From contig CAIYPD010000076.1 of the NCBI GenBank assembly GCA_903928075.1, positions 10,292 through 74,291 on the forward strand: a stretch of DNA of 64,000 nt, given 5' to 3'. Origin of the DNA: Candidatus Firestoneibacteriota bacterium (GTDB lineage Bacteria; Oederibacteriota; D2-FULL-39-29). Below are positions 1-64,000 of this stretch, piece after piece; positions within the stretch are counted from its first letter, which is position 1, and each line of letters opens with the position of its first letter. The notes beneath the pieces were generated by a model, which did no database searches, had not been told where the DNA came from, and saw only the letters and a list, made by a program, of their open reading frames with translations. The translations under genes were made by a program, and so were the position numbers.

Positions 1-234
1 GGCTCGCAGAGATGATCAAGGGCGGCATTATGCGTATCAAGAAGTTTTAGCCCGTGTTTCTTTAAAAGTTTTTTGAGCCCTTCAATATAAAAATCTTCAT
101 AAAGAATATCTTTAACCCAGTGCTCGCACCAGTGAATATACTTAAAGCCGGCTTCTGCAATAAGCCGGAGCTTGGGCTCTATCGGCCCTCCGTCATCCCT
201 ATAGTCCGTAGTTATGGATATTCTGTTATTCATT
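1..234 (-). CDS. sugar phosphate isomerase/epimerase-like (xylose-isomerase-like TIM barrel) protein, N-terminal fragment; gene continues beyond window start
   Basis: Reverse frame is open from ATG at 232-234 to position 1: MNNRISITTDYRDDGGPIEPKLRLIAEAGFKYIHWCEHWVKDILYEDFYIEGLKKLLKKHGLKLLDTHNAAL. The AGF..I(E/H) segment resembles the N-terminal strand of xylose-isomerase-like TIM barrels. The ATG overlaps the stop of the upstream small ORF (ATGA). Absent from the ORF track because there is no in-window stop. Confidence 0.4.
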
Positions 235-460
235 TTTCTTCTTTTAAAAAATACTCCGCCCGTACCTTGCAGGAAAGCAAGGCAAGGAAAAGCGAGATAC
301 CGGTGCTCCAGGGTGTAAAGGTGCAATGGGCTTTGTATCCGAGCTTGCATATTTTGCTTGCCGCCACATCCGGAATCAGTGTGACAACCGCCGACAAAGT
401 CATAAGCACCGTGAATCCCAAAAGTATTCCATACCAGGGTTGTTTTTTTTGCTTTAACAT
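230..460 (-). CDS. small two-TM membrane protein (76 aa), hypothetical
   Basis: ORF preceded by AGGAGGAAGTAATATG, a strong SD. Two hydrophobic helices (GILLGFTVLMTLSAVVTLI; GISLFLALLS). Translationally coupled to the downstream isomerase-like gene. Confidence 0.45.
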   Translation of the reverse strand: MLKQKKQPWYGILLGFTVLMTLSAVVTLIPDVAASKICKLGYKAHCTFTPWSTGISLFLALLSCKVRAEYFLKEEK

Positions 461-621
461 ATTACTTCCTCCTATCTGTAATTTGCCAACTCTATTTCCG
501 TTCTTTTTCTCTTCTTTCTGTGCTTGCCGGCCTTGCCAAATGCGTCAAAATGCGTATACTCGGTAGAAACCTCAAAAAGATATTTTGGCCGGCATTATTT
601 GATTTGCCTTTGCTATCCCTG

Positions 622-2043
622 TTACAATAGACTTTTCAAAACCTTCCAGCGTCCACTTTTCGTCGGTCCAACATGTTTCACTATTCCTTCTTTTTGAAGT
701 TTTCTAAGATAATGGATAATAGAACTTTCCGTCATTCTGGTTTCCCGTGAAATCTGCTTTCTGGTTATTTCTGAATTCATTCTTATAGCATCAATTATTA
801 TTTGTACATTTCCTTTGTGTTTCTTGTGCGTTTCCTGTGTGTTTCTTGTGCGTTTCTTGTGCGTCTTCTGAATACCATTCCCAAAAGAATTATCCATATT
901 TCTATTTACCATTCTGTAAAACACCACCATGAATCCCGTTTTAAGTATTTTGAAGTCTACCTTAACTCCAGCTTCTTTGCACAAGCTATAAATCTTTTTC
1001 AAACCAGAACCCCATTTCTCGACTTCTCTGGACTTATACAAAATATCCGCTATAAGCGGATTTCTTAAAACGGATTGTTCTTCCTTTTTAATATAGTCCT
1101 GCGGAGTTAGCCCTTCGGGAAAATCTCCCGGATTCCAGATCTCTATACGGTTCTTAAATATTGCTATCTTATTACTTTCAGGTGCAAGGTAGTCCCTATG
1201 GCATAAAGAATTAACAAGTACTTCTCTAATAGCATCTACCGGAACCTCCGGGATTTCCTGCCGTTCAAGTCCAACAGTTTTCGCACGCCAATTCATTTTT
1301 TCTTTTATGTAATCCTCTGATTTTTTAAGAAGGTTGAAAATGTTGTCTTTGTATTGATTAATATCAAGGAATGTTATCTTGTCAACGCCGGCAAATACTG
1401 CGACTTGAACCTCCAGAGAATTGTTCTTGCAAAAGAGCACTTGCGCCGCATTTGAAAGTTTACTATTTTTTATCAGTCCTAGCTTTTTCAATACATTCGG
1501 GACATTGTCATACTTAAAGCTTATTCTGCCAGCAAGATTTGCTCTCTTGACATAGTCCTTTACTGTTCCAGTGTTAATATCCTTAAAAGAGCTATTGGAA
1601 ATTTGGACTTCCCATTTAAATTTATCGGCACTCTTTTTTATAATTACCTTTCTCATCTCGTTTGCGCTCAGTTGCTTATCTTCATCCGCAACTCTAATAT
1701 AAACGCGGCCATAAGCATGATATGGAATATCTTCGCCTTGAAACTCAATCTTTATACAGGATTTACCTTTAATCTTAACTGTATCTATTGAAGGATATAT
1801 CTTTGGTTCTATATGATCAGAAATTGCCCGAGAAATATCCCGTAAAGTTGAAGACCCGATCACCTGCCCTATAACTTCACCGTCATTTCTAACACCAAAA
1901 AATAGTTCACCTTTCTTATGCTTATTCAAAATGGAAGAAATGGAAATAACAGCTTCTTTAAGTTCAGAAGTTGATTTTTTAAATTCCAATACTTCAGATT
2001 CTTTCAATTCCATATCCGCCCCTGTTTGCATTATTACTATCAA
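622..2043 (-). CDS. AlbA_2 (Schlafen-like divergent AAA) + HATPase_c_4 + C-terminal winged-HTH protein; 'RecG C-terminal-like putative transcriptional regulator' family
   Basis: N-terminal ELKESEVLEFKKS...GELFFGVRNDGEVIG is the AlbA_2/Schlafen core. C-terminal ITRKQISRETRMTESSIIHYLRKLQKEGIV is a wHTH. Internal 11-bp tandem DNA repeat (TTGTGCGTTTC x4, about 805-875) encodes a THKK(H/R) low-complexity linker. Confidence 0.7.
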   Translation of the reverse strand: MIVIMQTGADMELKESEVLEFKKSTSELKEAVISISSILNKHKKGELFFGVRNDGEVIGQVIGSSTLRDISRAISDHIEPKIYPSIDTVKIKGKSCIKIEFQGEDIPYHAYGRVYIRVADEDKQLSANEMRKVIIKKSADKFKWEVQISNSSFKDINTGTVKDYVKRANLAGRISFKYDNVPNVLKKLGLIKNSKLSNAAQVLFCKNNSLEVQVAVFAGVDKITFLDINQYKDNIFNLLKKSEDYIKEKMNWRAKTVGLERQEIPEVPVDAIREVLVNSLCHRDYLAPESNKIAIFKNRIEIWNPGDFPEGLTPQDYIKKEEQSVLRNPLIADILYKSREVEKWGSGLKKIYSLCKEAGVKVDFKILKTGFMVVFYRMVNRNMDNSFGNGIQKTHKKRTRNTQETHKKHKGNVQIIIDAIRMNSEITRKQISRETRMTESSIIHYLRKLQKEGIVKHVGPTKSGRWKVLKSLL

Positions 2044-2239
2044 TTATTTCTAAACATCTGTTCATTTATTATATATTACCCGGAATGTTTTATACAGAAA
2101 AATATTAAAATAGGAGAAAAAAGGCGGATAATAAAGCATTTTTTTTCTGCGAGCGAAAATACACCCCTGATCCCAGGGTAATGAACCTTCCCAACCTTTT
2201 ACCGAAATTGTTTCTTTTTTTTCCATCACTAATAAAACA

Positions 2240-2494
2240 CTACTCTTTGTCTTTTAATTCTTTTTCTTTCTCGTAGTCTTGGTCGGCTTTTTCTTTATTT
2301 CCTTTTGCCTTGTAAGCATCCCCGCGCCTTCTGAATAAATAATCTTTACCCCGAAATAACTCGATGGCTTTATTATAATCATTGATAGCTTTGTCGTATT
2401 CTTTCTTCATGCATTCAGAGGGACAGCGCCTACTTATTTTACTATTCTTTCTGTGCTTGCAGACCATCCGAACATCAAACCTTCCAACCCTCAC
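2240..2494 (-). CDS. small Cys-containing TPR-like protein (84 aa), hypothetical
   Basis: C-x(10)-C-x3-C cluster followed by a TPR-like helix pair (YDKAINDYNKAIELF...GDAYKAKGN). Lies immediately downstream of the ABC ATPase gene with a 6-bp gap. Confidence 0.4.
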   Translation of the reverse strand: MRVGRFDVRMVCKHRKNSKISRRCPSECMKKEYDKAINDYNKAIELFRGKDYLFRRRGDAYKAKGNKEKADQDYEKEKELKDKE

Positions 2495-2500
2495 CTTTTC

Positions 2501-3334
2501 CTACTTCACTTCCGCTCTATAGCCTGTTTTTTCTCTTATCAATTTAATATCCGCACCATAAAGCTCTGACAGGTTTTTTGTAGTCAGGGTGTTTTCTATT
2601 TCTCCGTCTTTAAATATTCTGCCTTCTTTAAAGAGCACAACGCGTTTTATTTCCGGAATAATATCTTCCAGGTCATGGGTCACGAGAATAATACTGGTCC
2701 CGGCTTTTGCTATCCCGGAAAGTATCTTTCTCAAACGGGCTGCAGCTTTTATATCAAGCCCGCTGGTCGGCTCGTCCAGAAGAAGCGTATCCGGCTCATG
2801 CGCCAGCGCCCGGGCAATCAGGGCCAGCCGGGCTTCTCCCGTGGAAATGGCGCTCATACTGCGGTTTTTCAAATGAGCAATACCGAGAAAGCCCAGAGTT
2901 TCTTCTGCTTTTTTCTTCATGGCATCCGTAACTTCCTCCCGCCAGATACCTATACTCGAAAAGTAACCGGAAAGTATATTATCAAAGACTGAAATATCGC
3001 CGAGCTCTGAAGAAAGGAAAGCAAATTGAAGTTCCGGGGAAATAATACCCATATGACTCTTGAGCTCAAAAATATGCCAGTCCTCCCGCCCGAAAATATC
3101 AAAGACCACCGGCACGGTTTTTAATTCGGGATACCGCTTTCTGGTAATAAGATTGATAAAGGAGGACTTACCGGAGCCGTTGGGGCCGAGAATAACAACA
3201 TTTTCGCCGCGCAAAATCAAAAGTTCTTTTATATCAACCGCTCTCTTTCCTTCTATATAGTCATATATCAAAGCGGTATTTTTGAAGTGTAACACAGGTG
3301 TGTCTGCTTTAAGAGTTTTTTTAATATTTTTCAT
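2501..3334 (-). CDS. ABC transporter ATP-binding protein (stand-alone ATPase, no permease adjacent)
   Basis: Walker A GPNGSGKSS. Signature-like ISTGEARLALIARALA. Walker B LLLDEPTSGLD. H-loop VTHD. Confidence 0.85.
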   Translation of the reverse strand: MKNIKKTLKADTPVLHFKNTALIYDYIEGKRAVDIKELLILRGENVVILGPNGSGKSSFINLITRKRYPELKTVPVVFDIFGREDWHIFELKSHMGIISPELQFAFLSSELGDISVFDNILSGYFSSIGIWREEVTDAMKKKAEETLGFLGIAHLKNRSMSAISTGEARLALIARALAHEPDTLLLDEPTSGLDIKAAARLRKILSGIAKAGTSIILVTHDLEDIIPEIKRVVLFKEGRIFKDGEIENTLTTKNLSELYGADIKLIREKTGYRAEVK

Positions 3335-3403
3335 TTTTTTTGCGGGAAACCGGCTCCGAAAGGTTAACTCCTTCGAAAAACCGCCAAAACTGGAGCTGCT
3401 CTA

Positions 3404-4405
3404 TCAAATTTCTACTTCCTTAAGATACTTGGCGGCTTCTTCCGGCGAGGTCGGATTAATATAGAAGCCCGAGCCCCATTCAAAACCGGCGACCTTCGTA
3501 AGCTTCGGGATGATCTCCAGATGCCAGTGGGTAGAAGCCCCATAAGCTTTTTTCAAGGGCGCAGTGTGGATGATGTAATTATAAGGCGGATCGTTCAACG
3601 CTTTTTTTATTTTCAAGAGTGTATCTTTAAGAATACGGGCCATATCAAAGGACTGCTCTTCATTAATATTTATAAAGTCCGCATTATGTGTTTTCGGTAA
3701 AATCCATGTTTCAAAAGGGAATCTGGGCGCAAACGGCGCAAAGGAAACAAAGTTTCTGTTTTCCAGAATGACCCTGGTCCCGTCTTTCATTTCTTGCTTG
3801 ATCATATCGCAAAAAACACATCTTTCTTTGTATTCATAATGGTGTTGCGCACCTTCCAGCTCTTCGAGGACCCTTTTTGGAATAATGGGAGTTGCTATCA
3901 ACTGGGAATGGGGATGTTCAAGTGTCGCGCCCGCGGCGTCTCCGTGATTACGGAATAAGAGAATATATTCAAACCTGAGGTCATTTTTGAGATCGAGACA
4001 TCGCATCTTATAAGTCCAAATTACTTTCTGCACCTGCTCATAAGAAAAATCCGCCATAGACTTTTCATGTTCGGGCGTTTCAATAATAACTTCATGCGCC
4101 CCTATGCCTTCCATCATGTCGTACATACCGTCGCCGCGCCGGTTAAGGTCACCTTCAACCCGGAGCACCGGAAATTTATTGGGCACCACCCGAACTTCCC
4201 AACCCGGCTGGTTTCGCCCTGTGTTGGCGGGCCTCATGGCAATAATCTCCGAAGCTGTTTTATCCTCACTGCCGTAACAGAAAGGACAAAATCCCTTTTT
4301 TTTCTTTTCTACAGGTTGATCCAGAAAGTCGTTCGGCCTTTTCGACCTGTCGGTAGAAATAATAACCCACCTGTTCGAAACCGGGTCTTTTCTGAGTTCA
4401 GGCAT
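3404..4405 (-). CDS. galT: galactose-1-phosphate uridylyltransferase (HIT-family GalT)
   Basis: N-terminal zinc knuckle FCPFC. Active-site HPHSQLI (H-x-H-x-Q). Length 333 aa. SD AAAGGAGA upstream. Confidence 0.8.
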   Translation of the reverse strand: MPELRKDPVSNRWVIISTDRSKRPNDFLDQPVEKKKKGFCPFCYGSEDKTASEIIAMRPANTGRNQPGWEVRVVPNKFPVLRVEGDLNRRGDGMYDMMEGIGAHEVIIETPEHEKSMADFSYEQVQKVIWTYKMRCLDLKNDLRFEYILLFRNHGDAAGATLEHPHSQLIATPIIPKRVLEELEGAQHHYEYKERCVFCDMIKQEMKDGTRVILENRNFVSFAPFAPRFPFETWILPKTHNADFININEEQSFDMARILKDTLLKIKKALNDPPYNYIIHTAPLKKAYGASTHWHLEIIPKLTKVAGFEWGSGFYINPTSPEEAAKYLKEVEI

Positions 4406-4441
4406 GTAAATCTCCTTTTCAGCCGTTTAAGTATTTAAAAA

Positions 4442-4470
4442 AGTATAACACACCCAAGGGTTTATTTCAA
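4442..4470 (-). promoter_or_regulatory. sigma70-like promoter for galT (TTGAAA-N17-TATACT on the minus strand)
   Basis: Minus-strand read gives TTGAAA (4470-4465), a 17-nt spacer, then TATACT (4447-4442), about 40 nt upstream of the galT start. Confidence 0.45.
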
Positions 4471-4520
4471 TTTGTAAAAGGCGTTATCAAAGTAATGCCT
4501 CAGTTTCGGGTCACATTATA

Positions 4521-4579
4521 ATGTAGTTGCCTGATTTATCAGGCATTTTTAAAGCGCCCAATGAATTGGGCAACTACAT
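4521..4579 (-). promoter_or_regulatory. nested inverted-repeat element at the 3' end of the URO-D-like gene (outer 11-bp arms enclosing two 7-bp hairpins)
   Basis: Outer arms ATGTAGTTGCC (4521-4531) and GGCAACTACAT (4569-4579). Inner hairpins GCCTGAT-TT-ATCAGGC and GCCCAAT-GA-ATTGGGC. No U-tract follows, so it is not a canonical intrinsic terminator. Confidence 0.4.
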
Positions 4580-5692
4580 TGTTTGCAATAGCTTCTTTTT
4601 CCGCTCGATATAATACTTGAAATTTTCATAAGATACTTCAGGAGATATAGTGTGATCAATGGTAGGTATGTAACCGCCCTCTTCTCTCAGGGGCAGGAGC
4701 TTTTTTTCAAGTTCTTCATCTATCATTCTTTTATTGCCAAAAAGTTTTCTTTTATCAATTCCCCCTATAAGAGCAACATCTTTTCCGTATTCTTTCCTTA
4801 CTTTCACCGGGTCCATACCGGCAGCACCCTCGAGCGGCCAGATACAGGTTGCGCCCGCTTCGATAATAAGCGGAATCAAAGGTTCAATATTTCCGTCACT
4901 GTCAAGTTCTATGAATTTCACGCCTTTGCTTTTCACAAAATTGAACATTTGCTTATGCCGCGGCAGGAAAAACTCCCTGTAGGTGGCGGGAGAAAGCAGA
5001 GGTCCGGACTTGCAGGCAAAATCTTCATTGCAAATAAAAGTATCAATCTCAACTTCGTTGAGCGCTTTTTCTGTGACCTGCATAAAATATTCCACAAAAA
5101 AATCCAAAATTTCGTGTACAAGTTCCGGCTGGTCATAAAAAGCGTAGGAAAGCCGTTCCGTCCCCATCATCTCCCGCAAATTCCAGTAAAGGCCGGCAAA
5201 GCCGCAGTTATCGCATAAATAAAGGGGAAAATCCCTCTTCTTCCATTCTATTTTTTTCTTTTCCCAGTCCGCCGGATATCTTTCAGGAAGTTTAGAATCA
5301 AAATGTTTTTTAAATTCAAGAAAATCCACCCGGGTCTTTACATAGAAATCCATAAAGGTGTCCATGGACATCCTGGTCCCGCGCACTTCGCCTTCCTTTA
5401 AACCCCTCCGGGTCTGCCCCCAGTTATCAATATACACAATGTACCTTTCCGTCTCTTCTATTACCTTATGAAGGCCCGGCAGAGGGTCAAACTTCAGTTT
5501 AATATATTCCCGCCTGTCCAGCTCCGCTGCTTTTGGTTCACCCCGGAACCAGTCACCTTTGATATCTTCTTCCCTGGCCCCTTCGTCCAGCCACCTTTGA
5601 TAGGTCTGCCCCCAGACTCCGAGCTCATAGTTCGGTATCCTGTCAACCGCCTTAAAACTCATCGTATTTATATATCTTTCTCTCGCATTCAT
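4574..5692 (-). CDS. uroporphyrinogen-decarboxylase (URO-D) family protein, subfamily b (methyltransferase-like); likely start at 5692, ORF track extends to 5767
   Basis: N-terminal RERYINTMSFKAVDRIP is the URO-D/MtaA family signature (ERVLxAxxxExxDRVP). C-terminal GGYIPTIDH. SD GGAGGAAAAGGA precedes the ATG at 5690-5692. The 25-codon in-frame extension is translated from a conserved leader repeat. Confidence 0.75.
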   Translation of the reverse strand: MNARERYINTMSFKAVDRIPNYELGVWGQTYQRWLDEGAREEDIKGDWFRGEPKAAELDRREYIKLKFDPLPGLHKVIEETERYIVYIDNWGQTRRGLKEGEVRGTRMSMDTFMDFYVKTRVDFLEFKKHFDSKLPERYPADWEKKKIEWKKRDFPLYLCDNCGFAGLYWNLREMMGTERLSYAFYDQPELVHEILDFFVEYFMQVTEKALNEVEIDTFICNEDFACKSGPLLSPATYREFFLPRHKQMFNFVKSKGVKFIELDSDGNIEPLIPLIIEAGATCIWPLEGAAGMDPVKVRKEYGKDVALIGGIDKRKLFGNKRMIDEELEKKLLPLREEGGYIPTIDHTISPEVSYENFKYYIERKKKLLQTM

Positions 5693-5711
5693 AATATATC
5701 CTTTTCCTCCG

Positions 5712-5800
5712 CTTCTCCGCCAAAAAGCGTTGGCGGATTTCGCAATGCTCAACTTCTCATTATTCATCTTGTTTTTCTTCTATCTATTGCTCCATTGCTC
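5712..5800 (-). repeat. conserved ~90-bp 5' leader, copy A (about 90% identical to copy B at 16942-17037), containing a CCGCCAA..TTGGCGG hairpin and a CAATAGATAGAAG motif
   Basis: By-eye alignment to 16942-17037. On the sense strand it carries ATGAATAATGAGAAGTTGAGCATTGCGAAATCCGCCAACGCTTTTTGGCGGAGAAGC. Confidence 0.7.
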
Positions 5801-6339
5801 TATTTTTCTATTTCATAAATAGCAGCCCTTGTCATCCGGCTTACCATCTCTTCTTTTCCGTTTATGTAAGCTTGAAGGTTATTTTTATATTTTGCTGCCA
5901 GCGTTTTTTTATAAAGGGAAAGTTTTTCAGCCACCTTAGGATGCGTCTCCAAATACTTTCTAAAAGCAAGATGGCGTTTTAACTCCCCGCTGTCGCTTTG
6001 ACAAACATACATGTGATGTTTAGGGAGGGTGTTTTTCCGGGTCTCATCCTTAAGGTCAAAGGCTTCTCTTCCGGGAATTCCAAGGTTTCCTTGATGAACA
6101 TATCCCAGAATGCTAAGTTTTTGAAGTATTTCAGGAAAACTGCCGGGCTTTATCACGATATCAATGTCAATTATGGGTTTTGCAGTCATTCCGCTTACAG
6201 AAGTACTGCCTATATGCTCTATTCTTAGAAAGGAATTCCCCAGCCCCTCCGCAAGGAAATCTTTTACAGACTCAAACCATTTTGCCCATTCCGGATTATA
6301 ATCCTCAACCAGCATCATTATCCTTTTTTTAATTATCAT
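5800..6339 (-). CDS. GrpB family protein (UPF0157, nucleotidyltransferase-fold)
   Basis: IEHIGSTSV motif. KPIIDIDIV. About 175 aa, typical GrpB length. Confidence 0.7.
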   Translation of the reverse strand: MIIKKRIMMLVEDYNPEWAKWFESVKDFLAEGLGNSFLRIEHIGSTSVSGMTAKPIIDIDIVIKPGSFPEILQKLSILGYVHQGNLGIPGREAFDLKDETRKNTLPKHHMYVCQSDSGELKRHLAFRKYLETHPKVAEKLSLYKKTLAAKYKNNLQAYINGKEEMVSRMTRAAIYEIEK

Positions 6340-6400
6340 TGTTAATATATAGGTTCAACGATTTTGTTTCGTATTTCGAATTTAGTGCTTCGAATTTGCT

Positions 6401-7618
6401 TTATCGTGGCCCCACGGTAAGTAACTTCATCCTCTCCTTCACAAAAAGCCTTTCGGCAAACTCCATCAAATCTTCTTTTTTTATCTTTTCTATCTCAGCC
6501 ATAATCCCGTCAAGATCCAAAAACTTCTCTTTATAGAATTCCTGTTTCAAAAGCCGGGTCATACGGTTGGTTGTGTTTTCCATACTTAGAATATAACTGC
6601 CTTTTATCTGCTGTTTTATCTTGGTGAGTTCTTTGTCTTTAATCCCGGTTTTCATCTTTAAAAGCTCAATATTAACGACTTCCAGAAGTTCCGCAAGTTT
6701 TTCCCTGTCTGTTGCGGCATAGACAAAAATAATACCGGAGTCGGAATAAGAATCGGCGTGCGAACTTATGGAATAGCAGAGACCGCGTTTTTCGCGAACC
6801 TCCTGAAAGAGATGAGAAGACATGGAGCCGCCGAGTATTTCGTTCATCACGAGAAGCTTATATCTGTCCTTATGCCTGAAGGATAAGCCTTCAGTCCCGA
6901 GACAGACATGCACCTGCTCGAGCTTCCGATCTATTTCTTTATCGTTAAAATCATACTCCGGAGGGAGTGTTTTAATAGTGCTGCCACTCTTTTTCCAGGA
7001 GCCAAAGTATTTCTCCGTCAGAGCGTAGAACTCTTCCTGCTTAACATTGCCCGCCGCTGAAATTATGGCGTTCTCCGGGGAATAAAATCTTTTATAATAA
7101 TTTCCAACTTTATTTTGACTGAAACTGTTTACCGTGCCTTCGTAACCGAGAATAGGATGGCCCAGAGGATGCCCGCCATAAAGCCCTTCAATAAAAGTAT
7201 CAAAAGTAAATTCGTCCGGCGAATCCAGATACATCTTGATTTCTTCAAGAACAACGCTTTTTTCCCGGAGAATTTCTTTTTCGGCAAAAGAAGGTTTGAG
7301 AATAATCTCAGAAAGGAGTTTCATAACTTTGGGAAGATATTCATCAACCATTCTTACATAAAAACAGGTATATTCTCTGGAAGTAAAGGCGTCAATGGAA
7401 GCGCCCAGGAGGTCAAAACCTTCGGCGATATCAAAAGCGGAGAGCTTCTCGTTGCCTTTAAAGACCATATGCTCAATAAAATGAGAAGAGCCTTCCTCGC
7501 CTTTTGTTTCGTAACGGGAACCGGATTTTATCAGGAGGCCTAAAGAAACCGACCTGACATGCGCAAGTTCTTCTACATGCGCAGTCAGGCCGGAGGCTAA
7601 TACTCTTCTAGAATGCAT
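6401..7618 (-). CDS. M16 family zinc peptidase (insulinase-like)
   Basis: Inverted zinc-binding motif HFIEHMVFKG (HxxEH). 405 aa. Confidence 0.8.
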   Translation of the reverse strand: MHSRRVLASGLTAHVEELAHVRSVSLGLLIKSGSRYETKGEEGSSHFIEHMVFKGNEKLSAFDIAEGFDLLGASIDAFTSREYTCFYVRMVDEYLPKVMKLLSEIILKPSFAEKEILREKSVVLEEIKMYLDSPDEFTFDTFIEGLYGGHPLGHPILGYEGTVNSFSQNKVGNYYKRFYSPENAIISAAGNVKQEEFYALTEKYFGSWKKSGSTIKTLPPEYDFNDKEIDRKLEQVHVCLGTEGLSFRHKDRYKLLVMNEILGGSMSSHLFQEVREKRGLCYSISSHADSYSDSGIIFVYAATDREKLAELLEVVNIELLKMKTGIKDKELTKIKQQIKGSYILSMENTTNRMTRLLKQEFYKEKFLDLDGIMAEIEKIKKEDLMEFAERLFVKERMKLLTVGPR

Positions 7619-7621
7619 AAT

Positions 7622-9724
7622 CTACTTTCCAGCAGAAGGACCCTTATCACTCATTAAAGCTTTTCTCGAAAGTTTGATTTTTCCGGTTTTTTCATCGATG
7701 CCGATGACTTTCACCGTCACAATATCGCCCTCTCTTACTACATCCTCAACTCTTTTGACTCTGGTCAAATCAAGTTCAGAGATGTGGCATAAACCGTCCT
7801 GGCCCGGGAAAATCTCTATAAAAGCCCCGAACTCGGCAACTTTTTTAACCGGACCCGTATAAGTGGCGCCCAGTTCTGCTTCCCTGCATATTTCCTTGAT
7901 ACGGTCGATCGCCGCTTGAAGGGCTACGCCGTCGGCAGAAGCTACATGCACCGTGCCGTCGTTATCCACATCTATCTTGGCGCCGGTCTCAAGGATAATC
8001 TTCTTTATTATCTTGCCCGCAGGTCCGATCAAATCTTTAATTTTGTCTAAGTGTATCTTCAGGGTGACTATTCTCGGCGCAAAGCTCGAAAGGTCTGCTC
8101 TGGGTGAACTGATAGAGGAAAGCATTTTCTCAAGAATAATCGCTCTGGCATCTTTTGCCTGGGAGAGAGATTTTTCTATTATCTCGTCAGAAATACCTTC
8201 GACTTTCATGTCCAGCTGGATAGCGGTAATGCCTTTTGCAGTGCCTGCTACTTTAAAATCCATATCTCCGTAATGATCTTCTATCCCCGCGATATCAGTG
8301 AGCGTAACCCAGCCGCTTTGTTCTTTGATCAAACCTATAGAGATACCCGCTACCGGACTCGTAATCGGAACACCCGCATCCATTAAAGACAATGTGGCCC
8401 CGCATACCGAAGCCATCGACGAAGAACCGTTGGATTCGACAATATCAGAAACCAGATTGACTACATAAGGGAACTTTTCCTGCGTAGGAATTACCGGAGC
8501 CAGGGCTTTTTCTGCCAGCGCGCCATGACCTACTTCTCTTCTGCCGACCCCGCGAACCGGTTTGGCTTCGCCTGTCGCAAACGGCGGGAAATTATAGTGG
8601 AGCATGTACTTCTTTTCCGCTTCGCCGGCTAAATCATCAAGATATTGTACATCGTCTTTGGTGCCGAGAGTTGTAACCACAAGCGCCTGGGTCTGGCCTC
8701 TTGAAAAGAGCGCTGATCCATGCGTCCGGGGCAAAAGACCGACTTCGCAGATTATAGGACGGATATCCGTCATACCTCTGCCGTCAGGCCTTACTTTGTT
8801 TTCGAGAATAGACTTTCTGACATTTTCTTCCTCTAGCTTTTCCAGGCAGCCGTTGATCTCGTTCTTGCCTGCCGGAAATTTTAAAAGAAGTGCCGCAAGC
8901 GTTTCTTCTTTTATTTTTTTAACTTCCGCCTGTCTTGCCAGTTTATCGGTGCCTTTTTCTATGGAAGCAAGTTTTCCGCCTGCCATTTCCTTTACAGTTT
9001 TTTCCAGCTCAGCGGTAACGGGCATATAGATATAGGTCTTGGTGGTTTTTTTAATCTTAGAGGCAAGTTCTTCCTGCATAGAAATAATCTCGTCGGCTAT
9101 CGGACGGCCGAATTTGATTGCCTCTAAAACTTCGGCTTCGGTAACTTCTTTACTGCCGCACTCAATCATAATAACACCGGCTTTAAGATAGACCACAAAA
9201 AGCTCAAGCGTGCTTTCTTTAAGCTGCGACATCGTCGGGAAGGCCACCAGACTGCCGCCGACTTTTCCTACTTTAACCGGCGCCACGGGCCCGTGAAACG
9301 GGATATTGGTACACATCAAAGAGGAAGAAGAACCGATAAGGGCCAGAACATCGGCTTCATTTTCTGCGTCATACGAAAGCACCGTATTAATTATCTGCAC
9401 TTCGTTAATAAGCGAAGACGGAAAGAGAGGCCTTATAGACCTGTCAGTTATCCTGGCATTAAGTGTTTCTAATTCCCGGGGCCGGCCTTCTCTTTTAAAG
9501 AATCCACCGGGTATTTTTCCGGCGGCATAAAATCTTTCGCGATATTCCACGGTCAAAGGAAAGAAATTTTGATCAGGCCTGGTCGTGTCCGAAGTACAGA
9601 CGGTCGAAAGCACCATTGTGTCGCCATATCTGACGGTCACAGAGCCCTCCGCTAATTTTGCAATCTTACCTGTAGTTATAGAGAGCTCCCTGCCCCCTAG
9701 CGTCCTCTTTATTACTATTTCCAT
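7622..9724 (-). CDS. pnp: polyribonucleotide nucleotidyltransferase (PNPase)
   Basis: 700 aa. Two RNase PH domains, KH and C-terminal S1 (GATYTGPVKKVAEFGAFIEI). Classic rpsO-pnp synteny. Confidence 0.95.
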   Translation of the reverse strand: MEIVIKRTLGGRELSITTGKIAKLAEGSVTVRYGDTMVLSTVCTSDTTRPDQNFFPLTVEYRERFYAAGKIPGGFFKREGRPRELETLNARITDRSIRPLFPSSLINEVQIINTVLSYDAENEADVLALIGSSSSLMCTNIPFHGPVAPVKVGKVGGSLVAFPTMSQLKESTLELFVVYLKAGVIMIECGSKEVTEAEVLEAIKFGRPIADEIISMQEELASKIKKTTKTYIYMPVTAELEKTVKEMAGGKLASIEKGTDKLARQAEVKKIKEETLAALLLKFPAGKNEINGCLEKLEEENVRKSILENKVRPDGRGMTDIRPIICEVGLLPRTHGSALFSRGQTQALVVTTLGTKDDVQYLDDLAGEAEKKYMLHYNFPPFATGEAKPVRGVGRREVGHGALAEKALAPVIPTQEKFPYVVNLVSDIVESNGSSSMASVCGATLSLMDAGVPITSPVAGISIGLIKEQSGWVTLTDIAGIEDHYGDMDFKVAGTAKGITAIQLDMKVEGISDEIIEKSLSQAKDARAIILEKMLSSISSPRADLSSFAPRIVTLKIHLDKIKDLIGPAGKIIKKIILETGAKIDVDNDGTVHVASADGVALQAAIDRIKEICREAELGATYTGPVKKVAEFGAFIEIFPGQDGLCHISELDLTRVKRVEDVVREGDIVTVKVIGIDEKTGKIKLSRKALMSDKGPSAGK

Positions 9725-9756
9725 TTTACCCTTTCCTTAGTTTTTGAACATCCATT

Positions 9757-9818
9757 GCGCAAAAACCTGCTAACTCAGGAGTTGCTTCGCGCCCCAGTGG
9801 CGCTTTCACTTGCAACTT
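9757..9818 (-). promoter_or_regulatory. rpsO terminator / pnp leader stem-loops in the rpsO-pnp spacer
   Basis: Sense strand shows an extended hairpin AGTTGCAAGTGAAAGCGCC-ACTGG-GGCGCGAAGCAACT, followed by CCTGAGTTAGCAGG and a TTTTTGC tract. This is the position of the RNase III-processed pnp leader in model bacteria. Confidence 0.5.
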
Positions 9819-9854
9819 CCTGCATATTTCTTTTTTTATTCAAAACGGCTTGTC

Positions 9855-10121
9855 TTACTTTCTCAACTTTAGACTATCAATAACACTTTTGTATTTTTCA
9901 AAATCTGTTTTCTTAATATAATCGAGTAAACTGCGTCTTTTGCCTACCAGCACAATAAGGCCTCTTCTGCTGCTATGGTCTTTTTTATGTATCTTCAAAT
10001 GCTCAGTCAGGTAGTTAATCCGGCCGGTCATAAGAGCCACCTGGACTTCCGAAGAGCCGGTGTCTTTTTCGTGCTTCCTGAACTTTCCAATCAGACTCGT
10101 TTTTACTTCTTTGTTCAACAT
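9855..10121 (-). CDS. rpsO: 30S ribosomal protein S15
   Basis: 88 aa. GSSEVQVALMTGRINYLTEHLKIHKKDHSSRRGL matches the S15 consensus. Confidence 0.95.
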   Translation of the reverse strand: MLNKEVKTSLIGKFRKHEKDTGSSEVQVALMTGRINYLTEHLKIHKKDHSSRRGLIVLVGKRRSLLDYIKKTDFEKYKSVIDSLKLRK

Positions 10122-10252
10122 ATTTTACTTCCTCCTTTGTTCGCGCGGCGACCAGTAAATCCCTGAGATACCTGCACCCGGTAAAAAAACCGTCTGCTCT
10201 TTCTTTCGTGATAAACCCAGTCTGCCCGTAGCGGAGCCTTTTTCCCCTACTA

Positions 10253-11725
10253 TTATATCCAGTAGTTAGGCGGCTCACTTGTAATTGTTATATTATGGGG
10301 ATGATTTTCCTGTAATCCCGCAGGTGTTATCCTTATAAATTCGGCTTTCGCCTGAAGTTCTTTGATAGAAGCCGCCCCGCAATAGCCCATCCCGCTGCGC
10401 AGTCCCCCGATAAGCTGAAGAACGCTTGCGGATATAGAACCCCTGTAAGGCACTCTGCCCTCAACCCCTTCAGGAACTAATTTTTGATTTTCAACATTAT
10501 CCTGAAAATATCTGTCTTTGCTGCCTTTTTTCATAGCGGCAAGAGAACCCATGCCGTGATACATCTTAAATCTTCTGCCTTCCAAAAATACGGTTTCCCC
10601 GGGCGCTTCGTCCGTTCCGGCAAACAGATTGCCTATCATGACGCTGGAAGCACCTACTGCGAGGGCTTTAGGAATGTCCCCCGAGTATTTAATACCGCCG
10701 TCGGCAATAATTGGGACCTTATATTTTTTTGCAACTTCACTGCACTCTTTTATAGCCGTAATCTGAGGTACACCGATACCGGCAATCACCCTCGTCGTGC
10801 AAATAGACCCGGGTCCCATCCCCACTTTCACCGCATCCGCTCCAATTTTACACAAATCTTTAGCCGCCTCAGCCGTCGCAACATTGCCGGCAATAAAATC
10901 CATTGCGGGATATTTTCTCCTGAGCTTCTTTAAAGTTTCCATAACATTTCTGGAGTGACCGTGAGCGGTATCAATGGCGATTACATCCACACCTGCTTTT
11001 ACCAGCTCGTCCGCTCTTTCTTCCGAATCTTTTGTCACCCCGATAGCCGCGCCGACCAAAAGCCGGCCCTGCTTATCCTTACAGGAAATAGGAAATTCCA
11101 ACCGTTTCTCTATATCCCGGATAGTGACCAACCCTTTAAGATTTCCGGCTTTATCAACCAGCGGCAGTTTTTCCACTTTATTTTTGTTTAATATCTCGAG
11201 CGCCTTTTGCAAAGAAACGCCTTCATGCGCGGTAATAAGATTTTGCCTGGTCATATGATCGCCGACCGTACCTTCAAATTTCTTAATGAACTTCAAATCC
11301 CTTCTTGTCAGTATTCCGACCAGCTTGCCGTTACCCGAACCGTCCTCGGTAACAGGAAAGCCGGAAATGCCCTTGCGCTTCATTATTTCGGAAGCTTCTC
11401 TTATGGACCGGGCCGGAGAAAGTGTGATAGGATGGTGAATAATCCCGCTCATGAATCTCTTAACTTTGTCCACCTGTTCGGCCTGCTCTTTCCAGGTTAA
11501 ATTTTTATGGATAATGCCGATACCGCCTTCCTGCGCTATAGCAATAGCCAGGCTGGCTTCGGTCACCGTGTCCATAGCCGCTGAAACAAGCGGAATATTA
11601 AGCTTGATATGTTTTGTTAGATAGGTCGAAACATCTACATCAGAATGCAAGAGCTCCGACCTCTGAGGAACAAGGAGGACATCATCAAAGGTTAACCCTG
11701 TTTTTCCGAACATATCTTTTGACAT
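10253..11725 (-). CDS. guaB: inosine-5'-monophosphate dehydrogenase
   Basis: 490 aa. [15 protein letters not shown]-terminus. Tandem CBS domains. Catalytic loop [11 protein letters not shown]. Confidence 0.95.
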
Positions 11726-12099
11726 TTTATTCTCCCAAACAATTAGCTCTTCTTTATAAACTATTTTATGAGCCTATCCCGGCTGCTGTGAAAGCTAAAG
11801 ACAGCCTGATAATATAGTATGTAACATAGTATTTTACATGAAAAAGACTATGTTTTCAATACAAATATGGGGGTATTTTGAGGCTTTGCGCTTAAAATCT
11901 AAAAGTGACCTGTTTTTAGTCTTCTAAATGTTGGAAAAGGACTTCAAATAACTTGTAAAATACTGCAATTTAAGCCCTTCTCAAGTAAACGGACCTTAAC
12001 TCAGGAAAAGACGAAAAAATCCCCCGCTAACAGAAATTAGGCAAAATAGTATCGACTTACTTGCTATCTAACCTACCGTAGGCTAAATGCCACTGTAAC

Positions 12100-14181
12100 T
12101 CATATTACAACTACGGCCGATTCTGCAGGCACAACTATCTTTCCGGAAGCATTTTTCCATTCCCCGCCGTCTACCAGCCTGTATTTTTTGAAGCTCTGAC
12201 CGTTATCCGCTTTTATTTTAAGTGAAACGGCTTTTTTATTATTGTAGTTGGCTATGGCCACTCCCAACTTTTTTGTTTTCCGGTTTATAAACGAAGTATA
12301 AGGGTGGTGCGCTTTGCCCTTGGCATCCTTGACCGAAACACCCACTGTATCCCTGAACTCGCCGTGCCAGAAATAATCCGCAAGCTCCGTCCGTAGAACA
12401 TCCATCTTCTTTGCATATTCTAGGGTGACAGGATAGTCATCAAGATGTCCTTTGAAGTTGTAAGGCTCATGGCTTATCACATATTTGTAGAGCAAGCACT
12501 GGTTAACCATATTCCGATCCTCAAAGCCCGTAATGGCGGTCATTATGTTGGCTGTCGGGAAAATATACCGTGATATGGGCGTATGTCCTCTTTCACCGGA
12601 TCTGAAATATGAATTCTCATATGTTTCAAATTCCCAGAAATATATAGCCTCACCCGCGTACAGGAAATCTTTATTTACTTTATCAGAAAGCTTTCTAAAG
12701 TTTTTAATGAGCTGCCTGTCATTCGCGTAAACCGGAGCGCCATACCTGTGGCCGTGGCTCATATCAAAGCAGGCCTGTGTACTGTGATGATGGAAACACT
12801 CATCAAAAAGTATCCCCGCCGCGCCAAGGTCCAATGTCTTTTGAAATTCTTTGTTACAGAGTTTCAGATATTCTTTATCCTGCAAACACATAGGAATAAG
12901 CCGTTTGGTATTGATATCCATCAACTGTGTCGCGGTCTGATATTGATAACCAGGATGATAATAATGATTCCCGTAGGGGTCTTTTATTGTGAGTTTTTTG
13001 TATTTCTTCACAAAGTCCTTGGTCCCCTGGTCCGCCCAGGTGAACTTCGCAAACAATATAACCTTTACTCCCATGGCGTGGATCTTTACGATGGCCTCTT
13101 TCAGTTCTTCAAAAGTCCCGAGCCTGGGGTCCGGGTCATGGGAAGGGTTGCCCTGGTCCTGTCCACCATCGTTCCAGCCGACAAGCTGAATTGCCGCAAT
13201 TCCGTGCCTGGCGCACTCTTCACCAACCTTCGGAAGGTCCTTGAACTTCATCCTGAGTTCATCCTCCGGAGAATTGATATGCAGCTGCAGCCAGGAATGA
13301 ACACCCTTAGCCCAGGAAGCTTTCTTTGATGTTTTAAGCCATTTACTCTGCCATTCTTTATAAATATCGGCGCCCACATGCCAGCCGCCCTTGTAAGCCT
13401 GAAGTACTATCGGTGTTAATTCTCTGGTCTCTCCCGGGTTTATGTAGGGAATATGTATCGCGCCGAAACGGGTATGAACATCCTTCCCCGCCATGGTAAG
13501 CGTTTCAGGAACTTTTTTTTCCATCTCACTGGACCAACCCGGCCTTAGCTCCGCGTGCCAGGCATGTGTATCACAGCTGTTGGTGGCCGGCCCCATGTAA
13601 AGCCCCTGGGTCGGAGTGCGAAGCAGTATAAAGACCTGGTAAGGGAAGTTACCGCATATCTGAATAGGGTAATCAACGCCAAAATACCCTTTTGTATTGA
13701 TAAATTCCGGCCAGAGACTCCAGTCATTTACGCTGGAATAGCCCGGAAAAGTAAATTTCGTCCACTCATCATTCTTCGGATGCTGAATATCCCCTATATA
13801 GGGGCAGTAGAAGTTCTCTACCATATATGAGGAGTCGTTCTTGATGGTTGAATAGTATATTGCCTGTTTGTCGGTGAGCTTTATCTTTATGGTGACCTTT
13901 ATTTTATGAAAACCTCCGAACTCCGAGGTAACGCCGTCCCAGACAAAGGTTATTTCCTTTTTATTCTTTGCGACCAGGCACGAAGTGACAGCCTGTTTTT
14001 CTCCAATCACATCATTATTTCTTTTTCCCGGGAGAGGCACCATCATCCTGAAAGAAAGTCCGAGTTGCGGCCTGTTAAGTAATTCCCACCCGGTCACTTT
14101 AGAAGTGAGGCGGGTAAGCGCGCCATTCACGGTATTAAACTCCATCTTCAAAGTCTTATTCTCAAGTGTTACTACCGGCAT
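12100..14181 (-). CDS. putative glycoside hydrolase (TIM-barrel, family unassigned), no signal peptide
   Basis: 693 aa. Central block GWNDGGQDQGNPSHDPDPRLGTFEELKEAIVKIHAMGVKVILF is typical of hydrolase-like (beta/alpha)8 barrels, with flanking beta-rich domains. SD AGGGGGAA upstream. Confidence 0.45.
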   Translation of the reverse strand: MPVVTLENKTLKMEFNTVNGALTRLTSKVTGWELLNRPQLGLSFRMMVPLPGKRNNDVIGEKQAVTSCLVAKNKKEITFVWDGVTSEFGGFHKIKVTIKIKLTDKQAIYYSTIKNDSSYMVENFYCPYIGDIQHPKNDEWTKFTFPGYSSVNDWSLWPEFINTKGYFGVDYPIQICGNFPYQVFILLRTPTQGLYMGPATNSCDTHAWHAELRPGWSSEMEKKVPETLTMAGKDVHTRFGAIHIPYINPGETRELTPIVLQAYKGGWHVGADIYKEWQSKWLKTSKKASWAKGVHSWLQLHINSPEDELRMKFKDLPKVGEECARHGIAAIQLVGWNDGGQDQGNPSHDPDPRLGTFEELKEAIVKIHAMGVKVILFAKFTWADQGTKDFVKKYKKLTIKDPYGNHYYHPGYQYQTATQLMDINTKRLIPMCLQDKEYLKLCNKEFQKTLDLGAAGILFDECFHHHSTQACFDMSHGHRYGAPVYANDRQLIKNFRKLSDKVNKDFLYAGEAIYFWEFETYENSYFRSGERGHTPISRYIFPTANIMTAITGFEDRNMVNQCLLYKYVISHEPYNFKGHLDDYPVTLEYAKKMDVLRTELADYFWHGEFRDTVGVSVKDAKGKAHHPYTSFINRKTKKLGVAIANYNNKKAVSLKIKADNGQSFKKYRLVDGGEWKNASGKIVVPAESAVVVI

Positions 14182-14249
14182 TTATTCCCCCTGTATACTT
14201 TTTTTTCTTATTTTGTGCTATTTCTCATTAGTCTTGTCATCTTGTCGTC

Positions 14250-15488
14250 TTACCCCTCCGTTATCTTCCTTACAATCCCCACCCACTTCTTCAATCTGGA
14301 AACATCGCCTTGAAGAGTCTCAACATCTTTTAATGTAATGTGCCAGTAACTTTCCTTGAAGGCGTCCTTTGCGTCAGTGATTATCCTTTTTATCCGGTCT
14401 TCATCCCAGGAGGTGCAGACCATATCGGTGGGATTGGGCCTGAAGGAACAGATGTAATCTTTTTTTATCTGTTCGGCGCATTTACGATAGTTAGCAACCG
14501 GCGTCACGGCAATGCTTCTCAAGTTCTTTACCTTCCGGAGCATATCTATTTTTTTTGTAAGATCCTCACAGCACCCGTAATGCGTCATCGCAAATTTTTC
14601 CATTATCGGCTGCTGGTACCGGAGCATAAATTCGTCATGAAACTCCGGCGAGACCAGCGTCAATTCCTGAGAGGCCATAAAGCCCCAGAGCTCTTTTCTC
14701 TTTGAGGGCGTATTGGGTTTGCGCCAGGGAAGCTCATTGCAATACGGCATTGCCTGGTTACCGCTCATGGTCAGCGTAAAATGCCCCGCCTCCTCCGCCT
14801 CCTGCTGATTCGTCAGTATCCCATCCCGCATAAAAGCCAGGAGTTGATGCAGTTCCTTCGGACTCTCGTACATATCCAGCATCATCTGCTCAAGCCCCCG
14901 GATATTAGCCAGGTCAGTGGAAATATCCCCCATAAAGCCAAGATACGCAGGGCCCCTTATTATATCTATCGGAATTATTTTACCTATCGCTTCGGCAAGT
15001 CTGTTATATTTTCTTTTTGTATCCTCTTCGTCTATCGCATGGTGCAGGGCTTTGATTTTTCCAATATCCTTCCAGTCTTTTATAATAGCATCAAGATGAA
15101 ATGCGCCGCCTTTCTGGGCAGACTTCGTCATCTGCCGTTCAACTCCCCAGTGATTATCCCAGGTCCCTTCCCGGGTTCCGGCAAGTTCTATCCAGGGCTC
15201 ATTTACGGCATCATGCCCGGTTTCTTCTGATAAAAGCCGAAATTTAAATGTCCGTTCGTAACCCCTGAAAAACTCATCTTCACACGCCATGTTTTTATCA
15301 GAAAACATCTCCTTACACCAGGCCTCCCAAAATCCGTTATTCAATAGGATGGGCGGCCGCGTTTTCTTTTTATTAAAATGGTCGCTCCAGAGCTTCCTTC
15401 TTTCTTCCTGAATAGGCTTAGTCGCAATTTCCATATATTGCCTGGCAAGGTCCTGTACTATTTTAATATCTTTTTGATTAGTAGGCAT
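14250..15488 (-). CDS. uncharacterised ~415-aa paralog family 'c' protein (copy 1 of 3), partner of the URO-D-like gene
   Basis: Shares with 50337-51608 and 57450-58706 an N-terminal P(V/I)Q(K/E)E...LW motif. Also shares a C-terminal YGCCE(D/P)L(T/D)KKI...R(K/S)I(A/S)V(T/S)P(V/W)A...DY(I/V).S and (H/P)(I/V)EFI(L/I)KD. SD AAGGAGA upstream. Confidence 0.6.
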   Translation of the reverse strand: MPTNQKDIKIVQDLARQYMEIATKPIQEERRKLWSDHFNKKKTRPPILLNNGFWEAWCKEMFSDKNMACEDEFFRGYERTFKFRLLSEETGHDAVNEPWIELAGTREGTWDNHWGVERQMTKSAQKGGAFHLDAIIKDWKDIGKIKALHHAIDEEDTKRKYNRLAEAIGKIIPIDIIRGPAYLGFMGDISTDLANIRGLEQMMLDMYESPKELHQLLAFMRDGILTNQQEAEEAGHFTLTMSGNQAMPYCNELPWRKPNTPSKRKELWGFMASQELTLVSPEFHDEFMLRYQQPIMEKFAMTHYGCCEDLTKKIDMLRKVKNLRSIAVTPVANYRKCAEQIKKDYICSFRPNPTDMVCTSWDEDRIKRIITDAKDAFKESYWHITLKDVETLQGDVSRLKKWVGIVRKITEG

Positions 15489-15852
15489 CTAATCTCCTTT
15501 GTATAGATAACAAGACCAAATGTACAGCAAACAGCTAACGGATGTACGGCTAATACCTTCTTTCTTTTGCTGTCTGCCTTGCATCCAATCCTCCGCTCTT
15601 CTATCTTTCACTTTGTACCTTGTCCTCCAAAGAACTTCTTTGGAGAGATCTCGCCTAATGGCGGATACTTCGTACTTTGTACTCTTGTTATCTTGTATTC
15701 TTCTCTACTCTTGCCAACCCTCTCCGCCAAGTTTGCTTGGCGAGATCTCGCTGTAAGCGGACAACCATCCACTTTTCCGTCCTCAGTCCTCCGGCTTCTG
15801 GCCTCATGTTTTCACTCTTGCCAAGCCTCTAACCATCCAAACATCCAATCCT
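15489..15852. repeat. repeat-rich 364-bp spacer with palindromic REP/MITE-like units
   Basis: Perfect 10-bp-arm palindrome CTCCAAAGAA-C-TTCTTTGGAG at 15626-15646. Two copies of (palindrome)-AGATCTCGC-(TAATGGCGGA / GTAAGCGGACAACC). Internal direct repeats CATCCAATCCTC at 15581 and 15841. Related unit at 41481-41580. Confidence 0.7.
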
Positions 15853-16923
15853 CTATCTATACTTGCCGTAGTTCTTTGCTGTTTCATACATCGCGAGCAC
15901 ATTTTCTGTCGGCGAATTATCCTGCAGAGCGTGAGTAGGCGCAAAACAATAACCGCCGCCCGGCATCATAATATCCAGCGTTTTTTCACAATATTTTACG
16001 GTATCTTCAACCTTACCAAAAGCCACAGGTCCGGCCGTACTTATACAGCCGTGGAAAGCAAGACGCCCGCCGAATTTTTTCTTTAAATACTCGGGGGACA
16101 TATTTGCCGCTTCCGGCTGGAGGGTATCCACCACATTTATGCCCATCTCAATAAAATCTTCATAAGCCCAACTACTGCTACCGCAGGTATGAATCATCAC
16201 AGGAAGCTTAAAACTTTTAGCCATGTCTATTATTTTTTGATGAAAAGGCCTGATTGCTCTTCTATATAGTTCCAGGCTTATCATCGGCGCAATCTGGGTC
16301 CCCAGGTCTTCCCCCATCCATAAAAAATCTACAGCGCCCTTAGCGGCTTCAATGGTCCGTCTGGTTATTTCGAGGTTAATATCGACCCTGCGCTTTGCCA
16401 GAAGCAGCCCCGCCGGTTCATCCGTCATAAGGTCAACTAAAACCTGTTCCATTCCCCGTACCATTCCGCTTGAATTAATAATGTCGCCGAGTCCGGCTCC
16501 GCCCACATATAGAGCATACTCTTTATTCTTTTTGCAATGTTCCTGTACCCCGGAAAAATCAAATTTGTCCGGATCCGGCATCGGCCAGTTAGCCACCTCT
16601 TCTTCCGTGGCATTCTGTAGCGGGAAATCACAAAAATCAAGGTAACCTCCGCTCTCATGTTCTATCCAGCGTGTATGCATACCCCAGTCGTTTACCTTCA
16701 CCCCTCTTTCAGGTATATCCTTATGAAGTTTTGGCCCAAGATATTTTGTCACTCCAACCCCGCGAAAATCCACGCCCAGCACATTTATGAGTTCATCTCC
16801 GTCTTTGACCTTAAAATGCTTTATAAGCCTCTCGTTTATGCCCGGATTGGCCGCGTAGTTTATCGGCACCCGGTCCGGTGTTCTATTCGCAAAAGTAGTG
16901 AGTACGCGTTCTTTAGAATTCAT
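15853..16923 (-). CDS. URO-D family protein, subfamily b (likely start at 16923, ORF track extends to 16953)
   Basis: MNSKERVLTTFANRTPDRVP family signature. HTCGSS (HxCG) segment. C-terminal MMPGGGYCFAPTHA. SD AAAAAGGAG 7 nt before the ATG. Confidence 0.8.
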   Translation of the reverse strand: MNSKERVLTTFANRTPDRVPINYAANPGINERLIKHFKVKDGDELINVLGVDFRGVGVTKYLGPKLHKDIPERGVKVNDWGMHTRWIEHESGGYLDFCDFPLQNATEEEVANWPMPDPDKFDFSGVQEHCKKNKEYALYVGGAGLGDIINSSGMVRGMEQVLVDLMTDEPAGLLLAKRRVDINLEITRRTIEAAKGAVDFLWMGEDLGTQIAPMISLELYRRAIRPFHQKIIDMAKSFKLPVMIHTCGSSSWAYEDFIEMGINVVDTLQPEAANMSPEYLKKKFGGRLAFHGCISTAGPVAFGKVEDTVKYCEKTLDIMMPGGGYCFAPTHALQDNSPTENVLAMYETAKNYGKYR

Positions 16924-16941
16924 TTTTCTCCTTTTTATCAG

Positions 16942-17037
16942 CTTCTCCGCCACAAAGTGTTGGCGGATTTCGCTATGCTCAACTTCTCATAATTCATCTT
17001 GTTTTTCTTCTATCTATTATCTATTGTTCCATTATTC
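16942..17037 (-). repeat. conserved 5' leader, copy B (paralog of 5712-5800)
   Basis: About 90% identity to copy A by eye. Sense strand encodes a 19-codon upstream ORF MNYEKLSIAKSANTLWRRS ending at a TGA just before the SD. Contains a CCGCCA..TGGCGG hairpin. Confidence 0.7.
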
Positions 17038-17289
17038 TACCCCGGGAGAAGGTATGGATGAGGGTAATGGTTTTCTAATCTCCATAAGAGTCGTAAAGGT
17101 CTATAAATGAAAACAATATATTTCAACGATTTTAGACCTTAAGAACCTTAAGAACCTTAAAAACTTTATAAACTTCTTTTTCCCTCTTTCCCCAATTGTA
17201 TCTATTTGGCCAGCCAATTGCAAGAATTTTACCTGACGGTTCACTTAAGAAATCCTGAATCAGGATAAACTTGATTTTAATAAAGCATA

Positions 17290-18813
17290 ATGTTATTATC
17301 CCTTATGATTAAGAACCCCAATGTCCTACTTATAACCACCGACCAGCAGAGATTTGATTCCATTGCCGCACTCGGAAACTCAAAGATAAAAACACCCAAC
17401 CTTGATAAACTTGTAAAAAACGGGGTGGCCTTCACGCGAGCTTATTCCTCATGTCCCGAATGCGTACCGGCAAGAATAACAATTAAAACCGGGATGCCGC
17501 CGTGGCGGAGCGGTTCTACTAACAACGGTGAGAAGATAAAACCAAACACCGATACCCTTATGTCAGTTTTAGCCAAAGGCGGCTACCACACCCAGGCCAT
17601 AGGCAAGATGCATTTTATTCCTACAAGAGCAAAATTCGGGTTCAAAGAGATGTGGCTTTCCGAGGAAGTACCGATAAAAGCAAGTGAGGATGAATTTTTA
17701 ACAGAACTTATAAAAAAAGGGTACGGCCACGCGGAAGAACCGCACGGAATGAGGAGCTTTCTATATTATGTACCGCAGGTCTCCCAGCTCCCCGAAAAAT
17801 TGCACACGACCGCCTGGACCGGAAGAAAGACCGTAGAATATTTAGCCCGGCGGAAGAAATCAAAGCAGCCGTTTTTTCTCTGGACTTCTTTTATCAAGCC
17901 GCATCCGCCCTTCGATCCGCCGGTGCCTTTTAACAGCATGTACAATCCGCTTGACATGGACCTTCCCATTCAAGAGAAAGACGCCGATAAAAATTACACC
18001 TTCTGGAATTACTGCCAGAACCGGTATAAATGGATGGAAAGTAACCGTAACGATGTCTTTAAACAGGCGCAAAAAGCTTTCTACTACGCCTGCATAAGTT
18101 TTGTCGACAAACAACTGGGCCTGATATTTGAGGCCTTGAAAAAGAACGGCCAGCTTAAAAATACGGTTATAGTTTTCACCGCCGACCATGGCGAATACCT
18201 CGGGGACCATTTCTGCTACGGCAAACGAGGCTTTCAGGATTCCGCGGCCAGGGTGCCTTTTATTATTTCCTACCCGGCCTATCTGCCTAAAAACAAAAGG
18301 GTTGAGGCGCCCGTCGGACACGCTGACATAATGCCGACTATCTTAAGCCTTTGTAATCTGGATTACAGAAAACCGCAGTACGGCTGGGATCTGACGCCTA
18401 AAATGAAAAATCCCTTTTCCAGCGCGAGGAAATATTTCTACGCCCAGTACAACAGAAAAGGTTATGCTATTTATATGTGCATGGATTCAAAATGGAAATA
18501 TATCTATGATGTGGCCGGAAAAAGAGAAATATTCTATAACTTTATAAAGGACCCGAAAGAAATAACAAATCTGGCCGGAAAGACTAAATACAGGAAAGAG
18601 AAATTAAGATTAAAGCAGGAACTAATAAAGCACTTTAAAGAACAGGGGAATTTTGAGGCAATAAAAGGAACTGAGTTCCGGTCCTACGCCAATAAGAACT
18701 TGAAACGCTATAAGAACCTGTCCGGCATAAATAATAATTCGAAAGACGGCCGGCTCTTCCAGTATGCGCTTTGGACCAATAGGAACAGTGACATGTGGAG
18801 CTCTTTAATGTAG
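17290..18813 (+). CDS. Cys-type sulfatase (arylsulfatase family), no signal peptide
   Basis: LLITTDQQRFD metal-binding N-terminus. Formylglycine motif C-V-P-A-R in SSCPECVPARITIKTG. 507 aa. Confidence 0.9.
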   Translation: MLLSLMIKNPNVLLITTDQQRFDSIAALGNSKIKTPNLDKLVKNGVAFTRAYSSCPECVPARITIKTGMPPWRSGSTNNGEKIKPNTDTLMSVLAKGGYHTQAIGKMHFIPTRAKFGFKEMWLSEEVPIKASEDEFLTELIKKGYGHAEEPHGMRSFLYYVPQVSQLPEKLHTTAWTGRKTVEYLARRKKSKQPFFLWTSFIKPHPPFDPPVPFNSMYNPLDMDLPIQEKDADKNYTFWNYCQNRYKWMESNRNDVFKQAQKAFYYACISFVDKQLGLIFEALKKNGQLKNTVIVFTADHGEYLGDHFCYGKRGFQDSAARVPFIISYPAYLPKNKRVEAPVGHADIMPTILSLCNLDYRKPQYGWDLTPKMKNPFSSARKYFYAQYNRKGYAIYMCMDSKWKYIYDVAGKREIFYNFIKDPKEITNLAGKTKYRKEKLRLKQELIKHFKEQGNFEAIKGTEFRSYANKNLKRYKNLSGINNNSKDGRLFQYALWTNRNSDMWSSLM

Positions 18814-18881
18814 CAGGTGCCGTCCTTAAATTATAGTCGAAAGAAGTTTAATAAGTATCATTCCCGCCGCAAAAAGCAGTA

Positions 18882-18974
18882 TCAGCGAAAAATAAAACCT
18901 CCTCCGATGTCAAACATCCCTGACAAAAAACCCACGGCCAGTCCTAAGACCACAAACCCGAAATATTCCAGCAT
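18882..18974 (-). pseudogene. 30-codon remnant of a TauE/SafE-type exporter N-terminus, translationally coupled to the sulfatase stop
   Basis: Minus-strand ATG at 18974-18972 overlaps the sulfatase TAA (TAATG). Encodes MLEYFGFVVLGLAVGFLSGMFDIGGGFIFR then a stop. Compare the intact TauE at 35121-35912 (GIFGGMFGLGGGIIMIPLL). Confidence 0.35.
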
Positions 18975-20452
18975 TATGTTACCTGCCTGTCTACCGGCCT
19001 GCCTCCAAATTTCTTCAATGTCAGAGCGTGATTCTTTCTTCCTGTCTCAGAAAGCCTTTTACAGTAGGCTTCGATTTCTCCTCTGGCGTGGTAAGGCCCG
19101 CCTTCTTCCATTACCGTATCAAGAGGATCAACACCGCTGGTAGAAGTTCTCATCATCTCCTCGCGCCATTTTGTAAGCTTGACCAGGCCTTCGCTGCTTT
19201 TCTGAGGATTTTGTTTTGATATTTCTTTAAGCAGATGCGGGTCTTTCTTAAAATCAAAGAGCATATGCTCCGGAAAATTTTTCAGCCCTGTATGATAGGT
19301 TTTCATAAACAAAAAATCCCCGAAGATAACGGCACGCTGACAGCTCCAGGCGCACTGACTTACTACAATAAAATCTCTGGAATATTCTTTGCCTTTTTTC
19401 AGTTCCCCGGCAAAACTTTCCCCGTCCCACTTAGCAGGTACTTTAAGCTTTAAAAGTTCCAGTATAGTAGCGCCGATGTCCACCTGATAATGCAGACCCT
19501 TATCCACCCCGGGTTTAAGCAGGCCCGGCCATTTTAAAATGAAGGGCACCCGAGAAGTAATAGTATCGGCGGTCTGATGGTCACCGTATATATTAAATTC
19601 CCCCTGGTTCTCCCCATGATCGGAACTTATCATGATAACCGTATCTTCAAAAACTCCGTGTTTTTTTAACAGGTCTATTATTTTACCGGCATAATGATCC
19701 GCGTAATTTATTCCAAGGTCATAACCGTCTATCCACTGTTTATAATCCTCAAGCGACTTTATCTCGTTAGGCATTTCAAGTAACTCCGGGCCTTTAGGCA
19801 CCCCGCCGCTAAAACCATTTCTGTCCCGGGCGCTGTAGGGACCGTAGCCTTCATAATGTTCTTTAATGATCTTCTCGTTTATCCAGGCCGGAGGCGGCTC
19901 ATTCTTAAAAGGATTTCCGAATTCCTTTGGCGTTTTATAAACCGTGTGAGGATCCCACATATTCACATGCAGGAACCAGTTGTCGGTTTTCGCATTTTTA
20001 TTCAACCACTCCTCTGCGTAAGGGTAGATTTCATCGGCTCTTTCACTGCCGTGTTTACCGGTATTGAACATCTCTTTAAATCCGGAATAGAACCACCAGG
20101 AAGCGTGTCTTTCGGCAAACGGGCTGACGGATACGGTATGCAGGCCGCTTTTCTTCAGAGTAGTCACAAACGATTGGAACTCAGGTGAGTCACTAAAACC
20201 CCTGTTTTTACCTTCCGGGTAAGGGTCGGCGTTAAGCCCACCGTGATTTACCACCCCCGAATGTATTCCGAACCTTCCTCCGAAAAAAGAACTGCGGGAA
20301 GGCAGACAGGGCGCATCGGAAGCAAAACACTTTTCAAACCTGACCCCGCTTTCAGCTACCTTATCAATATTCGGGGAGGTTTTCCTGTGATAACCGTAAC
20401 AGCCGAGGTGGTCGGCTCTAAGCGTATCTATATCAAGGTAGAGTATTCTCAT
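18974..20452 (-). CDS. Cys-type sulfatase, no signal peptide
   Basis: ILYLDIDTLRADHLGCYG. Formylglycine motif C-L-P-S-R in DAPCLPSRSS. 492 aa. Confidence 0.9.
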   Translation of the reverse strand: MRILYLDIDTLRADHLGCYGYHRKTSPNIDKVAESGVRFEKCFASDAPCLPSRSSFFGGRFGIHSGVVNHGGLNADPYPEGKNRGFSDSPEFQSFVTTLKKSGLHTVSVSPFAERHASWWFYSGFKEMFNTGKHGSERADEIYPYAEEWLNKNAKTDNWFLHVNMWDPHTVYKTPKEFGNPFKNEPPPAWINEKIIKEHYEGYGPYSARDRNGFSGGVPKGPELLEMPNEIKSLEDYKQWIDGYDLGINYADHYAGKIIDLLKKHGVFEDTVIMISSDHGENQGEFNIYGDHQTADTITSRVPFILKWPGLLKPGVDKGLHYQVDIGATILELLKLKVPAKWDGESFAGELKKGKEYSRDFIVVSQCAWSCQRAVIFGDFLFMKTYHTGLKNFPEHMLFDFKKDPHLLKEISKQNPQKSSEGLVKLTKWREEMMRTSTSGVDPLDTVMEEGGPYHARGEIEAYCKRLSETGRKNHALTLKKFGGRPVDRQVT

Positions 20453-21543
20453 TGTCTTATTCCTCCTGCCAATGTTTTCAATCTCACAATACTGTAACCG
20501 AAAAACTCTTTATAGGCTTCACACAGATAGTCCAAAGAACTGAAATTATCGTCTTTTATCAATCTGTATTTTAGACAGCCCCCGTTACATATATATTTCC
20601 ATTTGCAAAGCGCGCATTTTTCATTTACATCTGCTTTTTTAACCCCGAAATTTTCTTTAGCAAGACGGAAAGAATCCTCAAAGGAGGCATCTTTTATGCT
20701 CCCGAGTTTCCTCTCTTTCTTCACAAAAAAGTCGCAAGGATAGATATCCCCGTTATATTCCAGTGCAAGATAGTCGCCGCAGGTGCTCTTAAAACCGCAA
20801 TAGGTGGCATCATAGCCCGAAAGTATTTCCAGGATATTATCAAAAAATCTTACCGAGACCGCCGGCTTGCCTCCGTTCCACCACAGATCAAAGAATTCGC
20901 ATAAAAATTTACAGTAGGTTTTTGAGTCTACCGAAAATTCTGATAGCTTTCCCATGCTGTCCTTTTCCACACACGGGATAAGTTGAACAAAGTCAAAACC
21001 CTCTTTGACATAGAAATTATAAAGGTCTGCAGGCCGGGCAGCATTAAAACTATTTATTACGGTCAGTATATTAAAATCCAGTTCTAATTCTCTTAATAAC
21101 GCAATTCCTTTCATGGCTCCTTCAAAACTCTTCCCCCTGTGAAACTCATGCATGGGCCTGTCCCCATCCAGACTGATACCCAGCAGAAAATTATATTCCT
21201 TGAAAAGTTTTATGAATTCTTCATTCAATAATGTTCCGTTTGTCTGGACACTGTTGCCGACCCTCTGGCCTTTTTTTCCGTGTTTTTGCTGAAGCTCAAT
21301 AACTCTGCGGTAAAAAGTAACTCCGGCAAGCAGAGGCTCCCCGCCCTGCCAGGAAAATACCGCCAAACCCCCGTTTGAATACTGCATGGCCTTTAAAACA
21401 AGGGTTTCAAGGATTTTATCTTCCATGAGATGCTTGCCCGCCCCATAAATTGATTCCGTAGATTTATAAAAACAATAAGAACAGGCCAAGTTACAATCAA
21501 ATGACACAGGTTTAACTAAGAGTTCAATATTTTTCAAAGTCAA
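20449..21543 (-). CDS. anaerobic sulfatase-maturating enzyme (radical SAM, SPASM domain)
   Basis: CNLACSYC (CX3CX2C) radical-SAM cluster. C-terminal Cys-rich SPASM region CALCKWKYICNGGCLKYR. 4-bp overlap with the upstream sulfatase indicates an operon. Confidence 0.9.
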   Translation of the reverse strand: MTLKNIELLVKPVSFDCNLACSYCFYKSTESIYGAGKHLMEDKILETLVLKAMQYSNGGLAVFSWQGGEPLLAGVTFYRRVIELQQKHGKKGQRVGNSVQTNGTLLNEEFIKLFKEYNFLLGISLDGDRPMHEFHRGKSFEGAMKGIALLRELELDFNILTVINSFNAARPADLYNFYVKEGFDFVQLIPCVEKDSMGKLSEFSVDSKTYCKFLCEFFDLWWNGGKPAVSVRFFDNILEILSGYDATYCGFKSTCGDYLALEYNGDIYPCDFFVKKERKLGSIKDASFEDSFRLAKENFGVKKADVNEKCALCKWKYICNGGCLKYRLIKDDNFSSLDYLCEAYKEFFGYSIVRLKTLAGGIRQ

Positions 21544-21560
21544 AATCCTTTGTTTTGAAA

Positions 21561-22280
21561 CTATTTATTTTCGCCAAAGATTGAGTAAAGGGCAATACCT
21601 ACGGCTATTGAAAGGTTCAAAGAGTCTATCTCTTTGCTCTGGGGAATGACAACACTTTTTCCGGTATGAAGGAACTCTTCAGGCAGGCCGGAACTCTCGC
21701 CGCCGAAGATATAGGAGGCCGGGCTTTTTACTGCCAGTTCATCCAGCCTGTTTTTCCCGTTGGTAAGAAAAGGGTAAAATACCCTGTCTTTAAAATCTTC
21801 CGCGTAGCCGTCAAAATTTTCGTAGTACTTAAAATTAATTTTAAATAGGCTTCCCATGGAAGCCCTTACAACGGAAGGATCAAAAATATCCACGGCCGGC
21901 CGGATAAGGGCAAGTTCCGTGATATTAAAACCGGCCATCGTCCGCAAAATGGTCCCGAGGTTGCCGGCATTTTCCGGATTCACAAGAACAAGATGGTCTT
22001 TCTTCTTTGCCGGGCTGCCTTCGTATTTTTTAAAGACACCCGCAGCGTAGCAGTTTTCCTTTGATGAGATAAGGTCTATACCGGCATCATTCACGCAAAG
22101 CGGAATTCCTTTCTTGCCGCAGATGTCCTTTATCTTTAAAACACCTTCATTATTGTTCGCTTTTGAGTTAAGTATTATTTCTAGAACGCTTTCCGGACGG
22201 TTGAGCAAAAGTTCCACCGTGGGAAATATACCCGCGGCATAAGAATACTCAAACTCCTTCTTGTATCTCTTGATCTTCAT
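21561..22280 (-). CDS. SpoU/TrmH-family RNA 2'-O-methyltransferase
   Basis: LVLVNPENAGNLGTILRTMAGFN. IFGGESSGLPEE. SLNLSIAVGIALY motif. Confidence 0.8.
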   Translation of the reverse strand: MKIKRYKKEFEYSYAAGIFPTVELLLNRPESVLEIILNSKANNNEGVLKIKDICGKKGIPLCVNDAGIDLISSKENCYAAGVFKKYEGSPAKKKDHLVLVNPENAGNLGTILRTMAGFNITELALIRPAVDIFDPSVVRASMGSLFKINFKYYENFDGYAEDFKDRVFYPFLTNGKNRLDELAVKSPASYIFGGESSGLPEEFLHTGKSVVIPQSKEIDSLNLSIAVGIALYSIFGENK

Positions 22281-23401
22281 CAGACAGTTTTCCCTTTTTC
22301 GGCTTCTTTTCTTTCTTTCACCCAGGAAGAAATCTCCTTAAGCCTTTCAATTATATTGATATGCTGGGTGCATTTTTCTTCGCAGACCCCGCATTCGGTA
22401 CAAAGGTCCGCCTGCTCTGGCGCCACATCCCAGTGCCATTTCATCTGTCCGAAATAATTTTCCTTACTTTCAAGTATGGTCTGATTATACGCCAGCATGT
22501 GTTTTGAAACCTCTATCTCCTGAGGACAGAACTCGCAATACCGGCAGCCGGTGCAGAGCTTATCCATCCCGATACTTAATTTTCCCTGTATCTCCAGTTT
22601 TTTGCTTTCAGGGAAGTCCTTTATCTTTTCCCCGGCTTTTACATTTTCAAGAACCTCCGCCACGGTTCCCATCCCGCAGATATTGGTGGTTATTTCTTTT
22701 TGAGAAACTAAAAATCTAAGAGCCGCGTCCGCCGGTGTTGCATCATCGGTGTTTTTCAGGTATTCAAAGAGTTCCGCTCTTTTTGGTATCAAGCCGCCGC
22801 TCAAAGGATTCATCACCACCACGCCCAGGCCGTGGTCATACGCTGCCTTTATACCTTTTTGCCTGAAAGGGAAATTAAGAATATTGTACCCCAGGGTAAC
22901 CCCCTCAAAAACATCATCTTTAACAATAAGTTCTATCTCTTCGCCGGTGCAATGCGTGGAAAACACAATATGCTCAATCAGCCCTTCCTTTTTAGCCTGC
23001 ACGGCAGCCTCATAAGACCCGCCTTTCTTCATTCTTTCTTTATAATCCGCCAGGGTCTTAATGCTCCAGATATTGAAAAAGTTTATTTTTTTCAGATTAA
23101 AGCGTTTCAAGGATCTTTCGAGTTGTTCCCTGACGACAGCCCCTTCCAGCGCGCCGCTTTTTGTAGAAACATAAAACTGCCCCGGCATCTTTTGGAAAGC
23201 CCGCCCGAATATCTGCTCACTGTTATCTGCGCAATAGCCCGGAGCTGTATCAAAATAATTCACCCCGCACGCATTGGCTTTTTGGACCACCCCGGCACAT
23301 TTATCATAATCATATTTTCCGTTTTCAGCAACAAAGCGCATTCCTCCGAAACCGATAACAGATATTTTTTTTCCTGTTTTACCATACTGCCTATATTGCA
23401 T
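22280..23401 (-). CDS. aldo/keto reductase fused to a 2x[4Fe-4S] ferredoxin-like domain
   Basis: AKR N-terminus YRQYGKTGKKISVIGFGGMRF. C-terminal CTGCRYCEFCP and CTECGVCEEKC clusters. Confidence 0.8.
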   Translation of the reverse strand: MQYRQYGKTGKKISVIGFGGMRFVAENGKYDYDKCAGVVQKANACGVNYFDTAPGYCADNSEQIFGRAFQKMPGQFYVSTKSGALEGAVVREQLERSLKRFNLKKINFFNIWSIKTLADYKERMKKGGSYEAAVQAKKEGLIEHIVFSTHCTGEEIELIVKDDVFEGVTLGYNILNFPFRQKGIKAAYDHGLGVVVMNPLSGGLIPKRAELFEYLKNTDDATPADAALRFLVSQKEITTNICGMGTVAEVLENVKAGEKIKDFPESKKLEIQGKLSIGMDKLCTGCRYCEFCPQEIEVSKHMLAYNQTILESKENYFGQMKWHWDVAPEQADLCTECGVCEEKCTQHINIIERLKEISSWVKERKEAEKGKTV

Positions 23402-23477
23402 ATTTTCTCCTTTTCAAGTCTTCTATTCCGGCGTGAACGCCCGTAAATTTTATGAAAAAACTATTTCCGGCTATTTT

Positions 23478-24443
23478 TCAGGAATTATTTTCAAGTTCAG
23501 CAATGCTTGCGGCGGCTTGCACTGACATTTTACTTTCCGGGTACTCCGCAACTACTCTTTTATAATTTTTCAGAGCACTCTCCTTGTCTTTCATTTTTTC
23601 AAGATAGAGTTCTCCTATGCGATACAAAATATCCGGAAGCAGTTCTTCCCGGTCTGCTTTTATATAACATTTCTGATATTCGAGAACGGCACCCCGGAAA
23701 TCCCCAGTTTCCTCCAATAAAAGAGCCAGTTCATAATTAAGTTTAAAGCTTTTCGGCTGCCTGTTGATTTTTTTGCGGTATTCTTTTATTACTTTTTCCG
23801 GATTACCGTGTTCTATCAGGCGTTTAATACTTAAATTGCCGCTTTTCGGTATTTCTTCCCCGGCGCCGGCATGAAATACCACTAAATACTTATCTAAAAA
23901 CCGCGTGGACCGGGTCAGAGCATAGAGAGCAAAGAATATAACCGTAAACATACCGAAAAAGAACTGCCAGTATTTTTCCTGGTTTGTAAAAAATACCGCC
24001 AGAAAAATCACAAGCGTAAGCGCAAACGGCACTGCCAGCAAAGAATAGTAAAATTCCAGTTCGCTCTTATCTTTAAAACCGTCCTTATAGATTTCCTGAC
24101 TGGCCGAGGCCGCTTCCTTGTAGGCCGCATGAGCTTTGACGATTCTCTTAATATATTCCTGGGTCTGCTCCTGGCTAGCGTTGTAAATAATATGGCAGTT
24201 GAGAAATATTTTATCTTTTTCCGGAAGGTCCATATCGTTTAAAGCCTGCACCTTTGAGTTGCCGCCGGTATTCTTTTGCAGTAATTCCGCGCATTCTTCA
24301 AGTTGTTTGCAGGAGGGATGCTTTTTATAAAGGATATAAAAAATGTTTTCCGGATCGGTGGCGGAGTAATCTGCGGCGTTTTTCTTGTGAAAAACAGCCA
24401 TAACATCAGGGTAGGCGGTGAAAATCCCGGTTATTTTTTCCAT
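23478..24443 (-). CDS. membrane protein with C-terminal TPR repeats, hypothetical
   Basis: Two central TM helices (LLAVPFALTLVIFLAVFF; FFFGMFTVIFFALYAL). C-terminal TPR-like repeats (YELALLLEETGDFRGAVLEYQKC...). Confidence 0.5.
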   Translation of the reverse strand: MEKITGIFTAYPDVMAVFHKKNAADYSATDPENIFYILYKKHPSCKQLEECAELLQKNTGGNSKVQALNDMDLPEKDKIFLNCHIIYNASQEQTQEYIKRIVKAHAAYKEAASASQEIYKDGFKDKSELEFYYSLLAVPFALTLVIFLAVFFTNQEKYWQFFFGMFTVIFFALYALTRSTRFLDKYLVVFHAGAGEEIPKSGNLSIKRLIEHGNPEKVIKEYRKKINRQPKSFKLNYELALLLEETGDFRGAVLEYQKCYIKADREELLPDILYRIGELYLEKMKDKESALKNYKRVVAEYPESKMSVQAAASIAELENNS

Positions 24444-24462
24444 TTTTGCTCCGGAAAAATAT

Positions 24463-25755
24463 TCAAATACCCAGGCGTTTAAAGATCTTGTTTACATTTC
24501 TCAAATAATCGGCCATGTCAAAACAGGCTTCTATCTCTTCCGGATTTAACAATTTTCTTACCCCGGTATCATTTAAGAGCAACTGCTTGAAGCTCCCTTC
24601 TTTTTTCCAGACCTTCATGGCGTTGTCCTGTACCAGTTGGTAAGCCTCATCATAACCCATACCTTTATTGGTTAGCGCAATACGGACCTTCTGGGAATAC
24701 ATAAGCCCCTGCATCTTATCAAGGTTTTCCTGCATATTTTCGGGATAAACATTCAGATTTTCCATAAGCCAGTTGAATTTATGAAGCATGTAATCGAGAG
24801 TAATGGTGCTGTCCGGCAGAGTAATCCGCTCAACCGAAGAATGAGAGATATCTCTTTCGTGCCAGAGCGCGATGTTTTCATAACCTGTAAGGGCATTACC
24901 TCTAAGCAGCCGGGCCAGCCCCGAGATTCTTTCGCAGGTAATGGGATTCTTTTTGTGCGGCATGGCCGAGGAACCCTTCTGGCCCTTGGCAAAAGGCTCT
25001 TCAGCTTCCCGGACTTCCGTGCGCTGGAGATGCCTGATTTCTGTCGCAAACTTATCCAAAGAAGAAGCAATAATAGCTATGGTTGAAAGGTATTCCGCAT
25101 GCCTGTCCCGCTGCACCACCTGGTTGGAAACAGCGGCATTCTTGATTCCAAGTTTTTTGCAGGCCGCGACTTCCACCGCCGGATCAATATTGGAAAATGT
25201 CCCGACCGCACCGGAGATTTTACCGTAGCTTATAATCTCTCTTGCGCGTTCCATTCTTAAAAGATTTCTCTCCATCTCTTTCCACCAGATAGCGAGCTTC
25301 AGGCCAAAAGTTGTCGGCTCGGCATGAACCCCGTGAGTACGGCCCATAACAGGCAGGTTTTTGTATTGTTTTGTTTTCTTTTTGAGGATGGCAATAGTGA
25401 TTTTGATATCTTTAATAATAATATCCGCGGCACCTTTTAATTGAAGGGCCAGGCCTGTATCCACAACATCCGAAGAAGTGAGTCCGCGGTGAAAATATAT
25501 TGCATCTTTACCGAGATAGCCGTCAACGCACTGCTTAAAAGCAATAACATCGTGCCGGGTTTTTTCTTCTATGGCTTCGATCCGCTTGACATTAATATCT
25601 GCTTTCTTTTTAATATTCAAATAGGCTTTTTTGGGAATTTCACCGCGGTCGGCAAGAACCGAGCAAACAGCGATCTCAACCGCCAGCCATTTTCTGTATC
25701 TGGCATCATCGGTCCATATAGCGCCCATTTCAGGCAGAGTATAACGGCTTATCAT
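24463..25755 (-). CDS. purB: adenylosuccinate lyase
   Basis: 430 aa. Fumarate-lyase signature GSSAMPHKKNP. N-terminal YTLPEMGAIW. Confidence 0.9.
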   Translation of the reverse strand: MISRYTLPEMGAIWTDDARYRKWLAVEIAVCSVLADRGEIPKKAYLNIKKKADINVKRIEAIEEKTRHDVIAFKQCVDGYLGKDAIYFHRGLTSSDVVDTGLALQLKGAADIIIKDIKITIAILKKKTKQYKNLPVMGRTHGVHAEPTTFGLKLAIWWKEMERNLLRMERAREIISYGKISGAVGTFSNIDPAVEVAACKKLGIKNAAVSNQVVQRDRHAEYLSTIAIIASSLDKFATEIRHLQRTEVREAEEPFAKGQKGSSAMPHKKNPITCERISGLARLLRGNALTGYENIALWHERDISHSSVERITLPDSTITLDYMLHKFNWLMENLNVYPENMQENLDKMQGLMYSQKVRIALTNKGMGYDEAYQLVQDNAMKVWKKEGSFKQLLLNDTGVRKLLNPEEIEACFDMADYLRNVNKIFKRLGI

Positions 25756-25787
25756 CTTTTAAATACCCCCAATACTTTCCAGTATTT

Positions 25788-26612
25788 TTATACTTTTGTT
25801 AAACCCAGTTCCTTGGAAACCTGTTCAACAACATCCGCTTCTATTCTTTCCTTTTTCTGAATGAAAGCCTCAAGTAAAGCATTGTCACAGACCGCGTTAA
25901 TCAGCCTTGGAATTCCCCTTGTGTATTCAAAGACCATACTGCAAGCCTCTGTGGTAAATATTTCCCGCTGGCCTCCCGCAACCTTTACGCGGTAATTTAT
26001 ATAGCCGTGTGTAGAGTTTTGGTCAAGCGGTCTTAGGGTCACTTTAAGACCTATTCTTGAAACCAACGGCGGATCCATCTGCATAAACTGTTCAAGTTCA
26101 GGAGGGCCAAAAAGAACTATGTTCAGAAGTTTATGGCTGCTGCTTTCCACATTCAATAAGCCTCTTAATTCCTCGTAAATATCTCTTGTCTGAAGCATGT
26201 GCGCTTCATCTATAAGTATTACCGCTTTTTTTCCGGCTTCGTCAATATGGATGAGTTGTCTGCAAATCTGAGAGATGAGCATAGATTTGTCGTCGGCAGG
26301 ATTTTCCACTCCCAGTTGAATGCCTATTTTTTTTAGCAGCCAGGCGGCGGTAATCTCATGATGGATAATTATTAGAAGAGCCACCTCGTACTTGCCTTCC
26401 TCTGACTGGAGTTCATCAAGGATTTTCCGGGAAAGAAAGGTTTTACCCAACCCTATATCACCGATAACAACCGAAAGCCCTTTGGCAGAAGAAATGGCAT
26501 GCTGAATACGAATAAGTGCGCCCATGTGCTGGTCGCTTTCAAAAAAATAGCGCGGGTCTGGAGTGATAGCAAAAGGCTGCTCTTTTAGTCCAAAATACTG
26601 CTCATAACTCAT
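25788..26612 (-). CDS. ExeA/GspA-like AAA ATPase
   Basis: YFGLKEQPFAITPDPRYFF N-terminus typical of ExeA. Walker A GDIGLGKT. Walker B ILIDEAH. Confidence 0.75.
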   Translation of the reverse strand: MSYEQYFGLKEQPFAITPDPRYFFESDQHMGALIRIQHAISSAKGLSVVIGDIGLGKTFLSRKILDELQSEEGKYEVALLIIIHHEITAAWLLKKIGIQLGVENPADDKSMLISQICRQLIHIDEAGKKAVILIDEAHMLQTRDIYEELRGLLNVESSSHKLLNIVLFGPPELEQFMQMDPPLVSRIGLKVTLRPLDQNSTHGYINYRVKVAGGQREIFTTEACSMVFEYTRGIPRLINAVCDNALLEAFIQKKERIEADVVEQVSKELGLTKV

Positions 26613-26890
26613 TATTTACACCTCGAGGCATAGGAACTCCGCTCATTATCTTTAAGTATAACTTTAGAATAAGGCATTTTTGCAAAAGGTTCCTTTTTTA
26701 GGCAGCAAATTCTTCATAACTCACAGACTTCTATTTTACAAGAAAAACCCTTATAAGTCAAGAAAACCCGCTTTTTCTGCTTCTCTATTTCAATCACAAT
26801 AGTATAATATGGCCATTGGCTCAGAAGGTTTCGTCTCATTTCCAACTGAAATATTGCTTTTTAGAGTATATACAGGTAAAATGTCCACTA

Positions 26891-28348
26891 ATGAGTCTAC
26901 TTGATAAAATTAAGAACATACCGGCAAAAAGCGGTGTTTACCTGATGAAGGATCAAAGCGGGAAAATTATTTATGTCGGGAAATCAGCCAATTTAAAAGA
27001 CCGTGTAAGATCCTACTTTTTAGAAAAGAGCCGTTATGACAGGAAAGTTTCGGCTCTAGTTCCAAAAATTGCCGATCTTGAAATAATTACCACTCAAAAC
27101 GAGATGGAAGCACTTATTCTGGAAAGCAAACTTATAAAGAAATACAAACCAAAATATAATGTTTTATTCAAAGATGATAAGGCCTATCCCTATATAAAGA
27201 TTTCCACTGACGAAGCTTTTCCGAGAATTGTTTTGACCCGCAGGGTTTTACCCGACGGGGGCAGGTATTTTGGCCCCTATGTTTTCGGTTCGGTGAGAAA
27301 TATAATAAAGGTCGTACAGAAAACCTATAAACTTAGAGATTGCAGGCTGCCCTTACCGCCGGTGGATAACAAAAAACAGAACCGTGCCTGCCTCAAAGAA
27401 CAGATAAATTTTTGTACCGCTCCCTGTCTGGAAAAAGTAACCCGGGAAGAATATGCGCAACAGGTAAATGAAGTTATAAAATTTCTGGGAGGCAAACAAA
27501 AAGAGCTCCTTGCACTGCTTGACGAAAAGATGAAGAAGGCCGTAGAAAAACTCGAGTACGAGGATGCGGCGCTTCTTCGGGATCAAAAAGAGCTAGTCCT
27601 GTTAATAGCCCTGCAAAACGAAAAAAATATACAGATGTCTTCCGGGGCCCGTGAAGATTCCAGGTCGCTCCAGATAGATAAAGCCTTAAGTCAGCTTAAG
27701 GAGCTTTTGAAACTTTCAAAAATGCCTATAGTTATCGAAGGAGTGGATATCTCTAATATTTCAGGCACAAATTCCGTCGGCTCTGCCGTGCGCTTTTTCA
27801 ACGGCGAGCCGGATAAAGCCGGTTATAGGAAATTTAAAATTAGAACCCTGACCGGTCCGGACGACACCGGGATGATAAAAGAAGTAGTCGAAAGAAAATA
27901 CAAAAGAGCACTTGCAGAAAATACGCTCCCGGACCTGGTGCTTATAGACGGAGGAAAAGGCCAGTTAAATGCGGCGCAAGAAGCCCTGGACCGGCTCAAT
28001 ATCCGGCTACCTCTTATTTCTCTGGCGAAGAAAGAAGAAGTAATCTTCGTCCCGGGGCTTGCTCTACCGCTTAAACTTGAGAAAGATTCTTCGGCTCTGC
28101 ATCTTTTGCAGTATGTACGGGATGAAGCTCACCGTTTCGCGGTCAACTATCACAAAACGCTTAGAGACCGGCTAACCGTCGGGTCGAGGCTGGACAGTAT
28201 CAAAGGTGTAGGGGAAAAGACCAAGCGGGCTATACTCTCAAAAATAAAAGATATTAATAAACTGTCAGAAAGCGAAATAGAAAATTTAACCGGTGTTTCC
28301 AAAAACATAAAAGAAAAACTAAAAGGACTCCTCAATGAAAGCAGCTGA
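26891..28348 (+). CDS. uvrC: excinuclease ABC subunit C (short form; ATG at 26891, ORF track starts 26816 on a TTG)
   Basis: GIY-YIG GVYLMKDQSGKIIYVGKSANLKDRVRSYF. C-terminal RNase-H-like region and HhH LDSIKGVGEKTKRAIL. Confidence 0.8.
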   Translation: MSLLDKIKNIPAKSGVYLMKDQSGKIIYVGKSANLKDRVRSYFLEKSRYDRKVSALVPKIADLEIITTQNEMEALILESKLIKKYKPKYNVLFKDDKAYPYIKISTDEAFPRIVLTRRVLPDGGRYFGPYVFGSVRNIIKVVQKTYKLRDCRLPLPPVDNKKQNRACLKEQINFCTAPCLEKVTREEYAQQVNEVIKFLGGKQKELLALLDEKMKKAVEKLEYEDAALLRDQKELVLLIALQNEKNIQMSSGAREDSRSLQIDKALSQLKELLKLSKMPIVIEGVDISNISGTNSVGSAVRFFNGEPDKAGYRKFKIRTLTGPDDTGMIKEVVERKYKRALAENTLPDLVLIDGGKGQLNAAQEALDRLNIRLPLISLAKKEEVIFVPGLALPLKLEKDSSALHLLQYVRDEAHRFAVNYHKTLRDRLTVGSRLDSIKGVGEKTKRAILSKIKDINKLSESEIENLTGVSKNIKEKLKGLLNESS

Positions 28349-29726
28349 ACTAATAGATATGGTCAGAAAAACGGCAAAACGCAAAAAGATAAAGATTTAC
28401 CTGACGGGCGGCTATCTTCGTGATTCTCTTCTGGGCCGCGGAAAAATCAGGGATCTTGACTTCGTAGTTTACGGGGACACAAAGAAAACGGCAAAAACCT
28501 TTGCCAGCGCCATTAAGGGTAATTTAATAGAGCTTTCCGAGGCCTTCCACATATTCCGGGTTACCGGCAAAGACGGTATTATTTGTGATTTTTCCAGGGG
28601 CAGGGGCAAAAGAATACAAGACGACCTGCGAAAAAGGGATTTTACGGTAAACGCCCTGGCCCGGGAAATAAACAGTGAGACAATAATAGATACCTCCGGC
28701 GGAATCAAAGATTTAAGCGCCTCTCTAATCAGGGGTACGGCCGGGGTAAATACTTTTAAAGCTGACCCGCTCCGGCTTCTTAGAGCCGTCCGCTTTGCGG
28801 CAGTGCTAGATTTTAAAATTACTCCGGAAACCCTGAAAAATATTAAAGCTATGTCCGACTTGATAACAAAGCCGGCAAAAGAAAGAGTCCGGGATGAACT
28901 CTTTAAAATATTTGAAACAAAAAAAGCAGCGGGCTATATCCGTCTCCTGGATAAACTGGATTTGCTGGAAAAAATATTTCCCGCAATAAAAAATATGAAA
29001 GGCGTCTCTCAGCCGGGTTTTCATCATCTGGATGTCTTCGCTCATTCCCTGGAAACGCTGAAAAGACTCGAAGAAATACAGGAAAATTTTGACTTAAATT
29101 TACCGGAAGAGGCTAAAGCTCTTATACGGTCAAGAATGAACCAGAAACTCGGACAATTTGACCGGGGTACTTTCTTAAAACTTGTTGCGCTTTTACACGA
29201 CAGCGGAAAGCCCAAGACCAAATCAAAAGACAAGAAAGGAACGCATTTTTATAATCACGAACTTCTGGGGGCCGAGAATTTTAAAAAAATCGGAAAACAA
29301 TTTAAACTCTCCAATGAAGAGATAAACCTGGGCGTGACGGTTATAAAGTGCCACCTGCGGACCGGGTACCTTTCGGGCTTAAAGAAGATTTCCAAGCGCG
29401 CGGTTTATAAGTTTTTCAGGGATGCCGGGGATACGGCAGTTGAATTACTCCTGCTCTCCTGGGCCGACCGCCTTTCCGCCCGGGGTGTCAAAGTTGACAA
29501 AAAAACTCTTCTCCATCATAAAAAAATAATTGAACGCCTCTTTACCGGGTATTATGAACTCTCCACAGTCAAACAAGTTCTTCCTTTATTAAACGGCCAC
29601 GACATTATGAAACACCTGAAGCTCCCGCCCTCTCCTGTAATAGGAAAACTTCTGGAAAAAGTAAAGGAAGCCCGGGCCACAGGAAAAGTAAATACAAAAA
29701 AGGAAGCTCTGGAATATTTAAAATAG
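28335..29726 (+). CDS. CCA-adding tRNA nucleotidyltransferase / poly(A) polymerase family with HD domain
   Basis: Pol-beta head GGYLRDSLLGRGKIRDLDFVV. HD domain HHLDVFAHS...LLHDSGK. Confidence 0.8.
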   Translation: MKAAELIDMVRKTAKRKKIKIYLTGGYLRDSLLGRGKIRDLDFVVYGDTKKTAKTFASAIKGNLIELSEAFHIFRVTGKDGIICDFSRGRGKRIQDDLRKRDFTVNALAREINSETIIDTSGGIKDLSASLIRGTAGVNTFKADPLRLLRAVRFAAVLDFKITPETLKNIKAMSDLITKPAKERVRDELFKIFETKKAAGYIRLLDKLDLLEKIFPAIKNMKGVSQPGFHHLDVFAHSLETLKRLEEIQENFDLNLPEEAKALIRSRMNQKLGQFDRGTFLKLVALLHDSGKPKTKSKDKKGTHFYNHELLGAENFKKIGKQFKLSNEEINLGVTVIKCHLRTGYLSGLKKISKRAVYKFFRDAGDTAVELLLLSWADRLSARGVKVDKKTLLHHKKIIERLFTGYYELSTVKQVLPLLNGHDIMKHLKLPPSPVIGKLLEKVKEARATGKVNTKKEALEYLK

Positions 29727-29751
29727 TTATTCTGTTAAAAAGAACGGCTAT

Positions 29752-31995
29752 TTATTTAACTCTTCTAATTCTGAGAGAATTTGTCACGACCGAGACCGAA
29801 CTCATGGCCATGAGCAGGGAAGCAAGCATGGGATTTAAAATATATCCGCTAAAAGGATAGAGCAGGCCGGCCGCAACGGGAATTCCGATGATGTTATAGA
29901 TAAAAGCCCAGAAGAGATTTTGCCGGATTATACGCATGGTGCGTTTTGAGAGTTTTATAAGTTCTAAAAACTTTGAAAGGTCGCCCTTAACCAGTACGGC
30001 ATCCGAAGCTTCCATAGCTATGTCGGTCCCGGTGCTTAAAGAAACACCGATATCCGCCTGGGTTAGAGCCGGGGCATCGTTTATCCCATCTCCCACCATG
30101 GCCACTTTATTCCCCTTCCTTTGTAAACCCCTGATAATTCCTGCTTTATCTGCAGGAAGAACTCTTGCTTTTACATCTTTAATGCCGAGAGTTTCTGCAA
30201 CCTGTTTAGCGACTGTTTCATTGTCCCCTGTGGCCAGAACCGGCCGGATTTTTATTTTTCTTAACTCCTCAATAACGGCCTTAGCATTTTCTCTGACCGT
30301 GTCAGATAGTGCAACAACTCCTAAAATATTTTTTTTATCGGCGAGACAAACAACAACTTTGCCTTCTTTTTCCAATACGGCGGCAACTTTTATAATTTTC
30401 AGGTAATTATTTCTAGCTTTCGCAAAATCCGGTTTCCCGGCAATATATTCCTTTCCCGCAATTTTCGCTTTTATCCCGAAACCCGACAGGGCTTTGAACT
30501 CTTTTGTTTCAAAAAGTGCCAGGCCCTGCTTTGCGGCTTTGCCTGTTATGCTTTTTGCTATAGGATGCTCGCTCTTTTTTTCCAGCGAAGCGATAATAGC
30601 CAGCAAATGCCCGGAGGGAAGCCCCTTAAAAGGAATTATATCTGTGACCGTAAGCGCGCCTTCCGTTAAAGTCGCGGTTTTATCAAAAACGACGACATTT
30701 ATTTTTTCACAACGCTCCAGGCTGTCAGCATTTTTTATGAGTATGCCTTTTTTTGCCGCCGTGCCGACTCCGACAATTATTCCTATAGGTGTTGCGAGGC
30801 CTAAAGCACAGGGACAGGCCACCAGAAGCACAGACATAAATCCGACCCCGGCCATAGCCGTCTTTCCTGCCAAAAACCATATTACGAAAGTAAGAAGCGC
30901 CACACCCATTACTGCAGGAACAAAAACATTTGCCACTCTGTCTACAAGGTTTTGAATAGCCGCTTTTGAGCCGGCCGCATTTTCAACCAGGCTTACAATC
31001 TGAAAGAGCACAGTGTCTTTTCCGACTTTCGTTGCTTTTATTTTAATGAAGCCGTTCTTATTTATGGTTCCGCCTATGACCTTGTCGCCCTTTTTTTTAT
31101 CAACCGGAAAACTTTCCCCGCTGAGCATTGACTCATCTACCGAAGATTCTCCAAAGAGCACAAGGCCGTCCACAGGCACCCGCTCCCCGGGCTTAACCAG
31201 TAAAATATCTCCGGTCTTAACATATTCAATATTTATATTCAGTTCTTTTTTGCCTTTTAATAATAAGGCGGTTTTTGGCTGTAAATTAAGCAGGCTCTTT
31301 AAACTTTCCAAAGCCAGTTTTCTTGATCTTGCTTCCAGAAGCTTCCCCATAAGAACCAGGGTAATTATTACGGCAGAAGTATCATAATAGACCGCGGGTG
31401 CGATACCCGCTTTAAAAAAATACTCCGGGAAAAATGTGGCTATACTGCTGTAAAGAAAAGCACTCAAAGTGCCTACGGCCACAAGAGTATTCATATCGGC
31501 ATACCCGGCAGGCGGTTTAAATGCAGAAAAAGCACCCTTAAAAAACCGGTTTCCGGACCAGAAGAGTACCGGCAGAGTGAGAAAAAACAGCATATAATTT
31601 ATTAGCCCCGGTTCTTTGATCAACGGCAGAACAAACATGGAGAGTAAAAAAATCAAACCGGAAAGTATGGCGGCAAGCAGAAACTTATTCTTGAGCCGCC
31701 GGTACTCTTCCTTTTCCATCTTTTCCATGGCCTCGGCTGAAGTACTGATACCAAAACCCGTATCTTCAACGGCTTTTTTTATTTTAGGTAAGGAGATTAT
31801 TTCGGGTTCATAAACTATCGAGGCGTTGTTAAGGGCGAGATTAACCTCCGCATTCTTAATACCTTTAAGCCCGCGGAGCTTTTTTTGCACTCTTTCCACG
31901 CAAGAGGCGCAATGAAGGCCGATTATATTGAATATTATTTTCTTATCTGACATAAAACTCCCGGAAAGAGCAGTGCTAGGAGGACAGAACACCAA
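29752..31995 (-). CDS. copA: copper-translocating P1B-type ATPase
   Basis: HMA GLHCASC. Transmembrane CPC ([11 protein letters not shown]). Phosphorylation site FDKTATLT. Hinge GDGINDAP. Confidence 0.9.
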
Positions 31996-32965
31996 CGAGC
32001 TGGTAATCGGAGATATCTATGGTTTTTTTGGTTTTTAATACTTTTTTTATATCGGTGGCTATGACCTTGTTGCCGACAACTCCGACCATCTTTCCGTATT
32101 TAGCTTTAAGTAAAAGCTCAACAGCTGCCTCTCCGAGCCTGGCCGCGAGCGCCCTGGAAAAAGCCGTAGGCGAGCCGCCTCTTTGCATATAGCCAAGGAC
32201 GCTTACTCTCACTTCCAGGCCTTTAGTCCTTTTTCTTATCTCTTTTGCTACATCCTGTCCGGACATTGCTCCCTCGGCTACGATTATAATACTGCTGTGC
32301 TTTCCTCTTTTATGACCCTTATCAAGAAGCGCGCAGATTTTTCCAATATCCGGCTTAATTTCCGGAATAAGTACCGCTTCTGCCCCGGAACCCAGCGCGA
32401 CTTCAAGGGCAATAAGCCCGTTATCTCGGCCCATCACCTCAACCACAAAAACCCTGTCATGAGAGGTCGCCGTGTCTCTTATTTTATCTATCGCAGAAAG
32501 CGCGGTATTAACGGCTGTATCAAAACCCACCGTATAGTCAGTATAGGCCAGATCATTATCGATAGACGCGGGTATATTGACAACGGGGACTTTCCAGTTA
32601 TAGTAGAGGGCGCCGCCGCCGGCAAGCGACCCGTTACCGCCGATAATCACAAGGGCGTCAATGCCGTAGCACAAAAGGTTCTCTACCGCTTTCTTCTGGT
32701 TCTTTTTATCCCTGAATTCGGGGCAACGAATAGTTTTTAAAATAGTACCGCCCCTGTTAATAATTCCGCTTACAGAGGTAGCTCCCATTTCCGCTATTTC
32801 ACCGTCTATCAGGCCGCGGTAGCCCCTGTTTATCCCGTAAACCTTAAGACCATGAAAAATTGCCGTACGCACAACGGCGCGAATAGCCGCATTCATCCCC
32901 GAAGCGTCACCGCCGGTAGTCAAAACTCCGATGGTTTTGATGGAGCTGCTCTTTTTAATTGACAT
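31976..32965 (-). CDS. pfkA: ATP-dependent 6-phosphofructokinase
   Basis: [41 protein letters not shown]. 329 aa. Confidence 0.9.
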
Positions 32966-32988
32966 TATTTCACCGCCTTTAAAAATTT

Positions 32989-33028
32989 GTCTGTAAAAGT
33001 CCGTAAAGGTCCATAATGTCTATAAAAG
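32989..33028 (+). repeat. tandem decamer array GTCYRTAAAG x4 (inverted partner of 33421-33500)
   Basis: GTCTGTAAAA GTCCGTAAAG GTCCATAAT GTCTATAAAAG read directly. Ends 7 bp before the stop of the four-helix-bundle gene. Confidence 0.8.
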
Positions 33029-33034
33029 ACCTTT

Positions 33035-33403
33035 CTATTCCTTGTGCTCTCTAAGGTATTTAATTAAATTGCTTATCATACTGCTTGTCTTTTCACATTT
33101 AGAGCGCGTGTTTTTATACAAAGTTTCGTTAACATAACTCTGATCAAGAGCAATATCCATTTGTGCTCTAAGCTCCCCGCAGGAACCTTTTGCTATAAAA
33201 AGGAACTGAGCAAACTCTTTATCTCCTTTTCTCTCAAATCCTTCCGCAATATTAGACATGATTGACACAGCGGACTTTCTAATTTGATTGATAAGGTAAA
33301 AATCATTTTGAAAACCCGATGATTTTGTAATCCCATAAATATCGTGTGTCAACTCCCGAGCTTGCTTGTAAATATTCAAATCCTCAAATCTCTTTGCTTT
33401 CAT
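33035..33403 (-). CDS. four-helix-bundle protein (23S rRNA IVS protein / Avd-like family)
   Basis: 122 aa. DLNIYKQARELTHDIY...FQNDFYLINQIRKSAVSIMSNIAEG...AKGSCGELRAQMDIA matches the TIGR02436/PF05635 pattern. Confidence 0.7.
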   Translation of the reverse strand: MKAKRFEDLNIYKQARELTHDIYGITKSSGFQNDFYLINQIRKSAVSIMSNIAEGFERKGDKEFAQFLFIAKGSCGELRAQMDIALDQSYVNETLYKNTRSKCEKTSSMISNLIKYLREHKE

Positions 33404-33420
33404 TCTCCCCTGTCTCCCCT

Positions 33421-33500
33421 TGTAGACTTTCCCCTTTACAAACCTTTACAGACCTTTACGGACTTTTACAGACCTTTGTAGACCTTTACGGACCTGTATT
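33421..33500 (-). repeat. tandem decamer array (CTTTACAGAC-like) x7
   Basis: CTTTACAAAC CTTTACAGAC CTTTACGGAC TTTTACAGAC CTTTGTAGAC CTTTACGGAC read directly. Begins 18 bp upstream of the four-helix-bundle start. Confidence 0.8.
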
Positions 33501-33503
33501 TAT

Positions 33504-34577
33504 CTACTTTTTCTTTTCCAAATCCTGGAGCATGAGTTTTCTGAAACCCTCGGGATTATGCGCCTTCGTAAGCGCCGCTTCAAAAGTTACGGTCTCTGCG
33601 TTAACCAGGTCTTTCAGCGCAACATCAAGCGTTTGCATTCCCTCTGATTTTCCGGTAAGCATGGTAGAAGGTATCTGCGCAAGCTGATTTTCCCGTATCA
33701 TATTTCTTATGGCGTGGTTGGCCACAAGTATTTCCAGCGCGACAGCCCGGCCTTTGTTATCAGCTTTCGGCAAAAGCACCTGGCAGACAATTCCTTCCAG
33801 GGTCAAAGAGAGCTGGCTTCTTATCTGCTGCTGCTGTGCCGGCGGAAAAACATCCACAATTCTGTCTATGGTCTGGGAAACGGAACCGGTGTGAAGAGTT
33901 GCAAAAACCAGATGGCCTGTTTCCGCGGCTGTAATCGCAGTAGCAATAGTTTCCAGATCGCGAATTTCACCTATTACTATTACATTGGGATCCTGTCTCA
34001 GCACTCTTTTAAGCGCATTATTGAAAGACAGAGTGTCCCTTCCGACCTCACGCTGATCCACTATCGCTTTTTTATCAGTGTGAATGAATTCCACAGGGTC
34101 CTCAATAGTAATGATATGACATCTTCTTGTCTGATTAATATGGTCTATCATTGCGGCAATTGTAGTTGATTTTCCGGAGCCGGTAGGGCCGGTAACGAGC
34201 ACCAGACCGCGCGGCCTGTCCGCTAATTTTTTTAAAACCTGCGGAAGCCCCAGCTCATCAATTGTCATTATTTTTAAAGGTATTACTCTGATTACACTCG
34301 CCAGGTTTCCTGTCTGTAGATAAACATTGACCCGGAACCGGGCCAGTTCAGGAACGGCATAGGCAAAATCAAGCTCCCTTTCCTCGTCAAATTTCTGCTT
34401 TAGCGCATCATCGGTCATCTGATTGATAAGATCCCTGACCTCCTGTAAAGTTAAGACCGGATACGACGAATCCACATAGACGCCGTCAATTCTAAAAGTC
34501 GGAGGGTGGCCTGCTTTTAAGTGCAGATCGGAGGCATTTTTCTTGACCATCTCTTTCAGAAAATCATTTATTTTCAT
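33504..34577 (-). CDS. pilT: type IV pilus retraction ATPase PilT
   Basis: 357 aa. Walker A GPTGSGKSTT. HIITIEDPVEF. Asp and His boxes. Confidence 0.9.
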   Translation of the reverse strand: MKINDFLKEMVKKNASDLHLKAGHPPTFRIDGVYVDSSYPVLTLQEVRDLINQMTDDALKQKFDEERELDFAYAVPELARFRVNVYLQTGNLASVIRVIPLKIMTIDELGLPQVLKKLADRPRGLVLVTGPTGSGKSTTIAAMIDHINQTRRCHIITIEDPVEFIHTDKKAIVDQREVGRDTLSFNNALKRVLRQDPNVIVIGEIRDLETIATAITAAETGHLVFATLHTGSVSQTIDRIVDVFPPAQQQQIRSQLSLTLEGIVCQVLLPKADNKGRAVALEILVANHAIRNMIRENQLAQIPSTMLTGKSEGMQTLDVALKDLVNAETVTFEAALTKAHNPEGFRKLMLQDLEKKK

Positions 34578-34590
34578 ATAGTCACCGCCT

Positions 34591-35073
34591 TTACTTTTTC
34601 AGCATTTTTAAAGTCGTATTTCTTAACCTGAGGCTAAGCAGCCTGAGTAAAAGGTCCATCAATTTTATTGCTATCTTAGGATGCTCTTTTTTAAGATTAC
34701 TAAACTTCGTGAGGGAAAGTTCCAGAAGTTCGGTGTGTAGCAGCGCCTTTACGGTTGCCGACCTGGGACTGCCGTCAACCACAGCCATTTCGCCGACAAA
34801 CTCCCCGGGATTTACGGTGGCAATAACTGTCTCGCCCAAATATCCCATTTTAAGGATATTGACTCCGCCTTTTTTTACAACAAACATTGCATGCCCGCAC
34901 TCGCCTTCGGAAAAAAGAATCTCTCCTTCGGCCAGTTTCTTGTCAACACAGTAGCCGGAAAAGATATTAAGCTCTTCCTCCGTAAATTGCATAAAGTTAG
35001 GATGGTGAATAAATAACTCAACTACCGGAGGTTGCTCCGACAGCCTGCCGCACGACTTATCTGTGTTTCCCAT
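34591..35073 (-). CDS. cyclic-nucleotide-binding domain protein (stand-alone cNMP domain)
   Basis: FVVKKGGVNILK...GEMAVVDGSPRSATVKA cNMP-binding beta-roll. 14 bp upstream of pilT. Confidence 0.65.
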   Translation of the reverse strand: MGNTDKSCGRLSEQPPVVELFIHHPNFMQFTEEELNIFSGYCVDKKLAEGEILFSEGECGHAMFVVKKGGVNILKMGYLGETVIATVNPGEFVGEMAVVDGSPRSATVKALLHTELLELSLTKFSNLKKEHPKIAIKLMDLLLRLLSLRLRNTTLKMLKK

Positions 35074-35120
35074 ATTTTCCCCCTTAGACCGGCTTTTAAG
35101 AGTAACAGGAATTAACTATA

Positions 35121-35912
35121 CTATTTTTTCTTTTTAAAAATTATTAATAATGCTATTAAAAATACCACTATTCCCGTAAGGGTTCTCAGTTGATCATTTT
35201 TTATCTGCCCCGCAAAATATATTCCTATGCCTGACCCGAAAACCGCGCCGCCGGCCAGCAAAACAAATAACCGCATGTCCAAAGCGCCCGTCTTAAAAGA
35301 TTTTAGAGAGCCGGAAACTGAGGTTGGGACCATTATTGCCAGTGAAGTCGCCGTTGCCATGTGCGCCGAAAAACCAAAGCCTAATATAAGCATCGGCAGC
35401 ATTAATACTCCGCCGCCCAGACCGAGCATTCCGGAGAAAATTCCGACAATAACACCCAGGCCTACAAGAATAAAATGCCCCGTCAAAGCAATCTCCGGCA
35501 GAGTCCCTGCGGTGGTTTTCCATAATTTAAAAATCATAGCCAGGGAAGTAAGGAGAACTGCAACACCGAGAATTTTCCGCAAGGCCTCCTGCGGTACTTT
35601 TTTTTGCCACGCTGCCCCCAGATAGGCACCGCCTATAGACCCCGCCGACATAAGGACAAAAGCCGTATAATTAATATTTCCGGTAAAAATATTGTTTATA
35701 GAACCGGCCAGAGCCATCGGGCCGATTACCGCAAGTGAAGTAGCCGTTGCTGTATGCAGATTTTTTTTAAATACGAACAACAACAGCGGGATCATTATTA
35801 TTCCGCCGCCAAGACCGAACATCCCGCCAAAAATACCTATAAAAAGACCGAGGATTAAAACCAATGCGTTGTAGCGCAGGGTTATTTTAGTATTCTTAGA
35901 AAGTTCATCCAT
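35121..35912 (-). CDS. sulfite exporter TauE/SafE family membrane protein
   Basis: Duplicated G-rich TM repeats GGMFGLGGGIIMIPLLL and GMLGLGGGVLMLPMLIL. Confidence 0.85.
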   Translation of the reverse strand: MDELSKNTKITLRYNALVLILGLFIGIFGGMFGLGGGIIMIPLLLFVFKKNLHTATATSLAVIGPMALAGSINNIFTGNINYTAFVLMSAGSIGGAYLGAAWQKKVPQEALRKILGVAVLLTSLAMIFKLWKTTAGTLPEIALTGHFILVGLGVIVGIFSGMLGLGGGVLMLPMLILGFGFSAHMATATSLAIMVPTSVSGSLKSFKTGALDMRLFVLLAGGAVFGSGIGIYFAGQIKNDQLRTLTGIVVFLIALLIIFKKKK

Positions 35913-36723
35913 TCTTTATCTTTTTCAAGTGAGTCAGGTTCATACTGCCGCTTCTAAAGCCTTCAAGGTCAAAAGTAATATAAGTATAACCGATTTTTTT
36001 AAGTTTTTCTGCAATATTTTTTGAGATTCTAGGGTTAAGAAGTATTTTCAAATTTGCAAGCGGCACTTCTATTCTTGCGATGTTCGCGTGATGCCTGACC
36101 CGCACCTGCTTGAAATATTTTTTTCTAAGAAAAGCTTCGGCAGCACCTATTTTATTCAAGATAACATTATCAATCTTCACACCGTAAGGTATTCTTGAGG
36201 CCAGGCAGGCCATGGAAGGCTTATTCCAGTTGGGCAAGTTGATTTTTTTTGCGTTTTCTCTTATTTCGGACTTTGTAATGCAGGCTTCTTTTAAAGGACT
36301 CCTAATTCCGAGTTTCCTACCGGCCCGGGACCCCGGGCGGAAATCCAGACGGTCATCATAATTCGCTCCGTCAACCACATAACTAAAACCTTTTTCTTTT
36401 GCTATCCCTTTCAATTTTGAAAATAACTCCGACTTGCAATAGAAACACCTTTCCAGGGGGTTACCAGCAAAACGGGGATCGGAAAGTTCCTCGGTTTTTA
36501 TCAAAAGAAGATTCGTGCCTAATTTTTTTGCAAGTTTAACCGCCAAAGCGATTTCAGTTGAAGGATAAGTTTCTGAAGAAGCAATTACCGCCAGTACATT
36601 ATCTTTCCCGAGGACATTTATTGCGGTTTTTAAGAGAAAAGTGCTGTCCACCCCGCCGGAGTAAGCAACCAGAACTCTTTCCATTTTTTTTAATATACTG
36701 TGAAGTTTTTCAATTTTCTTCAA
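35905..36723 (-). CDS. PP-loop ATP pyrophosphatase, LarE-like (TIGR00268 family)
   Basis: PP-loop AYSGGVDSTFLL. Conserved Cys in CFYCKSELF. 272 aa. Confidence 0.7.
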   Translation of the reverse strand: MKKIEKLHSILKKMERVLVAYSGGVDSTFLLKTAINVLGKDNVLAVIASSETYPSTEIALAVKLAKKLGTNLLLIKTEELSDPRFAGNPLERCFYCKSELFSKLKGIAKEKGFSYVVDGANYDDRLDFRPGSRAGRKLGIRSPLKEACITKSEIRENAKKINLPNWNKPSMACLASRIPYGVKIDNVILNKIGAAEAFLRKKYFKQVRVRHHANIARIEVPLANLKILLNPRISKNIAEKLKKIGYTYITFDLEGFRSGSMNLTHLKKIKNG

Positions 36724-36788
36724 CTATTTTTCCTTTTTCAGCTTTTAACAGCGCCAGCAATGCCCTAAATTTATATTATGGCTGTTGA

Positions 36789-36826
36789 GAAAATAAAACC
36801 CCGCCCGTGTTAAAACGGACGGGGCT
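36789..36826 (-). terminator. intrinsic terminator downstream of the lipoprotein gene
   Basis: Sense strand GCCCCGTCCGTTTTAACACGGGCGGGGTTTTATTTT, a GC-rich hairpin followed by a U-tract. Confidence 0.6.
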
Positions 36827-36841
36827 TTAGCCTGTGGTAGT

Positions 36842-37375
36842 TTATTTCTTTTTCTTTGTTGTTGCTTTCTTCGCCGGGGTTACCGGTTTCTTAGGCTCAA
36901 CTTTCTTCTCAACAACTTTCGGGACATCTCCCGGCTTAATATCCGCCGGAATTTTACTGGCTATCGGAGTGAGGGTCCGGAGATAAGCGACAATGCTTTT
37001 CAAATCCTCTTCTGTAAGACTTCTATAGTAATCATAGTAAAGAGGAGCTTTACCGTTAATGCCTTCTTCTTTAATCATATTAATTACATCTTCATCGGTC
37101 ATCATACCTATACCGGTATCATTATCCGGTGTAAGATTTTTCGCATAGGATACGCCCCAGACCCCTTTATACCCGGTCTCACTTCCTGCCATAAATTTAT
37201 TTAGATCCGGCTTTCCGTCTTTTCCTATCGGGGTGTGGTGAGCAAGCACGCCGCAGGCATTGATAAGATATTTTCCGCGTTCAATCATTTCGTCCTTAGA
37301 AAGCTTCTTGGAACAAGCAACTCCAAGAAAAACCATACAGCAGACCATCGAGAACACTACAACTTTCTTTAACAT
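36842..37375 (-). CDS. lipoprotein with Lys/Pro-rich C-terminal tail, hypothetical
   Basis: Signal peptide plus lipobox LGVAC. C-terminal KKVEPKKPVTPAKKATTKKKK. Confidence 0.5.
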   Translation of the reverse strand: MLKKVVVFSMVCCMVFLGVACSKKLSKDEMIERGKYLINACGVLAHHTPIGKDGKPDLNKFMAGSETGYKGVWGVSYAKNLTPDNDTGIGMMTDEDVINMIKEEGINGKAPLYYDYYRSLTEEDLKSIVAYLRTLTPIASKIPADIKPGDVPKVVEKKVEPKKPVTPAKKATTKKKK

Positions 37376-37405
37376 TTTCTTTCCCTCCTATAGGAAATAC
37401 GATTT

Positions 37406-37434
37406 CACAGATTAATAAAAGAGATTCCACAGAT
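37406..37434 (-). promoter_or_regulatory. paired CACAGAT direct repeats (22-bp spacing) upstream of the lipoprotein gene
   Basis: GATTTCACAGAT ... AAAGAGATTCCACAGAT. Same architecture as at 39228-39255 and 41396-41425. Confidence 0.5.
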
Positions 37435-37470
37435 ATAACCCGGGATCTCTAAGCTTCACTATAGTATAAC

Positions 37471-37520
37471 CTTTACAGACCTTTACAGACCTTTACGAAC
37501 ATTTGCAGACTTTTATAGAC
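37471..37520 (-). repeat. tandem decamer array x5 (CTTTACAGAC family)
   Basis: CTTTACAGAC CTTTACAGAC CTTTACGAAC ATTTGCAGAC TTTTATAGAC. Confidence 0.8.
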
Positions 37521-38180
37521 TTATCTGCTTTTGTTGACTCCTATTTTAGCACAATAACCGCTCAATTTACAAATACTGCATCTCGGAGATACCGGGTGGC
37601 AGAGATTTTGCCCGTAGGTTACCAGGAGATCATTGATAATTTTCCAATGTTTTCTTGGAAGAATGCCCCGGAGTCTAAACTCTGTCTCTTCAGGGGTTTT
37701 TGTCTTTAAATAACCCCAGCGGTTGGTTATTCTATGCACATGTACATCCACACAGATGCCATACTTGTTAAACCCGAGCGTTAGAACCAAATTGGCAGTT
37801 TTTCGCCCAACGCCCCGGAGAGTTAAAAGCTCGTCAAGCGTATCTGGAACTTTTCCGTTAAATTTTTCCAGAAGCATTTTTGAAGTTGCTCTGATACTTT
37901 TTGCTTTCACTCTGTAAAAGCCTGCCGGGTAAATAGCCTTTTCTATCATCCTGTCGGTTAATTTAAGCATTTCTCCCGGGGTCCCGGCAAAACTAAAAAG
38001 CCTCTCTGAAGCCCGGGTAGTAACATCATCTTTAGTGCGAAGCGATATCATGGTGGAAACCAGGATTTTAAAAGGATCCCGGGTGGCTTTTGCCAGTACA
38101 CCGACTATAGGTTCTTTATATTTTTTTATTTCCTCTTTGAGTATTTTTACTACGGCATCGATATTTTTATTGGTAACCAT
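37521..38180 (-). CDS. nth: endonuclease III
   Basis: HhH-GPD LTLRGVGRKTANLVL. C-terminal [4Fe-4S] CHPVSPRCSICKLSGYC. Confidence 0.9.
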   Translation of the reverse strand: MVTNKNIDAVVKILKEEIKKYKEPIVGVLAKATRDPFKILVSTMISLRTKDDVTTRASERLFSFAGTPGEMLKLTDRMIEKAIYPAGFYRVKAKSIRATSKMLLEKFNGKVPDTLDELLTLRGVGRKTANLVLTLGFNKYGICVDVHVHRITNRWGYLKTKTPEETEFRLRGILPRKHWKIINDLLVTYGQNLCHPVSPRCSICKLSGYCAKIGVNKSR

Positions 38181-39178
38181 TAAACTAAGTCAGCCATTGT
38201 TTTAATCTGCTCCACGGTGCCCAAAACGACCAGGGTATCATTTTTATTAATTACCGTCGAGCCGCGCGGATTGTACAAAAATTCAGAGGTTCCGCTTCTG
38301 ATTGCCACCACGCTTGCGCCTGTCTCCTCATAAATACCGGAGGCAAGGATGGTCTTTCCCGCTATCTTGGAAGCTTCTTTTATCACTATTTCTTCAAACC
38401 GGACACCCTTCTTGTCCCGGAGCATTCCGTCAAGAAAAGAAGCTGCAGTCGGCCGGACCATTTCTGAAGCCATCCGGAGTCCGCCTATCCTATTGGTAGA
38501 AACTGTTTTATCTGCCCCCGCTCGGATAAATTTTTGCTCCGAAAGGTCCTCCACACATTTTGTGACAATTCTTATTTCTTCATTAAGTTCTCTTGCTGTA
38601 AGTACAACAAATAAATTATCTTTATCAAAAGGCAGGCAGCAGAAGATGCCTTTGGCCGTTTTAATCCCGGCTTCAAGGAGGGCCTTATCATCGGCAGCAT
38701 CTCCTAGAATATATAGTAGCTCCCTGTTATTGAATTTACTGATATTATTTATTTCTTTGTCCACTATTACAAAAGGCCTTTTTGTTTGCAGCAGTTCCCC
38801 TATTATATGCTCGCCGAGTTCGCCGGAGCCGCAAACAATATAATGTTCTTTTAACCTGGCTATTTCTTTATCCATTCTGCCCCTCCGCAACAATCTTTGC
38901 AATTCACCTTCAGCTATCATCGTCGTTATCGTTAAAAGTCCGTAGGAGAAAACGCTGAGGCCGCCTATAATGAGAATAATAGTGAAAACTCTTCCTGTAT
39001 CCGAAAGCGGGTGAGTTTCTCCGTAGCCGATGGTGGCCAGAGTAATGGTCGTCATATAAACAGCGTCGAGAAAGCCCCACTTTTCGATGAGCTCGTAACC
39101 CAGAGTCCCGAAGAGGAAAACACTAAAAATAATCAGTATTAAAGTATAAAACTGCCTTTTAATGTCCATTGAGTACAT
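38180..39178 (-). CDS. two-TM K+ channel with RCK (TrkA-N/TrkA-C) domains, MthK-like
   Basis: Selectivity filter TIGYGE. Rossmann IVCGSGELGEHI. C-terminal TrkA-C. Confidence 0.75.
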   Translation of the reverse strand: MYSMDIKRQFYTLILIIFSVFLFGTLGYELIEKWGFLDAVYMTTITLATIGYGETHPLSDTGRVFTIILIIGGLSVFSYGLLTITTMIAEGELQRLLRRGRMDKEIARLKEHYIVCGSGELGEHIIGELLQTKRPFVIVDKEINNISKFNNRELLYILGDAADDKALLEAGIKTAKGIFCCLPFDKDNLFVVLTARELNEEIRIVTKCVEDLSEQKFIRAGADKTVSTNRIGGLRMASEMVRPTAASFLDGMLRDKKGVRFEEIVIKEASKIAGKTILASGIYEETGASVVAIRSGTSEFLYNPRGSTVINKNDTLVVLGTVEQIKTMADLV

Positions 39179-39227
39179 TATCTAACAGACTGGGAGGAAA
39201 ATCAAGGCTGAAATTCCAGCCTGATGA

Positions 39228-39255
39228 CACAGATGGGCAAAGAGATTACACAGAT
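39228..39255 (-). promoter_or_regulatory. paired CACAGAT direct repeats (21-bp spacing) upstream of the K+ channel gene
   Basis: GATGACACAGATGG ... AAAGAGATTACACAGATG. Confidence 0.5.
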
Positions 39256-39303
39256 GTTGCCTTGTGATTGTTTAAAATTTCTAGTTTAATGCTTCGAGTT
39301 TTG

Positions 39304-41286
39304 TTATTGCTCCATCTCTGATACATATTGCACTGCCTTATCTAATTCGGCATGATTACCCAGAACAACAAGCACATCATTTTCCGCAAGTAAAAAATCA
39401 CTCTTGGGATTAGTGGAGGCTTTTCCCTCGCGGACCACGGCAATCACGGTGGTTCCGGTCTCAGTCCGCAAATTTAACTCTGCTAAAGTTTGTCCGATGG
39501 CCTTCGAACCCGTTTTAATAAGCATCGTTTCCGTAAGAGTAAGATTTAGAATATCATTTAAATCCATAAGTTTTCCCGGCTCAAGAGATACAGACCGGAA
39601 CATATCGTAGGTGCCTTTTCTGACCAGACTTACCTCCTGTTCTATCACATTTCTCGGGACATGATACCTTGAAAGAACCCTGGAAAATATTTCTATAGAG
39701 GTTTCAAACTCTTCCGGAATTACTTCATCCGCCCCAAGTTTGGTCAAGGACGCCACATCTTCATTTGAAAGCGTCCTTACAACGGTATATATAGAAGGAT
39801 TCAATTCTTTAATAAGCCAGAGACCGTGTTCTGTGGCAATTGGATCAGAAATTGCGATTACCGCTACTTTGGCATTTTCAATCCCGGCTTCTTCGAGTAT
39901 CTCCCGTCTTGTAAAATCACCATACAGGACCGTGTCGCCATCGTCTTTAGCCGCCTGAATTTTCTCCGCATCCAGGTCCACAATTATATGTTTTATGCTT
40001 ACTTCATGAAGCACCCGGGAAAGATTCTTTCCGTTTAAACCAAAGCCGATAATAATCACATGGTTCTTGAGAGCATTTGTACTGATATTTTTTTCTTCTA
40101 TTTTCCCGGGATGTTTCAATAATTTCTGAAAAAAGAGCCCCAGACCCGGAGCTAAAGCAATAAAAAACGGCGCAGCAACCATACTCACAACCGAGACGGC
40201 TATGAAATATTCATATCTTATATTATTCATGATATTTAGCTCGTGGCCAAACTTCCCGAGCACAAAAGAAAATTCCCCTATCTGGGAAAGACAGAGCCCG
40301 GTAATAATTGCGATCCTTAAAGGAAATTTCAGATAGAGAACTACGGGAATTATGATAAGCGTCTTAAATATAGTAAGAGCAAGCGCACCCCCGAGAATCA
40401 GAGGCAAATTAGCCGCTAAAAAATTCATTCCCAGCAACATACCTATGGAAACAAAGAAAACGCTGTTAAAGCAATCCTTAAATGGAATAATATCGGAAAT
40501 AATCTGGTGGCTGTAATTGGACTTGGAAAGAATAATGCCGGCTAAAAAAGCTCCGATAGAAAGTGAAAGGCCTCCTATACGGAAAGAAAAGTACGCCGTG
40601 CCCAAACATACCGCAACTACGGTGAGCGTAAATATCTCCCGATTCTTTAACCGTACGATGTAATGCATTATTCTTGAAAGCACAAAATTTGCGACGAAAT
40701 ACAACGCCACTAACCCGAGAAGCGCAAAAAACAGCGCTTTTAAAAACACTCCGGCTTGCAAAGAGGCCGGGTCTTTTAAAAAGGGAAGGACTACCATCAA
40801 AGGGATTACAAAGAGATCCTGAAATAAAAGTATTCCGAGAGAAATGTTTCCGAAAGGCGAATCCGTTTCTTTCCTCTCGGCAAAGCTTTTCAAAACAATA
40901 GCCGTACTACTCAGGGAAATAAGAAATCCGGAAAGCACCGATAGTCCGGGATTGCCCGTAATAAAATAAAATGCTATACCGGCAACACCCGCCGTCAGGA
41001 ACACCTGCAAAAGCCCCCCGACCAGAAGAATTTTTCCCAGGGAAAGAAGACGGGAGAGCGAAAACTCAAGCCCTATTGAAAATAACAGGAGTATTACTCC
41101 GACTTCGGCCAGAATGTTTACGCTTGCGGCGTCAGATATAAGTTTAAAGCCGCCGGGCCCTATTAATACCCCTGCAATAATAAACCCCACGATAGACGGA
41201 ATTTTAAGTTTCTGAAATAGAAAAACTACAGGCAGAGAAATGAAAAGTATGACAACGAATTCTCTTAATATGGCAATATTTTCCAT
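39304..41286 (-). CDS. CPA2-family cation:proton antiporter (Kef-like) with C-terminal RCK domains
   Basis: 660 aa. About 12 TM helices. Then IIIGFGLNGKNLSRVL (TrkA-N Rossmann) and a TrkA-C domain. Confidence 0.8.
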   Translation of the reverse strand: MENIAILREFVVILFISLPVVFLFQKLKIPSIVGFIIAGVLIGPGGFKLISDAASVNILAEVGVILLLFSIGLEFSLSRLLSLGKILLVGGLLQVFLTAGVAGIAFYFITGNPGLSVLSGFLISLSSTAIVLKSFAERKETDSPFGNISLGILLFQDLFVIPLMVVLPFLKDPASLQAGVFLKALFFALLGLVALYFVANFVLSRIMHYIVRLKNREIFTLTVVAVCLGTAYFSFRIGGLSLSIGAFLAGIILSKSNYSHQIISDIIPFKDCFNSVFFVSIGMLLGMNFLAANLPLILGGALALTIFKTLIIIPVVLYLKFPLRIAIITGLCLSQIGEFSFVLGKFGHELNIMNNIRYEYFIAVSVVSMVAAPFFIALAPGLGLFFQKLLKHPGKIEEKNISTNALKNHVIIIGFGLNGKNLSRVLHEVSIKHIIVDLDAEKIQAAKDDGDTVLYGDFTRREILEEAGIENAKVAVIAISDPIATEHGLWLIKELNPSIYTVVRTLSNEDVASLTKLGADEVIPEEFETSIEIFSRVLSRYHVPRNVIEQEVSLVRKGTYDMFRSVSLEPGKLMDLNDILNLTLTETMLIKTGSKAIGQTLAELNLRTETGTTVIAVVREGKASTNPKSDFLLAENDVLVVLGNHAELDKAVQYVSEMEQ

Positions 41287-41395
41287 CTATTTTCCTCTGT
41301 TTATCGGCTCACAGGTTAATCCTATATTACATTAAACCTATTTGTAATTCAAGCTTTCTCAGAAAAGCTGATGGCATTGATAGGCAAAGAGATGG

Positions 41396-41425
41396 CACAG
41401 ATGGTTGTTGCCTGATTTCACAGAT
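41396..41425 (-). promoter_or_regulatory. paired CACAGAT direct repeats (23-bp spacing) upstream of the CPA2 antiporter gene
   Basis: AAAGAGATGGCACAGATGG ... GATTTCACAGATTTT. Confidence 0.5.
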
Positions 41426-41480
41426 TTTCAAAAAGATATCGCAGATAAAGCATTAAAACAATATTTCAGTATTTTTGTAG

Positions 41481-41580
41481 CTGCTAAGCATCTCCGCCAA
41501 ATTTGCTTGGCAAGATATCGTCCACCTTTGGTGAGATCTCGTCCGCCTAATGGCAGGACGGACCGTAGGCGGACAACCCC
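41481..41580. repeat. REP/MITE-like palindromic unit related to those at 15626-15770
   Basis: CTCCGCCAAATTTGCTTGGCAAGATATCG ... GAGATCTCGTCCGCCTAATGGCAGGACGGACCGTAGGCGGACAACCCC. Shares CTCC-(hairpin)-AGATCTCGC-TAATGGCGGA/GCGGACAACC with the 15.6-kb spacer. Confidence 0.6.
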
Positions 41581-41718
41581 TTGCAAACTGTTATTTTTAT
41601 TGTAATAAAACTCACTTTGATTTAAGTTGAAAAACGAAAATATTGTGCTATACTCTTTTAAGAAGAACACTGTGCAATGCAAAGAAAAATTATCAAAAAG
41701 ACCTAATTTGGAGGCAGT

Positions 41719-42798
41719 ATGAAAAAAATATTATTTTTACTTTCATTTCTTTTTGTCTTTTCCGGACTGCTTCCGGCTGAGACTACAGTTCTCAAGATTT
41801 CCGCGCTCTCGGGTGAAGTTGACTGCTCGCTTGCCGGCGGAGATTGGAAACCTGCTCTGCTTAATCAGGAACTTAACACCAGCGATAAGATAAGGACCAG
41901 AAACGGGAGGGCGGAGCTTCTTTTTTCTGAAGGAACAACCATAAGAATCAAGGAAAGTTCTCTCCTGGATCTCGAAAAAATACAGTGCGCGGGCGAAAGG
42001 CAGAATTCCTCTTTCAAACTTTTTTTTGGCGGGCTCAAGGCCAAAGTCACAAAGCTTAAGGCGGGTGGTTCCTTTGAGGTCTCAACCCCGAAGATTGTAG
42101 CCGCTATAAAGGGTACCGAGTTTATCCTCGACACCACAGAATTGTCAAGCGAACTTCGCGTGCTGGAAGGGGTGGTCGCGCTTTATGATCTTTTGCGGGT
42201 AAAAGAGCTTTTTATCAAAGAAAATGAGAAGGCGGAATACCGGGATGGCTTGCTCGGAAATCCGAGAGGCATGGAACCGGGAGAAGTTCAAGGCATTAAA
42301 ACACTTTATGAGTTTTCTTCAATAAGGAATGGACAAAATTCTCCCTTTTTTTCTCCTTCAGGCAGGGGTGACATAGAAGCAGATACGAAGGAGATGAAGG
42401 CCTTAAGAAATGATCTTGCGGATCTTAAGGATAGATCTAATCTTGAAGACAAACAGGATCTGCTCGAGAGAATCTCTGATGTGCAGCTTGGAAAGACTGC
42501 TATGGATATGCACGGTTACAGGGTTCGTACCGATAACTATGTTCTTCGCCCCAGACCGGATTTGCTGCAGCTCTTGAACATCACAAAAAGAGAAGGCGGA
42601 CCGGATGCAGGAATCTCTTCTTTTGAAATAAATGACACTTTTAATAAAAACCTGCCTGACAACTATATAGATGTTAAAGTGGCGATACGCGACAGTTCTA
42701 ACGGTATTGTTCTTAAAAATGGAAATCCTGACTACTGGCTAAAATTAGAAACTGCGGCCATAAGAAATCCTCATGGAGATGTCATTCTTAACGGATAA
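41719..42798 (+). CDS. secreted FecR-domain protein (possibly continues by frameshift into 42816-43208)
   Basis: Signal peptide MKKILFLLSFLFVFSGLLPA. FecR-like beta core GRAELLFSEGTTIRIKESS...IKGTEFIL. Confidence 0.55.
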   Translation: MKKILFLLSFLFVFSGLLPAETTVLKISALSGEVDCSLAGGDWKPALLNQELNTSDKIRTRNGRAELLFSEGTTIRIKESSLLDLEKIQCAGERQNSSFKLFFGGLKAKVTKLKAGGSFEVSTPKIVAAIKGTEFILDTTELSSELRVLEGVVALYDLLRVKELFIKENEKAEYRDGLLGNPRGMEPGEVQGIKTLYEFSSIRNGQNSPFFSPSGRGDIEADTKEMKALRNDLADLKDRSNLEDKQDLLERISDVQLGKTAMDMHGYRVRTDNYVLRPRPDLLQLLNITKREGGPDAGISSFEINDTFNKNLPDNYIDVKVAIRDSSNGIVLKNGNPDYWLKLETAAIRNPHGDVILNG

Positions 42799-42815
42799 AT
42801 CTTTCTGACCCAAGC

Positions 42816-43208
42816 TTGAATGGCACAAAATATGACCAGCCGTTTAACGAAACTTTCAAAATTAATGGCAAACTGAAATGGACCCATGATTATAATGCTA
42901 GTTTTCAAGAAACATATACCGACAATAATCCTTTAGGTGCTATCACTACTCCTGCCACCACTCTACCCTACACGGTTTCAGACCCGGTAAAGACTGCTGA
43001 CGGCGGGATTCTTTTTAAAGATACCTATGCTGACGGTTCCTATCTTGAAAAATATGTCTACCTGATCAATGATGCGGGGGCAATTCAACCGCTTGCGGAT
43101 ATCGGCAAGGCAAATCTAAACTGGGAGATGATCTACAAAGCGCCTGAATTCGGCGCCCGCTCCATTGACTTAATAGTTCTACCGGAAATCTTTAACGAAC
43201 TTTTCTAA
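42816..43208 (+). CDS. hypothetical protein / probable frameshifted C-terminal part of the FecR-domain gene
   Basis: No ATG (TTG only) and no SD. Frame opens 2 codons before the FecR stop. Composition is protein-like. Confidence 0.3.
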   Translation: MNGTKYDQPFNETFKINGKLKWTHDYNASFQETYTDNNPLGAITTPATTLPYTVSDPVKTADGGILFKDTYADGSYLEKYVYLINDAGAIQPLADIGKANLNWEMIYKAPEFGARSIDLIVLPEIFNELF

Positions 43209-43281
43209 GCAGTTTAATCAGACTACAAGTATCTGCAGTCCCCGGGCTTGCGGATACTTGTTATTAACGGAGGAATATTTA

Positions 43282-44469
43282 ATGAGAAGGCTTTTTTCTA
43301 TTCTAGTATTGGTTTTTATAGTGTCTACCGCAAAAGCAGAGTTCAAATTCATACCGCTCTTTGACGCAGATATTCGACTGGCCTATTCTTCCGTGCTGGA
43401 AAGCAGCGGCGGTTATTCCGGGTCCGGCTGGCTTTTCTTTATGCCTGCAATGAAACTCTCAGACAGCGATTATATCCTCCCGGTCTTTAATGTAAGTGTT
43501 TCCCTGAGCGAAAGAGTAATTGAAGAAGATACTCTCTTTTTAAGAAGAATGAATAACCTTGGCTCCCTTGCACTAAAACACAAGTTCAGTAAAGAACTTG
43601 AAGGGAAAATATCCTTCGATACCCGCTATAACTTTAATATGGAAACAAAAGACGAACCGTTCGGCAAAGGTCTTTACGACCTTTATGATTTGGGAGCTTC
43701 CGCTTCTATTTCCTTGAATTCTTTTTATAATGACAATCCTCTCCCTCTCACTTTTGGTGTAAAGTACTATCAGAGAAAATATCCTAACTATACTTCGCTC
43801 GCTCTGACAAATTCAACCGTGGTTAGTTTAACCGCAGGCAAGGAAGCCGCCCCCAAGGATTATAATGCTTTTGTATTTTCCACCGACTACAAGACAGTTT
43901 TCTCTCAGGCTTTTACCGACATTTCCTATAATCTTGTCCTGAAAAATTATTTGGACGCTTTCACCCGCACTTCTCAGGGGGCTATTTCCAATACCCTGCG
44001 CGTTGACGCGGTGCATTACCTTTCTGCCTCCGTCCAGCTTCCTTCGGCAGGTAAAACTCTTTTTGGCGCAGACCTTGATTTTACTCTCTATACCTCCAAC
44101 GGAAGTATATTTGATTCAGGAAATCTTGTTTATAACGACAATTATTACGGCTTTTTCAGCCTGGCACTTAAGCCTTATTACTCTTTCAACCTCACCGGAG
44201 ATTTAAACGCCGCTATTTTCTACCAGATACTTTTTAGAAACTATGCCAACAGAAAAGCGAGAACCAGCGGCGGTGCCTATACAAGCGACAATCAAAGCGA
44301 CACAGAAAACACTATTGGAATCTCCTTTAAGTACCCCGTAGACAAAAATTTCAGCCTGGTTGCGGGTTTTAGCTACATGGCTGTTGATTCCAATATGAAA
44401 TATCAGGATTTTGTAAAATATAATTTCAAAATTGTTTCTGCTTCGGCAGGCGTTTCTATGAGCTTCTAA
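43282..44469 (+). CDS. outer-membrane beta-barrel protein, hypothetical
   Basis: SD GGAGGAATATTTAATG. Signal peptide. Alternating amphipathic beta-strands. C-terminal ...GVSMSF (terminal Phe). Confidence 0.5.
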   Translation: MRRLFSILVLVFIVSTAKAEFKFIPLFDADIRLAYSSVLESSGGYSGSGWLFFMPAMKLSDSDYILPVFNVSVSLSERVIEEDTLFLRRMNNLGSLALKHKFSKELEGKISFDTRYNFNMETKDEPFGKGLYDLYDLGASASISLNSFYNDNPLPLTFGVKYYQRKYPNYTSLALTNSTVVSLTAGKEAAPKDYNAFVFSTDYKTVFSQAFTDISYNLVLKNYLDAFTRTSQGAISNTLRVDAVHYLSASVQLPSAGKTLFGADLDFTLYTSNGSIFDSGNLVYNDNYYGFFSLALKPYYSFNLTGDLNAAIFYQILFRNYANRKARTSGGAYTSDNQSDTENTIGISFKYPVDKNFSLVAGFSYMAVDSNMKYQDFVKYNFKIVSASAGVSMSF

Positions 44470-44515
44470 AATGCAGGGTCAAAAGGTCTTAGGTTAAGGA
44501 AGTTTTAAGTGCAGG

Positions 44516-47500
44516 TCATTTGGAATTAGCGAGGGCGCTGAAGTAGGTTAGAACTTCGTTTAGTTTGTCTGAAGAGTTTGAGATTAACTTAAAGTAACCC
44601 CGGCCTGTGTTTTTCATCTCAAAATTAATACTGTTTTCTGACTCAAAAATAGAAGAGATGCCTGCTTTTTTTGCTACCAGGCGAATCTTCACAATTTGGA
44701 GCAGATTCTCGGCCTCGAAAGGCAGAGTTCCGAACCGGTCAATAAGTTCTTCTTTTATTTTATCCACCCCCGGCAGGTCCTCTACGGCCATCAAATCTTT
44801 ATAAATATTTATTTTTAAGAATCCGTCGCTGACATAAGAATCCGGCAGATAAGCATTTGTCTTAATGTCAATTTCTATTTTCTCTTCCGGTATTCCTTCT
44901 TCGATACCTTTTGCTGCGTTTACAGCTTCCTTTAGGAGTTTCATATAGAGTTCAAGTCCGACCCGGCCTATCTGCCCGTGCTGTTCCTTCCCGAGAATAT
45001 TACCGGCACCTCTTATTTCAAGATCCTTCATCGCTATCGAAAAGCCCATAGAGAGTTCATCGCATTCTTCTATCGCCGCCAGACGCCTCATGGCGACATC
45101 CGTAAGTGACCTGTCTTTAGGATAGGTTAAATACGCAAAAGCCTGCACCCGGCTGCGCCCTACCCGTCCCCTAAGCTGATATAATTGTGAAAGCCCGAGA
45201 TCATCGGCATCTTCTATTATTATCGTGTTTGCGGAAGGATTATCCAGGCCCGCTTCAATAATAGTAGAGCAAACCAAAACATTGTATTTCTTCTCATAAA
45301 AATCCATCATTATTTTTTCCAGCCGGGGCCCGGGAAGTTGACCGTGGGCTACCGCTACCCTGGCTTCGGGCACCAGACGCTGTAGTCTGCTCGCAGCTCT
45401 TTGTATGGTTTTTACTTTATTGTAAACATAGTAAACTTCCCCGCCCCGCGCCAGTTCCTTGTTTATGGCGCCCCTGATTATTTTTTCGTTATACTCTATA
45501 ACATAGGTTTGGATAGCCATTCTTCCGGAGGGGGGTGTATTTATATTGCTGATTTCCCTTATACCGGAGAGTGAAAGATAGAGGGTCCGGGGTATGGGCG
45601 TGGCAGACAAACTTATGCAATACACTGTTTTTCTGAGTTTTTTTAATTTCTCTTTTTGCCCTACGCCGAATTTCTGTTCGTCATCCAGGATAAGCATCCC
45701 CAGGTCCTTGAATACAATATCCTCCTGGAGCAGCCGGTGCGTGCCGACAACTATATCAACAGTGCCCGCCTTTAATTTTTCCAGGGTCTTTCCTTGCTCT
45801 TTTTTTGCGCTAAATCTTGAAAGCATCGCAATGCTTACGGGATACTCCGCCATGCGCTCCTTGAAAGTTTTATAATGCTGTTCGGCAAGTATGGTAGTCG
45901 GACAGACAAAGGCAACCTGTTTGCCTTCAAGCGCGCATTTAAAAGCCGCGCGCAGCGCCACTTCCGTCTTACCAAAACCCACATCCCCGCAAACAAGCCG
46001 GTCAATGGGCCTTCCCTGCTCCATATCTTCTTTTACCTCAGAAATTGCGCGCAGCTGATCTTTGGTCTCTTCGTAAATAAACGAGTCCTCAAATTCTTTC
46101 TGCCAGGTCGTATCCGGCGGAAAAGCGTGGCCTTTTAGAGTCTCTCTTGCCGCATAAAGAAGCAAAAGGTCATCCGCCATTTTTTTAACATCTTCTTTGA
46201 CTTTTTCTTTGGCTTTTTCCCACTGGGAAGTCCCGAGATTAGATAAAACCGGAGTTTCCTCAAAACCGACATACTTTTGTATTTTATTTATGTCTTCGAC
46301 CGGGATATAAAGTTTATCGCCGTTTAAATATTCCAAAGTTACAAAATCTTTCTTTGTGCCGGAAAGTTCCAGACTGCTTAGGCCTAAAAACCGGCCTATA
46401 CCATAATTTTCATGTACCACCGCTTCTCCGGTGTTTATCTCAAAAACGCTCTTTACGGGTGCTCCGTCTTTAAAAAACCTACGCCTCCTCTTTGTGGCCG
46501 GCCTCGAATTGCCGTAACGCCCGAATATTTCATTGTCGGTAACAACTAACACACCGGCCTCAACAAAGTGAAACCCGCCGTGCAGTTCTCCTGTCAGATA
46601 TTTTACCGAAAGAACTGCGTTATTCTCCGTCAATATTTCGGCGAATCTTTCCTGCTCGCCGTTACTATTAAACAATAAAAATACTGCGGTGCCTTCTGCC
46701 TCATTTTTTTGCAATTCTTTTATAGCCAGGCCCGCATTTCCGTTAAAAGAAGGGAAACTTTTGGTTTTAATATTTATGCCGTCTGTGCCCCTTTGATTCA
46801 GTATTACCGGAAAATCACTTATTTTTGGAATGGAAAATTCGTTGCTAAGGGGTTCTTCAACATAGATAATAGTATTTTCCAGGAGATATTCGGTGACTTT
46901 TCCTTTTTTAAAACTATCTTCGGAAGCAGGATAAATCTCAATTTCCTCAATTTCTTTAGTAGATTTCTGCGTAAGGAGGTCGAAAACCCTTATCGTATCA
47001 ATATTATCCCCAAAAAAATCTATTCTTACCGGGTGTTCTTCCGTCAGGGAATAAATGTCAAGAATACCTCCCCGGACAGAAATATCCCCTTTTCTTTCTA
47101 CAAAGGCCTCCATCTTGTATCCGGCAGTTATCAACTGTTCAACCAGTGAAAGCAGGTTTAGTTCTTTTTCTTTCTTCAATTTGAAGACCGCGGTGGAAAA
47201 TTCTTTTTTTGACGGGACAGGTTGCGTGAAGGATTGGCGAGAAAACACGGCTACTTTAATTTTTTTCTGCAGCAAATCCTTAAGGCCTGAAAGGCGTTGT
47301 TCCTTGAGTTCTTTTGAAGGCGGAAGCCTGACCCCTTCGAGTTCTTCTAAAGCCGGAAAAAGAAGCAAACCTTCATTAAAAAATACCTGCAGATCGTAGA
47401 AAGCCCTTAGAGCCGAATCGTTATCTGGCAGAATCAAAAGGAGAGGGCGGCCAGAATCATTAAATATTGAATAGGCCAGGAAGGAATCAGCAGAGCCTTT

Positions 47501-47623
47501 AATTCCGCTAATCTCAATAGTTCCGGTTTTTTTTATTTTCTTCAAGAGCTCGCAGTAAACCGGACTCTTTAGGAGAAGGTTATCGAGGTTTTGAATGTAC
47601 GAAGCAGGTCTATAAAGATCCAT
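44516..47623 (-). CDS. mfd: transcription-repair coupling factor
   Basis: 1035 aa. Superfamily-2 helicase motifs GDVGFGKTEVALRAAF, DDEQKFGV, TATPIPRTL. C-terminal TRCF domain. Confidence 0.9.
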   Translation of the reverse strand: MDLYRPASYIQNLDNLLLKSPVYCELLKKIKKTGTIEISGIKGSADSFLAYSIFNDSGRPLLLILPDNDSALRAFYDLQVFFNEGLLLFPALEELEGVRLPPSKELKEQRLSGLKDLLQKKIKVAVFSRQSFTQPVPSKKEFSTAVFKLKKEKELNLLSLVEQLITAGYKMEAFVERKGDISVRGGILDIYSLTEEHPVRIDFFGDNIDTIRVFDLLTQKSTKEIEEIEIYPASEDSFKKGKVTEYLLENTIIYVEEPLSNEFSIPKISDFPVILNQRGTDGINIKTKSFPSFNGNAGLAIKELQKNEAEGTAVFLLFNSNGEQERFAEILTENNAVLSVKYLTGELHGGFHFVEAGVLVVTDNEIFGRYGNSRPATKRRRRFFKDGAPVKSVFEINTGEAVVHENYGIGRFLGLSSLELSGTKKDFVTLEYLNGDKLYIPVEDINKIQKYVGFEETPVLSNLGTSQWEKAKEKVKEDVKKMADDLLLLYAARETLKGHAFPPDTTWQKEFEDSFIYEETKDQLRAISEVKEDMEQGRPIDRLVCGDVGFGKTEVALRAAFKCALEGKQVAFVCPTTILAEQHYKTFKERMAEYPVSIAMLSRFSAKKEQGKTLEKLKAGTVDIVVGTHRLLQEDIVFKDLGMLILDDEQKFGVGQKEKLKKLRKTVYCISLSATPIPRTLYLSLSGIREISNINTPPSGRMAIQTYVIEYNEKIIRGAINKELARGGEVYYVYNKVKTIQRAASRLQRLVPEARVAVAHGQLPGPRLEKIMMDFYEKKYNVLVCSTIIEAGLDNPSANTIIIEDADDLGLSQLYQLRGRVGRSRVQAFAYLTYPKDRSLTDVAMRRLAAIEECDELSMGFSIAMKDLEIRGAGNILGKEQHGQIGRVGLELYMKLLKEAVNAAKGIEEGIPEEKIEIDIKTNAYLPDSYVSDGFLKINIYKDLMAVEDLPGVDKIKEELIDRFGTLPFEAENLLQIVKIRLVAKKAGISSIFESENSINFEMKNTGRGYFKLISNSSDKLNEVLTYFSALANSK

Positions 47624-47647
47624 AAATTTCTATCAAAGTCCTTAAAA

Positions 47648-47656
47648 GTCTGTAAG
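47648..47656 (+). repeat. single inverted copy of the decamer (GTCTGTAAG), about 110 bp left of the 47768 array
   Basis: Read directly. Together with the array it brackets a 110-bp AT-rich segment. Confidence 0.5.
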
Positions 47657-47699
47657 CAGAATTTTTTCGATATGAAATACATCGTATAGACAACATCCG

Positions 47700-47727
47700 T
47701 TGACAAAACGAAACAATTATTTATAAT
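47700..47727 (+). promoter_or_regulatory. consensus sigma70-like promoter (TTGACA-N16-TATAAT) on the plus strand, pointing into the decamer array
   Basis: TTGACA at 47700-47705, 16-nt spacer, TATAAT at 47722-47727. No plus-strand gene downstream. Confidence 0.35.
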
Positions 47728-47767
47728 CAATTTTTTCAATTCAATTAATATATTTCCTAAGTACAAA

Positions 47768-47808
47768 CCTTTTAAAGACCATTACAGACCTTTAATGACT
47801 TTTACGGA
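47768..47808 (-). repeat. tandem decamer array x4 (CTTTACAGAC family)
   Basis: CTTTTAAAGAC CATTACAGAC CTTTAATGAC TTTTACGGAC. Confidence 0.75.
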
Positions 47809-47818
47809 CTTTTTTTAC

Positions 47819-48376
47819 TTAGAACTTTACCTTAACGGATTCTCTGTCTGCTTCGCTAATATTAAAGTATTCTTTTGCTTTAAAGTTAAAAAGCATAGCA
47901 ACAAGATTAGTCGGAAACATTTGAAGGGCATTAGAAAAACTCATAACCGTATCGTTATAAAACTGCCTGGCATAGGCAATCTTGCTCTCTATTCCGTCAA
48001 GTTGTTCCTGGAGCAAACGAAATTGCGAATCAGCTTTTAATTGAGGATAGTTCTCAGCCACAGCAAATAAACTCTTAAGCGCCTGGGTAAGGCCATTTTG
48101 AGCTTTTTGCATATCGGCCACCCCGGTTGCACCCATGATGGCGGAACGCGCTTTTGTTACATTTTCAAAAACGCTTTTTTCGTGCGCCGCGTAACCTTTG
48201 ACGGTTTCAACGAGATTAGGTACTAAATCGGCTCTTTTTTTCAGCTGGACATCTACTTGCGCCCAGCTATTCTCACAACGGTTGCGAAGGATCACCAGGC
48301 GGTTATACAAAGAGATTAGGAGAAGCACAATGAATGCTATTATCATTATGAAAAATATCTGAAGCGGTAGACTCAT
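47819..48376 (-). CDS. lemA: LemA family protein
   Basis: N-terminal TM then [43 protein letters not shown], the LemA signature. Confidence 0.85.
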
Positions 48377-48379
48377 ATT

Positions 48380-49198
48380 TTAATCCTCCCATCCAAATAA
48401 ATTTACCGTAAAACTTTTTAGCTCTTCTTTAAATATTGCTGCAGCAATTGCCACCAGAGGCATAAATATCACCAAAGTTGCGGCAACTGCACCTACCAGC
48501 CTGTTAAAATCGGTGCCTACCCTAGTGATTATAACACAAAATATTCCGAATAAAAACCCCTTATGAAACTTTCTACCTTTCTCGCCTGCCTCCTCACCTA
48601 AAAGCAGTTCCGGCACCTTGACAAATAAGAACCAGGTTAGAACCGGGAAAAGAGACAAAAAGAGAAACATATTGGAATAAAAAGCTTTCACTATAAGCTT
48701 AAAAGGCCCCACATTCGTGAGCCGATAAAAAATAGAATCCACCGGTTTAATATATGCATTCTTTAAACTAAGCAGAGAAACGCCTCTCGTTGTGGAAATA
48801 TTATTGGCTAGAATAACTGCTGCCGACTCGACTTTTTCTCCGGAAGTGCCCGGAGTAACGCCTAATAACTCATTTTCCAAAACAAAAGAAAAGAAATCTT
48901 TGCTGAGCAAATTTAAGGTATTCTTACCCTGAAATTTATAGATTCTTTTATTATGCTCATCAAGTATTATTAATATATCATTTTCAAGTATTGTACCCGC
49001 CGTTGTTTCCATATATGCTTTTGAAAGCTTAATATTCTTATCTATAATAAACCTGAGGCGTACGCCGGTTTTCGCCTCAAGTTCAGAGGTAATTCTGTTG
49101 ACAGTCTGGAAATTAAGAAAAATGGAAGTCTTACTTTTAGATTCGACGCCGGAAAATAGGAGCAGAGTAACTACGCCAAGCGTAAGCGCTTTCATCAC
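48380..49198 (-). CDS. TPM-domain-like secreted/membrane protein (LemA-associated), hypothetical
   Basis: Signal peptide. C-terminal TM segments. Sits in the conserved lemA-TPM-htpX arrangement. 4-bp overlap with htpX. Confidence 0.45.
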   Translation of the reverse strand: MMKALTLGVVTLLLFSGVESKSKTSIFLNFQTVNRITSELEAKTGVRLRFIIDKNIKLSKAYMETTAGTILENDILIILDEHNKRIYKFQGKNTLNLLSKDFFSFVLENELLGVTPGTSGEKVESAAVILANNISTTRGVSLLSLKNAYIKPVDSIFYRLTNVGPFKLIVKAFYSNMFLFLSLFPVLTWFLFVKVPELLLGEEAGEKGRKFHKGFLFGIFCVIITRVGTDFNRLVGAVAATLVIFMPLVAIAAAIFKEELKSFTVNLFGWED

Positions 49199-50088
49199 AT
49201 AGACCTGAGTATTCTTATTCTTTCTTCTATCGGAGGATGGGTATCAAAGAGACCTCTAAAACCGCCTTTGATATTCGAAAAAGGATTAACAATAAAGAGG
49301 TGGGCCGTAGCCTTATTTGCAACTTCCAATTCTTCTTTGTTTTCTGAGAGTTTTTCTAAAGCATCTGCTAAACCCGGAGGATATCTGGTCAAAAGTGCTC
49401 CGGCGGCGTCAGCCAGATATTCCCGTCTTCGTGAGAGAGCCAAATTTAAAAGCTGCGCTATAAGAGGAGAGATTAGCGCAAGCACAATTGATAAAAGCAG
49501 AAGGACAAGTCCTGCGGAACCGCCCAAACCTCTCCCTTTTCCTCCCAGACGCGACCACCTTACATTCCTGAGCATCCAGTCAGAAAGCAGGGTTATCGTC
49601 CCGACTAAAACCACGGCGATAGTCGAAATCAAAATATCGTAGTTTTTAATATGGGAAAGTTCATGCGCAGTTACGCCTTCCAGTTCTTTTCTGTTAAGCT
49701 TTTCAATAATGCCTGTGGTAAAAACAACAGCAGCGTGAGCAGGGTCCCGCCCAGTAGCAAATGCATTCGGCGCTGTATCCCGGATAATATAAATTTTAGG
49801 GCAGGGAAGTCCTGCGGCCAGGCAAAGCCCCTCTACGGTATTTATCAGGTAAGTATGCTCTAAAGGATCCGCCGGCTCCGCATGAGAAACCGCAAGCACC
49901 AGATCGGCGCTGTAATAATAACTGCCATATACCGTTACTATAGAAATGATAACTGCAAGAAAAATACCGAAAGGTCCCGAGCCTGAGGTTTTTCCAAAAA
50001 CATACCCCAGCCCAAGCACAAAAATAACAAAAAGAGCTATTATAAATACCGCCCGGCGCTTATTTTCCGCTATTGTTTCATATATCAT
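49195..50088 (-). CDS. htpX: M48 family zinc metalloprotease HtpX (start at 50088, ORF track extends to 50136)
   Basis: HELSHIKN (HExxH). N-terminal TM helices. SD AAAGAGG 8 nt before ATGATATATGAA. Confidence 0.85.
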   Translation of the reverse strand: MIYETIAENKRRAVFIIALFVIFVLGLGYVFGKTSGSGPFGIFLAVIISIVTVYGSYYYSADLVLAVSHAEPADPLEHTYLINTVEGLCLAAGLPCPKIYIIRDTAPNAFATGRDPAHAAVVFTTGIIEKLNRKELEGVTAHELSHIKNYDILISTIAVVLVGTITLLSDWMLRNVRWSRLGGKGRGLGGSAGLVLLLLSIVLALISPLIAQLLNLALSRRREYLADAAGALLTRYPPGLADALEKLSENKEELEVANKATAHLFIVNPFSNIKGGFRGLFDTHPPIEERIRILRSM

Positions 50089-50336
50089 TATTTTCGCCTC
50101 TTTAACCGGAGTTACAAGGCCGACTAAACTTAACAAGTTGATTATATAGCCTACAAGCTAAAAGTCAAGAAGAGAAGCGCCCTAATAAGACGGTTATAAG
50201 GTTGGATGTTTGGAGGCTTGGCGAGAGCAAAAAACAGAAAAAAGTTTGTTGCATACACTTTTTTGTGATCATAAAGCATTCGGCAGTATTTTGTCCTCTG
50301 ACTGCTGTCCATTTTTCCAAACAACCAAACCCCTGT

Positions 50337-51608
50337 CTATTTTTTCACAATTTTCATCACTGTATCGGCCCATTCGGTAAGTCTTTTTGGTTCGTAGTTT
50401 ACCGTGCTCAAGTCCTTAAGGATGAATTCTACCGGGGTGCCGTTCTTTTTACAGTCAGTTATCACATCTTTTGTATCTTTTATTATGGCATCAAGTTCAA
50501 AGTTACCCCTGGAGAAAAACGCTGGGCTGGATTTCCTGGAAATCACATAATCCTTGCCAATCTGTTCCGTAGCATTTTTTACATCAGCCCAGGGACTTAT
50601 AGAGATTTTTCTCACATTGGGAAGTTTCCTGATAACCCCGATTTTTTTATCCAGCGGTTCACAGCAGCCGTAATACACGAGGCCAAACCTCTCATACCAT
50701 TTCTTGGCGTATTCTATCTCAAATTCGTCGTGCATAGCAGGCGAAGCCGTGGAAAATATCTGCGCCATCCCGAAGGTCCAGGTATCTTTTGCCCTGGGTT
50801 TTGCCGGGTCAAAGCCGGTCCCGATAAACTTTTCAAGGAAGGACGGCAGTTCGTTGGTATGGGCACCAGAGCAATGGATGGTTCGGAACCCGTAACCCAG
50901 CAAACCCTGCGTTTCCAACTGGTCCAGCCCTGCAAGGTACGCTTCCGAGAATCTGGAAATTATCTTGTGCATGAATTCCGGCCTTAGCGCCATGTCAAGA
51001 AGCAGCTCCCCCGCCCCGCGAAGCATTACTATAACATCCCATACCGGAAAGCCGTACATTATCCCTTCTTTTTTTACTTCAATTACCCCGGTAAAGATTT
51101 CCTGCATTGTTTCAAAATCTTTCTCGGTTTTCTCCTTGTTCAGCCTGATGGCGGGATTTTTTATTTTTTGAATATCTTCTTCTTCCTTAATCTGGTCATT
51201 GTAGAAGTGCCCCACGACATCATTATTAACATCGGTCACGGCCTTTTCTGTTTCCTTAACCTTTATACCAAAATCCCACCCTTCGACAACCGGGGAGGAA
51301 CGCAGAACCGGCTCTATTACCATATCTGTCCTGAAATGCTTCCACTTATAAAGTTCGCGCCTTAACTTTGTTTCTATATTCCGGCAGAAGGGGTCAGAGG
51401 TCTTTAATGTTAACTCCCCTTCAGCGTTCAATTCATGCCACGGCAGTTGATCTATCATGACCATCGGCCGCACCGGCTTTAAACTGTTTATGGCTTTCCA
51501 AAGGGTAATCGTCTCCTTTTGTACGGGAAGTTCTGCTATTTCTCTATACTTTTTACCCAGCTCCCTGAGTATCCCCTTGTCTTGCGCGCTTATTGAAATC
51601 ATTTCCAT
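50337..51608 (-). CDS. paralog family 'c' protein (copy 2 of 3)
   Basis: ELPVQKETITLWKAINSLKPVRPMVMIDQLPWHELN ... YGCCEPLDKKIGVIRKLPNVRKISISPWAD ... PVEFILKDLSTV. SD AAAAAGGAGA. Confidence 0.6.
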   Translation of the reverse strand: MEMISISAQDKGILRELGKKYREIAELPVQKETITLWKAINSLKPVRPMVMIDQLPWHELNAEGELTLKTSDPFCRNIETKLRRELYKWKHFRTDMVIEPVLRSSPVVEGWDFGIKVKETEKAVTDVNNDVVGHFYNDQIKEEEDIQKIKNPAIRLNKEKTEKDFETMQEIFTGVIEVKKEGIMYGFPVWDVIVMLRGAGELLLDMALRPEFMHKIISRFSEAYLAGLDQLETQGLLGYGFRTIHCSGAHTNELPSFLEKFIGTGFDPAKPRAKDTWTFGMAQIFSTASPAMHDEFEIEYAKKWYERFGLVYYGCCEPLDKKIGVIRKLPNVRKISISPWADVKNATEQIGKDYVISRKSSPAFFSRGNFELDAIIKDTKDVITDCKKNGTPVEFILKDLSTVNYEPKRLTEWADTVMKIVKK

Positions 51609-51695
51609 TAGATACGGTCTCCTTTTTAAGTCAATAACAGATTACTATCTGTAATACTTCTCAACCGTCTTTTATCAGTTATCATCCATATTTTA

Positions 51696-52732
51696 TTATT
51701 TATTATAGGTTCCAAACTCCCTTATAGTCTCGCACATCGCAAGAACATTTTCTATGGGGGTCGCCTCCAGAACAGTATCATGACTGGCCCCCGCCACATA
51801 CCCGCCGCCCGGCATCATTATTTTCAGTATTTCTTTTGTCCTCTCCCTTACTACCTCAGGGGTGCTTTCCATCAGTATATGGTGGGAATCTATACCGCCG
51901 TTGAAGACTATTTTTTTCCCGTAATTATTTTTCAGTTCAACAAGGTTCATCCCGACACAGGTCGTCTGTACGGCATGTAAAGCATCCAGGCCGACACTAA
52001 TCAAATCTGGAATCAAAGGCTCAATACCTCCACAGCAATGAAGCTGGACTTTAAGTTTATAGGCGTGTCCTAGATCTATAAGTTTCTTAAAGTGAGGAAG
52101 CAAAAATCGCCGGAATTGTTCCGGGCTTAAAAGCGGGCCGTTCTGACTCCCCAAGTCGTTCCCCATGAAAAAAATATCAATATATTTTCCGGCCGTATCA
52201 AATGTTTTTTTATTTACTTCAAAATAGAAAGAGGAAAGATGTTCGAACACCGCGTCCACAATCTCAGGTTCGTCGTACATCTTTAGGCAGAGGTTTTCCA
52301 TTCCAAAAAGATCAATGGCTTCATGCCAGAACGGAGACCAGAACCCGCCCATAATCGCATATTTCCCTTTGTGTTTTTCCGCCTGCGCTTTTATCCCCGA
52401 GGCGTCAAACCATTTCGGATCCGGCCAGGCATAAGCATGCACCTCTTTTAATGTTGCATTTGCGAGCGGATGATTAAGCGGTTGACCGCAGCCCACTCCC
52501 GCGCGTTTGATTCCGAGCCTATTAACGCCGTCTTTTAAGTCCGGGCCAATATCAGAAGCATGAACGGCCCTGAAATCATCTTCAAGCATCTGCTTTAGTC
52601 CTTCATCATCAAGGGAGAGCTTCTTTTGCATCCCTTCCCACATCTCGCGGGAAGCCCCAAACCAAAGCGGTACCCGATCCGGCTCCTCATGCGCAAAAGC
52701 AGTTAATACCCGTTCCCTCGAAGTCATCACCA
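51696..52732 (-). CDS. URO-D family protein, subfamily b (start at 52732, ORF track extends to 52805)
   Basis: MTSRERVLTAFAHEEPDRVP. LHCCGG. MMPGGGYVAGASHD. SD GGAGGAAATATTATG. Confidence 0.8.
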
Positions 52733-52915
52733 TAATATTTCCTCCAAAATAGATAGATAACAAGCTAACAAGACGACAAGATAACAAAGTTAAAGCAAAT
52801 AGCAAATTACTGAATTTCTTTATTGTTTTTGTACTCTTATTTTCTTGTATTCTTTTATATTTTATTTTATTTATTAGCCAATTAGAAATTAGTAATCAGA
52901 AATTCGAGACGGCGT

Positions 52916-54217
52916 TTATTGAACGCCGTCGACCCACACATGTCCCGCCCCGAGCCTCTGGCTTGGCTTAGACTCACATTCCAGAGCAATGACCGTCATA
53001 TCCTTATCCGGCGGGTTCACAGGCAGGTCGTAAAGATGGAGCCGTTCCGTCGGCTTGAAGGTCTGTTTAAACTTAACCTTTTCGCCGGTACTGACTATCC
53101 GGGCACTGCGTACCTTCATCTGCAGACCGCCTAACCAGAGTTCTTTACCGTACCAGCGGGTAATATGCCAGTACATAGTATTCCCCTTGGCGGTTGCCGA
53201 GGTCCCGTGCGGATTGAAGTTCATCCATTCGGTATTAACTCTCTCGGTTCCGTAAATAGATTCTCCGTTATTGTTGCGTTTAAGCCAGTCTCCCATTCCG
53301 CGAAGACTGGAAATTGCTTCTTCTTCAATAGAGCCGTCGCCGCGAGGGCCGACATTTAATATAAAATTACCTCCGTTTCCGGCGCAGGAGACAAGTTTTC
53401 CCAGAAGATTAGGAACGCTCTTCCATTCCTTGTCGGCCTTATTCCAGCCCCAGGAGCCGTTCAAGGTATCACAACTTTCCCAGTCCCGGTAATCCGCGCT
53501 TGCCCTGGTTGAGTTTTCGGGTGTGTCAAAATCCTCCGGCATCAAAGAACCCTCTACACCCCAGCCCGACCTGTTATTTATAAGTATCTGCGGTTGAAGC
53601 GACCTGACCATATAATTTAATTTTGTTGAGTCCCAGCCATTGGGTTTAAGCGGCCACGGTACATCGTAAAAGAGATAGTCTATCTTTCCATAATTCGTCA
53701 TAATTTCACGGACCAGGCCGTGAGTGTAATCAACGAATCTTTTGCGGGCTTTTAAGTCATGCAGGCAGTTGGCGCCGTCAGGATGATGCCAATCCATCAA
53801 ACTATAATAAAGCCCGACATGCAGGCCTTCGGCGCGGACCGCCTCGACAAACTCGGCCACAATGTCCCGGCGCGCCGGAGAATTTACGGAAGTATATTTT
53901 GTAAGTTTGGAATCAAAAAGACAAAAACCTTCATGGTGCTTGGTGGTTAGGGCAACATATTTCTGGCCCGACTCTTTTGCCAGTCTGGCCCAGGCTTTGG
54001 GGTCAAATTTTTCGGCTGTGAATTTTTTAGCCAGTGCTTCATACTCTTTAACAGGAATCCGCTCCCGGTTCATCACCCACTCATGCCGGCCAAGAATACT
54101 ATAAAGGCCCCAGTGGATAAACATACCGAACTTGGCCTCTCTAAACCAGGCCATCCTCTCACTCAGTGAAGGGATTCCGCCTTTTGAAAGCTGAACCTGC
54201 TTACTCGTTTTTTTCAT
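52916..54217 (-). CDS. alpha-L-fucosidase (GH29), no signal peptide
   Basis: WFREAKFGMFIHWGLYSI ... YVALTTKHHEGFCLFDS ... YYSLMDWHHPD, the GH29 hallmarks. SD AAGGAGAGAG. Confidence 0.9.
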   Translation of the reverse strand: MKKTSKQVQLSKGGIPSLSERMAWFREAKFGMFIHWGLYSILGRHEWVMNRERIPVKEYEALAKKFTAEKFDPKAWARLAKESGQKYVALTTKHHEGFCLFDSKLTKYTSVNSPARRDIVAEFVEAVRAEGLHVGLYYSLMDWHHPDGANCLHDLKARKRFVDYTHGLVREIMTNYGKIDYLFYDVPWPLKPNGWDSTKLNYMVRSLQPQILINNRSGWGVEGSLMPEDFDTPENSTRASADYRDWESCDTLNGSWGWNKADKEWKSVPNLLGKLVSCAGNGGNFILNVGPRGDGSIEEEAISSLRGMGDWLKRNNNGESIYGTERVNTEWMNFNPHGTSATAKGNTMYWHITRWYGKELWLGGLQMKVRSARIVSTGEKVKFKQTFKPTERLHLYDLPVNPPDKDMTVIALECESKPSQRLGAGHVWVDGVQ

Positions 54218-54262
54218 TGCTCTCTCCTTTTTTTATATTTCATCATCTATTATCTATTGCTC

Positions 54263-55291
54263 TTATGGCGGAGTTATCTTTCCGTCTAAATCCCACAGGT
54301 CTTCCCAGGTTTGCCCCTCTTTCCAAAGAAAAACCTGACCTTTTATCAGTCGGCAATTTTTATCTATATCCGCTATTTCTTTCATCTCCTCATTAGTAAG
54401 CGGAGCGGAAAGCACTGCTTTTAGATTACTCAAATATTTAGAACGGTTCACGGAAAAAGGTATCACGACCTCCCCCCGCTGAACACCCCATTTAACACAA
54501 ACCACCGCAGGATGGACTTTAAGCCTTTCTGCAATTTTCACAATGACGGGGTCTTCAATATCTACTGTGTCCGCAGGGGTTTTATCCCGTTCGGGACGCT
54601 TGGGCGAGCCGATAGGACTGTAACCTATAGGAATTATCCCCGCTTTCACAACAAAATCATAAAGCTCCGCCTGCTGTAAATGAGGATGTAATTCCATTTC
54701 CCCGCAGGACGGTTTTATCTTAGCATCTCGAAGTAGAAGTTTCAGTTTCGGAATGGTCATATTAGATGTTCCGATATTTTTTACCAATCCCCGCTCTACC
54801 AGTTTTTCGAGCTGCCTCCAGGTCTTCATATAGTTTTCATGGATGTAAGCTTTTGCATTTTTATCGCGCGAGGAAACGCTTACGCCTTTAGCATGGCTGT
54901 TGGGGAAAGGCCAGTGTATAAGATAAAGATCAAGATAGTCCAGCTGCAAATCTTTAAGCGACTTCTCACAAGAAGGCCCTACATCTTTTTCGGCGTGTTT
55001 ATCATTCCATAACTTTGAAGTGATCCACAACTCTTCGCGCTTGACCCCGCTCTTTATCGCCTCTCTCAAGACCGGGCCTATTAAATGTTCATTGCCGTAA
55101 ATAGACGCACAGTCAATATGTCGGTACCCCAGGGCTATTGCATCTTTTACCGCGGCCGCGACCTCTTCTCCCGGGTAACAATCTGACCCAAAAGTTCCCA
55201 GCCCTACTACCGGTATTTTTGCGCCTGTACGCAGCGTCTTACTTGGAACCTGTTTTGGGTCAACTGCTTCTTTACTCAAATTTAAACTCAC
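54263..55291 (-). CDS. aldo/keto reductase
   Basis: IPVVGLGTFG ... GYRHIDCASIYGNE ... AKR catalytic tetrad context. 342 aa. Confidence 0.85.
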   Translation of the reverse strand: MSLNLSKEAVDPKQVPSKTLRTGAKIPVVGLGTFGSDCYPGEEVAAAVKDAIALGYRHIDCASIYGNEHLIGPVLREAIKSGVKREELWITSKLWNDKHAEKDVGPSCEKSLKDLQLDYLDLYLIHWPFPNSHAKGVSVSSRDKNAKAYIHENYMKTWRQLEKLVERGLVKNIGTSNMTIPKLKLLLRDAKIKPSCGEMELHPHLQQAELYDFVVKAGIIPIGYSPIGSPKRPERDKTPADTVDIEDPVIVKIAERLKVHPAVVCVKWGVQRGEVVIPFSVNRSKYLSNLKAVLSAPLTNEEMKEIADIDKNCRLIKGQVFLWKEGQTWEDLWDLDGKITPP

Positions 55292-55303
55292 TAATTCCTC
55301 CTC

Positions 55304-56365
55304 CTACTTTACTTCTTCGTCAAAAACTATAGCGACCTTACCGCATTTTCCTTCCGCCATTAATTTATAAGCCTCATCGGCCTTATCCAGAGTAAACCTG
55401 TGGGTGACAAGGTCTTCGGGATGGAGTTTCCACCTGACCAACCGCTCCACAAGTTCTTCCATAAGCCAGATGCTGGTGACCCAGGAACCATAAATTGTCT
55501 TTTGCTCATGAATTATATCCGGGCTGGGATTAAATTCCACGGTTCCGCCTTCTCCGACCAGCGCGATTTTTCCCCACTTACAGGTTGCCCGTATCGCCAG
55601 CTGCCGGCCAAGGGTGTGCCCGGAACAATCTATCGCACGCTCAACACCTTTGCCCTTTGTGAGTTCCAAAATTTGTTTCAAAGTATCCGGCCCGGAAACA
55701 AGCACATGTTCGGCAAGGTTTCTATCTTTAGCAAGTTTGCAGCGTTCAGCTGTAACATCAACGCCTATAAGCATATTCGCCCCCAGGGCTTTTGCAAGCA
55801 TCAAGGTAGCAAGCCCGACCGGACCTAAACCCACAACAAGCACGGCATCATTTCCGCAAATACCTATCTTCTGCAGGCCTTCATAAACAGTTCCGAAGCC
55901 GCAGGCTACCTGCGCTCCGTCCGTGTAAGTAAGTTCGTCCGGTAAAAGTACACAGTCTTTTTCCTCCGCAAGAATATAAGGCGCCATCCCGCCGTCTCTC
56001 TGCCAGCCGTAGGCGGCGCGATGAGGACTGGTACAACTGATCATATAACCTCTGCGGCAGTCGTTGCAGACCCCGCACCCGGAAATATGGTAAAGCACCA
56101 CCCGGTCATTATTTTTGAATCTTCTCAGCCCGGGCCCGCATTTTATAATCTGGCCTGCAGGCTCGTGGCCGGCGATTTTATTCTGATAACCCTCGGGACC
56201 TTTCCCCAGGTGTTCGCGATAGATAGCGCGAATATCACTGCCGCAGATGGTTGAGGATTTCGTTTTTATCAAAACCTCGCCATACCCCGGCTCGGGAACC
56301 TCTACCTCTTTCAGTACCACCGTACTGTTACCCGGCAAATATGCTGCGGTCATAGTATTTTTCAT
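55304..56365 (-). CDS. zinc-dependent medium-chain alcohol/polyol dehydrogenase
   Basis: [14 protein letters not shown]. Structural-zinc [15 protein letters not shown]. Rossmann VGLGPVGL. Confidence 0.85.
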
Positions 56366-56448
56366 ATAAGAACCATCCTTTAGTTAGAGCGATTTTCTTT
56401 TGCCGTACTTCCATTCATCCGACCTTCCGCCCCTCTGTCCTTGCTCCT

Positions 56449-57453
56449 CTATCTTGGCGTCTCGCAAAATGCTTTCAAGACTTCATCTTTCGTTTCCGCC
56501 GGAATCTCGCAGCCGGCGCTTAACATATACTTCGTCCCTTCAGCTATTTTCATGCACGCCCGCGCCTTCTCTGTGCAGTCAGTTACCGAGGCATTCATAA
56601 TGTCTGCAACCGGGTTAAGATTTCCTTTATAACATTTATTTTGCGAACCATAAACCTCTTTTGCTTTTAGCAAAGGCACCATGTGGTCCACATTAAAAAG
56701 ATCTGCCCCGGAATCAACCATATCGGGAAGTAAAGCCGTAGTGTTCCCGCAGATATGCAGTTTCACCGGACAATTTGCGTTGTGAATGGCCGTCGTTACC
56801 TCTTTTTCATAGGGCAGGGCAAACTCCCGGTACATAGAAGGTGAAATCAAAGAAGCCGCGGCATCCCCGCACCCGATCATATCGGCCCCGGCTTCAACCT
56901 GCGCAAGCGAAAAATCAATTACTACTTTAGTCAGGAACGAGAGAAGCCGGTGCGCCAACGCCGGCTCATCATTTATCATAATCATAAAGTTAGTTATACC
57001 GCAGATTGAACAGGCTTCTGTAAAAGGCATATCCACCCAACCGAGAACCGCTACTTCGCCCCCGGCCCCCTTAACCATTTCTTCTACGGCAAGCACCCTG
57101 TCTGCCATTCTCCCTTTTTTTCCCTTAGGGTCGGGCCTGCCTAATTTATTCAAATCAGCCGCGGAAGAAATTATAGGTTCTACGGCAAAAGGCGGTTTTT
57201 CTTCGGGATAAGCCATCTTTGCCCCTAAGTCCGCTGAAACCCTGAACGCATCAGAACAGGAGGTAATGGCGTCAAGTTCAAATCTTTTTTGAATGAAAAG
57301 CTGCGCGGCGGCCATAGACCTGCCGTTAGTTGCAAATTCTTTATAGGTAATCCCGAAACGGGCCGCAGGTAAAAACATCAGGAGGGGAAACACGGGAATT
57401 CTGTCCGTCTTTTCCCCTCTAACACAGGCCAGAAACCGTTCGCGGCTCTTCAT
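56449..57453 (-). CDS. MtaA/CmuA-like methyltransferase (URO-D family, subfamily a)
   Basis: 334 aa. MKSRERFLACVRGEKTDRIPV. LHICGN. AGCEIP C-terminus, close to MT2-type methylcobamide:CoM methyltransferases. ATGA overlap with the upstream family-c gene. Confidence 0.8.
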   Translation of the reverse strand: MKSRERFLACVRGEKTDRIPVFPLLMFLPAARFGITYKEFATNGRSMAAAQLFIQKRFELDAITSCSDAFRVSADLGAKMAYPEEKPPFAVEPIISSAADLNKLGRPDPKGKKGRMADRVLAVEEMVKGAGGEVAVLGWVDMPFTEACSICGITNFMIMINDEPALAHRLLSFLTKVVIDFSLAQVEAGADMIGCGDAAASLISPSMYREFALPYEKEVTTAIHNANCPVKLHICGNTTALLPDMVDSGADLFNVDHMVPLLKAKEVYGSQNKCYKGNLNPVADIMNASVTDCTEKARACMKIAEGTKYMLSAGCEIPAETKDEVLKAFCETPR

Positions 57454-58706
57454 TGTTCTTCTGCCATTTCGCAGATCCTTTTAGAGAGTTCCCACAATCT
57501 CTCCGGGTGATAACTTACCGTGGAGATATCTTTTATTATAAACTCTATGTGACATTTTTTATCTGCCCGTTCAAGCACTTCCCTGACTTCTTTTACGGCG
57601 GTTTCTATGTTCCAGGTATCCCCGGCAAGAGTTGCAGGATTTATCTTATAACTTATCACATAATCCCCGCCAATATTTTGTAGAGCCCTTTCTTTGTTAG
57701 CCCAGGGACTGACCGAGATTTTTCTGAGATTTGGGATTCTTTTTAAAATATCAATTTTCCTGTCAAGCGGCTCGCAGCAGCCGTAATAGTTCCTTCCCCA
57801 CTTCTGCAGCCAGGGTATATCATGCTTGAGAGCAAATTCCCAGTGCATCTCCGGCGATACCTCAGAAAATATCTGGGCATTTGAACAGCCCCACATATTA
57901 TGAGGACGGACACAATTCGGATCATAATTTTCCCCGGGCAGCTCTTCCGTATAACCATAGCCTCCGGAACCCGTTCTACGGGCATTCCCCAAAGAAAGAA
58001 GATTAAGTTTTTCATACTGCTCAAGTTCCGCCATGCAGGACTCCGCCACCCTGGCGACTGCGGCATTGACAAAATCAGGCCGGTCGAGCATATCAATCAT
58101 CGCTTCCTGAATTCCGTACCAGCGCACCAAAAAATCCCAGGGCGTATACCAGATATGCTGTACTCCGGTTTTTTTTACCGGCAAGATATCTTTGTAAACT
58201 TCGCACATGACCTTGTAGTTTTTATCTGTCTGTTCCTTATCATAAGTCACAACCGGAAGTTTTATTTTTTTCAGGTCCTCGTCCTTTGCAATCTGTACTT
58301 TGAAATGCCGGGAAACAACACTGCTTTCTTTGTCGGTTTCAACAACATCAACATTTTCCTCTATGCCAAAACCCGTACTATGAACAACCAGCGGACAAGT
58401 TAAATATTCATTCACCGTCATATCTGCGGGCATATGCTGCCAGGTGTATAAGGTCAGGCGCAAATCAAGCTCCTGCTTTCTGGCCCAGGGGTCCATGCTT
58501 TGAAGCGTTAATTCATTATTTACATTCATCTCATGCCACGGAACTTCACTTATGAGCACCATAGGCCGCTCGGACTTAAGGTCATTTACCTTTGACCAGA
58601 GCCGTGCTTTTTCCTTCTGGACGGGAAGTTTAGCTATAGCCGCAAGCTTTTCTGCCAGACCACGGAGTACTTGAAGATCCTTTTCGGGAATTTTCAGGGA
58701 TTCCAT
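57450..58706 (-). CDS. paralog family 'c' protein (copy 3 of 3)
   Basis: KLPVQKEKARLWSKVNDLKSERPMVLISEVPWHEMN ... YGCCEPLDRKIDILKRIPNLRKISVSPWAN ... HIEFIIKDISTV. SD AAAGGAG. Confidence 0.6.
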   Translation of the reverse strand: MESLKIPEKDLQVLRGLAEKLAAIAKLPVQKEKARLWSKVNDLKSERPMVLISEVPWHEMNVNNELTLQSMDPWARKQELDLRLTLYTWQHMPADMTVNEYLTCPLVVHSTGFGIEENVDVVETDKESSVVSRHFKVQIAKDEDLKKIKLPVVTYDKEQTDKNYKVMCEVYKDILPVKKTGVQHIWYTPWDFLVRWYGIQEAMIDMLDRPDFVNAAVARVAESCMAELEQYEKLNLLSLGNARRTGSGGYGYTEELPGENYDPNCVRPHNMWGCSNAQIFSEVSPEMHWEFALKHDIPWLQKWGRNYYGCCEPLDRKIDILKRIPNLRKISVSPWANKERALQNIGGDYVISYKINPATLAGDTWNIETAVKEVREVLERADKKCHIEFIIKDISTVSYHPERLWELSKRICEMAEEQ

Positions 58707-58787
58707 TAAAACACTCCTTTGTTTTTAATACAAGCCCGGGGGCTTATTAATGCTTCCAAAACAACTTGACCGGAAGGAAATAATTAT

Positions 58788-60284
58788 CTATTCGGTCAGG
58801 GTAATTCTCCATTCTCTGGTGCTGTCATTCATCGTAAACCTTACACGGTAGTCCCCTTTAAGCGCCTTGCCGGATTTATCCGTTCCGTTCCACTTCATAT
58901 AGAACATGTCATCGGCTCTCTTGGCGTCAAGACTGCCTATTTCAAACAAAGAGGTATTTCCGTCTTTGCTGAATAGAGTTAACTTGACCGTACCTTTGGC
59001 CCTTACCTGACAGCCAATCTTAATCTCTTCGCTTTTACCCGCAGAAATATGCGAAGGAATACAAACCGCCATACTAATATCCCTGCTCGGAAAGACCGGA
59101 ATATCCGGAAGTACGACTTGGCCTATAACATTCCTTCTCTTGAAAGACGGGGGTTCTTTGCAGGTAACATTTTTAAAATAGGCCGCCTCCACTTCATTAT
59201 TATTGCCTTTCTTTATCACGGCCGCATAAATTTCTCTTATCGTCGGGTCAAACTCCGCCAGGGACGGCCATAAAGCTCCGGCATCGCCGTCCGAGCCTGT
59301 AGGCGTCCCATTTGAACTTTTAAAATGTATATCGGTCAGGGATTTATTCCACATCCAGAGATTTGAATTAATTATCTTCTTCATATCCTCTTCACTGAAA
59401 ATCAGACCCGCATGATAGGCTTCGACAAAAGTAGCGCTTTCGAGTGCCTGATAGCCCCCTCTATAGGAGTGCACATCCACCCAGGACTGTGTTTTCGCCC
59501 CCTTCCAGTCGAAAGGCGCAAGCGGTTCCCAGAAATTCCAGAAATACCGGTCTTCGTCCTTGTGGTATCTCATTATGGACTTGTAATGACTGAATATTTT
59601 TTCCGCCCGTTCCTTAAACATTGTTTCGCCCGTTATCCGGTAAAGTTTGATAAAGCAGACGGCCATCTTGGCGTGCTTGTTCAGGTTCTCGCTCCATTTT
59701 TTACCAGCCAGAGACCTGAGCTGGTTTGTTTTCCTGTCAATGATAATGCCGGTATTCAAATAGGAAGCAAACATCCCGTCTTCATAGTAGCCGCCTCTTT
59801 TATCCCATTTTTCTATCAAAGTTTTTCTGGCCAGAAGAATGTATTTTTCTGCTTTCGCGCCAAGGGGAGAACTCTTTAGCGCCGGGTCTTTCATAACTAT
59901 TTCGGAAAAAGCCAGCATGGGATCAATTAGATTTGCGTCTCCGACAACTACTGAACCTATTTCCGGTTCCAACCCGAAGTAGGGGCCGACCCAGCCCATA
60001 TACCCATCCGGTTCTTTATCCATTTTTGATATTAAAAAATCATAATAAATCGCAGCCTCTTCCAGCCAGGTTTTATCTTTTCCGTAAGCGTAGTAGCCCT
60101 GAATAAAGCCGGCAACCGAAAACTGGGCGTACCAGGAAAACATCTCCCCTTTGCTTGTTTGAATATCCTTTTTTGCCATAATACCTTCACGAAAACTTTT
60201 GGCGGTCAAACAATAGGCATTATTTGCAAGACCTAAAATAACGGCTAGAACTGCCGTCAAAACTACGGCATACTTCTTAATCAT
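58788..60284 (-). CDS. secreted hypothetical protein, possibly (alpha/alpha)6-barrel glycosidase/lyase-like with a C-terminal beta-sandwich domain
   Basis: Signal peptide MIKKYAVVLTAVLAVILGLANNAYC. Helix-rich middle. Beta-rich C-terminal 100 aa. No family motif recognised. Confidence 0.4.
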   Translation of the reverse strand: MIKKYAVVLTAVLAVILGLANNAYCLTAKSFREGIMAKKDIQTSKGEMFSWYAQFSVAGFIQGYYAYGKDKTWLEEAAIYYDFLISKMDKEPDGYMGWVGPYFGLEPEIGSVVVGDANLIDPMLAFSEIVMKDPALKSSPLGAKAEKYILLARKTLIEKWDKRGGYYEDGMFASYLNTGIIIDRKTNQLRSLAGKKWSENLNKHAKMAVCFIKLYRITGETMFKERAEKIFSHYKSIMRYHKDEDRYFWNFWEPLAPFDWKGAKTQSWVDVHSYRGGYQALESATFVEAYHAGLIFSEEDMKKIINSNLWMWNKSLTDIHFKSSNGTPTGSDGDAGALWPSLAEFDPTIREIYAAVIKKGNNNEVEAAYFKNVTCKEPPSFKRRNVIGQVVLPDIPVFPSRDISMAVCIPSHISAGKSEEIKIGCQVRAKGTVKLTLFSKDGNTSLFEIGSLDAKRADDMFYMKWNGTDKSGKALKGDYRVRFTMNDSTREWRITLTE

Positions 60285-60363
60285 ATTTACTCCTCTTTTC
60301 GCAATATTTTTTTATTATCTATTTTTCAATTTTGTGGTTATTTGAAATTTGCAGTAATATTCT

Positions 60364-61365
60364 TTATTTGCCGCTGTCTTTTATGGCTCTTTTCATTGCC
60401 AGAAGATTTTCTTTCGGAGTGTTGACCGTAATTTCACAACCGCCCGATAAAATAAAAGGCCGCCCCTCTTCTTTTTTTATTAATTCTTTTGTTATCTTAT
60501 AAACCTCTCCGGCAGAAAGGCGCTCTATTACGCTTACCGGATCAATATTGCCGCAGCGAATGATTTTCTCTCCAAAAACAGCGTAGAGTTCATCCATCTC
60601 AACCATCCAGTCTACATCAACAATGTCGGGTTTTAAACTCTTCAAATCCGGGACCAGATGCTTAATGTTTCCGCAAATATGAAGTTTTACCTTAGCCCCG
60701 AGGGTGTGAATATAATCTATTAATTCCTTATGCCTGTTAAAAATAAATTTCCGGTACATCTCTGCGGATATCTGCGAGCAAATTGCGTCCCCGACGCCGA
60801 TAATATTAGCCCCATTTTCGACCTGGGCTTTTGCAAAAGCTTTTCCGGTTATCAGACATTTATCCAGCAGTATTTTTGTGAGCTCTTCGTCGGTTGCAAG
60901 GAGCATAAGCATCTCGGTGACACCCATAAGATCGCAGGCCTCGGCCAGAGGTCCTTCCACCCAGCCGATTACATCTACTTCCGGTTTTACGAGCTTCCTG
61001 TAATACTCTACGCCTTTTATTCTATTTAAAGTTCTTTCACAGTTATAGACTTCCGGGGTTTTTAGCGTTTTTATATCTTCCCCGCTTCTCACTACTTTTT
61101 CGACACAATGCGGTACGCCTTCCGTTTCATAAATCATCTTTGCGCCAAAAGCAGAAGTCTCGCAGTAAGGGTCAGAAATAACAGAAACTGCATCGGTTTC
61201 AAAATATTCATGACACTTCATATTAGTTTCCACCAAAACGCGGTAATCTGAAGCAAATTCTCCGTAGGTCTTTTTTGAAAATCTTGCGGCAAAATGCATG
61301 AGAATGGGATGAAATAAGGTGCGTTTTGTATCAATACTTTTTGGCTTTTCCACCATTGAATGCAT
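60364..61365 (-). CDS. MtaA/CmuA-like methyltransferase (URO-D family, subfamily a), second copy
   Basis: 333 aa. LHICGN. GVGDAICSQISAEMY. SGGCEI C-terminus. Paralog of 56449-57453. Confidence 0.75.
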   Translation of the reverse strand: MHSMVEKPKSIDTKRTLFHPILMHFAARFSKKTYGEFASDYRVLVETNMKCHEYFETDAVSVISDPYCETSAFGAKMIYETEGVPHCVEKVVRSGEDIKTLKTPEVYNCERTLNRIKGVEYYRKLVKPEVDVIGWVEGPLAEACDLMGVTEMLMLLATDEELTKILLDKCLITGKAFAKAQVENGANIIGVGDAICSQISAEMYRKFIFNRHKELIDYIHTLGAKVKLHICGNIKHLVPDLKSLKPDIVDVDWMVEMDELYAVFGEKIIRCGNIDPVSVIERLSAGEVYKITKELIKKEEGRPFILSGGCEITVNTPKENLLAMKRAIKDSGK

Positions 61366-61521
61366 TCTTCCTTTACTTTAACGAATATTTAAGCAAGAAG
61401 TATTGTAATCTATACAACGCATATTTTCAAGTTTAATCTAAATTTTACCCCCATTGTATATCTATTCAAAAAAATAAACGGCTTTCAGGCTTGATTTCAT
61501 TGAAAAAACGGGAAACTGGGC

Positions 61522-63096
61522 TTAGCTTCTTGAAATTGATTTTTCTACGGCTTTAATCCCGTCGGCTGCTGAGCTGGTAATACCGCCTGTATAGCCGGCG
61601 CCTTCGCCTATGGGGTAGAGGTTTTTAATGTTTTCGGATTCAAAGTCCCCGTTACGGAAAATCCTTACCGCGCAGGAAGTCCTTGTTTCGGGAGCCATCA
61701 AAATGCCGTGCTTTGAAACAAAGAGAGGATACTCTTTTTCCCACTCTTTAAATCCGGCTAAAAGGGTTTCAGCGACGAAATCAGGAAGAATTTCTTTAAG
61801 AGCTACTGATTTTACTCCTATCTTACAGGAGTTTTTATTTAAGACACTTGAAGTTTTTCCGGCTAAAAAATCCAAAAGATTCTGGGCGGGGACCTGAAAA
61901 CCCGCCGTTCCGGAATTATAGGCTTTTTTTTCTATTTCCTTCTGAAACTCCATACCGGCTAGAGGAGCTGTTGAAGGATAATCCTCCGGCAGGCAGGTAA
62001 TAATGAAAGCGGTATTTGAATAGGCGGAGGCCCTCTTTGAATAACTCATGCCGTTTATTACCAGAAAACCCTCTTCCGAGGAAGCGTTCACCACCTCCCC
62101 GCCCGGACACATACAGAAGGTATTCAACCTTCTTTTTGTTTTCTCATCGTTATAATTAAAGGAATATCTTGCCGCGCCCAGAATGCTTAAATTTTTATAC
62201 TTTTCTCCGTAGGCCATCTGATTAATTATCTCTACAGGATGCTCTACCCTTATGCCTACGGCTATCGGCTTTTGCTCCAGCTTTACTTTCTTTTCATTTA
62301 AAAGCAGGAAAGTATCCCGCGCCGAATGGCCTATCGCCAGATAAACGCTTTTTGAAAGATATTCCTTTTTAGCGTTAATTACGACACCCCGGACCGCGCC
62401 GTCAGAGATTAAAAGGTCCGTCATTTTTGAATTGAAAATAACTTCCCCTCCGTTTTCAATAATATAATTTCTAATATTTTTAACAATCCGGCAAAGCACA
62501 TCGGTCCCCAGATGCGGCCTGCCCTCATAGCCTATTTCGGCCGGCGCGCCGAATCTTATTAAAGTATTCAGGACCTTTTCGATGTAGACCGAATTTTTTA
62601 TACGGGCAAATAGTTTACCGTCAGAATAAGACCCTGCACCGCCTTCGCCGAACTGTATATTGGACTCCGGATTTAAAACTTTATCTTTTATAAAACTTAT
62701 AATATCTGCAGACCTCTCTTCTATATTCTTTCCTCTTTCAAAGACTACCGGCTTATACCCGTATTCAAGAAGTTCCAGCGCCGCGAACATGCCGGCGGGG
62801 CCAAAGCCTACAACAAGCGGTCTTTCCTCTGATTTTTTTTGGATGTTTTTAATAGGTATTTTTTCTACATATTCGGGGAAGTCAGTTTTATTGACAAAAG
62901 GAGGGAAAACCGCGACGACAATTGAAATTTCATAGTAGAACTGTTCTTTATCCTTTGTATTGAGCGCTTTGTGAAGTATCTTAACCAAAGTCAACTTTTC
63001 TACGCCTGCATCTAATTTTTGGGCCGCAAGCCTCAGGTATTCAAAAACCGAGTCTTTTTCAACTGGTATTAGCAGGCCGCTAATAATTAATTGCAA
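61522..63096 (-). CDS. FAD-dependent oxidoreductase (COG2509-like 'NAD(FAD)-utilising dehydrogenase')
   Basis: GXGXXG VVGFGPAGMFAALEL. C-terminal YPIGEGAGYTGGITSSAADG. Confidence 0.7.
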   Translation of the reverse strand: MQLIISGLLIPVEKDSVFEYLRLAAQKLDAGVEKLTLVKILHKALNTKDKEQFYYEISIVVAVFPPFVNKTDFPEYVEKIPIKNIQKKSEERPLVVGFGPAGMFAALELLEYGYKPVVFERGKNIEERSADIISFIKDKVLNPESNIQFGEGGAGSYSDGKLFARIKNSVYIEKVLNTLIRFGAPAEIGYEGRPHLGTDVLCRIVKNIRNYIIENGGEVIFNSKMTDLLISDGAVRGVVINAKKEYLSKSVYLAIGHSARDTFLLLNEKKVKLEQKPIAVGIRVEHPVEIINQMAYGEKYKNLSILGAARYSFNYNDEKTKRRLNTFCMCPGGEVVNASSEEGFLVINGMSYSKRASAYSNTAFIITCLPEDYPSTAPLAGMEFQKEIEKKAYNSGTAGFQVPAQNLLDFLAGKTSSVLNKNSCKIGVKSVALKEILPDFVAETLLAGFKEWEKEYPLFVSKHGILMAPETRTSCAVRIFRNGDFESENIKNLYPIGEGAGYTGGITSSAADGIKAVEKSISRS

Positions 63097-63159
63097 CTAC
63101 TACCATCCTTAATTTTGATTTATCTTGCGACCCCGCCGACTGACCGGGGGAATTTGTAT

Positions 63160-64000
63160 TTAAGATCTTTTTTCCCTGGCTACAAACTCTTTATTAAACT
63201 CACCGATATAAACATCTCGTGGCCGGAAAATTCTATTTTCAGCCCGGTATTCAAGAATTCTGGCCAGCCAGCCGGAGACCCTGGCTGCGGCAAAGATAGT
63301 TGTAAAAAAATTAGTTTCAAAGCCCAGGTGATTGTAGATAATCCCTGAATAAAAATCTACATTGGGGTAAATCCCTTTGGAACCGTACTTGGCTACCACT
63401 TCTTTGTCCAGGACTTCCGCTATCTTAAACATCTCTACTTCATCATTTAATTTGGACGCATATTTTTTCAGTAACGCCGCGCGCGGGTCGTAGGTTTTAT
63501 AGATTCTGTGGCCAAAGCCCATTATCTTTTCTTTTTTTGCAACTTTCTCTGCGACAAACTCCTTTACATGCTCAACACTTTTTATTTTTAGAAACTCTTT
63601 TAAAACAATCTCATTTGCTCCGCCGTGCAAGGGGCCTTTAAGTGACCCGATGGCGCCGACTATGGAAGAATAAAGATCAGAAAGTGAGGCGCTGGTCGCT
63701 ACCGCCGTCAGCGTGGAAGCATTCATTCCGTGGTCAGCGTGAAGAATCATAGATATTTCAAGAAGCTTAGCATCCAAAGCTGAAGGTTTTTTGCCGTGGA
63801 GCATATAGAGAAAATTTTCAACATGCTTTAGGTTCATATCCGGCTCAACAGGTTTAAGTCCCAGGCGGAGCCGGTGAAGAGCCGCAATAACCGTCGGCAT
63901 ACTGGCTATTAAATGTATTCCCATTCTTAATTCATTTTCCCGAGAGGTATCCATAACATTCTTTTGTAGAACGCCTAATACCGAAACAGCAGTTCGAAGT
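63160..64000 (-). CDS. gltA: citrate synthase, C-terminal about 280 codons; gene continues beyond the window end
   Basis: GFGHRIYKTYDPRA active-site motif. The frame stays open upstream of the ORF-track M through position 64000. Confidence 0.85.
   Translation of the reverse strand, partial: LRTAVSVLGVLQKNVMDTSRENELRMGIHLIASMPTVIAALHRLRLGLKPVEPDMNLKHVENFLYMLHGKKPSALDAKLLEISMILHADHGMNASTLTAVATSASLSDLYSSIVGAIGSLKGPLHGGANEIVLKEFLKIKSVEHVKEFVAEKVAKKEKIMGFGHRIYKTYDPRAALLKKYASKLNDEVEMFKIAEVLDKEVVAKYGSKGIYPNVDFYSGIIYNHLGFETNFFTTIFAAARVSGWLARILEYRAENRIFRPRDVYIGEFNKEFVAREKRS

What the first reader, a model, noticed from the sequence alone, without database searches (positions are those of the whole stretch)
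32989..33500. Four-helix-bundle (Avd/IVS-like) gene bracketed by inverted arrays of a tandem decamer
Four copies of GTCYRTAAAG end 7 bp before the gene's stop. Seven copies of the reverse complement (CTTTACAGAC) begin 18 bp upstream of its start. The 10-bp period equals one helical turn, which suggests phased protein binding. Inverted arrays flanking a single small gene look like a mobile or recombinogenic cassette, or a tightly regulated unit. Avd-type four-helix bundles are accessory proteins of diversity-generating retroelements, but no reverse transcriptase or template/variable repeat pair is present here.
Basis: partly seen in the sequence, partly recalled or inferred. Interest (0 to 1): 0.65.

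Follow-up and report, generated by a model that had tools for sequence, protein, structure and literature searches.

The report
Intervening-sequence-type gene cassette with tandem-repeat arms
A small four-helix-bundle gene of the kind first found inside ribosomal RNA "intervening sequences" sits here between two metabolic genes, enclosed by two inverted arms made of a 10-base tandem repeat; the same gene-plus-repeat-arm layout recurs across bacterial phyla, each with its own repeat unit, and links this uncharacterised protein family to enigmatic repeats scattered between genes.

Summary
A PF05635/TIGR02436 gene (33035-33403, minus strand) is enclosed by inverted arrays of the decamer GTCYRTAAAG (33419-33495 and 32989-33028). 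The arms are predicted to pair into a roughly 40-bp RNA stem.

It is not a diversity-generating retroelement part: there is no reverse transcriptase and no template/variable repeat pair. Helical phasing is not the conserved property either.

The same decamer arrays occur at three other intergenic sites in the window. They also occur in 41 of 43 related metagenome loci that lack the gene, with a fixed polarity.

The link to the gene is still not a coincidence:
- The bracket is kept in five Firestonebacteria species, although synonymous sites are saturated.
- More distant relatives have an empty, overlapping yjbQ/pfk junction.
- PF05635 genes in Bacteroidota, eight cyanobacterial plasmid loci, Dadabacteria-like bacteria, Gemmatimonadota, Xanthomonas (accB-accC) and a genuine Azospirillum 23S rRNA intervening sequence are all bracketed by inverted arrays of their own 7-8-base unit.

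Best reading: an intervening-sequence-type cassette inserted in an operon. Its arms pair in the transcript, which makes a likely RNase III substrate, and its repeat has spread to other intergenic sites. The protein's function remains unknown. The literature I searched does not report the gene-repeat link.

The parts
33419..33495 (-). 5' arm on the coding strand: seven units of GTCYRTAAAG (written CCTTTACRGA on the + strand). It starts 8 nt after the pilT stop.
   Evidence: it pairs with the 3' arm in both the minimum-energy and the centroid fold
33404..33410 (-). Shine-Dalgarno-like GGGGAGA directly upstream of the ATG of the PF05635 gene
   Evidence: read from the sequence; the same GGGGAGAC region is kept in the orthologous loci L117 and L120
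33035..33403 (-). PF05635 / TIGR02436 four-helix-bundle gene (23S rRNA intervening-sequence protein family), 122 aa
   Evidence: PDB 2GSC (XCC0516) E = 4e-13; dN/dS 0.07-0.13 among orthologues
32989..33028 (-). 3' arm on the coding strand: four units of CTTTAYRGAC. It ends 23 nt upstream of the pfkA start codon.
33504..34577 (-). Upstream flanking gene, pilT-like ATPase (T2SSE). Its stop codon abuts the 5' arm.
31976..32965 (-). Downstream flanking gene, 6-phosphofructokinase. In relatives without the cassette it overlaps yjbQ.
47608..47814 (.). Gene-less element of the same family: arms at 47608-47655 and 47762-47814 around a 106-nt core that holds a perfect TTGACA-16-TATAAT at 47700-47727 (+). 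It lies between the lemA stop and the mfd start.
   Evidence: RNA fold z = -3.2
37469..37520 (-). Solo array of five units, in GTCYRTAAAG orientation on the coding strand, starting directly after the nth stop codon. An array sits at the same position in another species (L117 5721-5740).
17081..17175 (.). Fourth array locus: G-type units at 17081-17108, a short core, and C-type 9-nt units at 17134-17175 with the inner motif TCAACGATTTTAGACC

Best explanation
The locus is an intervening-sequence-type PF05635 cassette of about 507 bp (32989-33495). It consists of a small four-helix-bundle gene enclosed by two inverted arms, each a tandem array of a lineage-specific short repeat (here the decamer GTCYRTAAAG).

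What is shown:
- The cassette is an insertion into a formerly overlapping yjbQ/pfk junction of the pilT-yjbQ-pfk gene string.
- It has since been inherited vertically under purifying selection.
- Arms and gene belong together. The same architecture recurs around PF05635 genes across phyla, including a genuine 23S rRNA intervening sequence.
- In Firestonebacteria the same repeat also occupies many other intergenic regions, as gene-less inverted pairs and solo arrays. These always carry the G-rich strand after a stop codon and the C-rich strand before a start codon.

What is inferred:
- The cassette is transcribed with its neighbours.
- The two arms pair into a stem of about 28-40 bp that loops out the gene.
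- As in ribosomal RNA intervening sequences, this stem is a substrate for RNase III and makes insertion inside an operon or an rRNA tolerable.
- The purine-rich 5' arm lies at, or doubles as, the ribosome-binding region of the gene, so stem formation would gate its translation.
- The gene-less copies are derivatives of such cassettes.

The biochemical role of the protein is not established.
For: - Anatomy and statistics.
- Family assignment.
- RNA fold: the arms pair in the minimum-energy and the centroid structure, z = -4.0. No intrinsic terminator is predicted between pilT, the gene and pfk.
- Vertical inheritance with arms kept: five species at 100/75/75/70/65% identity, all in pilT-(yjbQ)-X-pfk, with a G-type array upstream and a C-type array downstream. 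dN/dS is 0.07-0.13 and dS exceeds 1, so neutral flanks would have been randomised.
- Empty sites: L187 and L188 have yjbQ and pfk overlapping, no cassette and no arrays.
- Recurrence with different units: Riemerella GGTTYAA, Nostoc GGGAAAA, Stanieria GGCAGAR, Calothrix GGGTGTA, Picosynechococcus GGAGATAA (between cas10 and cmr3), Nostoc TCAGGAG, N. edaphicum GGGAACA, Geminocystis GGGAARA, Gemmatirosa GGGCAGGA. Also Dadabacteria-like GGTTCAAG and Xanthomonas campestris GGGAATC between accB and accC.
- Azospirillum L182 lies inside 23S rRNA (Rfam LSU, 510 bits) and has arms of GGACRGA heptamers.
- The Coxiella intervening sequence has the same anatomy: 428 nt, a 28-bp terminal stem, the PF05635 gene in the loop, and cleavage by RNase III in vitro (PMC4990558).
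- In Riemerella the arrays exist only at the cassette within 102 kb.
- Dispersal and polarity in Firestonebacteria: (Fisher p = 6e-4). G-type arrays lie upstream of canonical terminators in L125 and L165 and are therefore transcribed.
Against: - No transcript data. RNase III cleavage and even co-transcription are inferred.
- A plain stem does not need tandem repeats, and it does not explain why the G-rich arm is always 5'.
- Many arrays are solo and cannot form a local stem.
- In L120/L152 and in Gemmatirosa the gene is flanked by two C-type arrays with the G-type array further upstream, so the pairing partner is ambiguous.
- No target-site duplication or other footprint of insertion was seen.
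- The Coxiella paper doubts that the protein is made in vivo there, whereas here it is under strong purifying selection.
Confidence: 0.55

Rival explanations
1. The arrays are binding sites for the encoded protein. PF05635 proteins form pentamers and are relatives of Avd, which binds nucleic acids. On this reading the protein recognises the tandem units, as single-stranded RNA or as DNA, at its own gene (autoregulation) and at all dispersed arrays. It might even maintain or spread them, as REP-associated transposases (RAYTs) do for the REP sequences that flank them.
For: - The repeat unit follows protein similarity. Stanieria and Nostoc proteins at 80% identity share GGCAGAR. N. edaphicum and Geminocystis at 72% share GGGAAnA. 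The TCAGGAG group is 76-98% identical. Riemerella, the Dadabacteria-like clade and Firestonebacteria (42-60%) have related GTTCAAG-type units.
- One gene copy is flanked by inverted copies of a repeat that is dispersed genome-wide in Firestonebacteria and in Xanthomonas (with PMC4692102).
- The strand polarity is conserved, which a mere stem does not need.
- The gene is under purifying selection.
- 2GSC and 2RLD each hold five chains of one sequence.
Against: - No binding data exist.
- Covariation of unit and protein is equally explained by inheritance or transfer of the cassette as one piece.
- Nostoc ATCC 53789 (GGGAAAA) and Geminocystis (GGGAARA) share a unit at only 36% protein identity.
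- The protein has no known catalytic motif for DNA mobility.
- In Riemerella there are no dispersed arrays to act on.
Confidence: 0.25
2. The gene and the arrays are unrelated. The decamer arrays would be a generic intergenic signal of this genome (curved DNA, UP element, nucleoid-protein or terminator-associated element) that happens to sit after pilT and before pfk, with the PF05635 gene merely lying between them.
For: - Arrays occur at three other intergenic sites in the window and in 41 of 43 array-bearing metagenome loci without the gene.
- The general rule (G-type after stops, C-type before starts) by itself predicts the arrangement seen here.
- Xanthomonas and Nostoc heptamer repeats show the same rule (PMC4692102).
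Against: - The same bracketing with unrelated units occurs in at least eight other lineages.
- It includes a 23S rRNA intervening sequence, where no neighbouring genes can supply the arms.
- It includes Riemerella, where no other arrays exist in 102 kb.
- Relatives with the empty site lack both the arms and the gene.
- The period is not conserved (7, 8, 9 or 10 nt), which argues against helical phasing.
Confidence: 0.07
3. It is a currently active DNA transposon whose terminal inverted repeats are multi-site ends, with the gene-less pairs as its miniature non-autonomous derivatives (MITEs).
For: - One gene-bearing copy stands beside many gene-less copies that share the arms and an inner-arm motif (GTAAAAGCTTGA / TCAAGCTTTTAC).
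- Empty sites exist in relatives.
- Related cassettes lie on plasmids, next to transposases, and inside cas, restriction-modification and accBC operons.
Against: - The locus is syntenic in five species with saturated synonymous divergence.
- The solo array after nth is also positionally conserved.
- Xanthomonas repeats are reported as positionally stable between species (PMC4692102).
- No target-site duplication was seen.
- The 122-aa helical bundle has no recognised transposase or recombinase fold.
Confidence: 0.08
4. It is the accessory protein (Avd) of a diversity-generating retroelement whose other parts lie elsewhere.
For: Avd belongs to the same fold and Pfam clan (PMC10053308 cites PF05635).
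Against: - No reverse transcriptase domain among the called genes within 10 kb on either side.
- No template/variable repeat pair in 64 kb. The only long repeats are a paralogous coding pair without adenine-specific differences and a 90-nt leader.
- The orthologues in five species keep the same retroelement-free context.
Confidence: 0.02

Closest known systems
23S rRNA intervening sequences that carry a PF05635 gene (Leptospira, Coxiella; here also Azospirillum lipoferum, L182)
   Same: - A PF05635 gene of about 120 aa lies in the loop of an element of 430-510 nt.
- The termini are inverted repeats that form a stem of about 28 bp. In Coxiella the element is 428 nt with a 28-bp stem cut by RNase III (PMC4990558). 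The window element has a 28-nt, 93% core that extends to about 40 bp.
- The Azospirillum arms are likewise tandem heptamers.
   Different: - This element lies between protein-coding genes (pilT and pfk), not in helix 25 or 45 of 23S rRNA.
- The arms are overt tandem arrays of a decamer.
- The same arms are dispersed at other intergenic sites.
- The gene is clearly under purifying selection.
- RNase III processing is untested here.
Dispersed polar heptamer repeats of Xanthomonas (GGGAATC) and Nostoc (GGGGAYT; the short tandemly repeated repetitive sequences of cyanobacteria)
   Same: - Intergenic tandem arrays of a 7-10-nt unit, either solo or in convergent inverted pairs.
- The G-rich strand lies downstream of genes on the coding strand and upstream of genes on the non-coding strand.
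- Positions are conserved between species while lengths vary, and the function is unknown (PMC4692102; compare).
- The Xanthomonas PF05635 gene is bracketed by exactly this unit.
   Different: - The unit is 10 nt, AT-rich and has no G-runs, so the G-quadruplex idea proposed for the heptamers cannot apply.
- That paper did not connect the repeats with PF05635 genes.
REP / BIME sequences and their RAYT genes
   Same: - A gene is flanked by inverted copies of a short repeat.
- The repeat is otherwise dispersed in intergenic regions of the same genome.
- The repeat type follows the gene lineage.
- The repeats sit after stop codons within operons.
   Different: - The gene is a four-helix bundle, not a Y1 (IS200/IS605-type) transposase.
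- The repeats are tandem arrays rather than single imperfect palindromes.
- No evidence shows that the protein acts on the repeats.
- The comparison rests on my own knowledge of the REP/RAYT literature, not on a test here.
Correia / NEMIS-type miniature inverted-repeat elements
   Same: - Gene-less elements of 100-200 bp with terminal inverted repeats.
- They lie in intergenic regions, are co-transcribed, can carry promoters and are processed by RNase III. Compare the element at 47608-47814 with its consensus promoter.
   Different: - The arms here are tandem repeats of variable copy number.
- No target duplication was seen.
- Positions are stable between species.
- The comparison rests on my own knowledge.
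Avd of diversity-generating retroelements
   Same: Same fold family: a small four-helix bundle that assembles as a pentamer.
   Different: No reverse transcriptase, no template/variable repeats and no target gene.

Membership tests
PF05635 / TIGR02436 (23S rRNA intervening-sequence protein; four helix bundle protein) | Match to the family profile above the curated cut-off over its full length | tested here: met
   PF05635: 118.3 bits against a cut-off of 33.8, profile positions 1-105 of 106. TIGR02436: 111.3 bits against 24. PDB 2GSC: E = 4e-13.
PF05635 / TIGR02436 | Conserved motif GxxRxxxSxxxNxxE, noted for XCC0516 homologues (PMC3936711) | tested here: met
   The window protein has N-Q-I-R-K-S-A-V-S-I-M-S-N-I-A-E-G. 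The R...S...N..E spacing is kept in all five orthologues. The first position is N instead of G.
Intervening-sequence-type element (as in 23S rRNA) | Terminal inverted repeats that enclose the gene and can form a long stem | tested here: met
   28 nt at 93% complementarity. The arms pair in the minimum-energy and centroid folds, z = -4.0. The flank score ranks 1 of 52.
Intervening-sequence-type element (as in 23S rRNA) | Located within a 23S (or 16S) rRNA gene | tested here: not met
   No rRNA or any other Rfam family in the window. The flanking genes are pilT and pfk.
Intervening-sequence-type element (as in 23S rRNA) | Excised from the precursor RNA by RNase III | not testable with these tools
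   Needs transcript end mapping or an in vitro assay as in PMC4990558.
Diversity-generating retroelement (Avd as accessory protein) | An adjacent reverse transcriptase | tested here: not met
   No RVT family among the genes called within 10 kb on either side on the source contigs.
Diversity-generating retroelement (Avd as accessory protein) | A template repeat / variable repeat pair with adenine-specific differences | tested here: not met
   The direct repeats of at least 40 nt in the window are the arrays, a paralogous coding pair (72%, differences not adenine-specific) and a 90-nt leader.
Dispersed polar short-tandem-repeat arrays (Xanthomonas GGGAATC / cyanobacterial type) | Many intergenic loci per genome, solo or as convergent pairs | tested here: met
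   Four loci in 64 kb. Three loci in Firestonebacteria bin-3360. 43 metagenome loci, 46 of 51 non-redundant arrays intergenic.
Dispersed polar short-tandem-repeat arrays (Xanthomonas GGGAATC / cyanobacterial type) | G-rich strand downstream of genes on the coding strand and upstream of genes on the non-coding strand | tested here: met
   Within 45 nt of a boundary: after stops 17 G-type against 4 C-type; before starts 8 C-type against 1 G-type; Fisher p = 6e-4. Gene calls were made with a simple longest-ORF rule.
REP-RAYT pair | The flanked gene encodes a Y1 (IS200/IS605-type) transposase | tested here: not met
   The only Pfam match is PF05635.
Miniature inverted-repeat transposable element / DNA transposon | Target-site duplication and presence/absence polymorphism | tested here: inconclusive
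   Empty sites exist in distant relatives. No duplication is recognisable at that divergence, and all contigs of the same species carry the cassette.

The most novel reading that the evidence does not exclude
PF05635 proteins are the dedicated partners of lineage-specific short tandem repeats. On this reading each pentamer recognises the repeated units of its own cassette arms, as RNA or DNA. Through that recognition it would control, maintain or disseminate the dispersed intergenic repeat arrays: the Firestonebacteria decamers, Xanthomonas GGGAATC and the cyanobacterial heptamers. This would be a gene-plus-repeat partnership analogous to RAYT and REP but built on a non-enzymatic helical bundle. 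It would give a function both to a protein family that has lacked one since 1993 and to repeat families that have lacked one since about 1990.
Probability: 0.3. Interest if true: 0.85.

Novelty: new variant of a known kind. Interest (0 to 1): 0.68.

Why it matters
PF05635 is a very large family: more than 5,000 clusters match this one query at E below 1e-10. It is found in rRNA intervening sequences, cas operons, restriction-modification operons and plasmids. Recent papers I read still call it functionally uncharacterised.

Dispersed polar 7-10-nt tandem repeats in Xanthomonas and cyanobacteria are also unexplained. This locus led to a simple, checkable rule that joins the two. PF05635 genes come as cassettes whose arms are inverted arrays of a lineage-specific short repeat, and in some genomes that same repeat is the dispersed one.

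Three consequences follow:
- The ribosomal intervening sequences become one special case of a general operon-invading cassette.
- The G-quadruplex and helical-phasing explanations cannot be general.
- Tractable experimental systems are named, notably Xanthomonas XCC0516 (structure 2GSC) between accB and accC, where accC has no Shine-Dalgarno sequence other than the C-rich arm.

Tried and rejected
- tblastn of the protein against the window found no second copy or remnant, including at the gene-less elements.
- The exact-protein look-up returned only the same locus.
- Rfam found nothing in the window.
- The promoter and terminator scans gave nothing convincing for the gene itself.
- The 134-nt repeat at 50542/57655 was checked as a possible template/variable repeat pair and rejected as paralogous coding sequence.
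- Literature searches for PF05635, S23 ribosomal protein plus tandem repeat, GGGAATC and related terms found no paper that links the protein family to repeat arms. The library is incomplete, so this is not proof of novelty.
- Covariation counting on the arms was not attempted, because arrays of variable copy number cannot be aligned in register.
- Structure prediction was not run, because a solved homologue exists.
- The G-quadruplex idea was rejected for this unit because it has no G-runs.
- Helical phasing was rejected because the period is not conserved.

Full report
**1. The observation**

- A 122-aa gene lies on the minus strand at 33035-33403. It matches PF05635 (E = 2.3e-34) and TIGR02436 (E = 2.5e-32).
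- It lies between a pilT-like ATPase (33504-34577) and 6-phosphofructokinase (31976-32965), all on the minus strand.
- Upstream of it on the coding strand are seven units of GTCYRTAAAG (33419-33495). Downstream are four units of the reverse complement (32989-33028).

The evidence that this is not chance:
- Tandem Repeats Finder calls a period of 10.
- The best arm pair is 28 nt at 93% complementarity.
- The decamer is enriched over shuffles: 16 matches against 5.6 expected, reached by 0 of 100 shuffles.
- The flank-to-flank inverted-repeat score of this gene is the highest of 52 genes in the window: 23 against 12.5 for the next and a median of 7.5.

**2. The arrays are not private to this gene**

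The same unit forms arrays at three further places in the window.
- 37469-37520 is a solo array directly after the nth stop codon.
- 47608-47655 and 47762-47814 form an inverted pair around a gene-less 106-nt core, between lemA and mfd.
- 17081-17108 and 17134-17175 form another pair.

The nearest named relatives of the protein are from Candidatus Firestonebacteria. A Firestonebacteria genome bin has further intergenic arrays without the gene.

A metagenome scan with a three-unit pattern returned 43 loci, 334 kb in total. A profile built from 120 homologues finds the gene only in the two loci that are the orthologous site.

The arrays are almost always intergenic and follow one architecture:
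- stop codon, then (GTCYRTAAAG)n;
- a core of 10 to about 110 nt;
- (CTTTAYRGAC)n, then 20-35 nt, then the start codon.

Solo arrays keep the orientation of the arm they represent. Within 45 nt of a boundary, 17 G-type against 4 C-type arrays follow stop codons, and 8 C-type against 1 G-type precede start codons (p = 6e-4).

In L125 and L165 the G-type array is followed by a canonical terminator, so it is transcribed as 3' untranslated sequence.

**3. The gene-array link is nevertheless real**

(a) Synteny. The gene is syntenic in five species at 100, 75, 75, 70 and 65% identity, always pilT-(yjbQ)-X-pfk. In all five a G-type array lies upstream and a C-type array downstream, although copy number, unit variants and even the period (8-10 nt) differ. 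dN/dS is 0.07-0.13 and synonymous sites are saturated. The protein is therefore functional, and neutral flanks would have decayed.

(b) Empty sites. In more distant Firestonebacteria (Pfk about 71% identical), yjbQ and pfk overlap. There is no cassette and there are no arrays. Arms plus gene are thus one insertion.

(c) Other phyla. PF05635 genes elsewhere have the same bracket with their own units.
- In a Dadabacteria-like clade the unit is the octamer GGTTCAAG. Gene callers read it through as an N-terminal 'FKGSRVQG' in about 35 of the 120 best homologues. An inverted array lies downstream.
- Of 14 plasmid-borne loci examined, 12 have inverted tandem-repeat arms, 2 have one arm, and none has neither.
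- Their units are GGTTYAA (Riemerella), GGGAAAA, GGCAGAR, GGGTGTA, GGAGATAA (between cas10 and cmr3), TCAGGAG, GGGAACA, GGGAARA and GGGCAGGA.

(d) A genuine rRNA case. One of these, in Azospirillum lipoferum, lies inside 23S rRNA (Rfam LSU, 510 bits). It is a genuine intervening sequence with arms of GGACRGA heptamers.

(e) Riemerella. The arrays occur only at the cassette within 102 kb.

(f) Xanthomonas. The X. campestris orthologue of XCC0516 (PDB 2GSC) lies between accB and accC. It is bracketed by GGGAATC units upstream and their complement downstream. Its GTG start codon lies inside the array, and the C-rich arm abuts the accC start codon. GGGAATC is the unit of about 185 dispersed Xanthomonas repeat loci, 70-75 of them convergent pairs. 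They have the same polarity rule and positional stability, and their function is unknown (PMC4692102). That paper does not mention the protein.

**4. What the comparison excludes**

- Helical phasing is not conserved, since units are 7, 8, 9 or 10 nt.
- G-quadruplex potential is not conserved, since the decamer has no G-runs.
- A retroelement role is excluded. There is no reverse transcriptase within 10 kb and no template/variable repeat pair.

What is conserved:
- a cassette of about 450-550 nt;
- the G-rich arm 5' on the coding strand, close to or overlapping the ribosome-binding site or start codon;
- the complementary arm 3';
- outer ends that abut the neighbours' stop and start codons.

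**5. Mechanism**

The anatomy equals that of the ribosomal intervening sequences. The Coxiella element is 428 nt, its terminal repeats form a 28-bp stem, the PF05635 gene is in the loop, and RNase III cuts the stem in vitro (PMC4990558).

For the window element the arms pair in both the minimum-energy and the centroid structure (z = -4.0). The gene-less element folds likewise (z = -3.2). No terminator is predicted within the cassette flanks. In relatives the neighbouring genes are translationally overlapping, which argues that the cassette is transcribed within the operon.

I therefore take the RNA stem, probably processed by RNase III, as the most likely way the element works and is tolerated. 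This step is inferred, not shown.

The model leaves three things unexplained: the tandem nature of the arms, the fixed polarity, and the solo arrays. These are better served by the rival in which the pentameric protein recognises the repeated units.

The unit tracks protein similarity. This fits that rival, but it equally fits inheritance of the cassette as a block.

**6. Gene-less copies**

Several gene-less copies share an inner-arm motif (GTAAAAGCTTGA / TCAAGCTTTTAC) with the cassettes of two species. A second inner motif (GGTCTAAAATCGTTGA) marks another subfamily. One gene-bearing copy beside many gene-less copies resembles an autonomous element with its miniature derivatives, or RAYT with REP. 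However, the positions are old and stable.

**7. Literature**

The papers found call PF05635 uncharacterised. They note it in cas loci and in rRNA insertions of candidate phyla. None of my searches found a description of tandem-repeat arms or of the link to dispersed repeats. The library is partial.

**8. Verdict**

The element is a new variant of a known kind: an intervening-sequence-type cassette outside rRNA with tandem-repeat arms. The general rule it revealed looks unreported and is directly testable.

Noticed in passing
window 47700-47727 (+), inside the gene-less element 47608-47814: A perfect sigma-70 consensus (TTGACA, 16 nt, TATAAT) lies in the core. It points antisense to the flanking lemA and mfd genes, into the right arm and the 3' end of lemA. 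The longest mfd reading frame starts inside the left arm (MDLYRP...).
   Followed up: partly
window 5699-5788 and 16929-17018: A 90-nt repeat (92% identical) lies just upstream of two minus-strand genes and contains the hairpin CCGCCAAAAAGCGTTGGCGG. A similar motif occurs in L159. It may be a conserved leader. There is no Rfam match.
   Followed up: no
L137, L146, L159, L167 (and window 17119-17139 in reverse): The motif GGTCTAAAATCGTTGAGGGATATTTATT recurs directly inside the G-type arrays, often followed by another shared sequence of about 60 nt (GTGTATCTGTGCCATCTGTTTTTTATCC...). This looks like a second subfamily of array-associated elements.
   Followed up: partly
L185 10331-10375 (Xanthomonas campestris accB-XCC0516-accC): The essential accC gene starts immediately after the C-rich arm (…CCCTATTCCC ATG) with no Shine-Dalgarno-like sequence. 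Its translation may therefore depend on the cassette's structure or on coupling.
   Followed up: no
L133 5856-5890 and L166 (after stop codons): Octamer arrays (GTACAAGG x4) occupy the after-stop position, with a decamer C-type array before the next start codon. Different unit families thus seem to be combined in one intergenic region.
   Followed up: no
L120 9798-10424 / L152, and L183 (Gemmatirosa): A variant layout recurs: G-array, short core, C-array, then the gene, then a second C-array. This gives the G-arm two alternative partners. It is either a possible switch or a tandem of a gene-less element and a cassette.
   Followed up: partly
L125 / L145, about 4870-4985: Five tandem copies of a 22-nt unit (CCTGTCTGACACGATAAGCTCT) follow the terminator downstream of a G-type array.
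   Followed up: no
window 802-869: An 11/22-nt tandem repeat (GTTTCTTGTGC, 4.5 copies) that is unrelated to the decamer family.
   Followed up: no
L168 and L169: In the octamer clade the PF05635 gene follows radC in both loci. In L168 the radC-PF05635 pair sits between hsdR and hsdS of a type I restriction-modification system. The conserved C-terminal tail (GSKFKGSKFK) is itself encoded by array-like octamers.
   Followed up: partly
L123 and L124: The contigs of two orthologous loci end within or next to the arrays. This suggests that these repeats break metagenome assemblies and are under-represented in bins.
   Followed up: no

What the first reader, a model, noticed from the sequence alone, without database searches (positions are those of the whole stretch)
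47648..47808. Decamer array plus inverted single copy enclosing a consensus TTGACA-N16-TATAAT promoter upstream of mfd
The same decamer family (also at 37471-37520 upstream of a lipoprotein gene) appears here as four tandem copies. A single inverted copy lies 110 bp away. Between them is a textbook sigma70 promoter on the plus strand, reading toward the array and antisense to lemA, with no plus-strand ORF. This could be a small RNA containing the repeats, or the repeats could be binding sites modulating the divergent mfd promoter.
Basis: seen in the sequence. Interest (0 to 1): 0.5.

Follow-up and report, generated by a model that had tools for sequence, protein, structure and literature searches.

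The report
Hairpin repeat element inserted before mfd
The spacer between lemA and mfd in this uncultured Firestonebacteria genome is an inserted, gene-less copy of a dispersed element made of two opposed arrays of a 10-base repeat, the same arrays that bracket a small "four-helix-bundle" (23S rRNA intervening-sequence) gene elsewhere in the genome, which points to a widespread but little-studied pairing of that gene family with short tandem repeats.

Summary
There are four phased decamers at 47770-47809. The "single inverted copy" is in fact about five phased copies (47608-47657) that run over the mfd ATG. TTGACA-N16-TATAAT (47700-47727, +) is a perfect match that AT-richness does not explain.

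The reading of the locus is partly wrong. lemA and mfd are co-directional members of one conserved operon, not divergent genes. In three Firestonebacteria relatives lemA's stop and mfd's ATG abut (TAAATG). A closer relative has a 136-bp version of the same element without the promoter. The 195-bp spacer is therefore an insertion.

The same arrays flank a PF05635 (23S rRNA IVS protein) gene at 33035-33403, here and in four relatives. A solitary array (37471-37520) and a degenerate pair (about 17081-17173) also occur.

My best reading is an ORF-less, hairpin-forming member of an IVS/REPIN-like repeat family, whose 3' arm now supplies the mfd start codon. The RNA-level mechanism (a folded-out stem, possibly cut by RNase III) is inferred. 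A test for strand bias in arm pairing gave no support for it.

In passing: PF05635 genes in cyanobacterial and Riemerella plasmids are likewise bracketed by complementary arrays of 7-8-nt repeats, with a different unit in each lineage.

The parts
47760..47813 (-). 5' arm in operon sense: GTCCGTAAAA GTCATTAAAG GTCTGTAATG GTCTTTAAAA, plus a degenerate fifth copy GGTTTGTAC. It begins 6 nt after the lemA stop codon (47821-47819).
47608..47657 (-). 3' arm in operon sense: GCTTACAGAC TTTTAAGGAC TTTGATAGAA ATTTATGGAT CTTTATAGAC. It contains the mfd ATG (47623-47621) and encodes the first residues of a 9-aa N-terminal extension, MDLYRPASY.
47658..47759 (.). AT-rich loop (24% GC). It carries the motif GAAATATATTA (minus strand, 47756->47746), which is shared with the L130 element and with the element near 17.1 kb.
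47672..47728 (.). Lineage-specific ~57-nt segment inside the loop. It is bounded by the 12-nt direct repeat AATTTTTTCGAT / AATTTTTTCAAT (47660-47671, 47729-47740) and is absent from relative L130.
47700..47727 (+). Perfect sigma-70-type match TTGACA-N16-TATAAT, reading toward the 47760-47813 array and antisense to lemA.
47819..48376 (-). lemA (PF04011), the upstream cistron.
44516..47623 (-). mfd (transcription-repair coupling factor), the downstream cistron. The conserved N-terminus IQNLDNLLL aligns with L130's MQNLDKLLL, so the window's ATG lies upstream, inside the repeat arm.
33035..33403 (-). 122-aa PF05635 / TIGR02436 four-helix-bundle (23S rRNA IVS protein) gene, bracketed by the same decamer arrays.
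33418..33493 (-). Array of 6-7 decamers upstream of the IVP gene (5' arm in sense), starting 10 nt after the stop codon of the pilT-like gene.
32989..33027 (-). Array of 4 decamers downstream of the IVP gene (3' arm in sense), 23 nt upstream of the pfk ATG. The arms are 93% complementary over 28 nt.
37471..37520 (-). Solitary array of 5 decamers directly after the stop codon of the nth-like gene. It is absent at the orthologous site in relative L137.
17081..17173 (.). Probable degenerate fourth copy. The left arm is TCCATAAGA GTCGTAAAG GTCTATAAATG. The loop holds GAAATATATTG on the minus strand. The right arm is an array of 9-mers, (CTTAAGAAC)n. Predicted pairing is weak (z -1.75).

Best explanation
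The 195-bp lemA-mfd spacer is an inserted, ORF-less copy of a dispersed Firestonebacteria repeat element. The element consists of two opposed arrays of a ~10-nt unit, (GTCYRTAAAR)n ... (YTTTAYRGAC)n, around an AT-rich loop. It is the gene-less counterpart of the cassette in which the same arrays bracket a PF05635 four-helix-bundle ('23S rRNA intervening sequence protein', IVP) gene.

Shown:
(a) The spacer is absent (TAAATG junction) in three relatives and present in decayed form in a closer one.
(b) The same arrays flank the IVP gene here and in four relatives.
(c) The arms can pair into a long imperfect stem.
(d) The mfd ATG and the first codons lie inside the 3' arm.

Inferred:
- The element spread as a selfish insertion. 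It is tolerated inside an operon because it folds out of the lemA-mfd transcript as a hairpin, as IVS elements do in 23S rRNA.
- The stem brings the lemA stop and the mfd start together, buries the mfd initiation region, and is a plausible RNase III substrate. It would then uncouple or tune mfd expression relative to lemA.
- The perfect sigma-70 match sits in a later ~57-nt addition to the loop. If active, it would give an antisense transcript across the array and lemA. I treat it as secondary, not as the core of the element.
For: Insertion:
- The operon M48 peptidase / 271 aa / lemA / mfd is conserved.
- L132, L134 and L136 (Mfd 70% identical) have a 0-bp spacer...TTCTAAATGGAT....
- L130/L137 (Mfd 79%) has a 136-bp spacer with decayed arms, a ~45-nt loop, and its ATG just after the arm.

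A family, not a local oddity:
- The decamers form arrays at 4 loci in the window.
- In other Firestonebacteria MAGs they form opposed pairs, always in the order (GTCTGTAAAG)n..(CTTTACAGAC)n: L006 with about 9 + 19 copies, L008, L044, and the ORF-less hairpin in L142.
- A loop motif, GAAATATATTG (<=1 mismatch), occurs in the finding, in L130 and in the 17.1-kb copy, against 10 hits in 128 kb of background.
- The array at 37471-37520 is missing at the orthologous site of L137.

Link to IVP:
- The arrays bracket the PF05635 gene in the window (arms 93% complementary) and in L140, L142, L144 and L145.
- Of 50 window genes, only the IVP gene has complementary flanks (z -9.4; next best -2.4).

Hairpin:
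- The sense RNA folds at -49.7 kcal/mol, z -2.6.
- The mfd initiation region has a mean unpaired probability of 0.28.

Precedent:
- The Coxiella 23S IVS is a selfish element carrying an S23p ORF. RNase III cuts its stem, and it has tandem heptamers (GACAGAT x2-3, copy number variable between strains) next to the ORF (PMC4990558).
Against: - No transcript, RNase III or protein-binding data exist for this uncultured lineage.
- The test for RNA-level selection failed. Across ten arm pairs, the sense-strand duplex is more stable in four, the antisense in four, and the two are about equal in one; the tenth pair lies between divergent genes and cannot be scored. G-U pairing therefore does not consistently favour the mRNA strand.
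- In L130 the mfd ATG lies outside the stem, so burial of the start codon is not conserved.
- No target-site duplication could be identified, and no mobilising enzyme is known. No transposase gene was found among the roughly 20 window ORFs scanned, which cover the array-flanking genes and some others; the rest of the window was not scanned.
- The loop shows no remnant of an IVP ORF, so derivation from the ORF-bearing form by deletion is not shown.
- The perfect promoter is statistically exceptional, and this explanation treats it as incidental.
Confidence: 0.6

Rival explanations
1. The decamer arrays are arrays of protein-binding sites on DNA. Candidates are direct-repeat sites of an OmpR/PhoB-type response regulator, or sites for the IVP protein itself. 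The two opposed arrays would control transcription into mfd, perhaps by looping.
For: - The 10-bp register is exact, one helical turn, with no indels across 4-6 copies.
- Read in sense, the array is GTAAA-N5-GTAAA. From my own knowledge this equals the published CpxR-box consensus, and OmpR sites are also phased 10-mers.
- Solitary arrays exist upstream of genes (37471-37520; L017, L024).
- Each IVP lineage has its own flanking repeat unit. Specific recognition by the encoded protein would predict exactly that.
Against: - The arrays are present or absent between close relatives at otherwise conserved sites.
- Copy number reaches about 19 (L006).
- The arrays start 0-10 nt after stop codons inside operons, not at fixed distances from promoters.
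- No regulator gene lies nearby.
- In relatives the units decay to 7-9-mers with indels, which breaks the helical phasing.
Confidence: 0.15
2. One reading: the TTGACA-N16-TATAAT promoter drives a plus-strand small or antisense RNA. That RNA carries the four decamers and acts on lemA, on other array-bearing transcripts, or on both.
For: - The match is 12/12 with a 16-nt spacer, and none arose in 100 simulated windows. P is about 0.001 in shuffles of the loop.
- The transcript would be complementary to every sense-strand (GTCYRTAAAR)n arm in the genome.
Against: - The promoter is absent from the orthologous element in L130.
- It lies in a ~57-nt segment bounded by a 12-nt direct repeat, which suggests a secondary insertion.
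- There is no terminator, no significant fold and no Rfam hit.
- No similar sequence exists in any other element fetched.
- The other 11/12 matches in the window mostly lie inside genes.
Confidence: 0.15
3. There is no element at all. The arrays arose independently at each locus by replication slippage of AT-rich spacer DNA and are neutral.
For: - Copy number and unit length drift between relatives, from 10-mers to 9-, 7- and 16-nt units.
- Tandem repeats are slippage-prone in general.
Against: - The same unit recurs at 4 loci in 64 kb and in several Firestonebacteria MAGs, always in the same relative order when paired.
- A loop motif is shared between copies.
- The ancestral lemA|mfd junction had no spacer from which slippage could start.
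Confidence: 0.07

Closest known systems
23S rRNA intervening sequences (IVS) of Coxiella, Leptospira, Salmonella and others
   Same: A stem formed by terminal inverted repeats encloses either nothing (short IVS) or a PF05635 / S23p ORF. The Coxiella IVS has tandem short repeats next to that ORF. It is regarded as a selfish, horizontally acquired insertion that is tolerated because it folds out and is cut by RNase III (PMC4990558).
   Different: This element lies between protein-coding cistrons of an operon, not in helix 25 or 45 of 23S rRNA. Its arms are built wholly of 10-nt tandem units. Excision by RNase III is untested here.
REP / REPIN elements with their RAYT genes
   Same: The genomic architecture matches: a small gene flanked by opposed copies of a repeat, gene-less opposed doublets that form hairpins (here, the finding), and singlets (here, 37471-37520). 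All sit just after stop codons in intergenic spacers. Each gene lineage has its own repeat sequence.
   Different: The associated gene is a four-helix bundle with no known nuclease or transposase activity, not a Y1 transposase. The repeats are tandem arrays, not a single 20-40-nt palindrome.
Intergenic heptamer arrays: cyanobacterial STRR, Xanthomonas GGGAATC (70-75 convergent pairs), Beggiatoaceae TAACTGA
   Same: These are tandem 7-nt units in intergenic spacers, including spacers inside operons, occurring singly or as convergent inverted pairs. Lengths differ between species. Their function is unknown (PMC4692102, PMC4679880).
   Different: The unit here is 10 nt, AT-rich and unable to form a G-quadruplex. 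Those papers do not link the arrays to PF05635 genes, whereas here the link is direct.
Correia elements (CREE) and other bacterial MITEs
   Same: They are small (100-200 bp), have no ORF, carry inverted ends and are dispersed. Presence or absence varies between relatives. They can carry sigma-70 promoters, and their transcripts form RNase III-sensitive hairpins (my own knowledge).
   Different: No TA or other target duplication is recognisable here. The ends are tandem arrays. No cognate transposase is known.
CpxR / OmpR-type direct-repeat operator arrays
   Same: GTAAA-N5-GTAAA periodicity of 10 bp, in tandem.
   Different: The copy number is too high and variable, the arrays are mobile between loci, and no regulator gene is linked to them.

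Membership tests
23S rRNA IVS | Inserted in a 23S rRNA helix (25 or 45) | tested here: not met
   The element lies between lemA and mfd. The window contains no rRNA or other Rfam family.
23S rRNA IVS | Terminal inverted repeats that form a stem enclosing the insert | tested here: met
   The arms are 32 nt and 78% complementary. The sense fold is -49.7 kcal/mol, z -2.6.
23S rRNA IVS | ORF-bearing forms encode a PF05635 / S23p protein | tested here: met
   This holds for the sister cassette at 33035-33403 (PF05635, E 2e-34). The finding itself has no ORF and no remnant of one.
23S rRNA IVS | Excised from the transcript by RNase III | not testable with these tools
   Needs RNA end mapping or an in-vitro RNase III assay.
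MITE | Short, non-coding, with terminal inverted repeats | tested here: met
   About 200 bp, no credible ORF, opposed arrays.
MITE | Multiple dispersed copies in the genome | tested here: met
   Four loci in 64 kb, plus several loci in other Firestonebacteria MAGs. A whole-genome count was not possible.
MITE | Empty sites in related genomes | tested here: met
   A TAAATG junction in L132, L134 and L136. No array after nth in L137.
MITE | Target-site duplication and a cognate transposase | tested here: inconclusive
   A possible TTCTAA-like duplication is blurred by divergence. No transposase was seen near any copy.
REPIN-RAYT system | The associated gene is a Y1 (IS200/IS605-like) transposase | tested here: not met
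   The associated gene is PF05635 / TIGR02436.
REPIN-RAYT system | The gene is flanked by opposed repeats, and gene-less doublets and singlets occur elsewhere | tested here: met
STRR-type / inverted short-tandem-repeat pairs | Intergenic tandem arrays of a short unit, single or as convergent pairs | tested here: met
   The published features are in PMC4692102. The unit here is 10 nt, not 7.
OmpR/PhoB-type operator array (CpxR box) | Direct repeats at a 10-11-bp period matching a half-site consensus | tested here: met
   GTAAA-N5-GTAAA is visible in the sequence. The consensus is recalled from memory, not tested.
OmpR/PhoB-type operator array (CpxR box) | Fixed position relative to a regulated promoter, conserved among relatives | tested here: not met
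   Present or absent between relatives, and placed directly after stop codons.
Sigma-70 promoter driving an sRNA | -35/-10 hexamers with a 16-18-nt spacer | tested here: met
   12/12 match.
Sigma-70 promoter driving an sRNA | A defined transcript with terminator or structure, conserved in relatives | tested here: not met
   No terminator, z -1.1, absent in L130, no Rfam hit.

The most novel reading that the evidence does not exclude
PF05635 four-helix-bundle (IVP / S23p / Avd-like) proteins and the short tandem-repeat arrays that bracket their genes form one system, analogous to RAYT with REPINs. Each pentameric IVP would recognise its own repeat unit, possibly about one unit per subunit on single-stranded nucleic acid, as the TRAP protein binds tandem triplets. 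Gene-less opposed arrays such as the lemA-mfd element, and solitary arrays, would be non-autonomous copies or trans-acting targets. This would give both a function to a very large orphan protein family and an origin to the STRR-type intergenic repeats known since about 1990.
Probability: 0.2. Interest if true: 0.8.

Novelty: new variant of a known kind. Interest (0 to 1): 0.55.

Why it matters
Locally, the finding shows how a selfish palindromic insertion can split a translationally coupled gene pair (TAAATG) and then be partly domesticated. The repeat arm now supplies the mfd start codon and a 9-residue N-terminal extension.

More broadly, the finding led to a pattern seen in every independent lineage but one that I could sample. 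PF05635 genes, a very large family of unknown function outside diversity-generating retroelements (DGRs), sit inside hairpins built from lineage-specific short tandem repeats. Gene-less versions of the same hairpins are scattered through the genome.

If this holds genome-wide, it connects three poorly understood things: 23S rRNA intervening sequences, cyanobacterial and Xanthomonas STRR-type repeats, and the IVP family. It also makes their function testable by binding assays with IVP and its cognate repeat, by RNase III mapping, and by counting repeats in genomes with and without the matching IVP gene.

Tried and rejected
1. Strand-asymmetry (G-U) test for RNA-level selection on arm pairing. 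It looked promising for the finding (sense -36.2 vs antisense -22.3 kcal/mol) and for two other loci. It vanished over ten arm pairs: sense better in 4, antisense better in 4, about equal in 1, and 1 between divergent genes that cannot be scored. Rejected as evidence.
2. Metagenome scan with LemA. It returned only distant lemA genes (<=65% identity), with no mfd downstream and no arrays.
3. Viral contigs. No decamer arrays and no IVP relative.
4. Looking for an IVP gene next to the arrays in the 46 genome loci. None was found apart from the pfk-linked cassette, so most arrays are gene-less.
5. A remnant of an IVP ORF in the loops. None was found.
6. Similarity of the finding's loop to any other fetched sequence. 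None was found beyond the 11-nt motif.
7. Literature search for the decamer sequences themselves. It returned only unrelated primers.
8. Rfam at gathering and at E<=1. Nothing relevant.
9. A search for a regulator or transposase gene among about 20 window ORFs, including all array-flanking genes. None was found.
10. A sense-strand promoter for mfd in the loop. Only 9/12 matches were found. TTTAAA-18-TATATT overlaps the conserved loop motif. This is suggestive only.

Full report
**What is in the sequence**

All genes around the finding lie on the minus strand. lemA (PF04011) occupies 48376->47819 and mfd occupies 47623->44516. The 195 bases between them hold three parts, read here in operon sense.
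- A 5' arm starts 6 nt after the lemA stop: GTCCGTAAAA GTCATTAAAG GTCTGTAATG GTCTTTAAAA, then a degenerate GGTTTGTAC (47813->47760).
- A loop of about 100 nt with 24% GC follows.
- A 3' arm closes the element: GCTTACAGAC TTTTAAGGAC TTTGATAGAA ATTTATGGAT CTTTATAGAC (47657->47608).

Its 'single inverted copy' is really five copies in exact 10-bp register. The repeat finder reports 32-nt arms that are 78% complementary. The decamer family is far above chance: 13 hits at <=1 mismatch against 3.1 +/- 1.7 expected. TRF detects every array.

**The promoter-like site**

TTGACA-N16-TATAAT at 47700-47727 on the plus strand is a 12/12 match. No 12/12 site arose in 100 first-order Markov simulations of the window. 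It arose in 0.12% of shuffles of the loop itself. AT-richness therefore does not explain it.

The site points away from mfd, toward the 47760-47813 array and antisense to lemA. Several observations argue against it being the core of the feature.
- It sits in a 57-nt segment (47672-47728) bounded by a 12-nt direct repeat, AATTTTTTCGAT / AATTTTTTCAAT.
- The orthologous element of the nearest relative lacks that segment.
- The predicted transcript has no terminator, no significant fold (z -1.1) and no Rfam match.
- The 81-aa plus-strand ORF that starts in the array (47795-48040) has no ribosome-binding site and a low-complexity product.

**Origin and comparative evidence**

The window's LemA is encoded by identical metagenome contigs, and their spacer is identical too. 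Mfd is 70-71% identical to proteins of named Candidatus Firestonebacteria MAGs.

The gene order M48 peptidase / 271-aa protein / lemA / mfd is conserved in all relatives fetched.
- In three relatives (L132, L134, L136) the lemA stop and the mfd start are adjacent...TTCTAAATGGAT....
- In the closest relative (L130/L137, Mfd 79% identical) there is a 136-bp spacer with the same anatomy in decayed form. The 5' arm is GTCAAAAGTCCATAAGGTCAAAGGTTTATAAGG. The loop is about 45 nt. The 3' arm is CCTTACAGAC TTTATGAAC TTTATAGAC, and the ATG follows it.

The spacer is therefore an insertion into a translationally coupled junction. It is older than the split between the window and L130.

The conserved Mfd N-terminus (L130 MQNLDKLLLAS, window IQNLDNLLLKS) shows that the window has lost the original ATG. 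It now starts 9 codons upstream, at an ATG inside the repeat arm. This adds MDLYRPASY.

**The same arrays elsewhere**

Four further sets of observations place the finding in a family.
1. At 32989-33027 and 33434-33493, opposed arrays with arms 93% complementary over 28 nt tightly bracket a 122-aa ORF. That ORF is a PF05635 / TIGR02436 four-helix-bundle '23S rRNA intervening sequence protein'. It lies between a pilT-like gene and pfk.
2. At 37471-37520, five copies follow the nth-like stop codon directly. The orthologous spacer in L137 has no array.
3. Near 17081-17173 there is a degenerate pair with 9-nt units. Its loop carries GAAATATATTG. The same motif, at <=1 mismatch, sits at the same place in the finding's loop and in L130's. 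Background is 10 hits in 128 kb.
4. Other Firestonebacteria MAGs hold opposed pairs in the same relative order, with loops of 7-90 nt and up to about 19 copies per arm. They also hold solitary arrays.

The IVP-before-pfk cassette, with decamer arms, is conserved in L140, L142, L144 and L145.
- L142 additionally has an ORF-less hairpin just upstream of its IVP gene, with the same anatomy as the finding.
- In L145 the IVP gene is frameshifted and the arms have decayed.
- In L138, a close relative by PFK (91% identical), a different IVP (roughly 45% identical by eye) occupies the same site inside a different 36-nt inverted repeat built from ACGT-type short repeats.

Among 50 genes of the window, only the IVP gene has complementary flanks (z -9.4; next best -2.4; median -0.15).

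**A wider pattern, seen in passing**

I ran tblastn with the window IVP against plasmids and found homologues in Riemerella, Nostoc, Calothrix, Stanieria and Picosynechococcus. These genes sit between co-directional neighbours; one lies between cas10 and cmr3.

In seven of the eight loci fetched, the gene is bracketed by tandem arrays of a 7-8-nt unit upstream and its reverse complement downstream. The unit differs each time:
- GGTTTAA / TAAACCT
- GGGAAAA / TTTTCCC
- TCAGGAG / CTGACTC
- AGGGTGT / CTACACC
- AGGAGATA / ATCTCCTA
- AGGGAAC / CTGTTCC
- CAGAAGG-like / CCTTCTG

An IVP gene on an unrelated metagenome contig (L065) shows the same arrangement.

The literature I could search describes parts of this picture separately.
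- The Coxiella IVS carries its S23p ORF, an RNase III-cut stem and variable GACAGAT heptamers (PMC4990558).
- Xanthomonas has GGGAATC arrays, with 70-75 convergent pairs, and Nostoc has GGGGAYT arrays (PMC4692102).
- Beggiatoaceae have TAACTGA repeats (PMC4679880).

None of these papers connects such arrays to PF05635 genes in general. I cannot exclude that the link is described in papers outside this library.

**Mechanism**

What is shown: the spacer is an insertion, it belongs to a dispersed family, it is linked to IVP cassettes, its arms are complementary, and its 3' arm has captured the mfd start.

What is inferred: the element is tolerated because it folds out of the operon transcript as a long imperfect stem. 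The sense RNA folds at -49.7 kcal/mol with z -2.6. In a longer context it folds at -67.7 kcal/mol, and the mfd initiation region is mostly paired, with a mean unpaired probability of 0.28. The stem bases juxtapose the lemA stop and the mfd start. By analogy with IVS stems, the stem would be an RNase III substrate.

I tested whether arm mismatches are preferentially G-U-compatible on the mRNA strand. That holds for the finding, for the window's IVP cassette and for L006, but not overall: sense better in four pairs, antisense better in four, about equal in one, and one between divergent genes that cannot be scored. The data therefore do not separate an RNA-level role from a DNA-level role such as a cruciform or protein binding. 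As single-stranded DNA the element also folds better than shuffles (z -2.1).

**Rivals**

- Protein-binding arrays. This is supported by the exact helical period and the GTAAA-N5-GTAAA reading, and by the lineage-specific units, which would fit recognition by the IVP protein. It is weakened by the mobility of the arrays, their variable copy number, their decay by indels, and the absence of a linked regulator.
- A promoter-driven sRNA or antisense RNA. This is supported by the exceptional promoter match. It is weakened because the promoter is not conserved and no transcript features are present.
- Independent slippage at each locus. This is disfavoured by the shared unit, the shared arm order, the shared loop motif, and the 0-bp ancestral junction.

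**Verdict**

The feature is best filed as a new variant of known kinds of intergenic palindromic or tandem-repeat elements: IVS-like in form and REPIN-like in genomic architecture. Its local interest is moderate. The wider IVP-repeat association it exposed is the more interesting lead.

Noticed in passing
L146-L153 (plasmids of Riemerella, Nostoc, Calothrix, Stanieria, Picosynechococcus); L065:2065-2477; L138:3505-3992: PF05635 four-helix-bundle genes are bracketed by an upstream tandem array of a 7-8-nt unit and a downstream array of its reverse complement. The unit differs in each lineage, and the purine-rich arm is always on the 5' side in gene sense. L150, which sits next to an ISL3 transposase, is the only exception among the eight plasmid loci. 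Some 5' units contain SD-like AGGAG or GGGA.
   Followed up: partly
L004, L013, L014, L016, L038, L041, L048 and other Lentisphaerae / Victivallaceae / Thermoguttaceae / Prevotellaceae MAG loci: Near-identical decamer arrays, (TTTTACGGAC)n with up to 8 perfect copies, occur in unrelated phyla. Most are solitary and intergenic. Some are opposed pairs in the reverse order (L013, L041). Several are enclosed by a GC stem (GGCGGCAG ... TGCCGCC). Their relation to the Firestonebacteria family is unknown.
   Followed up: partly
window 37401-37434; L137:17677-17790: A direct repeat, GATTTCACAGAT / GATTCCACAGAT with 22-bp spacing, lies upstream of the 177-aa ORF 36842-37375. It is conserved as TCAGTGGAATC...ATCAGTGGAATCG in the relative, where the whole unit is duplicated. 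It is a likely operator or promoter element and is separate from the decamers.
   Followed up: no
window 33404-33504 compared with L138, L139 and L142: The window lacks the yjbQ gene (PF01894) that sits between pilT and IVP/pfk in relatives. L138 carries a different IVP type at the same site. The pilT-pfk spacer thus looks like a hotspot for cassette turnover.
   Followed up: partly
L145:1738-2105: In the relative with 94%-identical PFK, the IVP gene is frameshifted (81 aa called) and the flanking arrays have decayed to 9-mers. This hints that the arms are maintained only while the ORF is intact.
   Followed up: no
L152 (Picosynechococcus sp. PCC 7003 plasmid): An IVP gene with its repeat arms is inserted between cas10/cmr2 and cmr3 of a type III-B CRISPR operon.
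   Followed up: no
window 802-869: An 11-nt tandem repeat (GTTTCTTGTGC, about 4.5 copies; also period 22) lies inside the 473-aa ORF 622-2043 (minus strand). This period is not a multiple of three.
   Followed up: no
window 47757-47767 / 47812-47822: An 11-nt inverted repeat, CTAAGTACAAA / TTTTTACTTAG (91% complementary), encloses the 47770-47809 array alone and includes the lemA stop codon. It offers an alternative local hairpin.
   Followed up: no

Follow-up and report, generated by a model that had tools for sequence, protein, structure and literature searches.

Genes of the fucosidase island

The window analyzed here, a stretch of 64 kb from a Candidatus Firestoneibacteriota bacterium, contains an 11-kb island (50337-61365) that is a cytoplasmic operon for the use of fucose or a fucose derivative. 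Its nine open reading frames (ORFs) all lie on the minus strand, with a promoter-like site upstream of the first (61430-61402, minus strand). The string opens with U3 (60364..61365), an MtaA-like protein of the URO-D family (PF01208, 4.3e-56), followed by a secreted (alpha/alpha)6-barrel protein that resembles glycoside hydrolases and carries a beta-sandwich at its C-terminus (58788..60284). Next come A2 (57450..58706), a 418-aa member of a URO-D-fold family without annotation and our candidate for a methyltransferase of the MT1 type, and U2 (56449..57453), an MtaA-like protein with a His-x-Cys...Cys triad (PF01208, 3.8e-72). A Zn-dependent oxidoreductase of polyol/sorbitol-dehydrogenase type (55304..56365; ADH_N and ADH_zinc_N), an aldo/keto reductase (AKR) of aldose/aldehyde-reductase type (54263..55291; PF00248, 3.5e-53) and a GH29 alpha-L-fucosidase (52916..54217; PF01120, 2.2e-91) precede U1 (51696..52732), a URO-D-family protein with a His-x-Cys...His triad (PF01208, 2.2e-28). 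The string is closed by A1 (50337..51608), a 423-aa paralogue of A2 (38% identity, E 1e-110).

The fucosidase scores 307 bits against the PF01120 cut-off of 25.2, and its N-terminus has no hydrophobic leader. We take it to be cytoplasmic because it has no evident signal peptide. The best PDB matches of the Zn-dehydrogenase are threonine and sorbitol dehydrogenases, and the AKR matches aldehyde reductases (4gac and 2alr, 4e-70) and aldose reductases (around 1e-59). Orthologues of the Zn-dehydrogenase (68-91% identity) are co-located with those of U2 and the AKR in loci L083, L102/L103, L116 and L131, so that an aldose/aldehyde-reductase-type AKR and a sorbitol-dehydrogenase-type Zn-MDR are conserved together beside U2. 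The two enzymes would most plausibly take L-fucose through L-fucitol to L-fuculose and so bypass FucI by a polyol route, or else they may handle lactaldehyde.

The five URO-D-type genes reported in a preliminary description of this DNA are correct for the island, and the enrichment is larger than described there, as the whole window has eight. The other three are also on the minus strand: U5 (15853-16953; PF01208, 7e-13; 32% identity to U1), the third A-family copy, A3 (14250-15488; 28% identity to A1 and 26% to A2), and U4 (4574-5767; PF01208, 2.8e-16), a divergent protein in which Asp-x-Asp...His replaces His-x-Cys...Cys. Every A-type gene of the window is paired with a U-type gene: there is a 4-nt overlap between A2 and U2, while A1 neighbors U1 and A3 neighbors U5. 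The U5/A3 pair (14250..16953) adjoins a DUF6259/DUF5696 glycosidase-like gene and sulfatases. The Cys-type sulfatases (CVPAR, CLPSR) and the anaerobic maturase mentioned in the preliminary description were found again in the window, the latter as an anSME-like radical-SAM/SPASM gene.

Family scores and motifs of the URO-D-fold proteins

The proteins belong to the URO-D/MtaA/MetE-like TIM-barrel superfamily, either by a PF01208 match or by a URO-D-type fold. The matches of U1, U2 and U3, together with the predicted structure of A2, which is a URO-D/MtaA barrel, bear out the fold proposed earlier, and the nine ORFs have the coordinates given there. The U1 match is confined to the C-terminal two thirds of the ORF (51696-52805). 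Gene callers on sister contigs start at the 345-aa position, in agreement with the start previously placed at 52732. None of the three reaches the curated cut-off of TIGR01463, the MtaA/CmuA family (235.4 bits): U2 scores 167.4, U3 139.4 and U1 77.4 bits. The two MtaA-like proteins, which share 36% identity, are also below the curated cut-offs of NF040654 and NF041608. Many U2 orthologues bear the JGI label 'MtaA/CmuA family', despite the sub-cut-off TIGR01463 score of U2.

U2 is 27.5% identical to MtaA of M. mazei (4ay7), and its HICGN / NVDH / GCE segments align with HICGN / SVEE / GCG of the latter. In this alignment, U2 D256 stands opposite the MtaA Glu and U2 GC315 corresponds to the MtaA GC. 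The motif His-x-Cys...(Glu/Asp)...Cys of MtaA is a zinc site, whose acidic residue is exchangeable. H233, C235 and C315 of U2 are 100% conserved among 81 orthologues. The HICGN...GGC of U3 aligns with the His-Cys-Cys positions of U2 and MtaA, such that U2 and U3 keep all of these. U1 and U5 share the motif His-x-Cys...His, and H256, C258 and H342 of U1 are kept in 10 out of 10 orthologues.

The A-type family is more distant. A1 and A2 have no sequence match in Pfam, NCBIfam or PDB, and the profile-profile match between the A family and U2 is weak (probability 24%). The active site is remodelled: the His of MtaA is absent, an invariant Cys-Cys-Glu is located at a barrel strand end and, judging from the alignment, only C311 would stay at a position of the MtaA site. 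This family without a Pfam model counts over 3,000 representatives when clustered at 50% identity, and in one of its proteins an NPCBM carbohydrate-binding module is fused to the A-type domain.

Genomic context of the orthologues

Around 160 loci were fetched for the neighborhood survey, including 69 of A2 orthologues from at least 8 phyla. Orthologues of A2, U1 and U2 are found at 55-66% identity across many phyla (55-62% for U1), and we found no orthologue of U3 among these loci. Their neighbors are GH29 or GH95 fucosidases, fucose-type transporters, RhaM mutarotases, or the genes of three different fucose catabolic routes. The link to fucose made in the preliminary description is real and is conserved well outside this genome, with GH29 present in 25 of the 69 A2 loci (at most two genes away and on the same strand in 15). 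The same 69 loci have 10 MFS, 9 SSF, 6 RhaT and 14 sugar-ABC transporters, 10 RhaM mutarotases and 6 GH95. U1 orthologues adjoin A2 orthologues and GH29, as in the cultured Anaerohalosphaera lusitana, where the order is GH29-A2-U1-SSF-RhaM. U2 orthologues occur in FucI / aldolase-SDR / FGGY-kinase / AOR operons, next to GH95, or with ZnADH, AKR and GH29. The third route, lactonase/dehydratase, was seen in L049. Since the URO-D-fold genes accompany all three routes, they should act upstream of the point where these branch.

The orthologues come mainly from MAGs of freshwater, peat, soil, sediment and gut, and the algal fucoidan and galactan setting suggested earlier is not needed. Judged by taxon labels, the term 'anaerobic' does not apply to the family either, because A2 orthologues are carried by Acidobacteriota, Planctomycetaceae, Chloroflexia and Akkermansiaceae, with aerobic lineages among the carriers. 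The suggested O-methyl sugar substrate found no backing in GH139, the 2-O-methyl-fucosidase family, of which no member was found beside A- or U-type genes. Our literature search returned no paper tying the A and U families to sugars.

In line with the preliminary description, the window lacks a corrinoid protein and an activator. No B12-binding Pfam domain was found in its real ORFs of at least 150 aa, phmmer with a bona fide corrinoid protein gave no match at E<=1 in the six-frame ORFs of at least 60 aa of the whole window, the 64 kb have no cobalamin riboswitch, and Pfam scans of the window revealed neither an activase nor a Pterin_bind domain. Hence, no corrinoid protein (PF02310 + PF02607) is encoded with the methyltransferase-like genes in the 64 kb, unlike in three-component systems. 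Similarly, some 95% of the fetched loci have no corrinoid protein nearby. It does occur near orthologues in 5 independent loci of about 160, a raw count without a control set. In L120, an A1-type gene (43% identity) is followed after 22 nt by a corrinoid protein and, 37 nt further, by a U2-type gene. The Bacteroidales locus L028 has, on one strand, GH29, A2, an MFS protein, a transporter, a PfkB kinase, a corrinoid protein and a pterin-binding methyltransferase, the only Pterin_bind protein seen among the orthologous loci. The Chloroflexia locus L049 reads A2, Amidohydro_2, Gfo/Idh, corrinoid protein and URO-D, and has a second corrinoid protein with DUF1638. In L055, A2 lies 1 kb from a corrinoid protein with DUF1638, and in L133/L134 an Amidohydro_2 - corrinoid protein - URO-D string lies about 8 kb from U2. 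None of the five belongs to the PVC group, of which this bacterium is probably a member. The occurrence of orthologues in fucose clusters and, in five loci, beside B12 carriers makes B12-dependent sugar demethylation a testable, if unproven, idea.

Candidate functions and related systems

Our preferred reading, to which we give somewhat less than an even chance, sees the URO-D-fold proteins as a module for corrinoid-dependent methyl transfer, with a methylated fucose-type sugar as its substrate. We infer the methyl transfer, its substrate, the MT1 and MT2 roles and the metal. GH29 would free the sugar from imported oligosaccharides, and the module would take the O-methyl group off a methylated 6-deoxyhexose, most likely an O-methyl-L-fucose, which would open the sugar to catabolism. 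The A-type proteins, with their Cys-Cys-Glu, may be the substrate:cob(I)amide methyltransferase (MT1). With their His-Cys-Cys(+Asp) positions, U2 and U3 could transfer the methyl group of methyl-Co(III) to an acceptor that is probably a thiol, or they might be further MT1s. Genes for the corrinoid carrier and for the reductive activase of this carrier would lie elsewhere in the genome. Several observations count against this reading: the lack of corrinoid components and of a cobalamin riboswitch in the 64 kb, the small share of loci with a corrinoid protein, the missing MtaA His in the A family and its weak profile-profile match to U2, the sub-cut-off scores of U1, U2 and U3, the NPCBM fusion, the absence of GH139 beside the genes, and the carriers whose taxon labels point to aerobic lineages. 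An SN2 demethylation by Co(I) is chemically demanding when the methyl ether is alkyl and not aryl, and to our knowledge methanol (MtaB) is the only known case.

Known demethylation systems resemble the island in part. Corrinoid O-, S- and halogen-demethylases belong to the UroD superfamily (PMC10418091). In the three-component O-demethylases of acetogens and Desulfitobacterium, MT1 (e.g., OdmB or VdmB) is a UroD-superfamily barrel like the A and U proteins, and the role is in principle the same, as a methyl ether is removed and what is left of the molecule becomes open to catabolism. The other components of these systems, namely the corrinoid protein, the MT2 of pterin-binding type and the activating enzyme, are all lacking in the window; L028 has the full O-demethylase logic (an A2-type protein, a PF02310-like corrinoid protein and a Pterin_bind protein). 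They act on aryl methyl ethers, the presumed substrate here being a sugar (alkyl) methyl ether, and are carried by acetogens, in contrast to the glycan degraders of many phyla that carry the A and U genes. In contrast to the acetogen MT1, no Pfam model covers the A family, which has a Cys-Cys-Glu motif of its own. The methanogen methylcobamide:coenzyme M methyltransferases MtaA, MtbA and MtsA (4ay7) have the fold of U2 and U3 and an alignable HICGN...D/E...GC, but the MtaA system has an MtaB/MtaC partner that the island lacks, and coenzyme M synthesis by a bacterial glycan degrader is unlikely. In marine Bacteroidota, 6-O-methyl-D-galactose is demethylated aerobically by a cytochrome P450, through an O2-dependent hydroxylation that releases formaldehyde. 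The role proposed for the island is the same, namely to take an O-methyl group off a polysaccharide-derived sugar before central catabolism, although chemistry, protein family and sugar differ.

The absence of a corrinoid protein from the window and from about 95% of the loci makes a function without methyl transfer a serious rival, if a somewhat less likely one. Here, fucose metabolism would have re-used the URO-D TIM barrel for enzymes, cofactor-independent or metal-dependent, that could be isomerases, epimerases, hydrolases or lyases of L-fucose, L-fuculose or fucosides, and the corrinoid neighbors would be unrelated systems. This would suit the position of A2 orthologues next to transporters, GH29 and mutarotase, where the enzyme that starts a catabolic pathway is usually encoded, that of U2 between FucI and the aldolase/kinase genes, the carriers aerobic by taxon label, and the remodelled active site that lacks the MtaA His. 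The NPCBM fusion also counts here, as it would be just as fitting for some other sort of enzyme that acts on glycans. Zinc sites of the Cys2His type can moreover serve hydrolysis or redox chemistry, with cytidine deaminase and alcohol dehydrogenase as examples. Yet the gene order of L120 and the same-strand string of L028 are hard to put down to chance, U2 and U3 match MtaA at precisely those positions, the exchangeable acidic residue among them, that are a hallmark of alkyl-transfer zinc sites, and the loci with FucI, kinase and aldolase have no obvious missing step for such an enzyme to fill. In a cobalamin-independent, MetE-like transfer, which we consider improbable, a zinc-activated thiol or other nucleophile at U2/U3 would take the methyl group directly from the A-bound sugar, and a corrinoid carrier would not be needed. 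The pairing of A and U genes, the lack of a corrinoid protein in most loci and the lineages aerobic by taxon label are compatible with it, as is the membership of cobalamin-independent methionine synthase in the UroD superfamily (PMC10418091). Five loci nevertheless have a corrinoid protein, one of them between an A and a U gene, and because such corrinoid-linked loci exist, the cobalamin-independent option raised in the preliminary description has become less likely. Nor do we know of a case in which a thiolate takes a methyl group directly from an alkyl ether.

The remaining alternatives are less likely still. U2 and U3 are very unlikely to be Mlps of methyl-sulfur or methyl-selenide metabolism that are in a fucose operon by accident. 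The 27.5% identity of U2 to MtaA exceeds the 25% Mlp criterion of Kountz and Balskus, and type 1 mlp clusters have, like the island, several clustered MtaA-like UroD-superfamily paralogues in non-methanogens, with no H4folate methyltransferase (PMC10418091). Those clusters are restricted to obligate anaerobes, have proposed methyl-sulfur or methyl-selenium substrates, and lack the glycoside hydrolase and sugar context that the island has (PMC10418091). They are recognized by the joint presence of Mlp2 and Mlp3 orthologues, a corrinoid protein as well as an activase (Ram/RACE; PMC10418091), and the island lacks the last two. Furthermore, many unrelated lineages show the same fucose setting around their U2 orthologues, which is therefore not incidental. 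As for HemE, the uroporphyrinogen decarboxylase of tetrapyrrole synthesis, the equivalog TIGR01464 has a cut-off of 302.95 bits, and U2 (108.2), U3 (83.4) and U1 (24.0) miss it, with no match for the A proteins. These curated-model scores effectively refute HemE. HemE and the A/U genes differ in motifs, copy number and context: the aligned UROD lacks His-x-Cys...Cys, the 64 kb contain eight copies, with no other heme genes nearby in Pfam scans, and the conserved setting is fucose metabolism.

Overall, the preliminary description is partly supported. Its methyltransferase reading gains independent support from the five corrinoid loci, with DUF1638 and one pterin-binding methyltransferase, and from the residue positions of U2 and U3, while its O-methyl sugar is a pure supposition. 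It is conceivable, at odds of roughly one in three by our reckoning, that the families form a widespread and unrecognized B12-dependent sugar O-demethylase, in which A-type proteins would be methyl-sugar:corrinoid methyltransferases working with MtaA-like partners within fucose regulons. If so, the module would be spread over Planctomycetota, Verrucomicrobiota/Kiritimatiellia, Lentisphaerota, Acidobacteriota, Bacteroidota, Spirochaetota, Chloroflexota and Armatimonadota, and would allow these bacteria to demethylate, with no need for O2, the methyl-ether deoxyhexoses of glycans from plants, algae and microbes.

A nine-gene string around a GH29 fucosidase

The fucosidase island consists of nine genes arranged head to tail on the minus strand, from 61365 to 50337, with intergenic gaps of 12-180 nt. 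In transcription order they encode U3 (60364-61365), a secreted protein of 498 aa (58788-60284), A2 (57450-58706), U2 (56449-57453, whose start overlaps the A2 stop by 4 nt), a Zn-dehydrogenase (55304-56365), an aldo/keto reductase (AKR, 54263-55291), a GH29 fucosidase (52916-54217), U1 (51696-52732) and A1 (50337-51608). The dehydrogenase, the reductase and the fucosidase have clear-cut assignments in Pfam and NCBIfam. A promoter-like site closely precedes U3 and another precedes the next gene, which encodes an M48 peptidase, but since such sites are no more numerous than in shuffled sequence, the arrangement is only consistent with a single operon. A 524-aa FAD-dependent protein (PF21688, COG2509-like; 61522-63096) is encoded directly upstream of U3, a place that it keeps on all sister contigs.

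In line with the preliminary description, we did not identify a corrinoid protein in the window. Pfam scans of the ORFs of at least 150 aa revealed no B12-binding domain, phmmer with a verified corrinoid protein gave no match among all six-frame ORFs of at least 60 aa, and no Rfam family, cobalamin riboswitch included, was detected. The sister contigs extend the right flank by a few kb, with an MFS transporter, another Zn-ADH, an AP_endonuc_2 TIM barrel and a citrate synthase, and we found no corrinoid protein on this extension either.

The AKR most resembles aldehyde and aldose reductases of animals and plants (4e-70), and the Zn enzyme has its nearest matches in threonine and sorbitol dehydrogenases; both are co-conserved with U2. 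FucI is absent here. Since an aldose reductase followed by a polyol dehydrogenase is the standard oxidoreductive path from aldose to ketose, the pair could convert L-fucose to L-fucitol and then to L-fuculose in place of FucI; alternatively, it may serve the reduction of lactaldehyde. The secreted protein combines an (alpha/alpha)6 barrel and a beta-sandwich, with best matches to GH76, GH105, GH88 and AGE epimerases. It belongs to a small family, found in a relative among carbohydrate esterases and not among URO-D genes, and we treat it as a separate extracellular glycan module.

URO-D-fold proteins of the window

The preliminary description reported five genes of the URO-D/MtaA superfamily, an observation that was correct and conservative: with U4 (4574-5767), U5 (15853-16953) and A3 (14250-15488), the 64 kb hold eight URO-D-fold genes. 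Each A gene is paired with a U gene (A2/U2, U1/A1 and U5/A3). U1, U2 and U3 do match the URO-D model (PF01208), but their scores are well below the curated NCBIfam cut-offs for HemE, which excludes this identity, and also below those for MtaA/CmuA. A1 and A2 have no match in Pfam, in NCBIfam or among the PDB sequences.

At the positions of the MtaA triad, the alignment places His-x-Cys...Cys in U2 and U3, His-x-Cys...His in U1 and U5, and Asp-x-Asp...His in U4. The aligned His/Cys/Cys residues of MtaA are presumably the zinc ligands of the 4ay7 structure; our literature search returned nothing on them. U2 is 27.5% identical to MtaA of M. mazei, with its HICGN opposite the HICGN of MtaA, D256 opposite a glutamate and GC315 opposite GC. 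None of these residues varies among 81 U2 orthologues, and the orthologues of U1 all keep its His/Cys/His triad.

U4 is a divergent URO-D protein and adjoins a GalT-like gene (DUF4931/DUF4921, 3404-4405). A3 and U5 are part of a second glycan cluster (12100-21543), together with a DUF6259/DUF5696 glycosidase-like gene (12100-14181), two Cys-type sulfatases (17290-18813 on the plus strand, with CVPAR, and 18974-20452, with CLPSR) and an anSME-like radical-SAM/SPASM gene (20449-21543). At 22280-23401 a 4Fe-4S dicluster domain is fused to an aldo/keto reductase.

The A family has more than 4,400 homologues in a word-indexed search, and an exhaustive profile search gave 3,238 representatives of clusters at 50% identity, of which 850 reach E<=1e-30. 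A1 and A2 are 38% identical, and the best match of A3 is in Pontiellaceae. Taken with the sulfatases and the anSME gene, this match points to a PVC-like anaerobe as the probable source of the window. Comparison of the A and U2 family profiles gave only a weak local match, and because matches at the sequence and profile levels were thus absent or weak, the fold had to be taken from a model; generic TIM-barrel glycosidases ranked last among the matches to it. Residues invariant in the three window paralogues and their orthologues include C310-C311-E312 (in YYGCCEPL), K392 and D393, which are predicted from the secondary structure of the model to lie at the C-terminal ends of barrel strands. Among the best 150 representatives there is no natural fusion with a B12 domain, the sole fusions being a frameshifted artefact and one with a carbohydrate-binding module. 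The latter, a 595-aa protein of the representative library (P0349), carries an N-terminal NPCBM/NEW2 module and suggests that at least some members of the family bind glycans directly.

Fucose genes near orthologues in other genomes

We fetched 80 genome loci with A2 orthologues (54-63% identity) and grouped the neighbouring ORFs called in them into clusters, whose representatives were then annotated. These loci come from Planctomycetota, Verrucomicrobiota, Lentisphaerota, Acidobacteriota, Bacteroidota, Spirochaetota, Chloroflexota, Armatimonadota and other phyla. All fetched loci, the U2 set below included, were picked via conserved peptides, which biases them towards close orthologues; ORF calling in them was crude, with some genes hidden by antisense ORFs in contigs of high GC. 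The co-occurrence with GH29 put forward as a check in the preliminary description was found: among the 69 loci with an intact anchor ORF, 25 have a GH29 gene (15 within two genes on the same strand, the definition of the second figure hereafter). Transporters are represented by FucP-like MFS (10 loci; 10), SSF (9; 5) and RhaT-type (6; 5) proteins and by sugar ABC systems (14; 3). Other neighbours are RhaM-family mutarotases (10; 5), GH95 (6; 1), PBP+AraC regulators (18; 5), orthologues of U1 (55-62% identical to the window copy; 11; 7) and a further conserved URO-D type of about 395 aa (17; 6). The latter subfamily (e.g. L049, 13924-15111) has an invariant His-x-Cys...His triad and lacks a close orthologue in the window. 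In the cultured planctomycete Anaerohalosphaera lusitana, where the A2 orthologue is STSP2_03230, the order is GH29-A2-U1-SSF-RhaM.

Metagenomes provided 80 loci with U2 orthologues (56-78% identity), most of them on contigs shorter than 4 kb. On the longer contigs, U2 is found with GH29 and orthologues of the window Zn-dehydrogenase (68-91% identical) and AKR (59-81%). Other U2 genes lie in classical fucose operons with FucI, an aldolase-SDR fusion, a class II aldolase, an FGGY kinase and an aldehyde:ferredoxin oxidoreductase, or adjoin a true GH95 fucosidase. In L049, a Chloroflexia locus, the A2 orthologue is accompanied by a lactonase-family amidohydrolase, a Gfo/Idh/MocA dehydrogenase, a UxaA-type dehydratase and an enolase-superfamily dehydratase, which we take to match the non-phosphorylative fucose route. 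The accessory families are thus common to three different fucose catabolic routes, which argues for an action on the sugar before these routes diverge.

GH139 is a family of 2-O-methyl-fucosidases (PMC12282258), and no member was found near these genes. The large neighbours of A2 were considered as candidates and none is GH139: that of L044 (1,114 aa, DUF4450) has no PDB match, that of L031 (839 aa) is a distant relative of GH95, that of L098 (805 aa) is a true GH95, and the others are GH2, GH3, rhamnosidase-like, or HEAT with a 3-keto-disaccharide hydrolase. DUF4450/GH116-like proteins of about 1,110 aa, lacking a PDB relative, occur directly upstream of A2 orthologues in MAGs of Rikenellaceae and Bacteroidales (L044, 6565-9909; L051, 4726-8082; L033, 19369-21249), and distant relatives of 1,060-1,400 aa are present in Verrucomicrobia and Pontiellaceae loci. 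Locus L033, from a Bacteroidales MAG, carries after its A2 orthologue and an MFS gene a 750-aa protein (12859-15111) that joins a membrane di-iron domain of the FA_desaturase type to a Rieske domain and an FNR-type reductase; this protein could be an oxygen-dependent counterpart, e.g. an ether or methyl oxidase.

Corrinoid neighbours and a proposed methyl transfer

A regex match in L133 was confirmed as a true corrinoid protein by Pfam (PF02310, 9e-28; PF02607, 4e-17). Using it as the single query of a phmmer search over the 1.87 Mb of fetched DNA, we identified corrinoid proteins in six loci that represent five independent cases, a count that stands without a matched control and hence without a probability; none is in the fetched loci of the PVC group. 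In L120, a gene of the A1 type (43% identical to the window A1) is followed after 22 nt by the corrinoid protein and after another 37 nt by a U2 orthologue (60%). By analogy, this is the classical order of substrate:corrinoid methyltransferase (MT1), carrier and methyl-corrinoid:acceptor methyltransferase (MT2). In L028 (Bacteroidales), one strand carries GH29, A2 (57%), MFS, a sugar transporter, a PfkB kinase, a corrinoid protein and a pterin-binding methyltransferase, i.e. the gene set of an O-demethylase of the acetogen type in which A2 takes the place of MT1. An in-frame TGA (15218-15220) stands in its corrinoid gene (14801-15493) where a hydrophobic residue is conserved, which may reflect recoding, a pseudogene or a fault of the assembly. 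The corrinoid link is strongest in L120, for its operon-like spacing, and in L028, for its composition. L049 has A2, the amidohydrolase, Gfo/Idh, a corrinoid protein and the 395-aa URO-D protein, plus a second corrinoid protein with DUF1638; in L055 a corrinoid protein and DUF1638 lie 1 kb from A2; and L133/L134 have an amidohydrolase, a corrinoid protein and a URO-D gene about 8 kb from U2. DUF1638 is directly beside the corrinoid-protein genes in both Chloroflexota loci (L049, 567-2082; L055, 6441-7914) and may be an accessory of corrinoid systems.

The UroD superfamily includes corrinoid-dependent O-, S- and halogen-demethylases, CoM methyltransferases and MetE (PMC10418091). The best-supported reading, which we hold tentatively, is that the URO-D-fold genes of the island form a corrinoid-dependent methyl-transfer module serving fucose utilisation. 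This reading draws on the fold, on the intact MtaA-type triad of U2 and U3, on the pairs of A and U genes, on their place ahead of three fucose routes, and on the corrinoid, DUF1638 and pterin-binding neighbours in five loci. The proposal of the preliminary description is thus partly supported: its methyltransferase part has gained genomic support, while its substrate and algal framing are not established. O-methyl-fucose would be the obvious candidate, and a methyl group at O-2 in particular would block isomerisation, but the genes have no GH139 2-O-methyl-fucosidase near them.

The main rival, which we judge somewhat less likely, is that the same barrel serves fucose metabolism in a methyl-independent enzyme. 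It is favoured by the absence of corrinoid proteins from about 95% of the loci, by the remodelled site of the A family and by the NPCBM-A fusion. Some carriers are, moreover, aerobic by taxon label, which also leaves the qualifier 'anaerobic' of the preliminary description without a firm basis. A cobalamin-independent methyl transfer like that of MetE is less likely still, and so is a role in methyl-sulfur metabolism of the Mlp type. The mlp clusters of Kountz and Balskus (PMC10418091), the nearest described system, always have a corrinoid protein and an activase, belong to obligate anaerobes and lack a sugar context. We found no literature linking the URO-D/MtaA or A families to fucose, fucoidan, PULs, methylated sugars or sugar demethylation. 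If methyl transfer is right, this would be a variation on the theme of corrinoid O-demethylases in which both the MT1 family and the class of substrate are new and the genes are dispersed.

Sugars with O-methyl groups are found in marine dissolved organic matter, in the RG-II of pectin, in galactans and fucans of algae, and in moss and microbial exopolysaccharides. To our knowledge, the only described sugar demethylation is that of 6-O-methyl-galactose by an oxygen-dependent P450, and we know of no described route for sugar methyl ethers in anaerobes and most other glycan degraders. A methyl-transfer module would thus identify missing sugar-demethylating enzymes, give a function to several large families now labelled 'hypothetical' or 'uroporphyrinogen decarboxylase family', and widen corrinoid O-demethylase chemistry from aryl to alkyl methyl ethers. 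In the communities of gut, soil, peat and sediment, it would also tie the breakdown of glycans to C1 metabolism and to a demand for B12. Should methyl transfer prove wrong, it still holds that three or four unstudied enzyme families of strong conservation belong firmly to fucose metabolism, and cultured carriers exist for them, such as A. lusitana with STSP2_03230.
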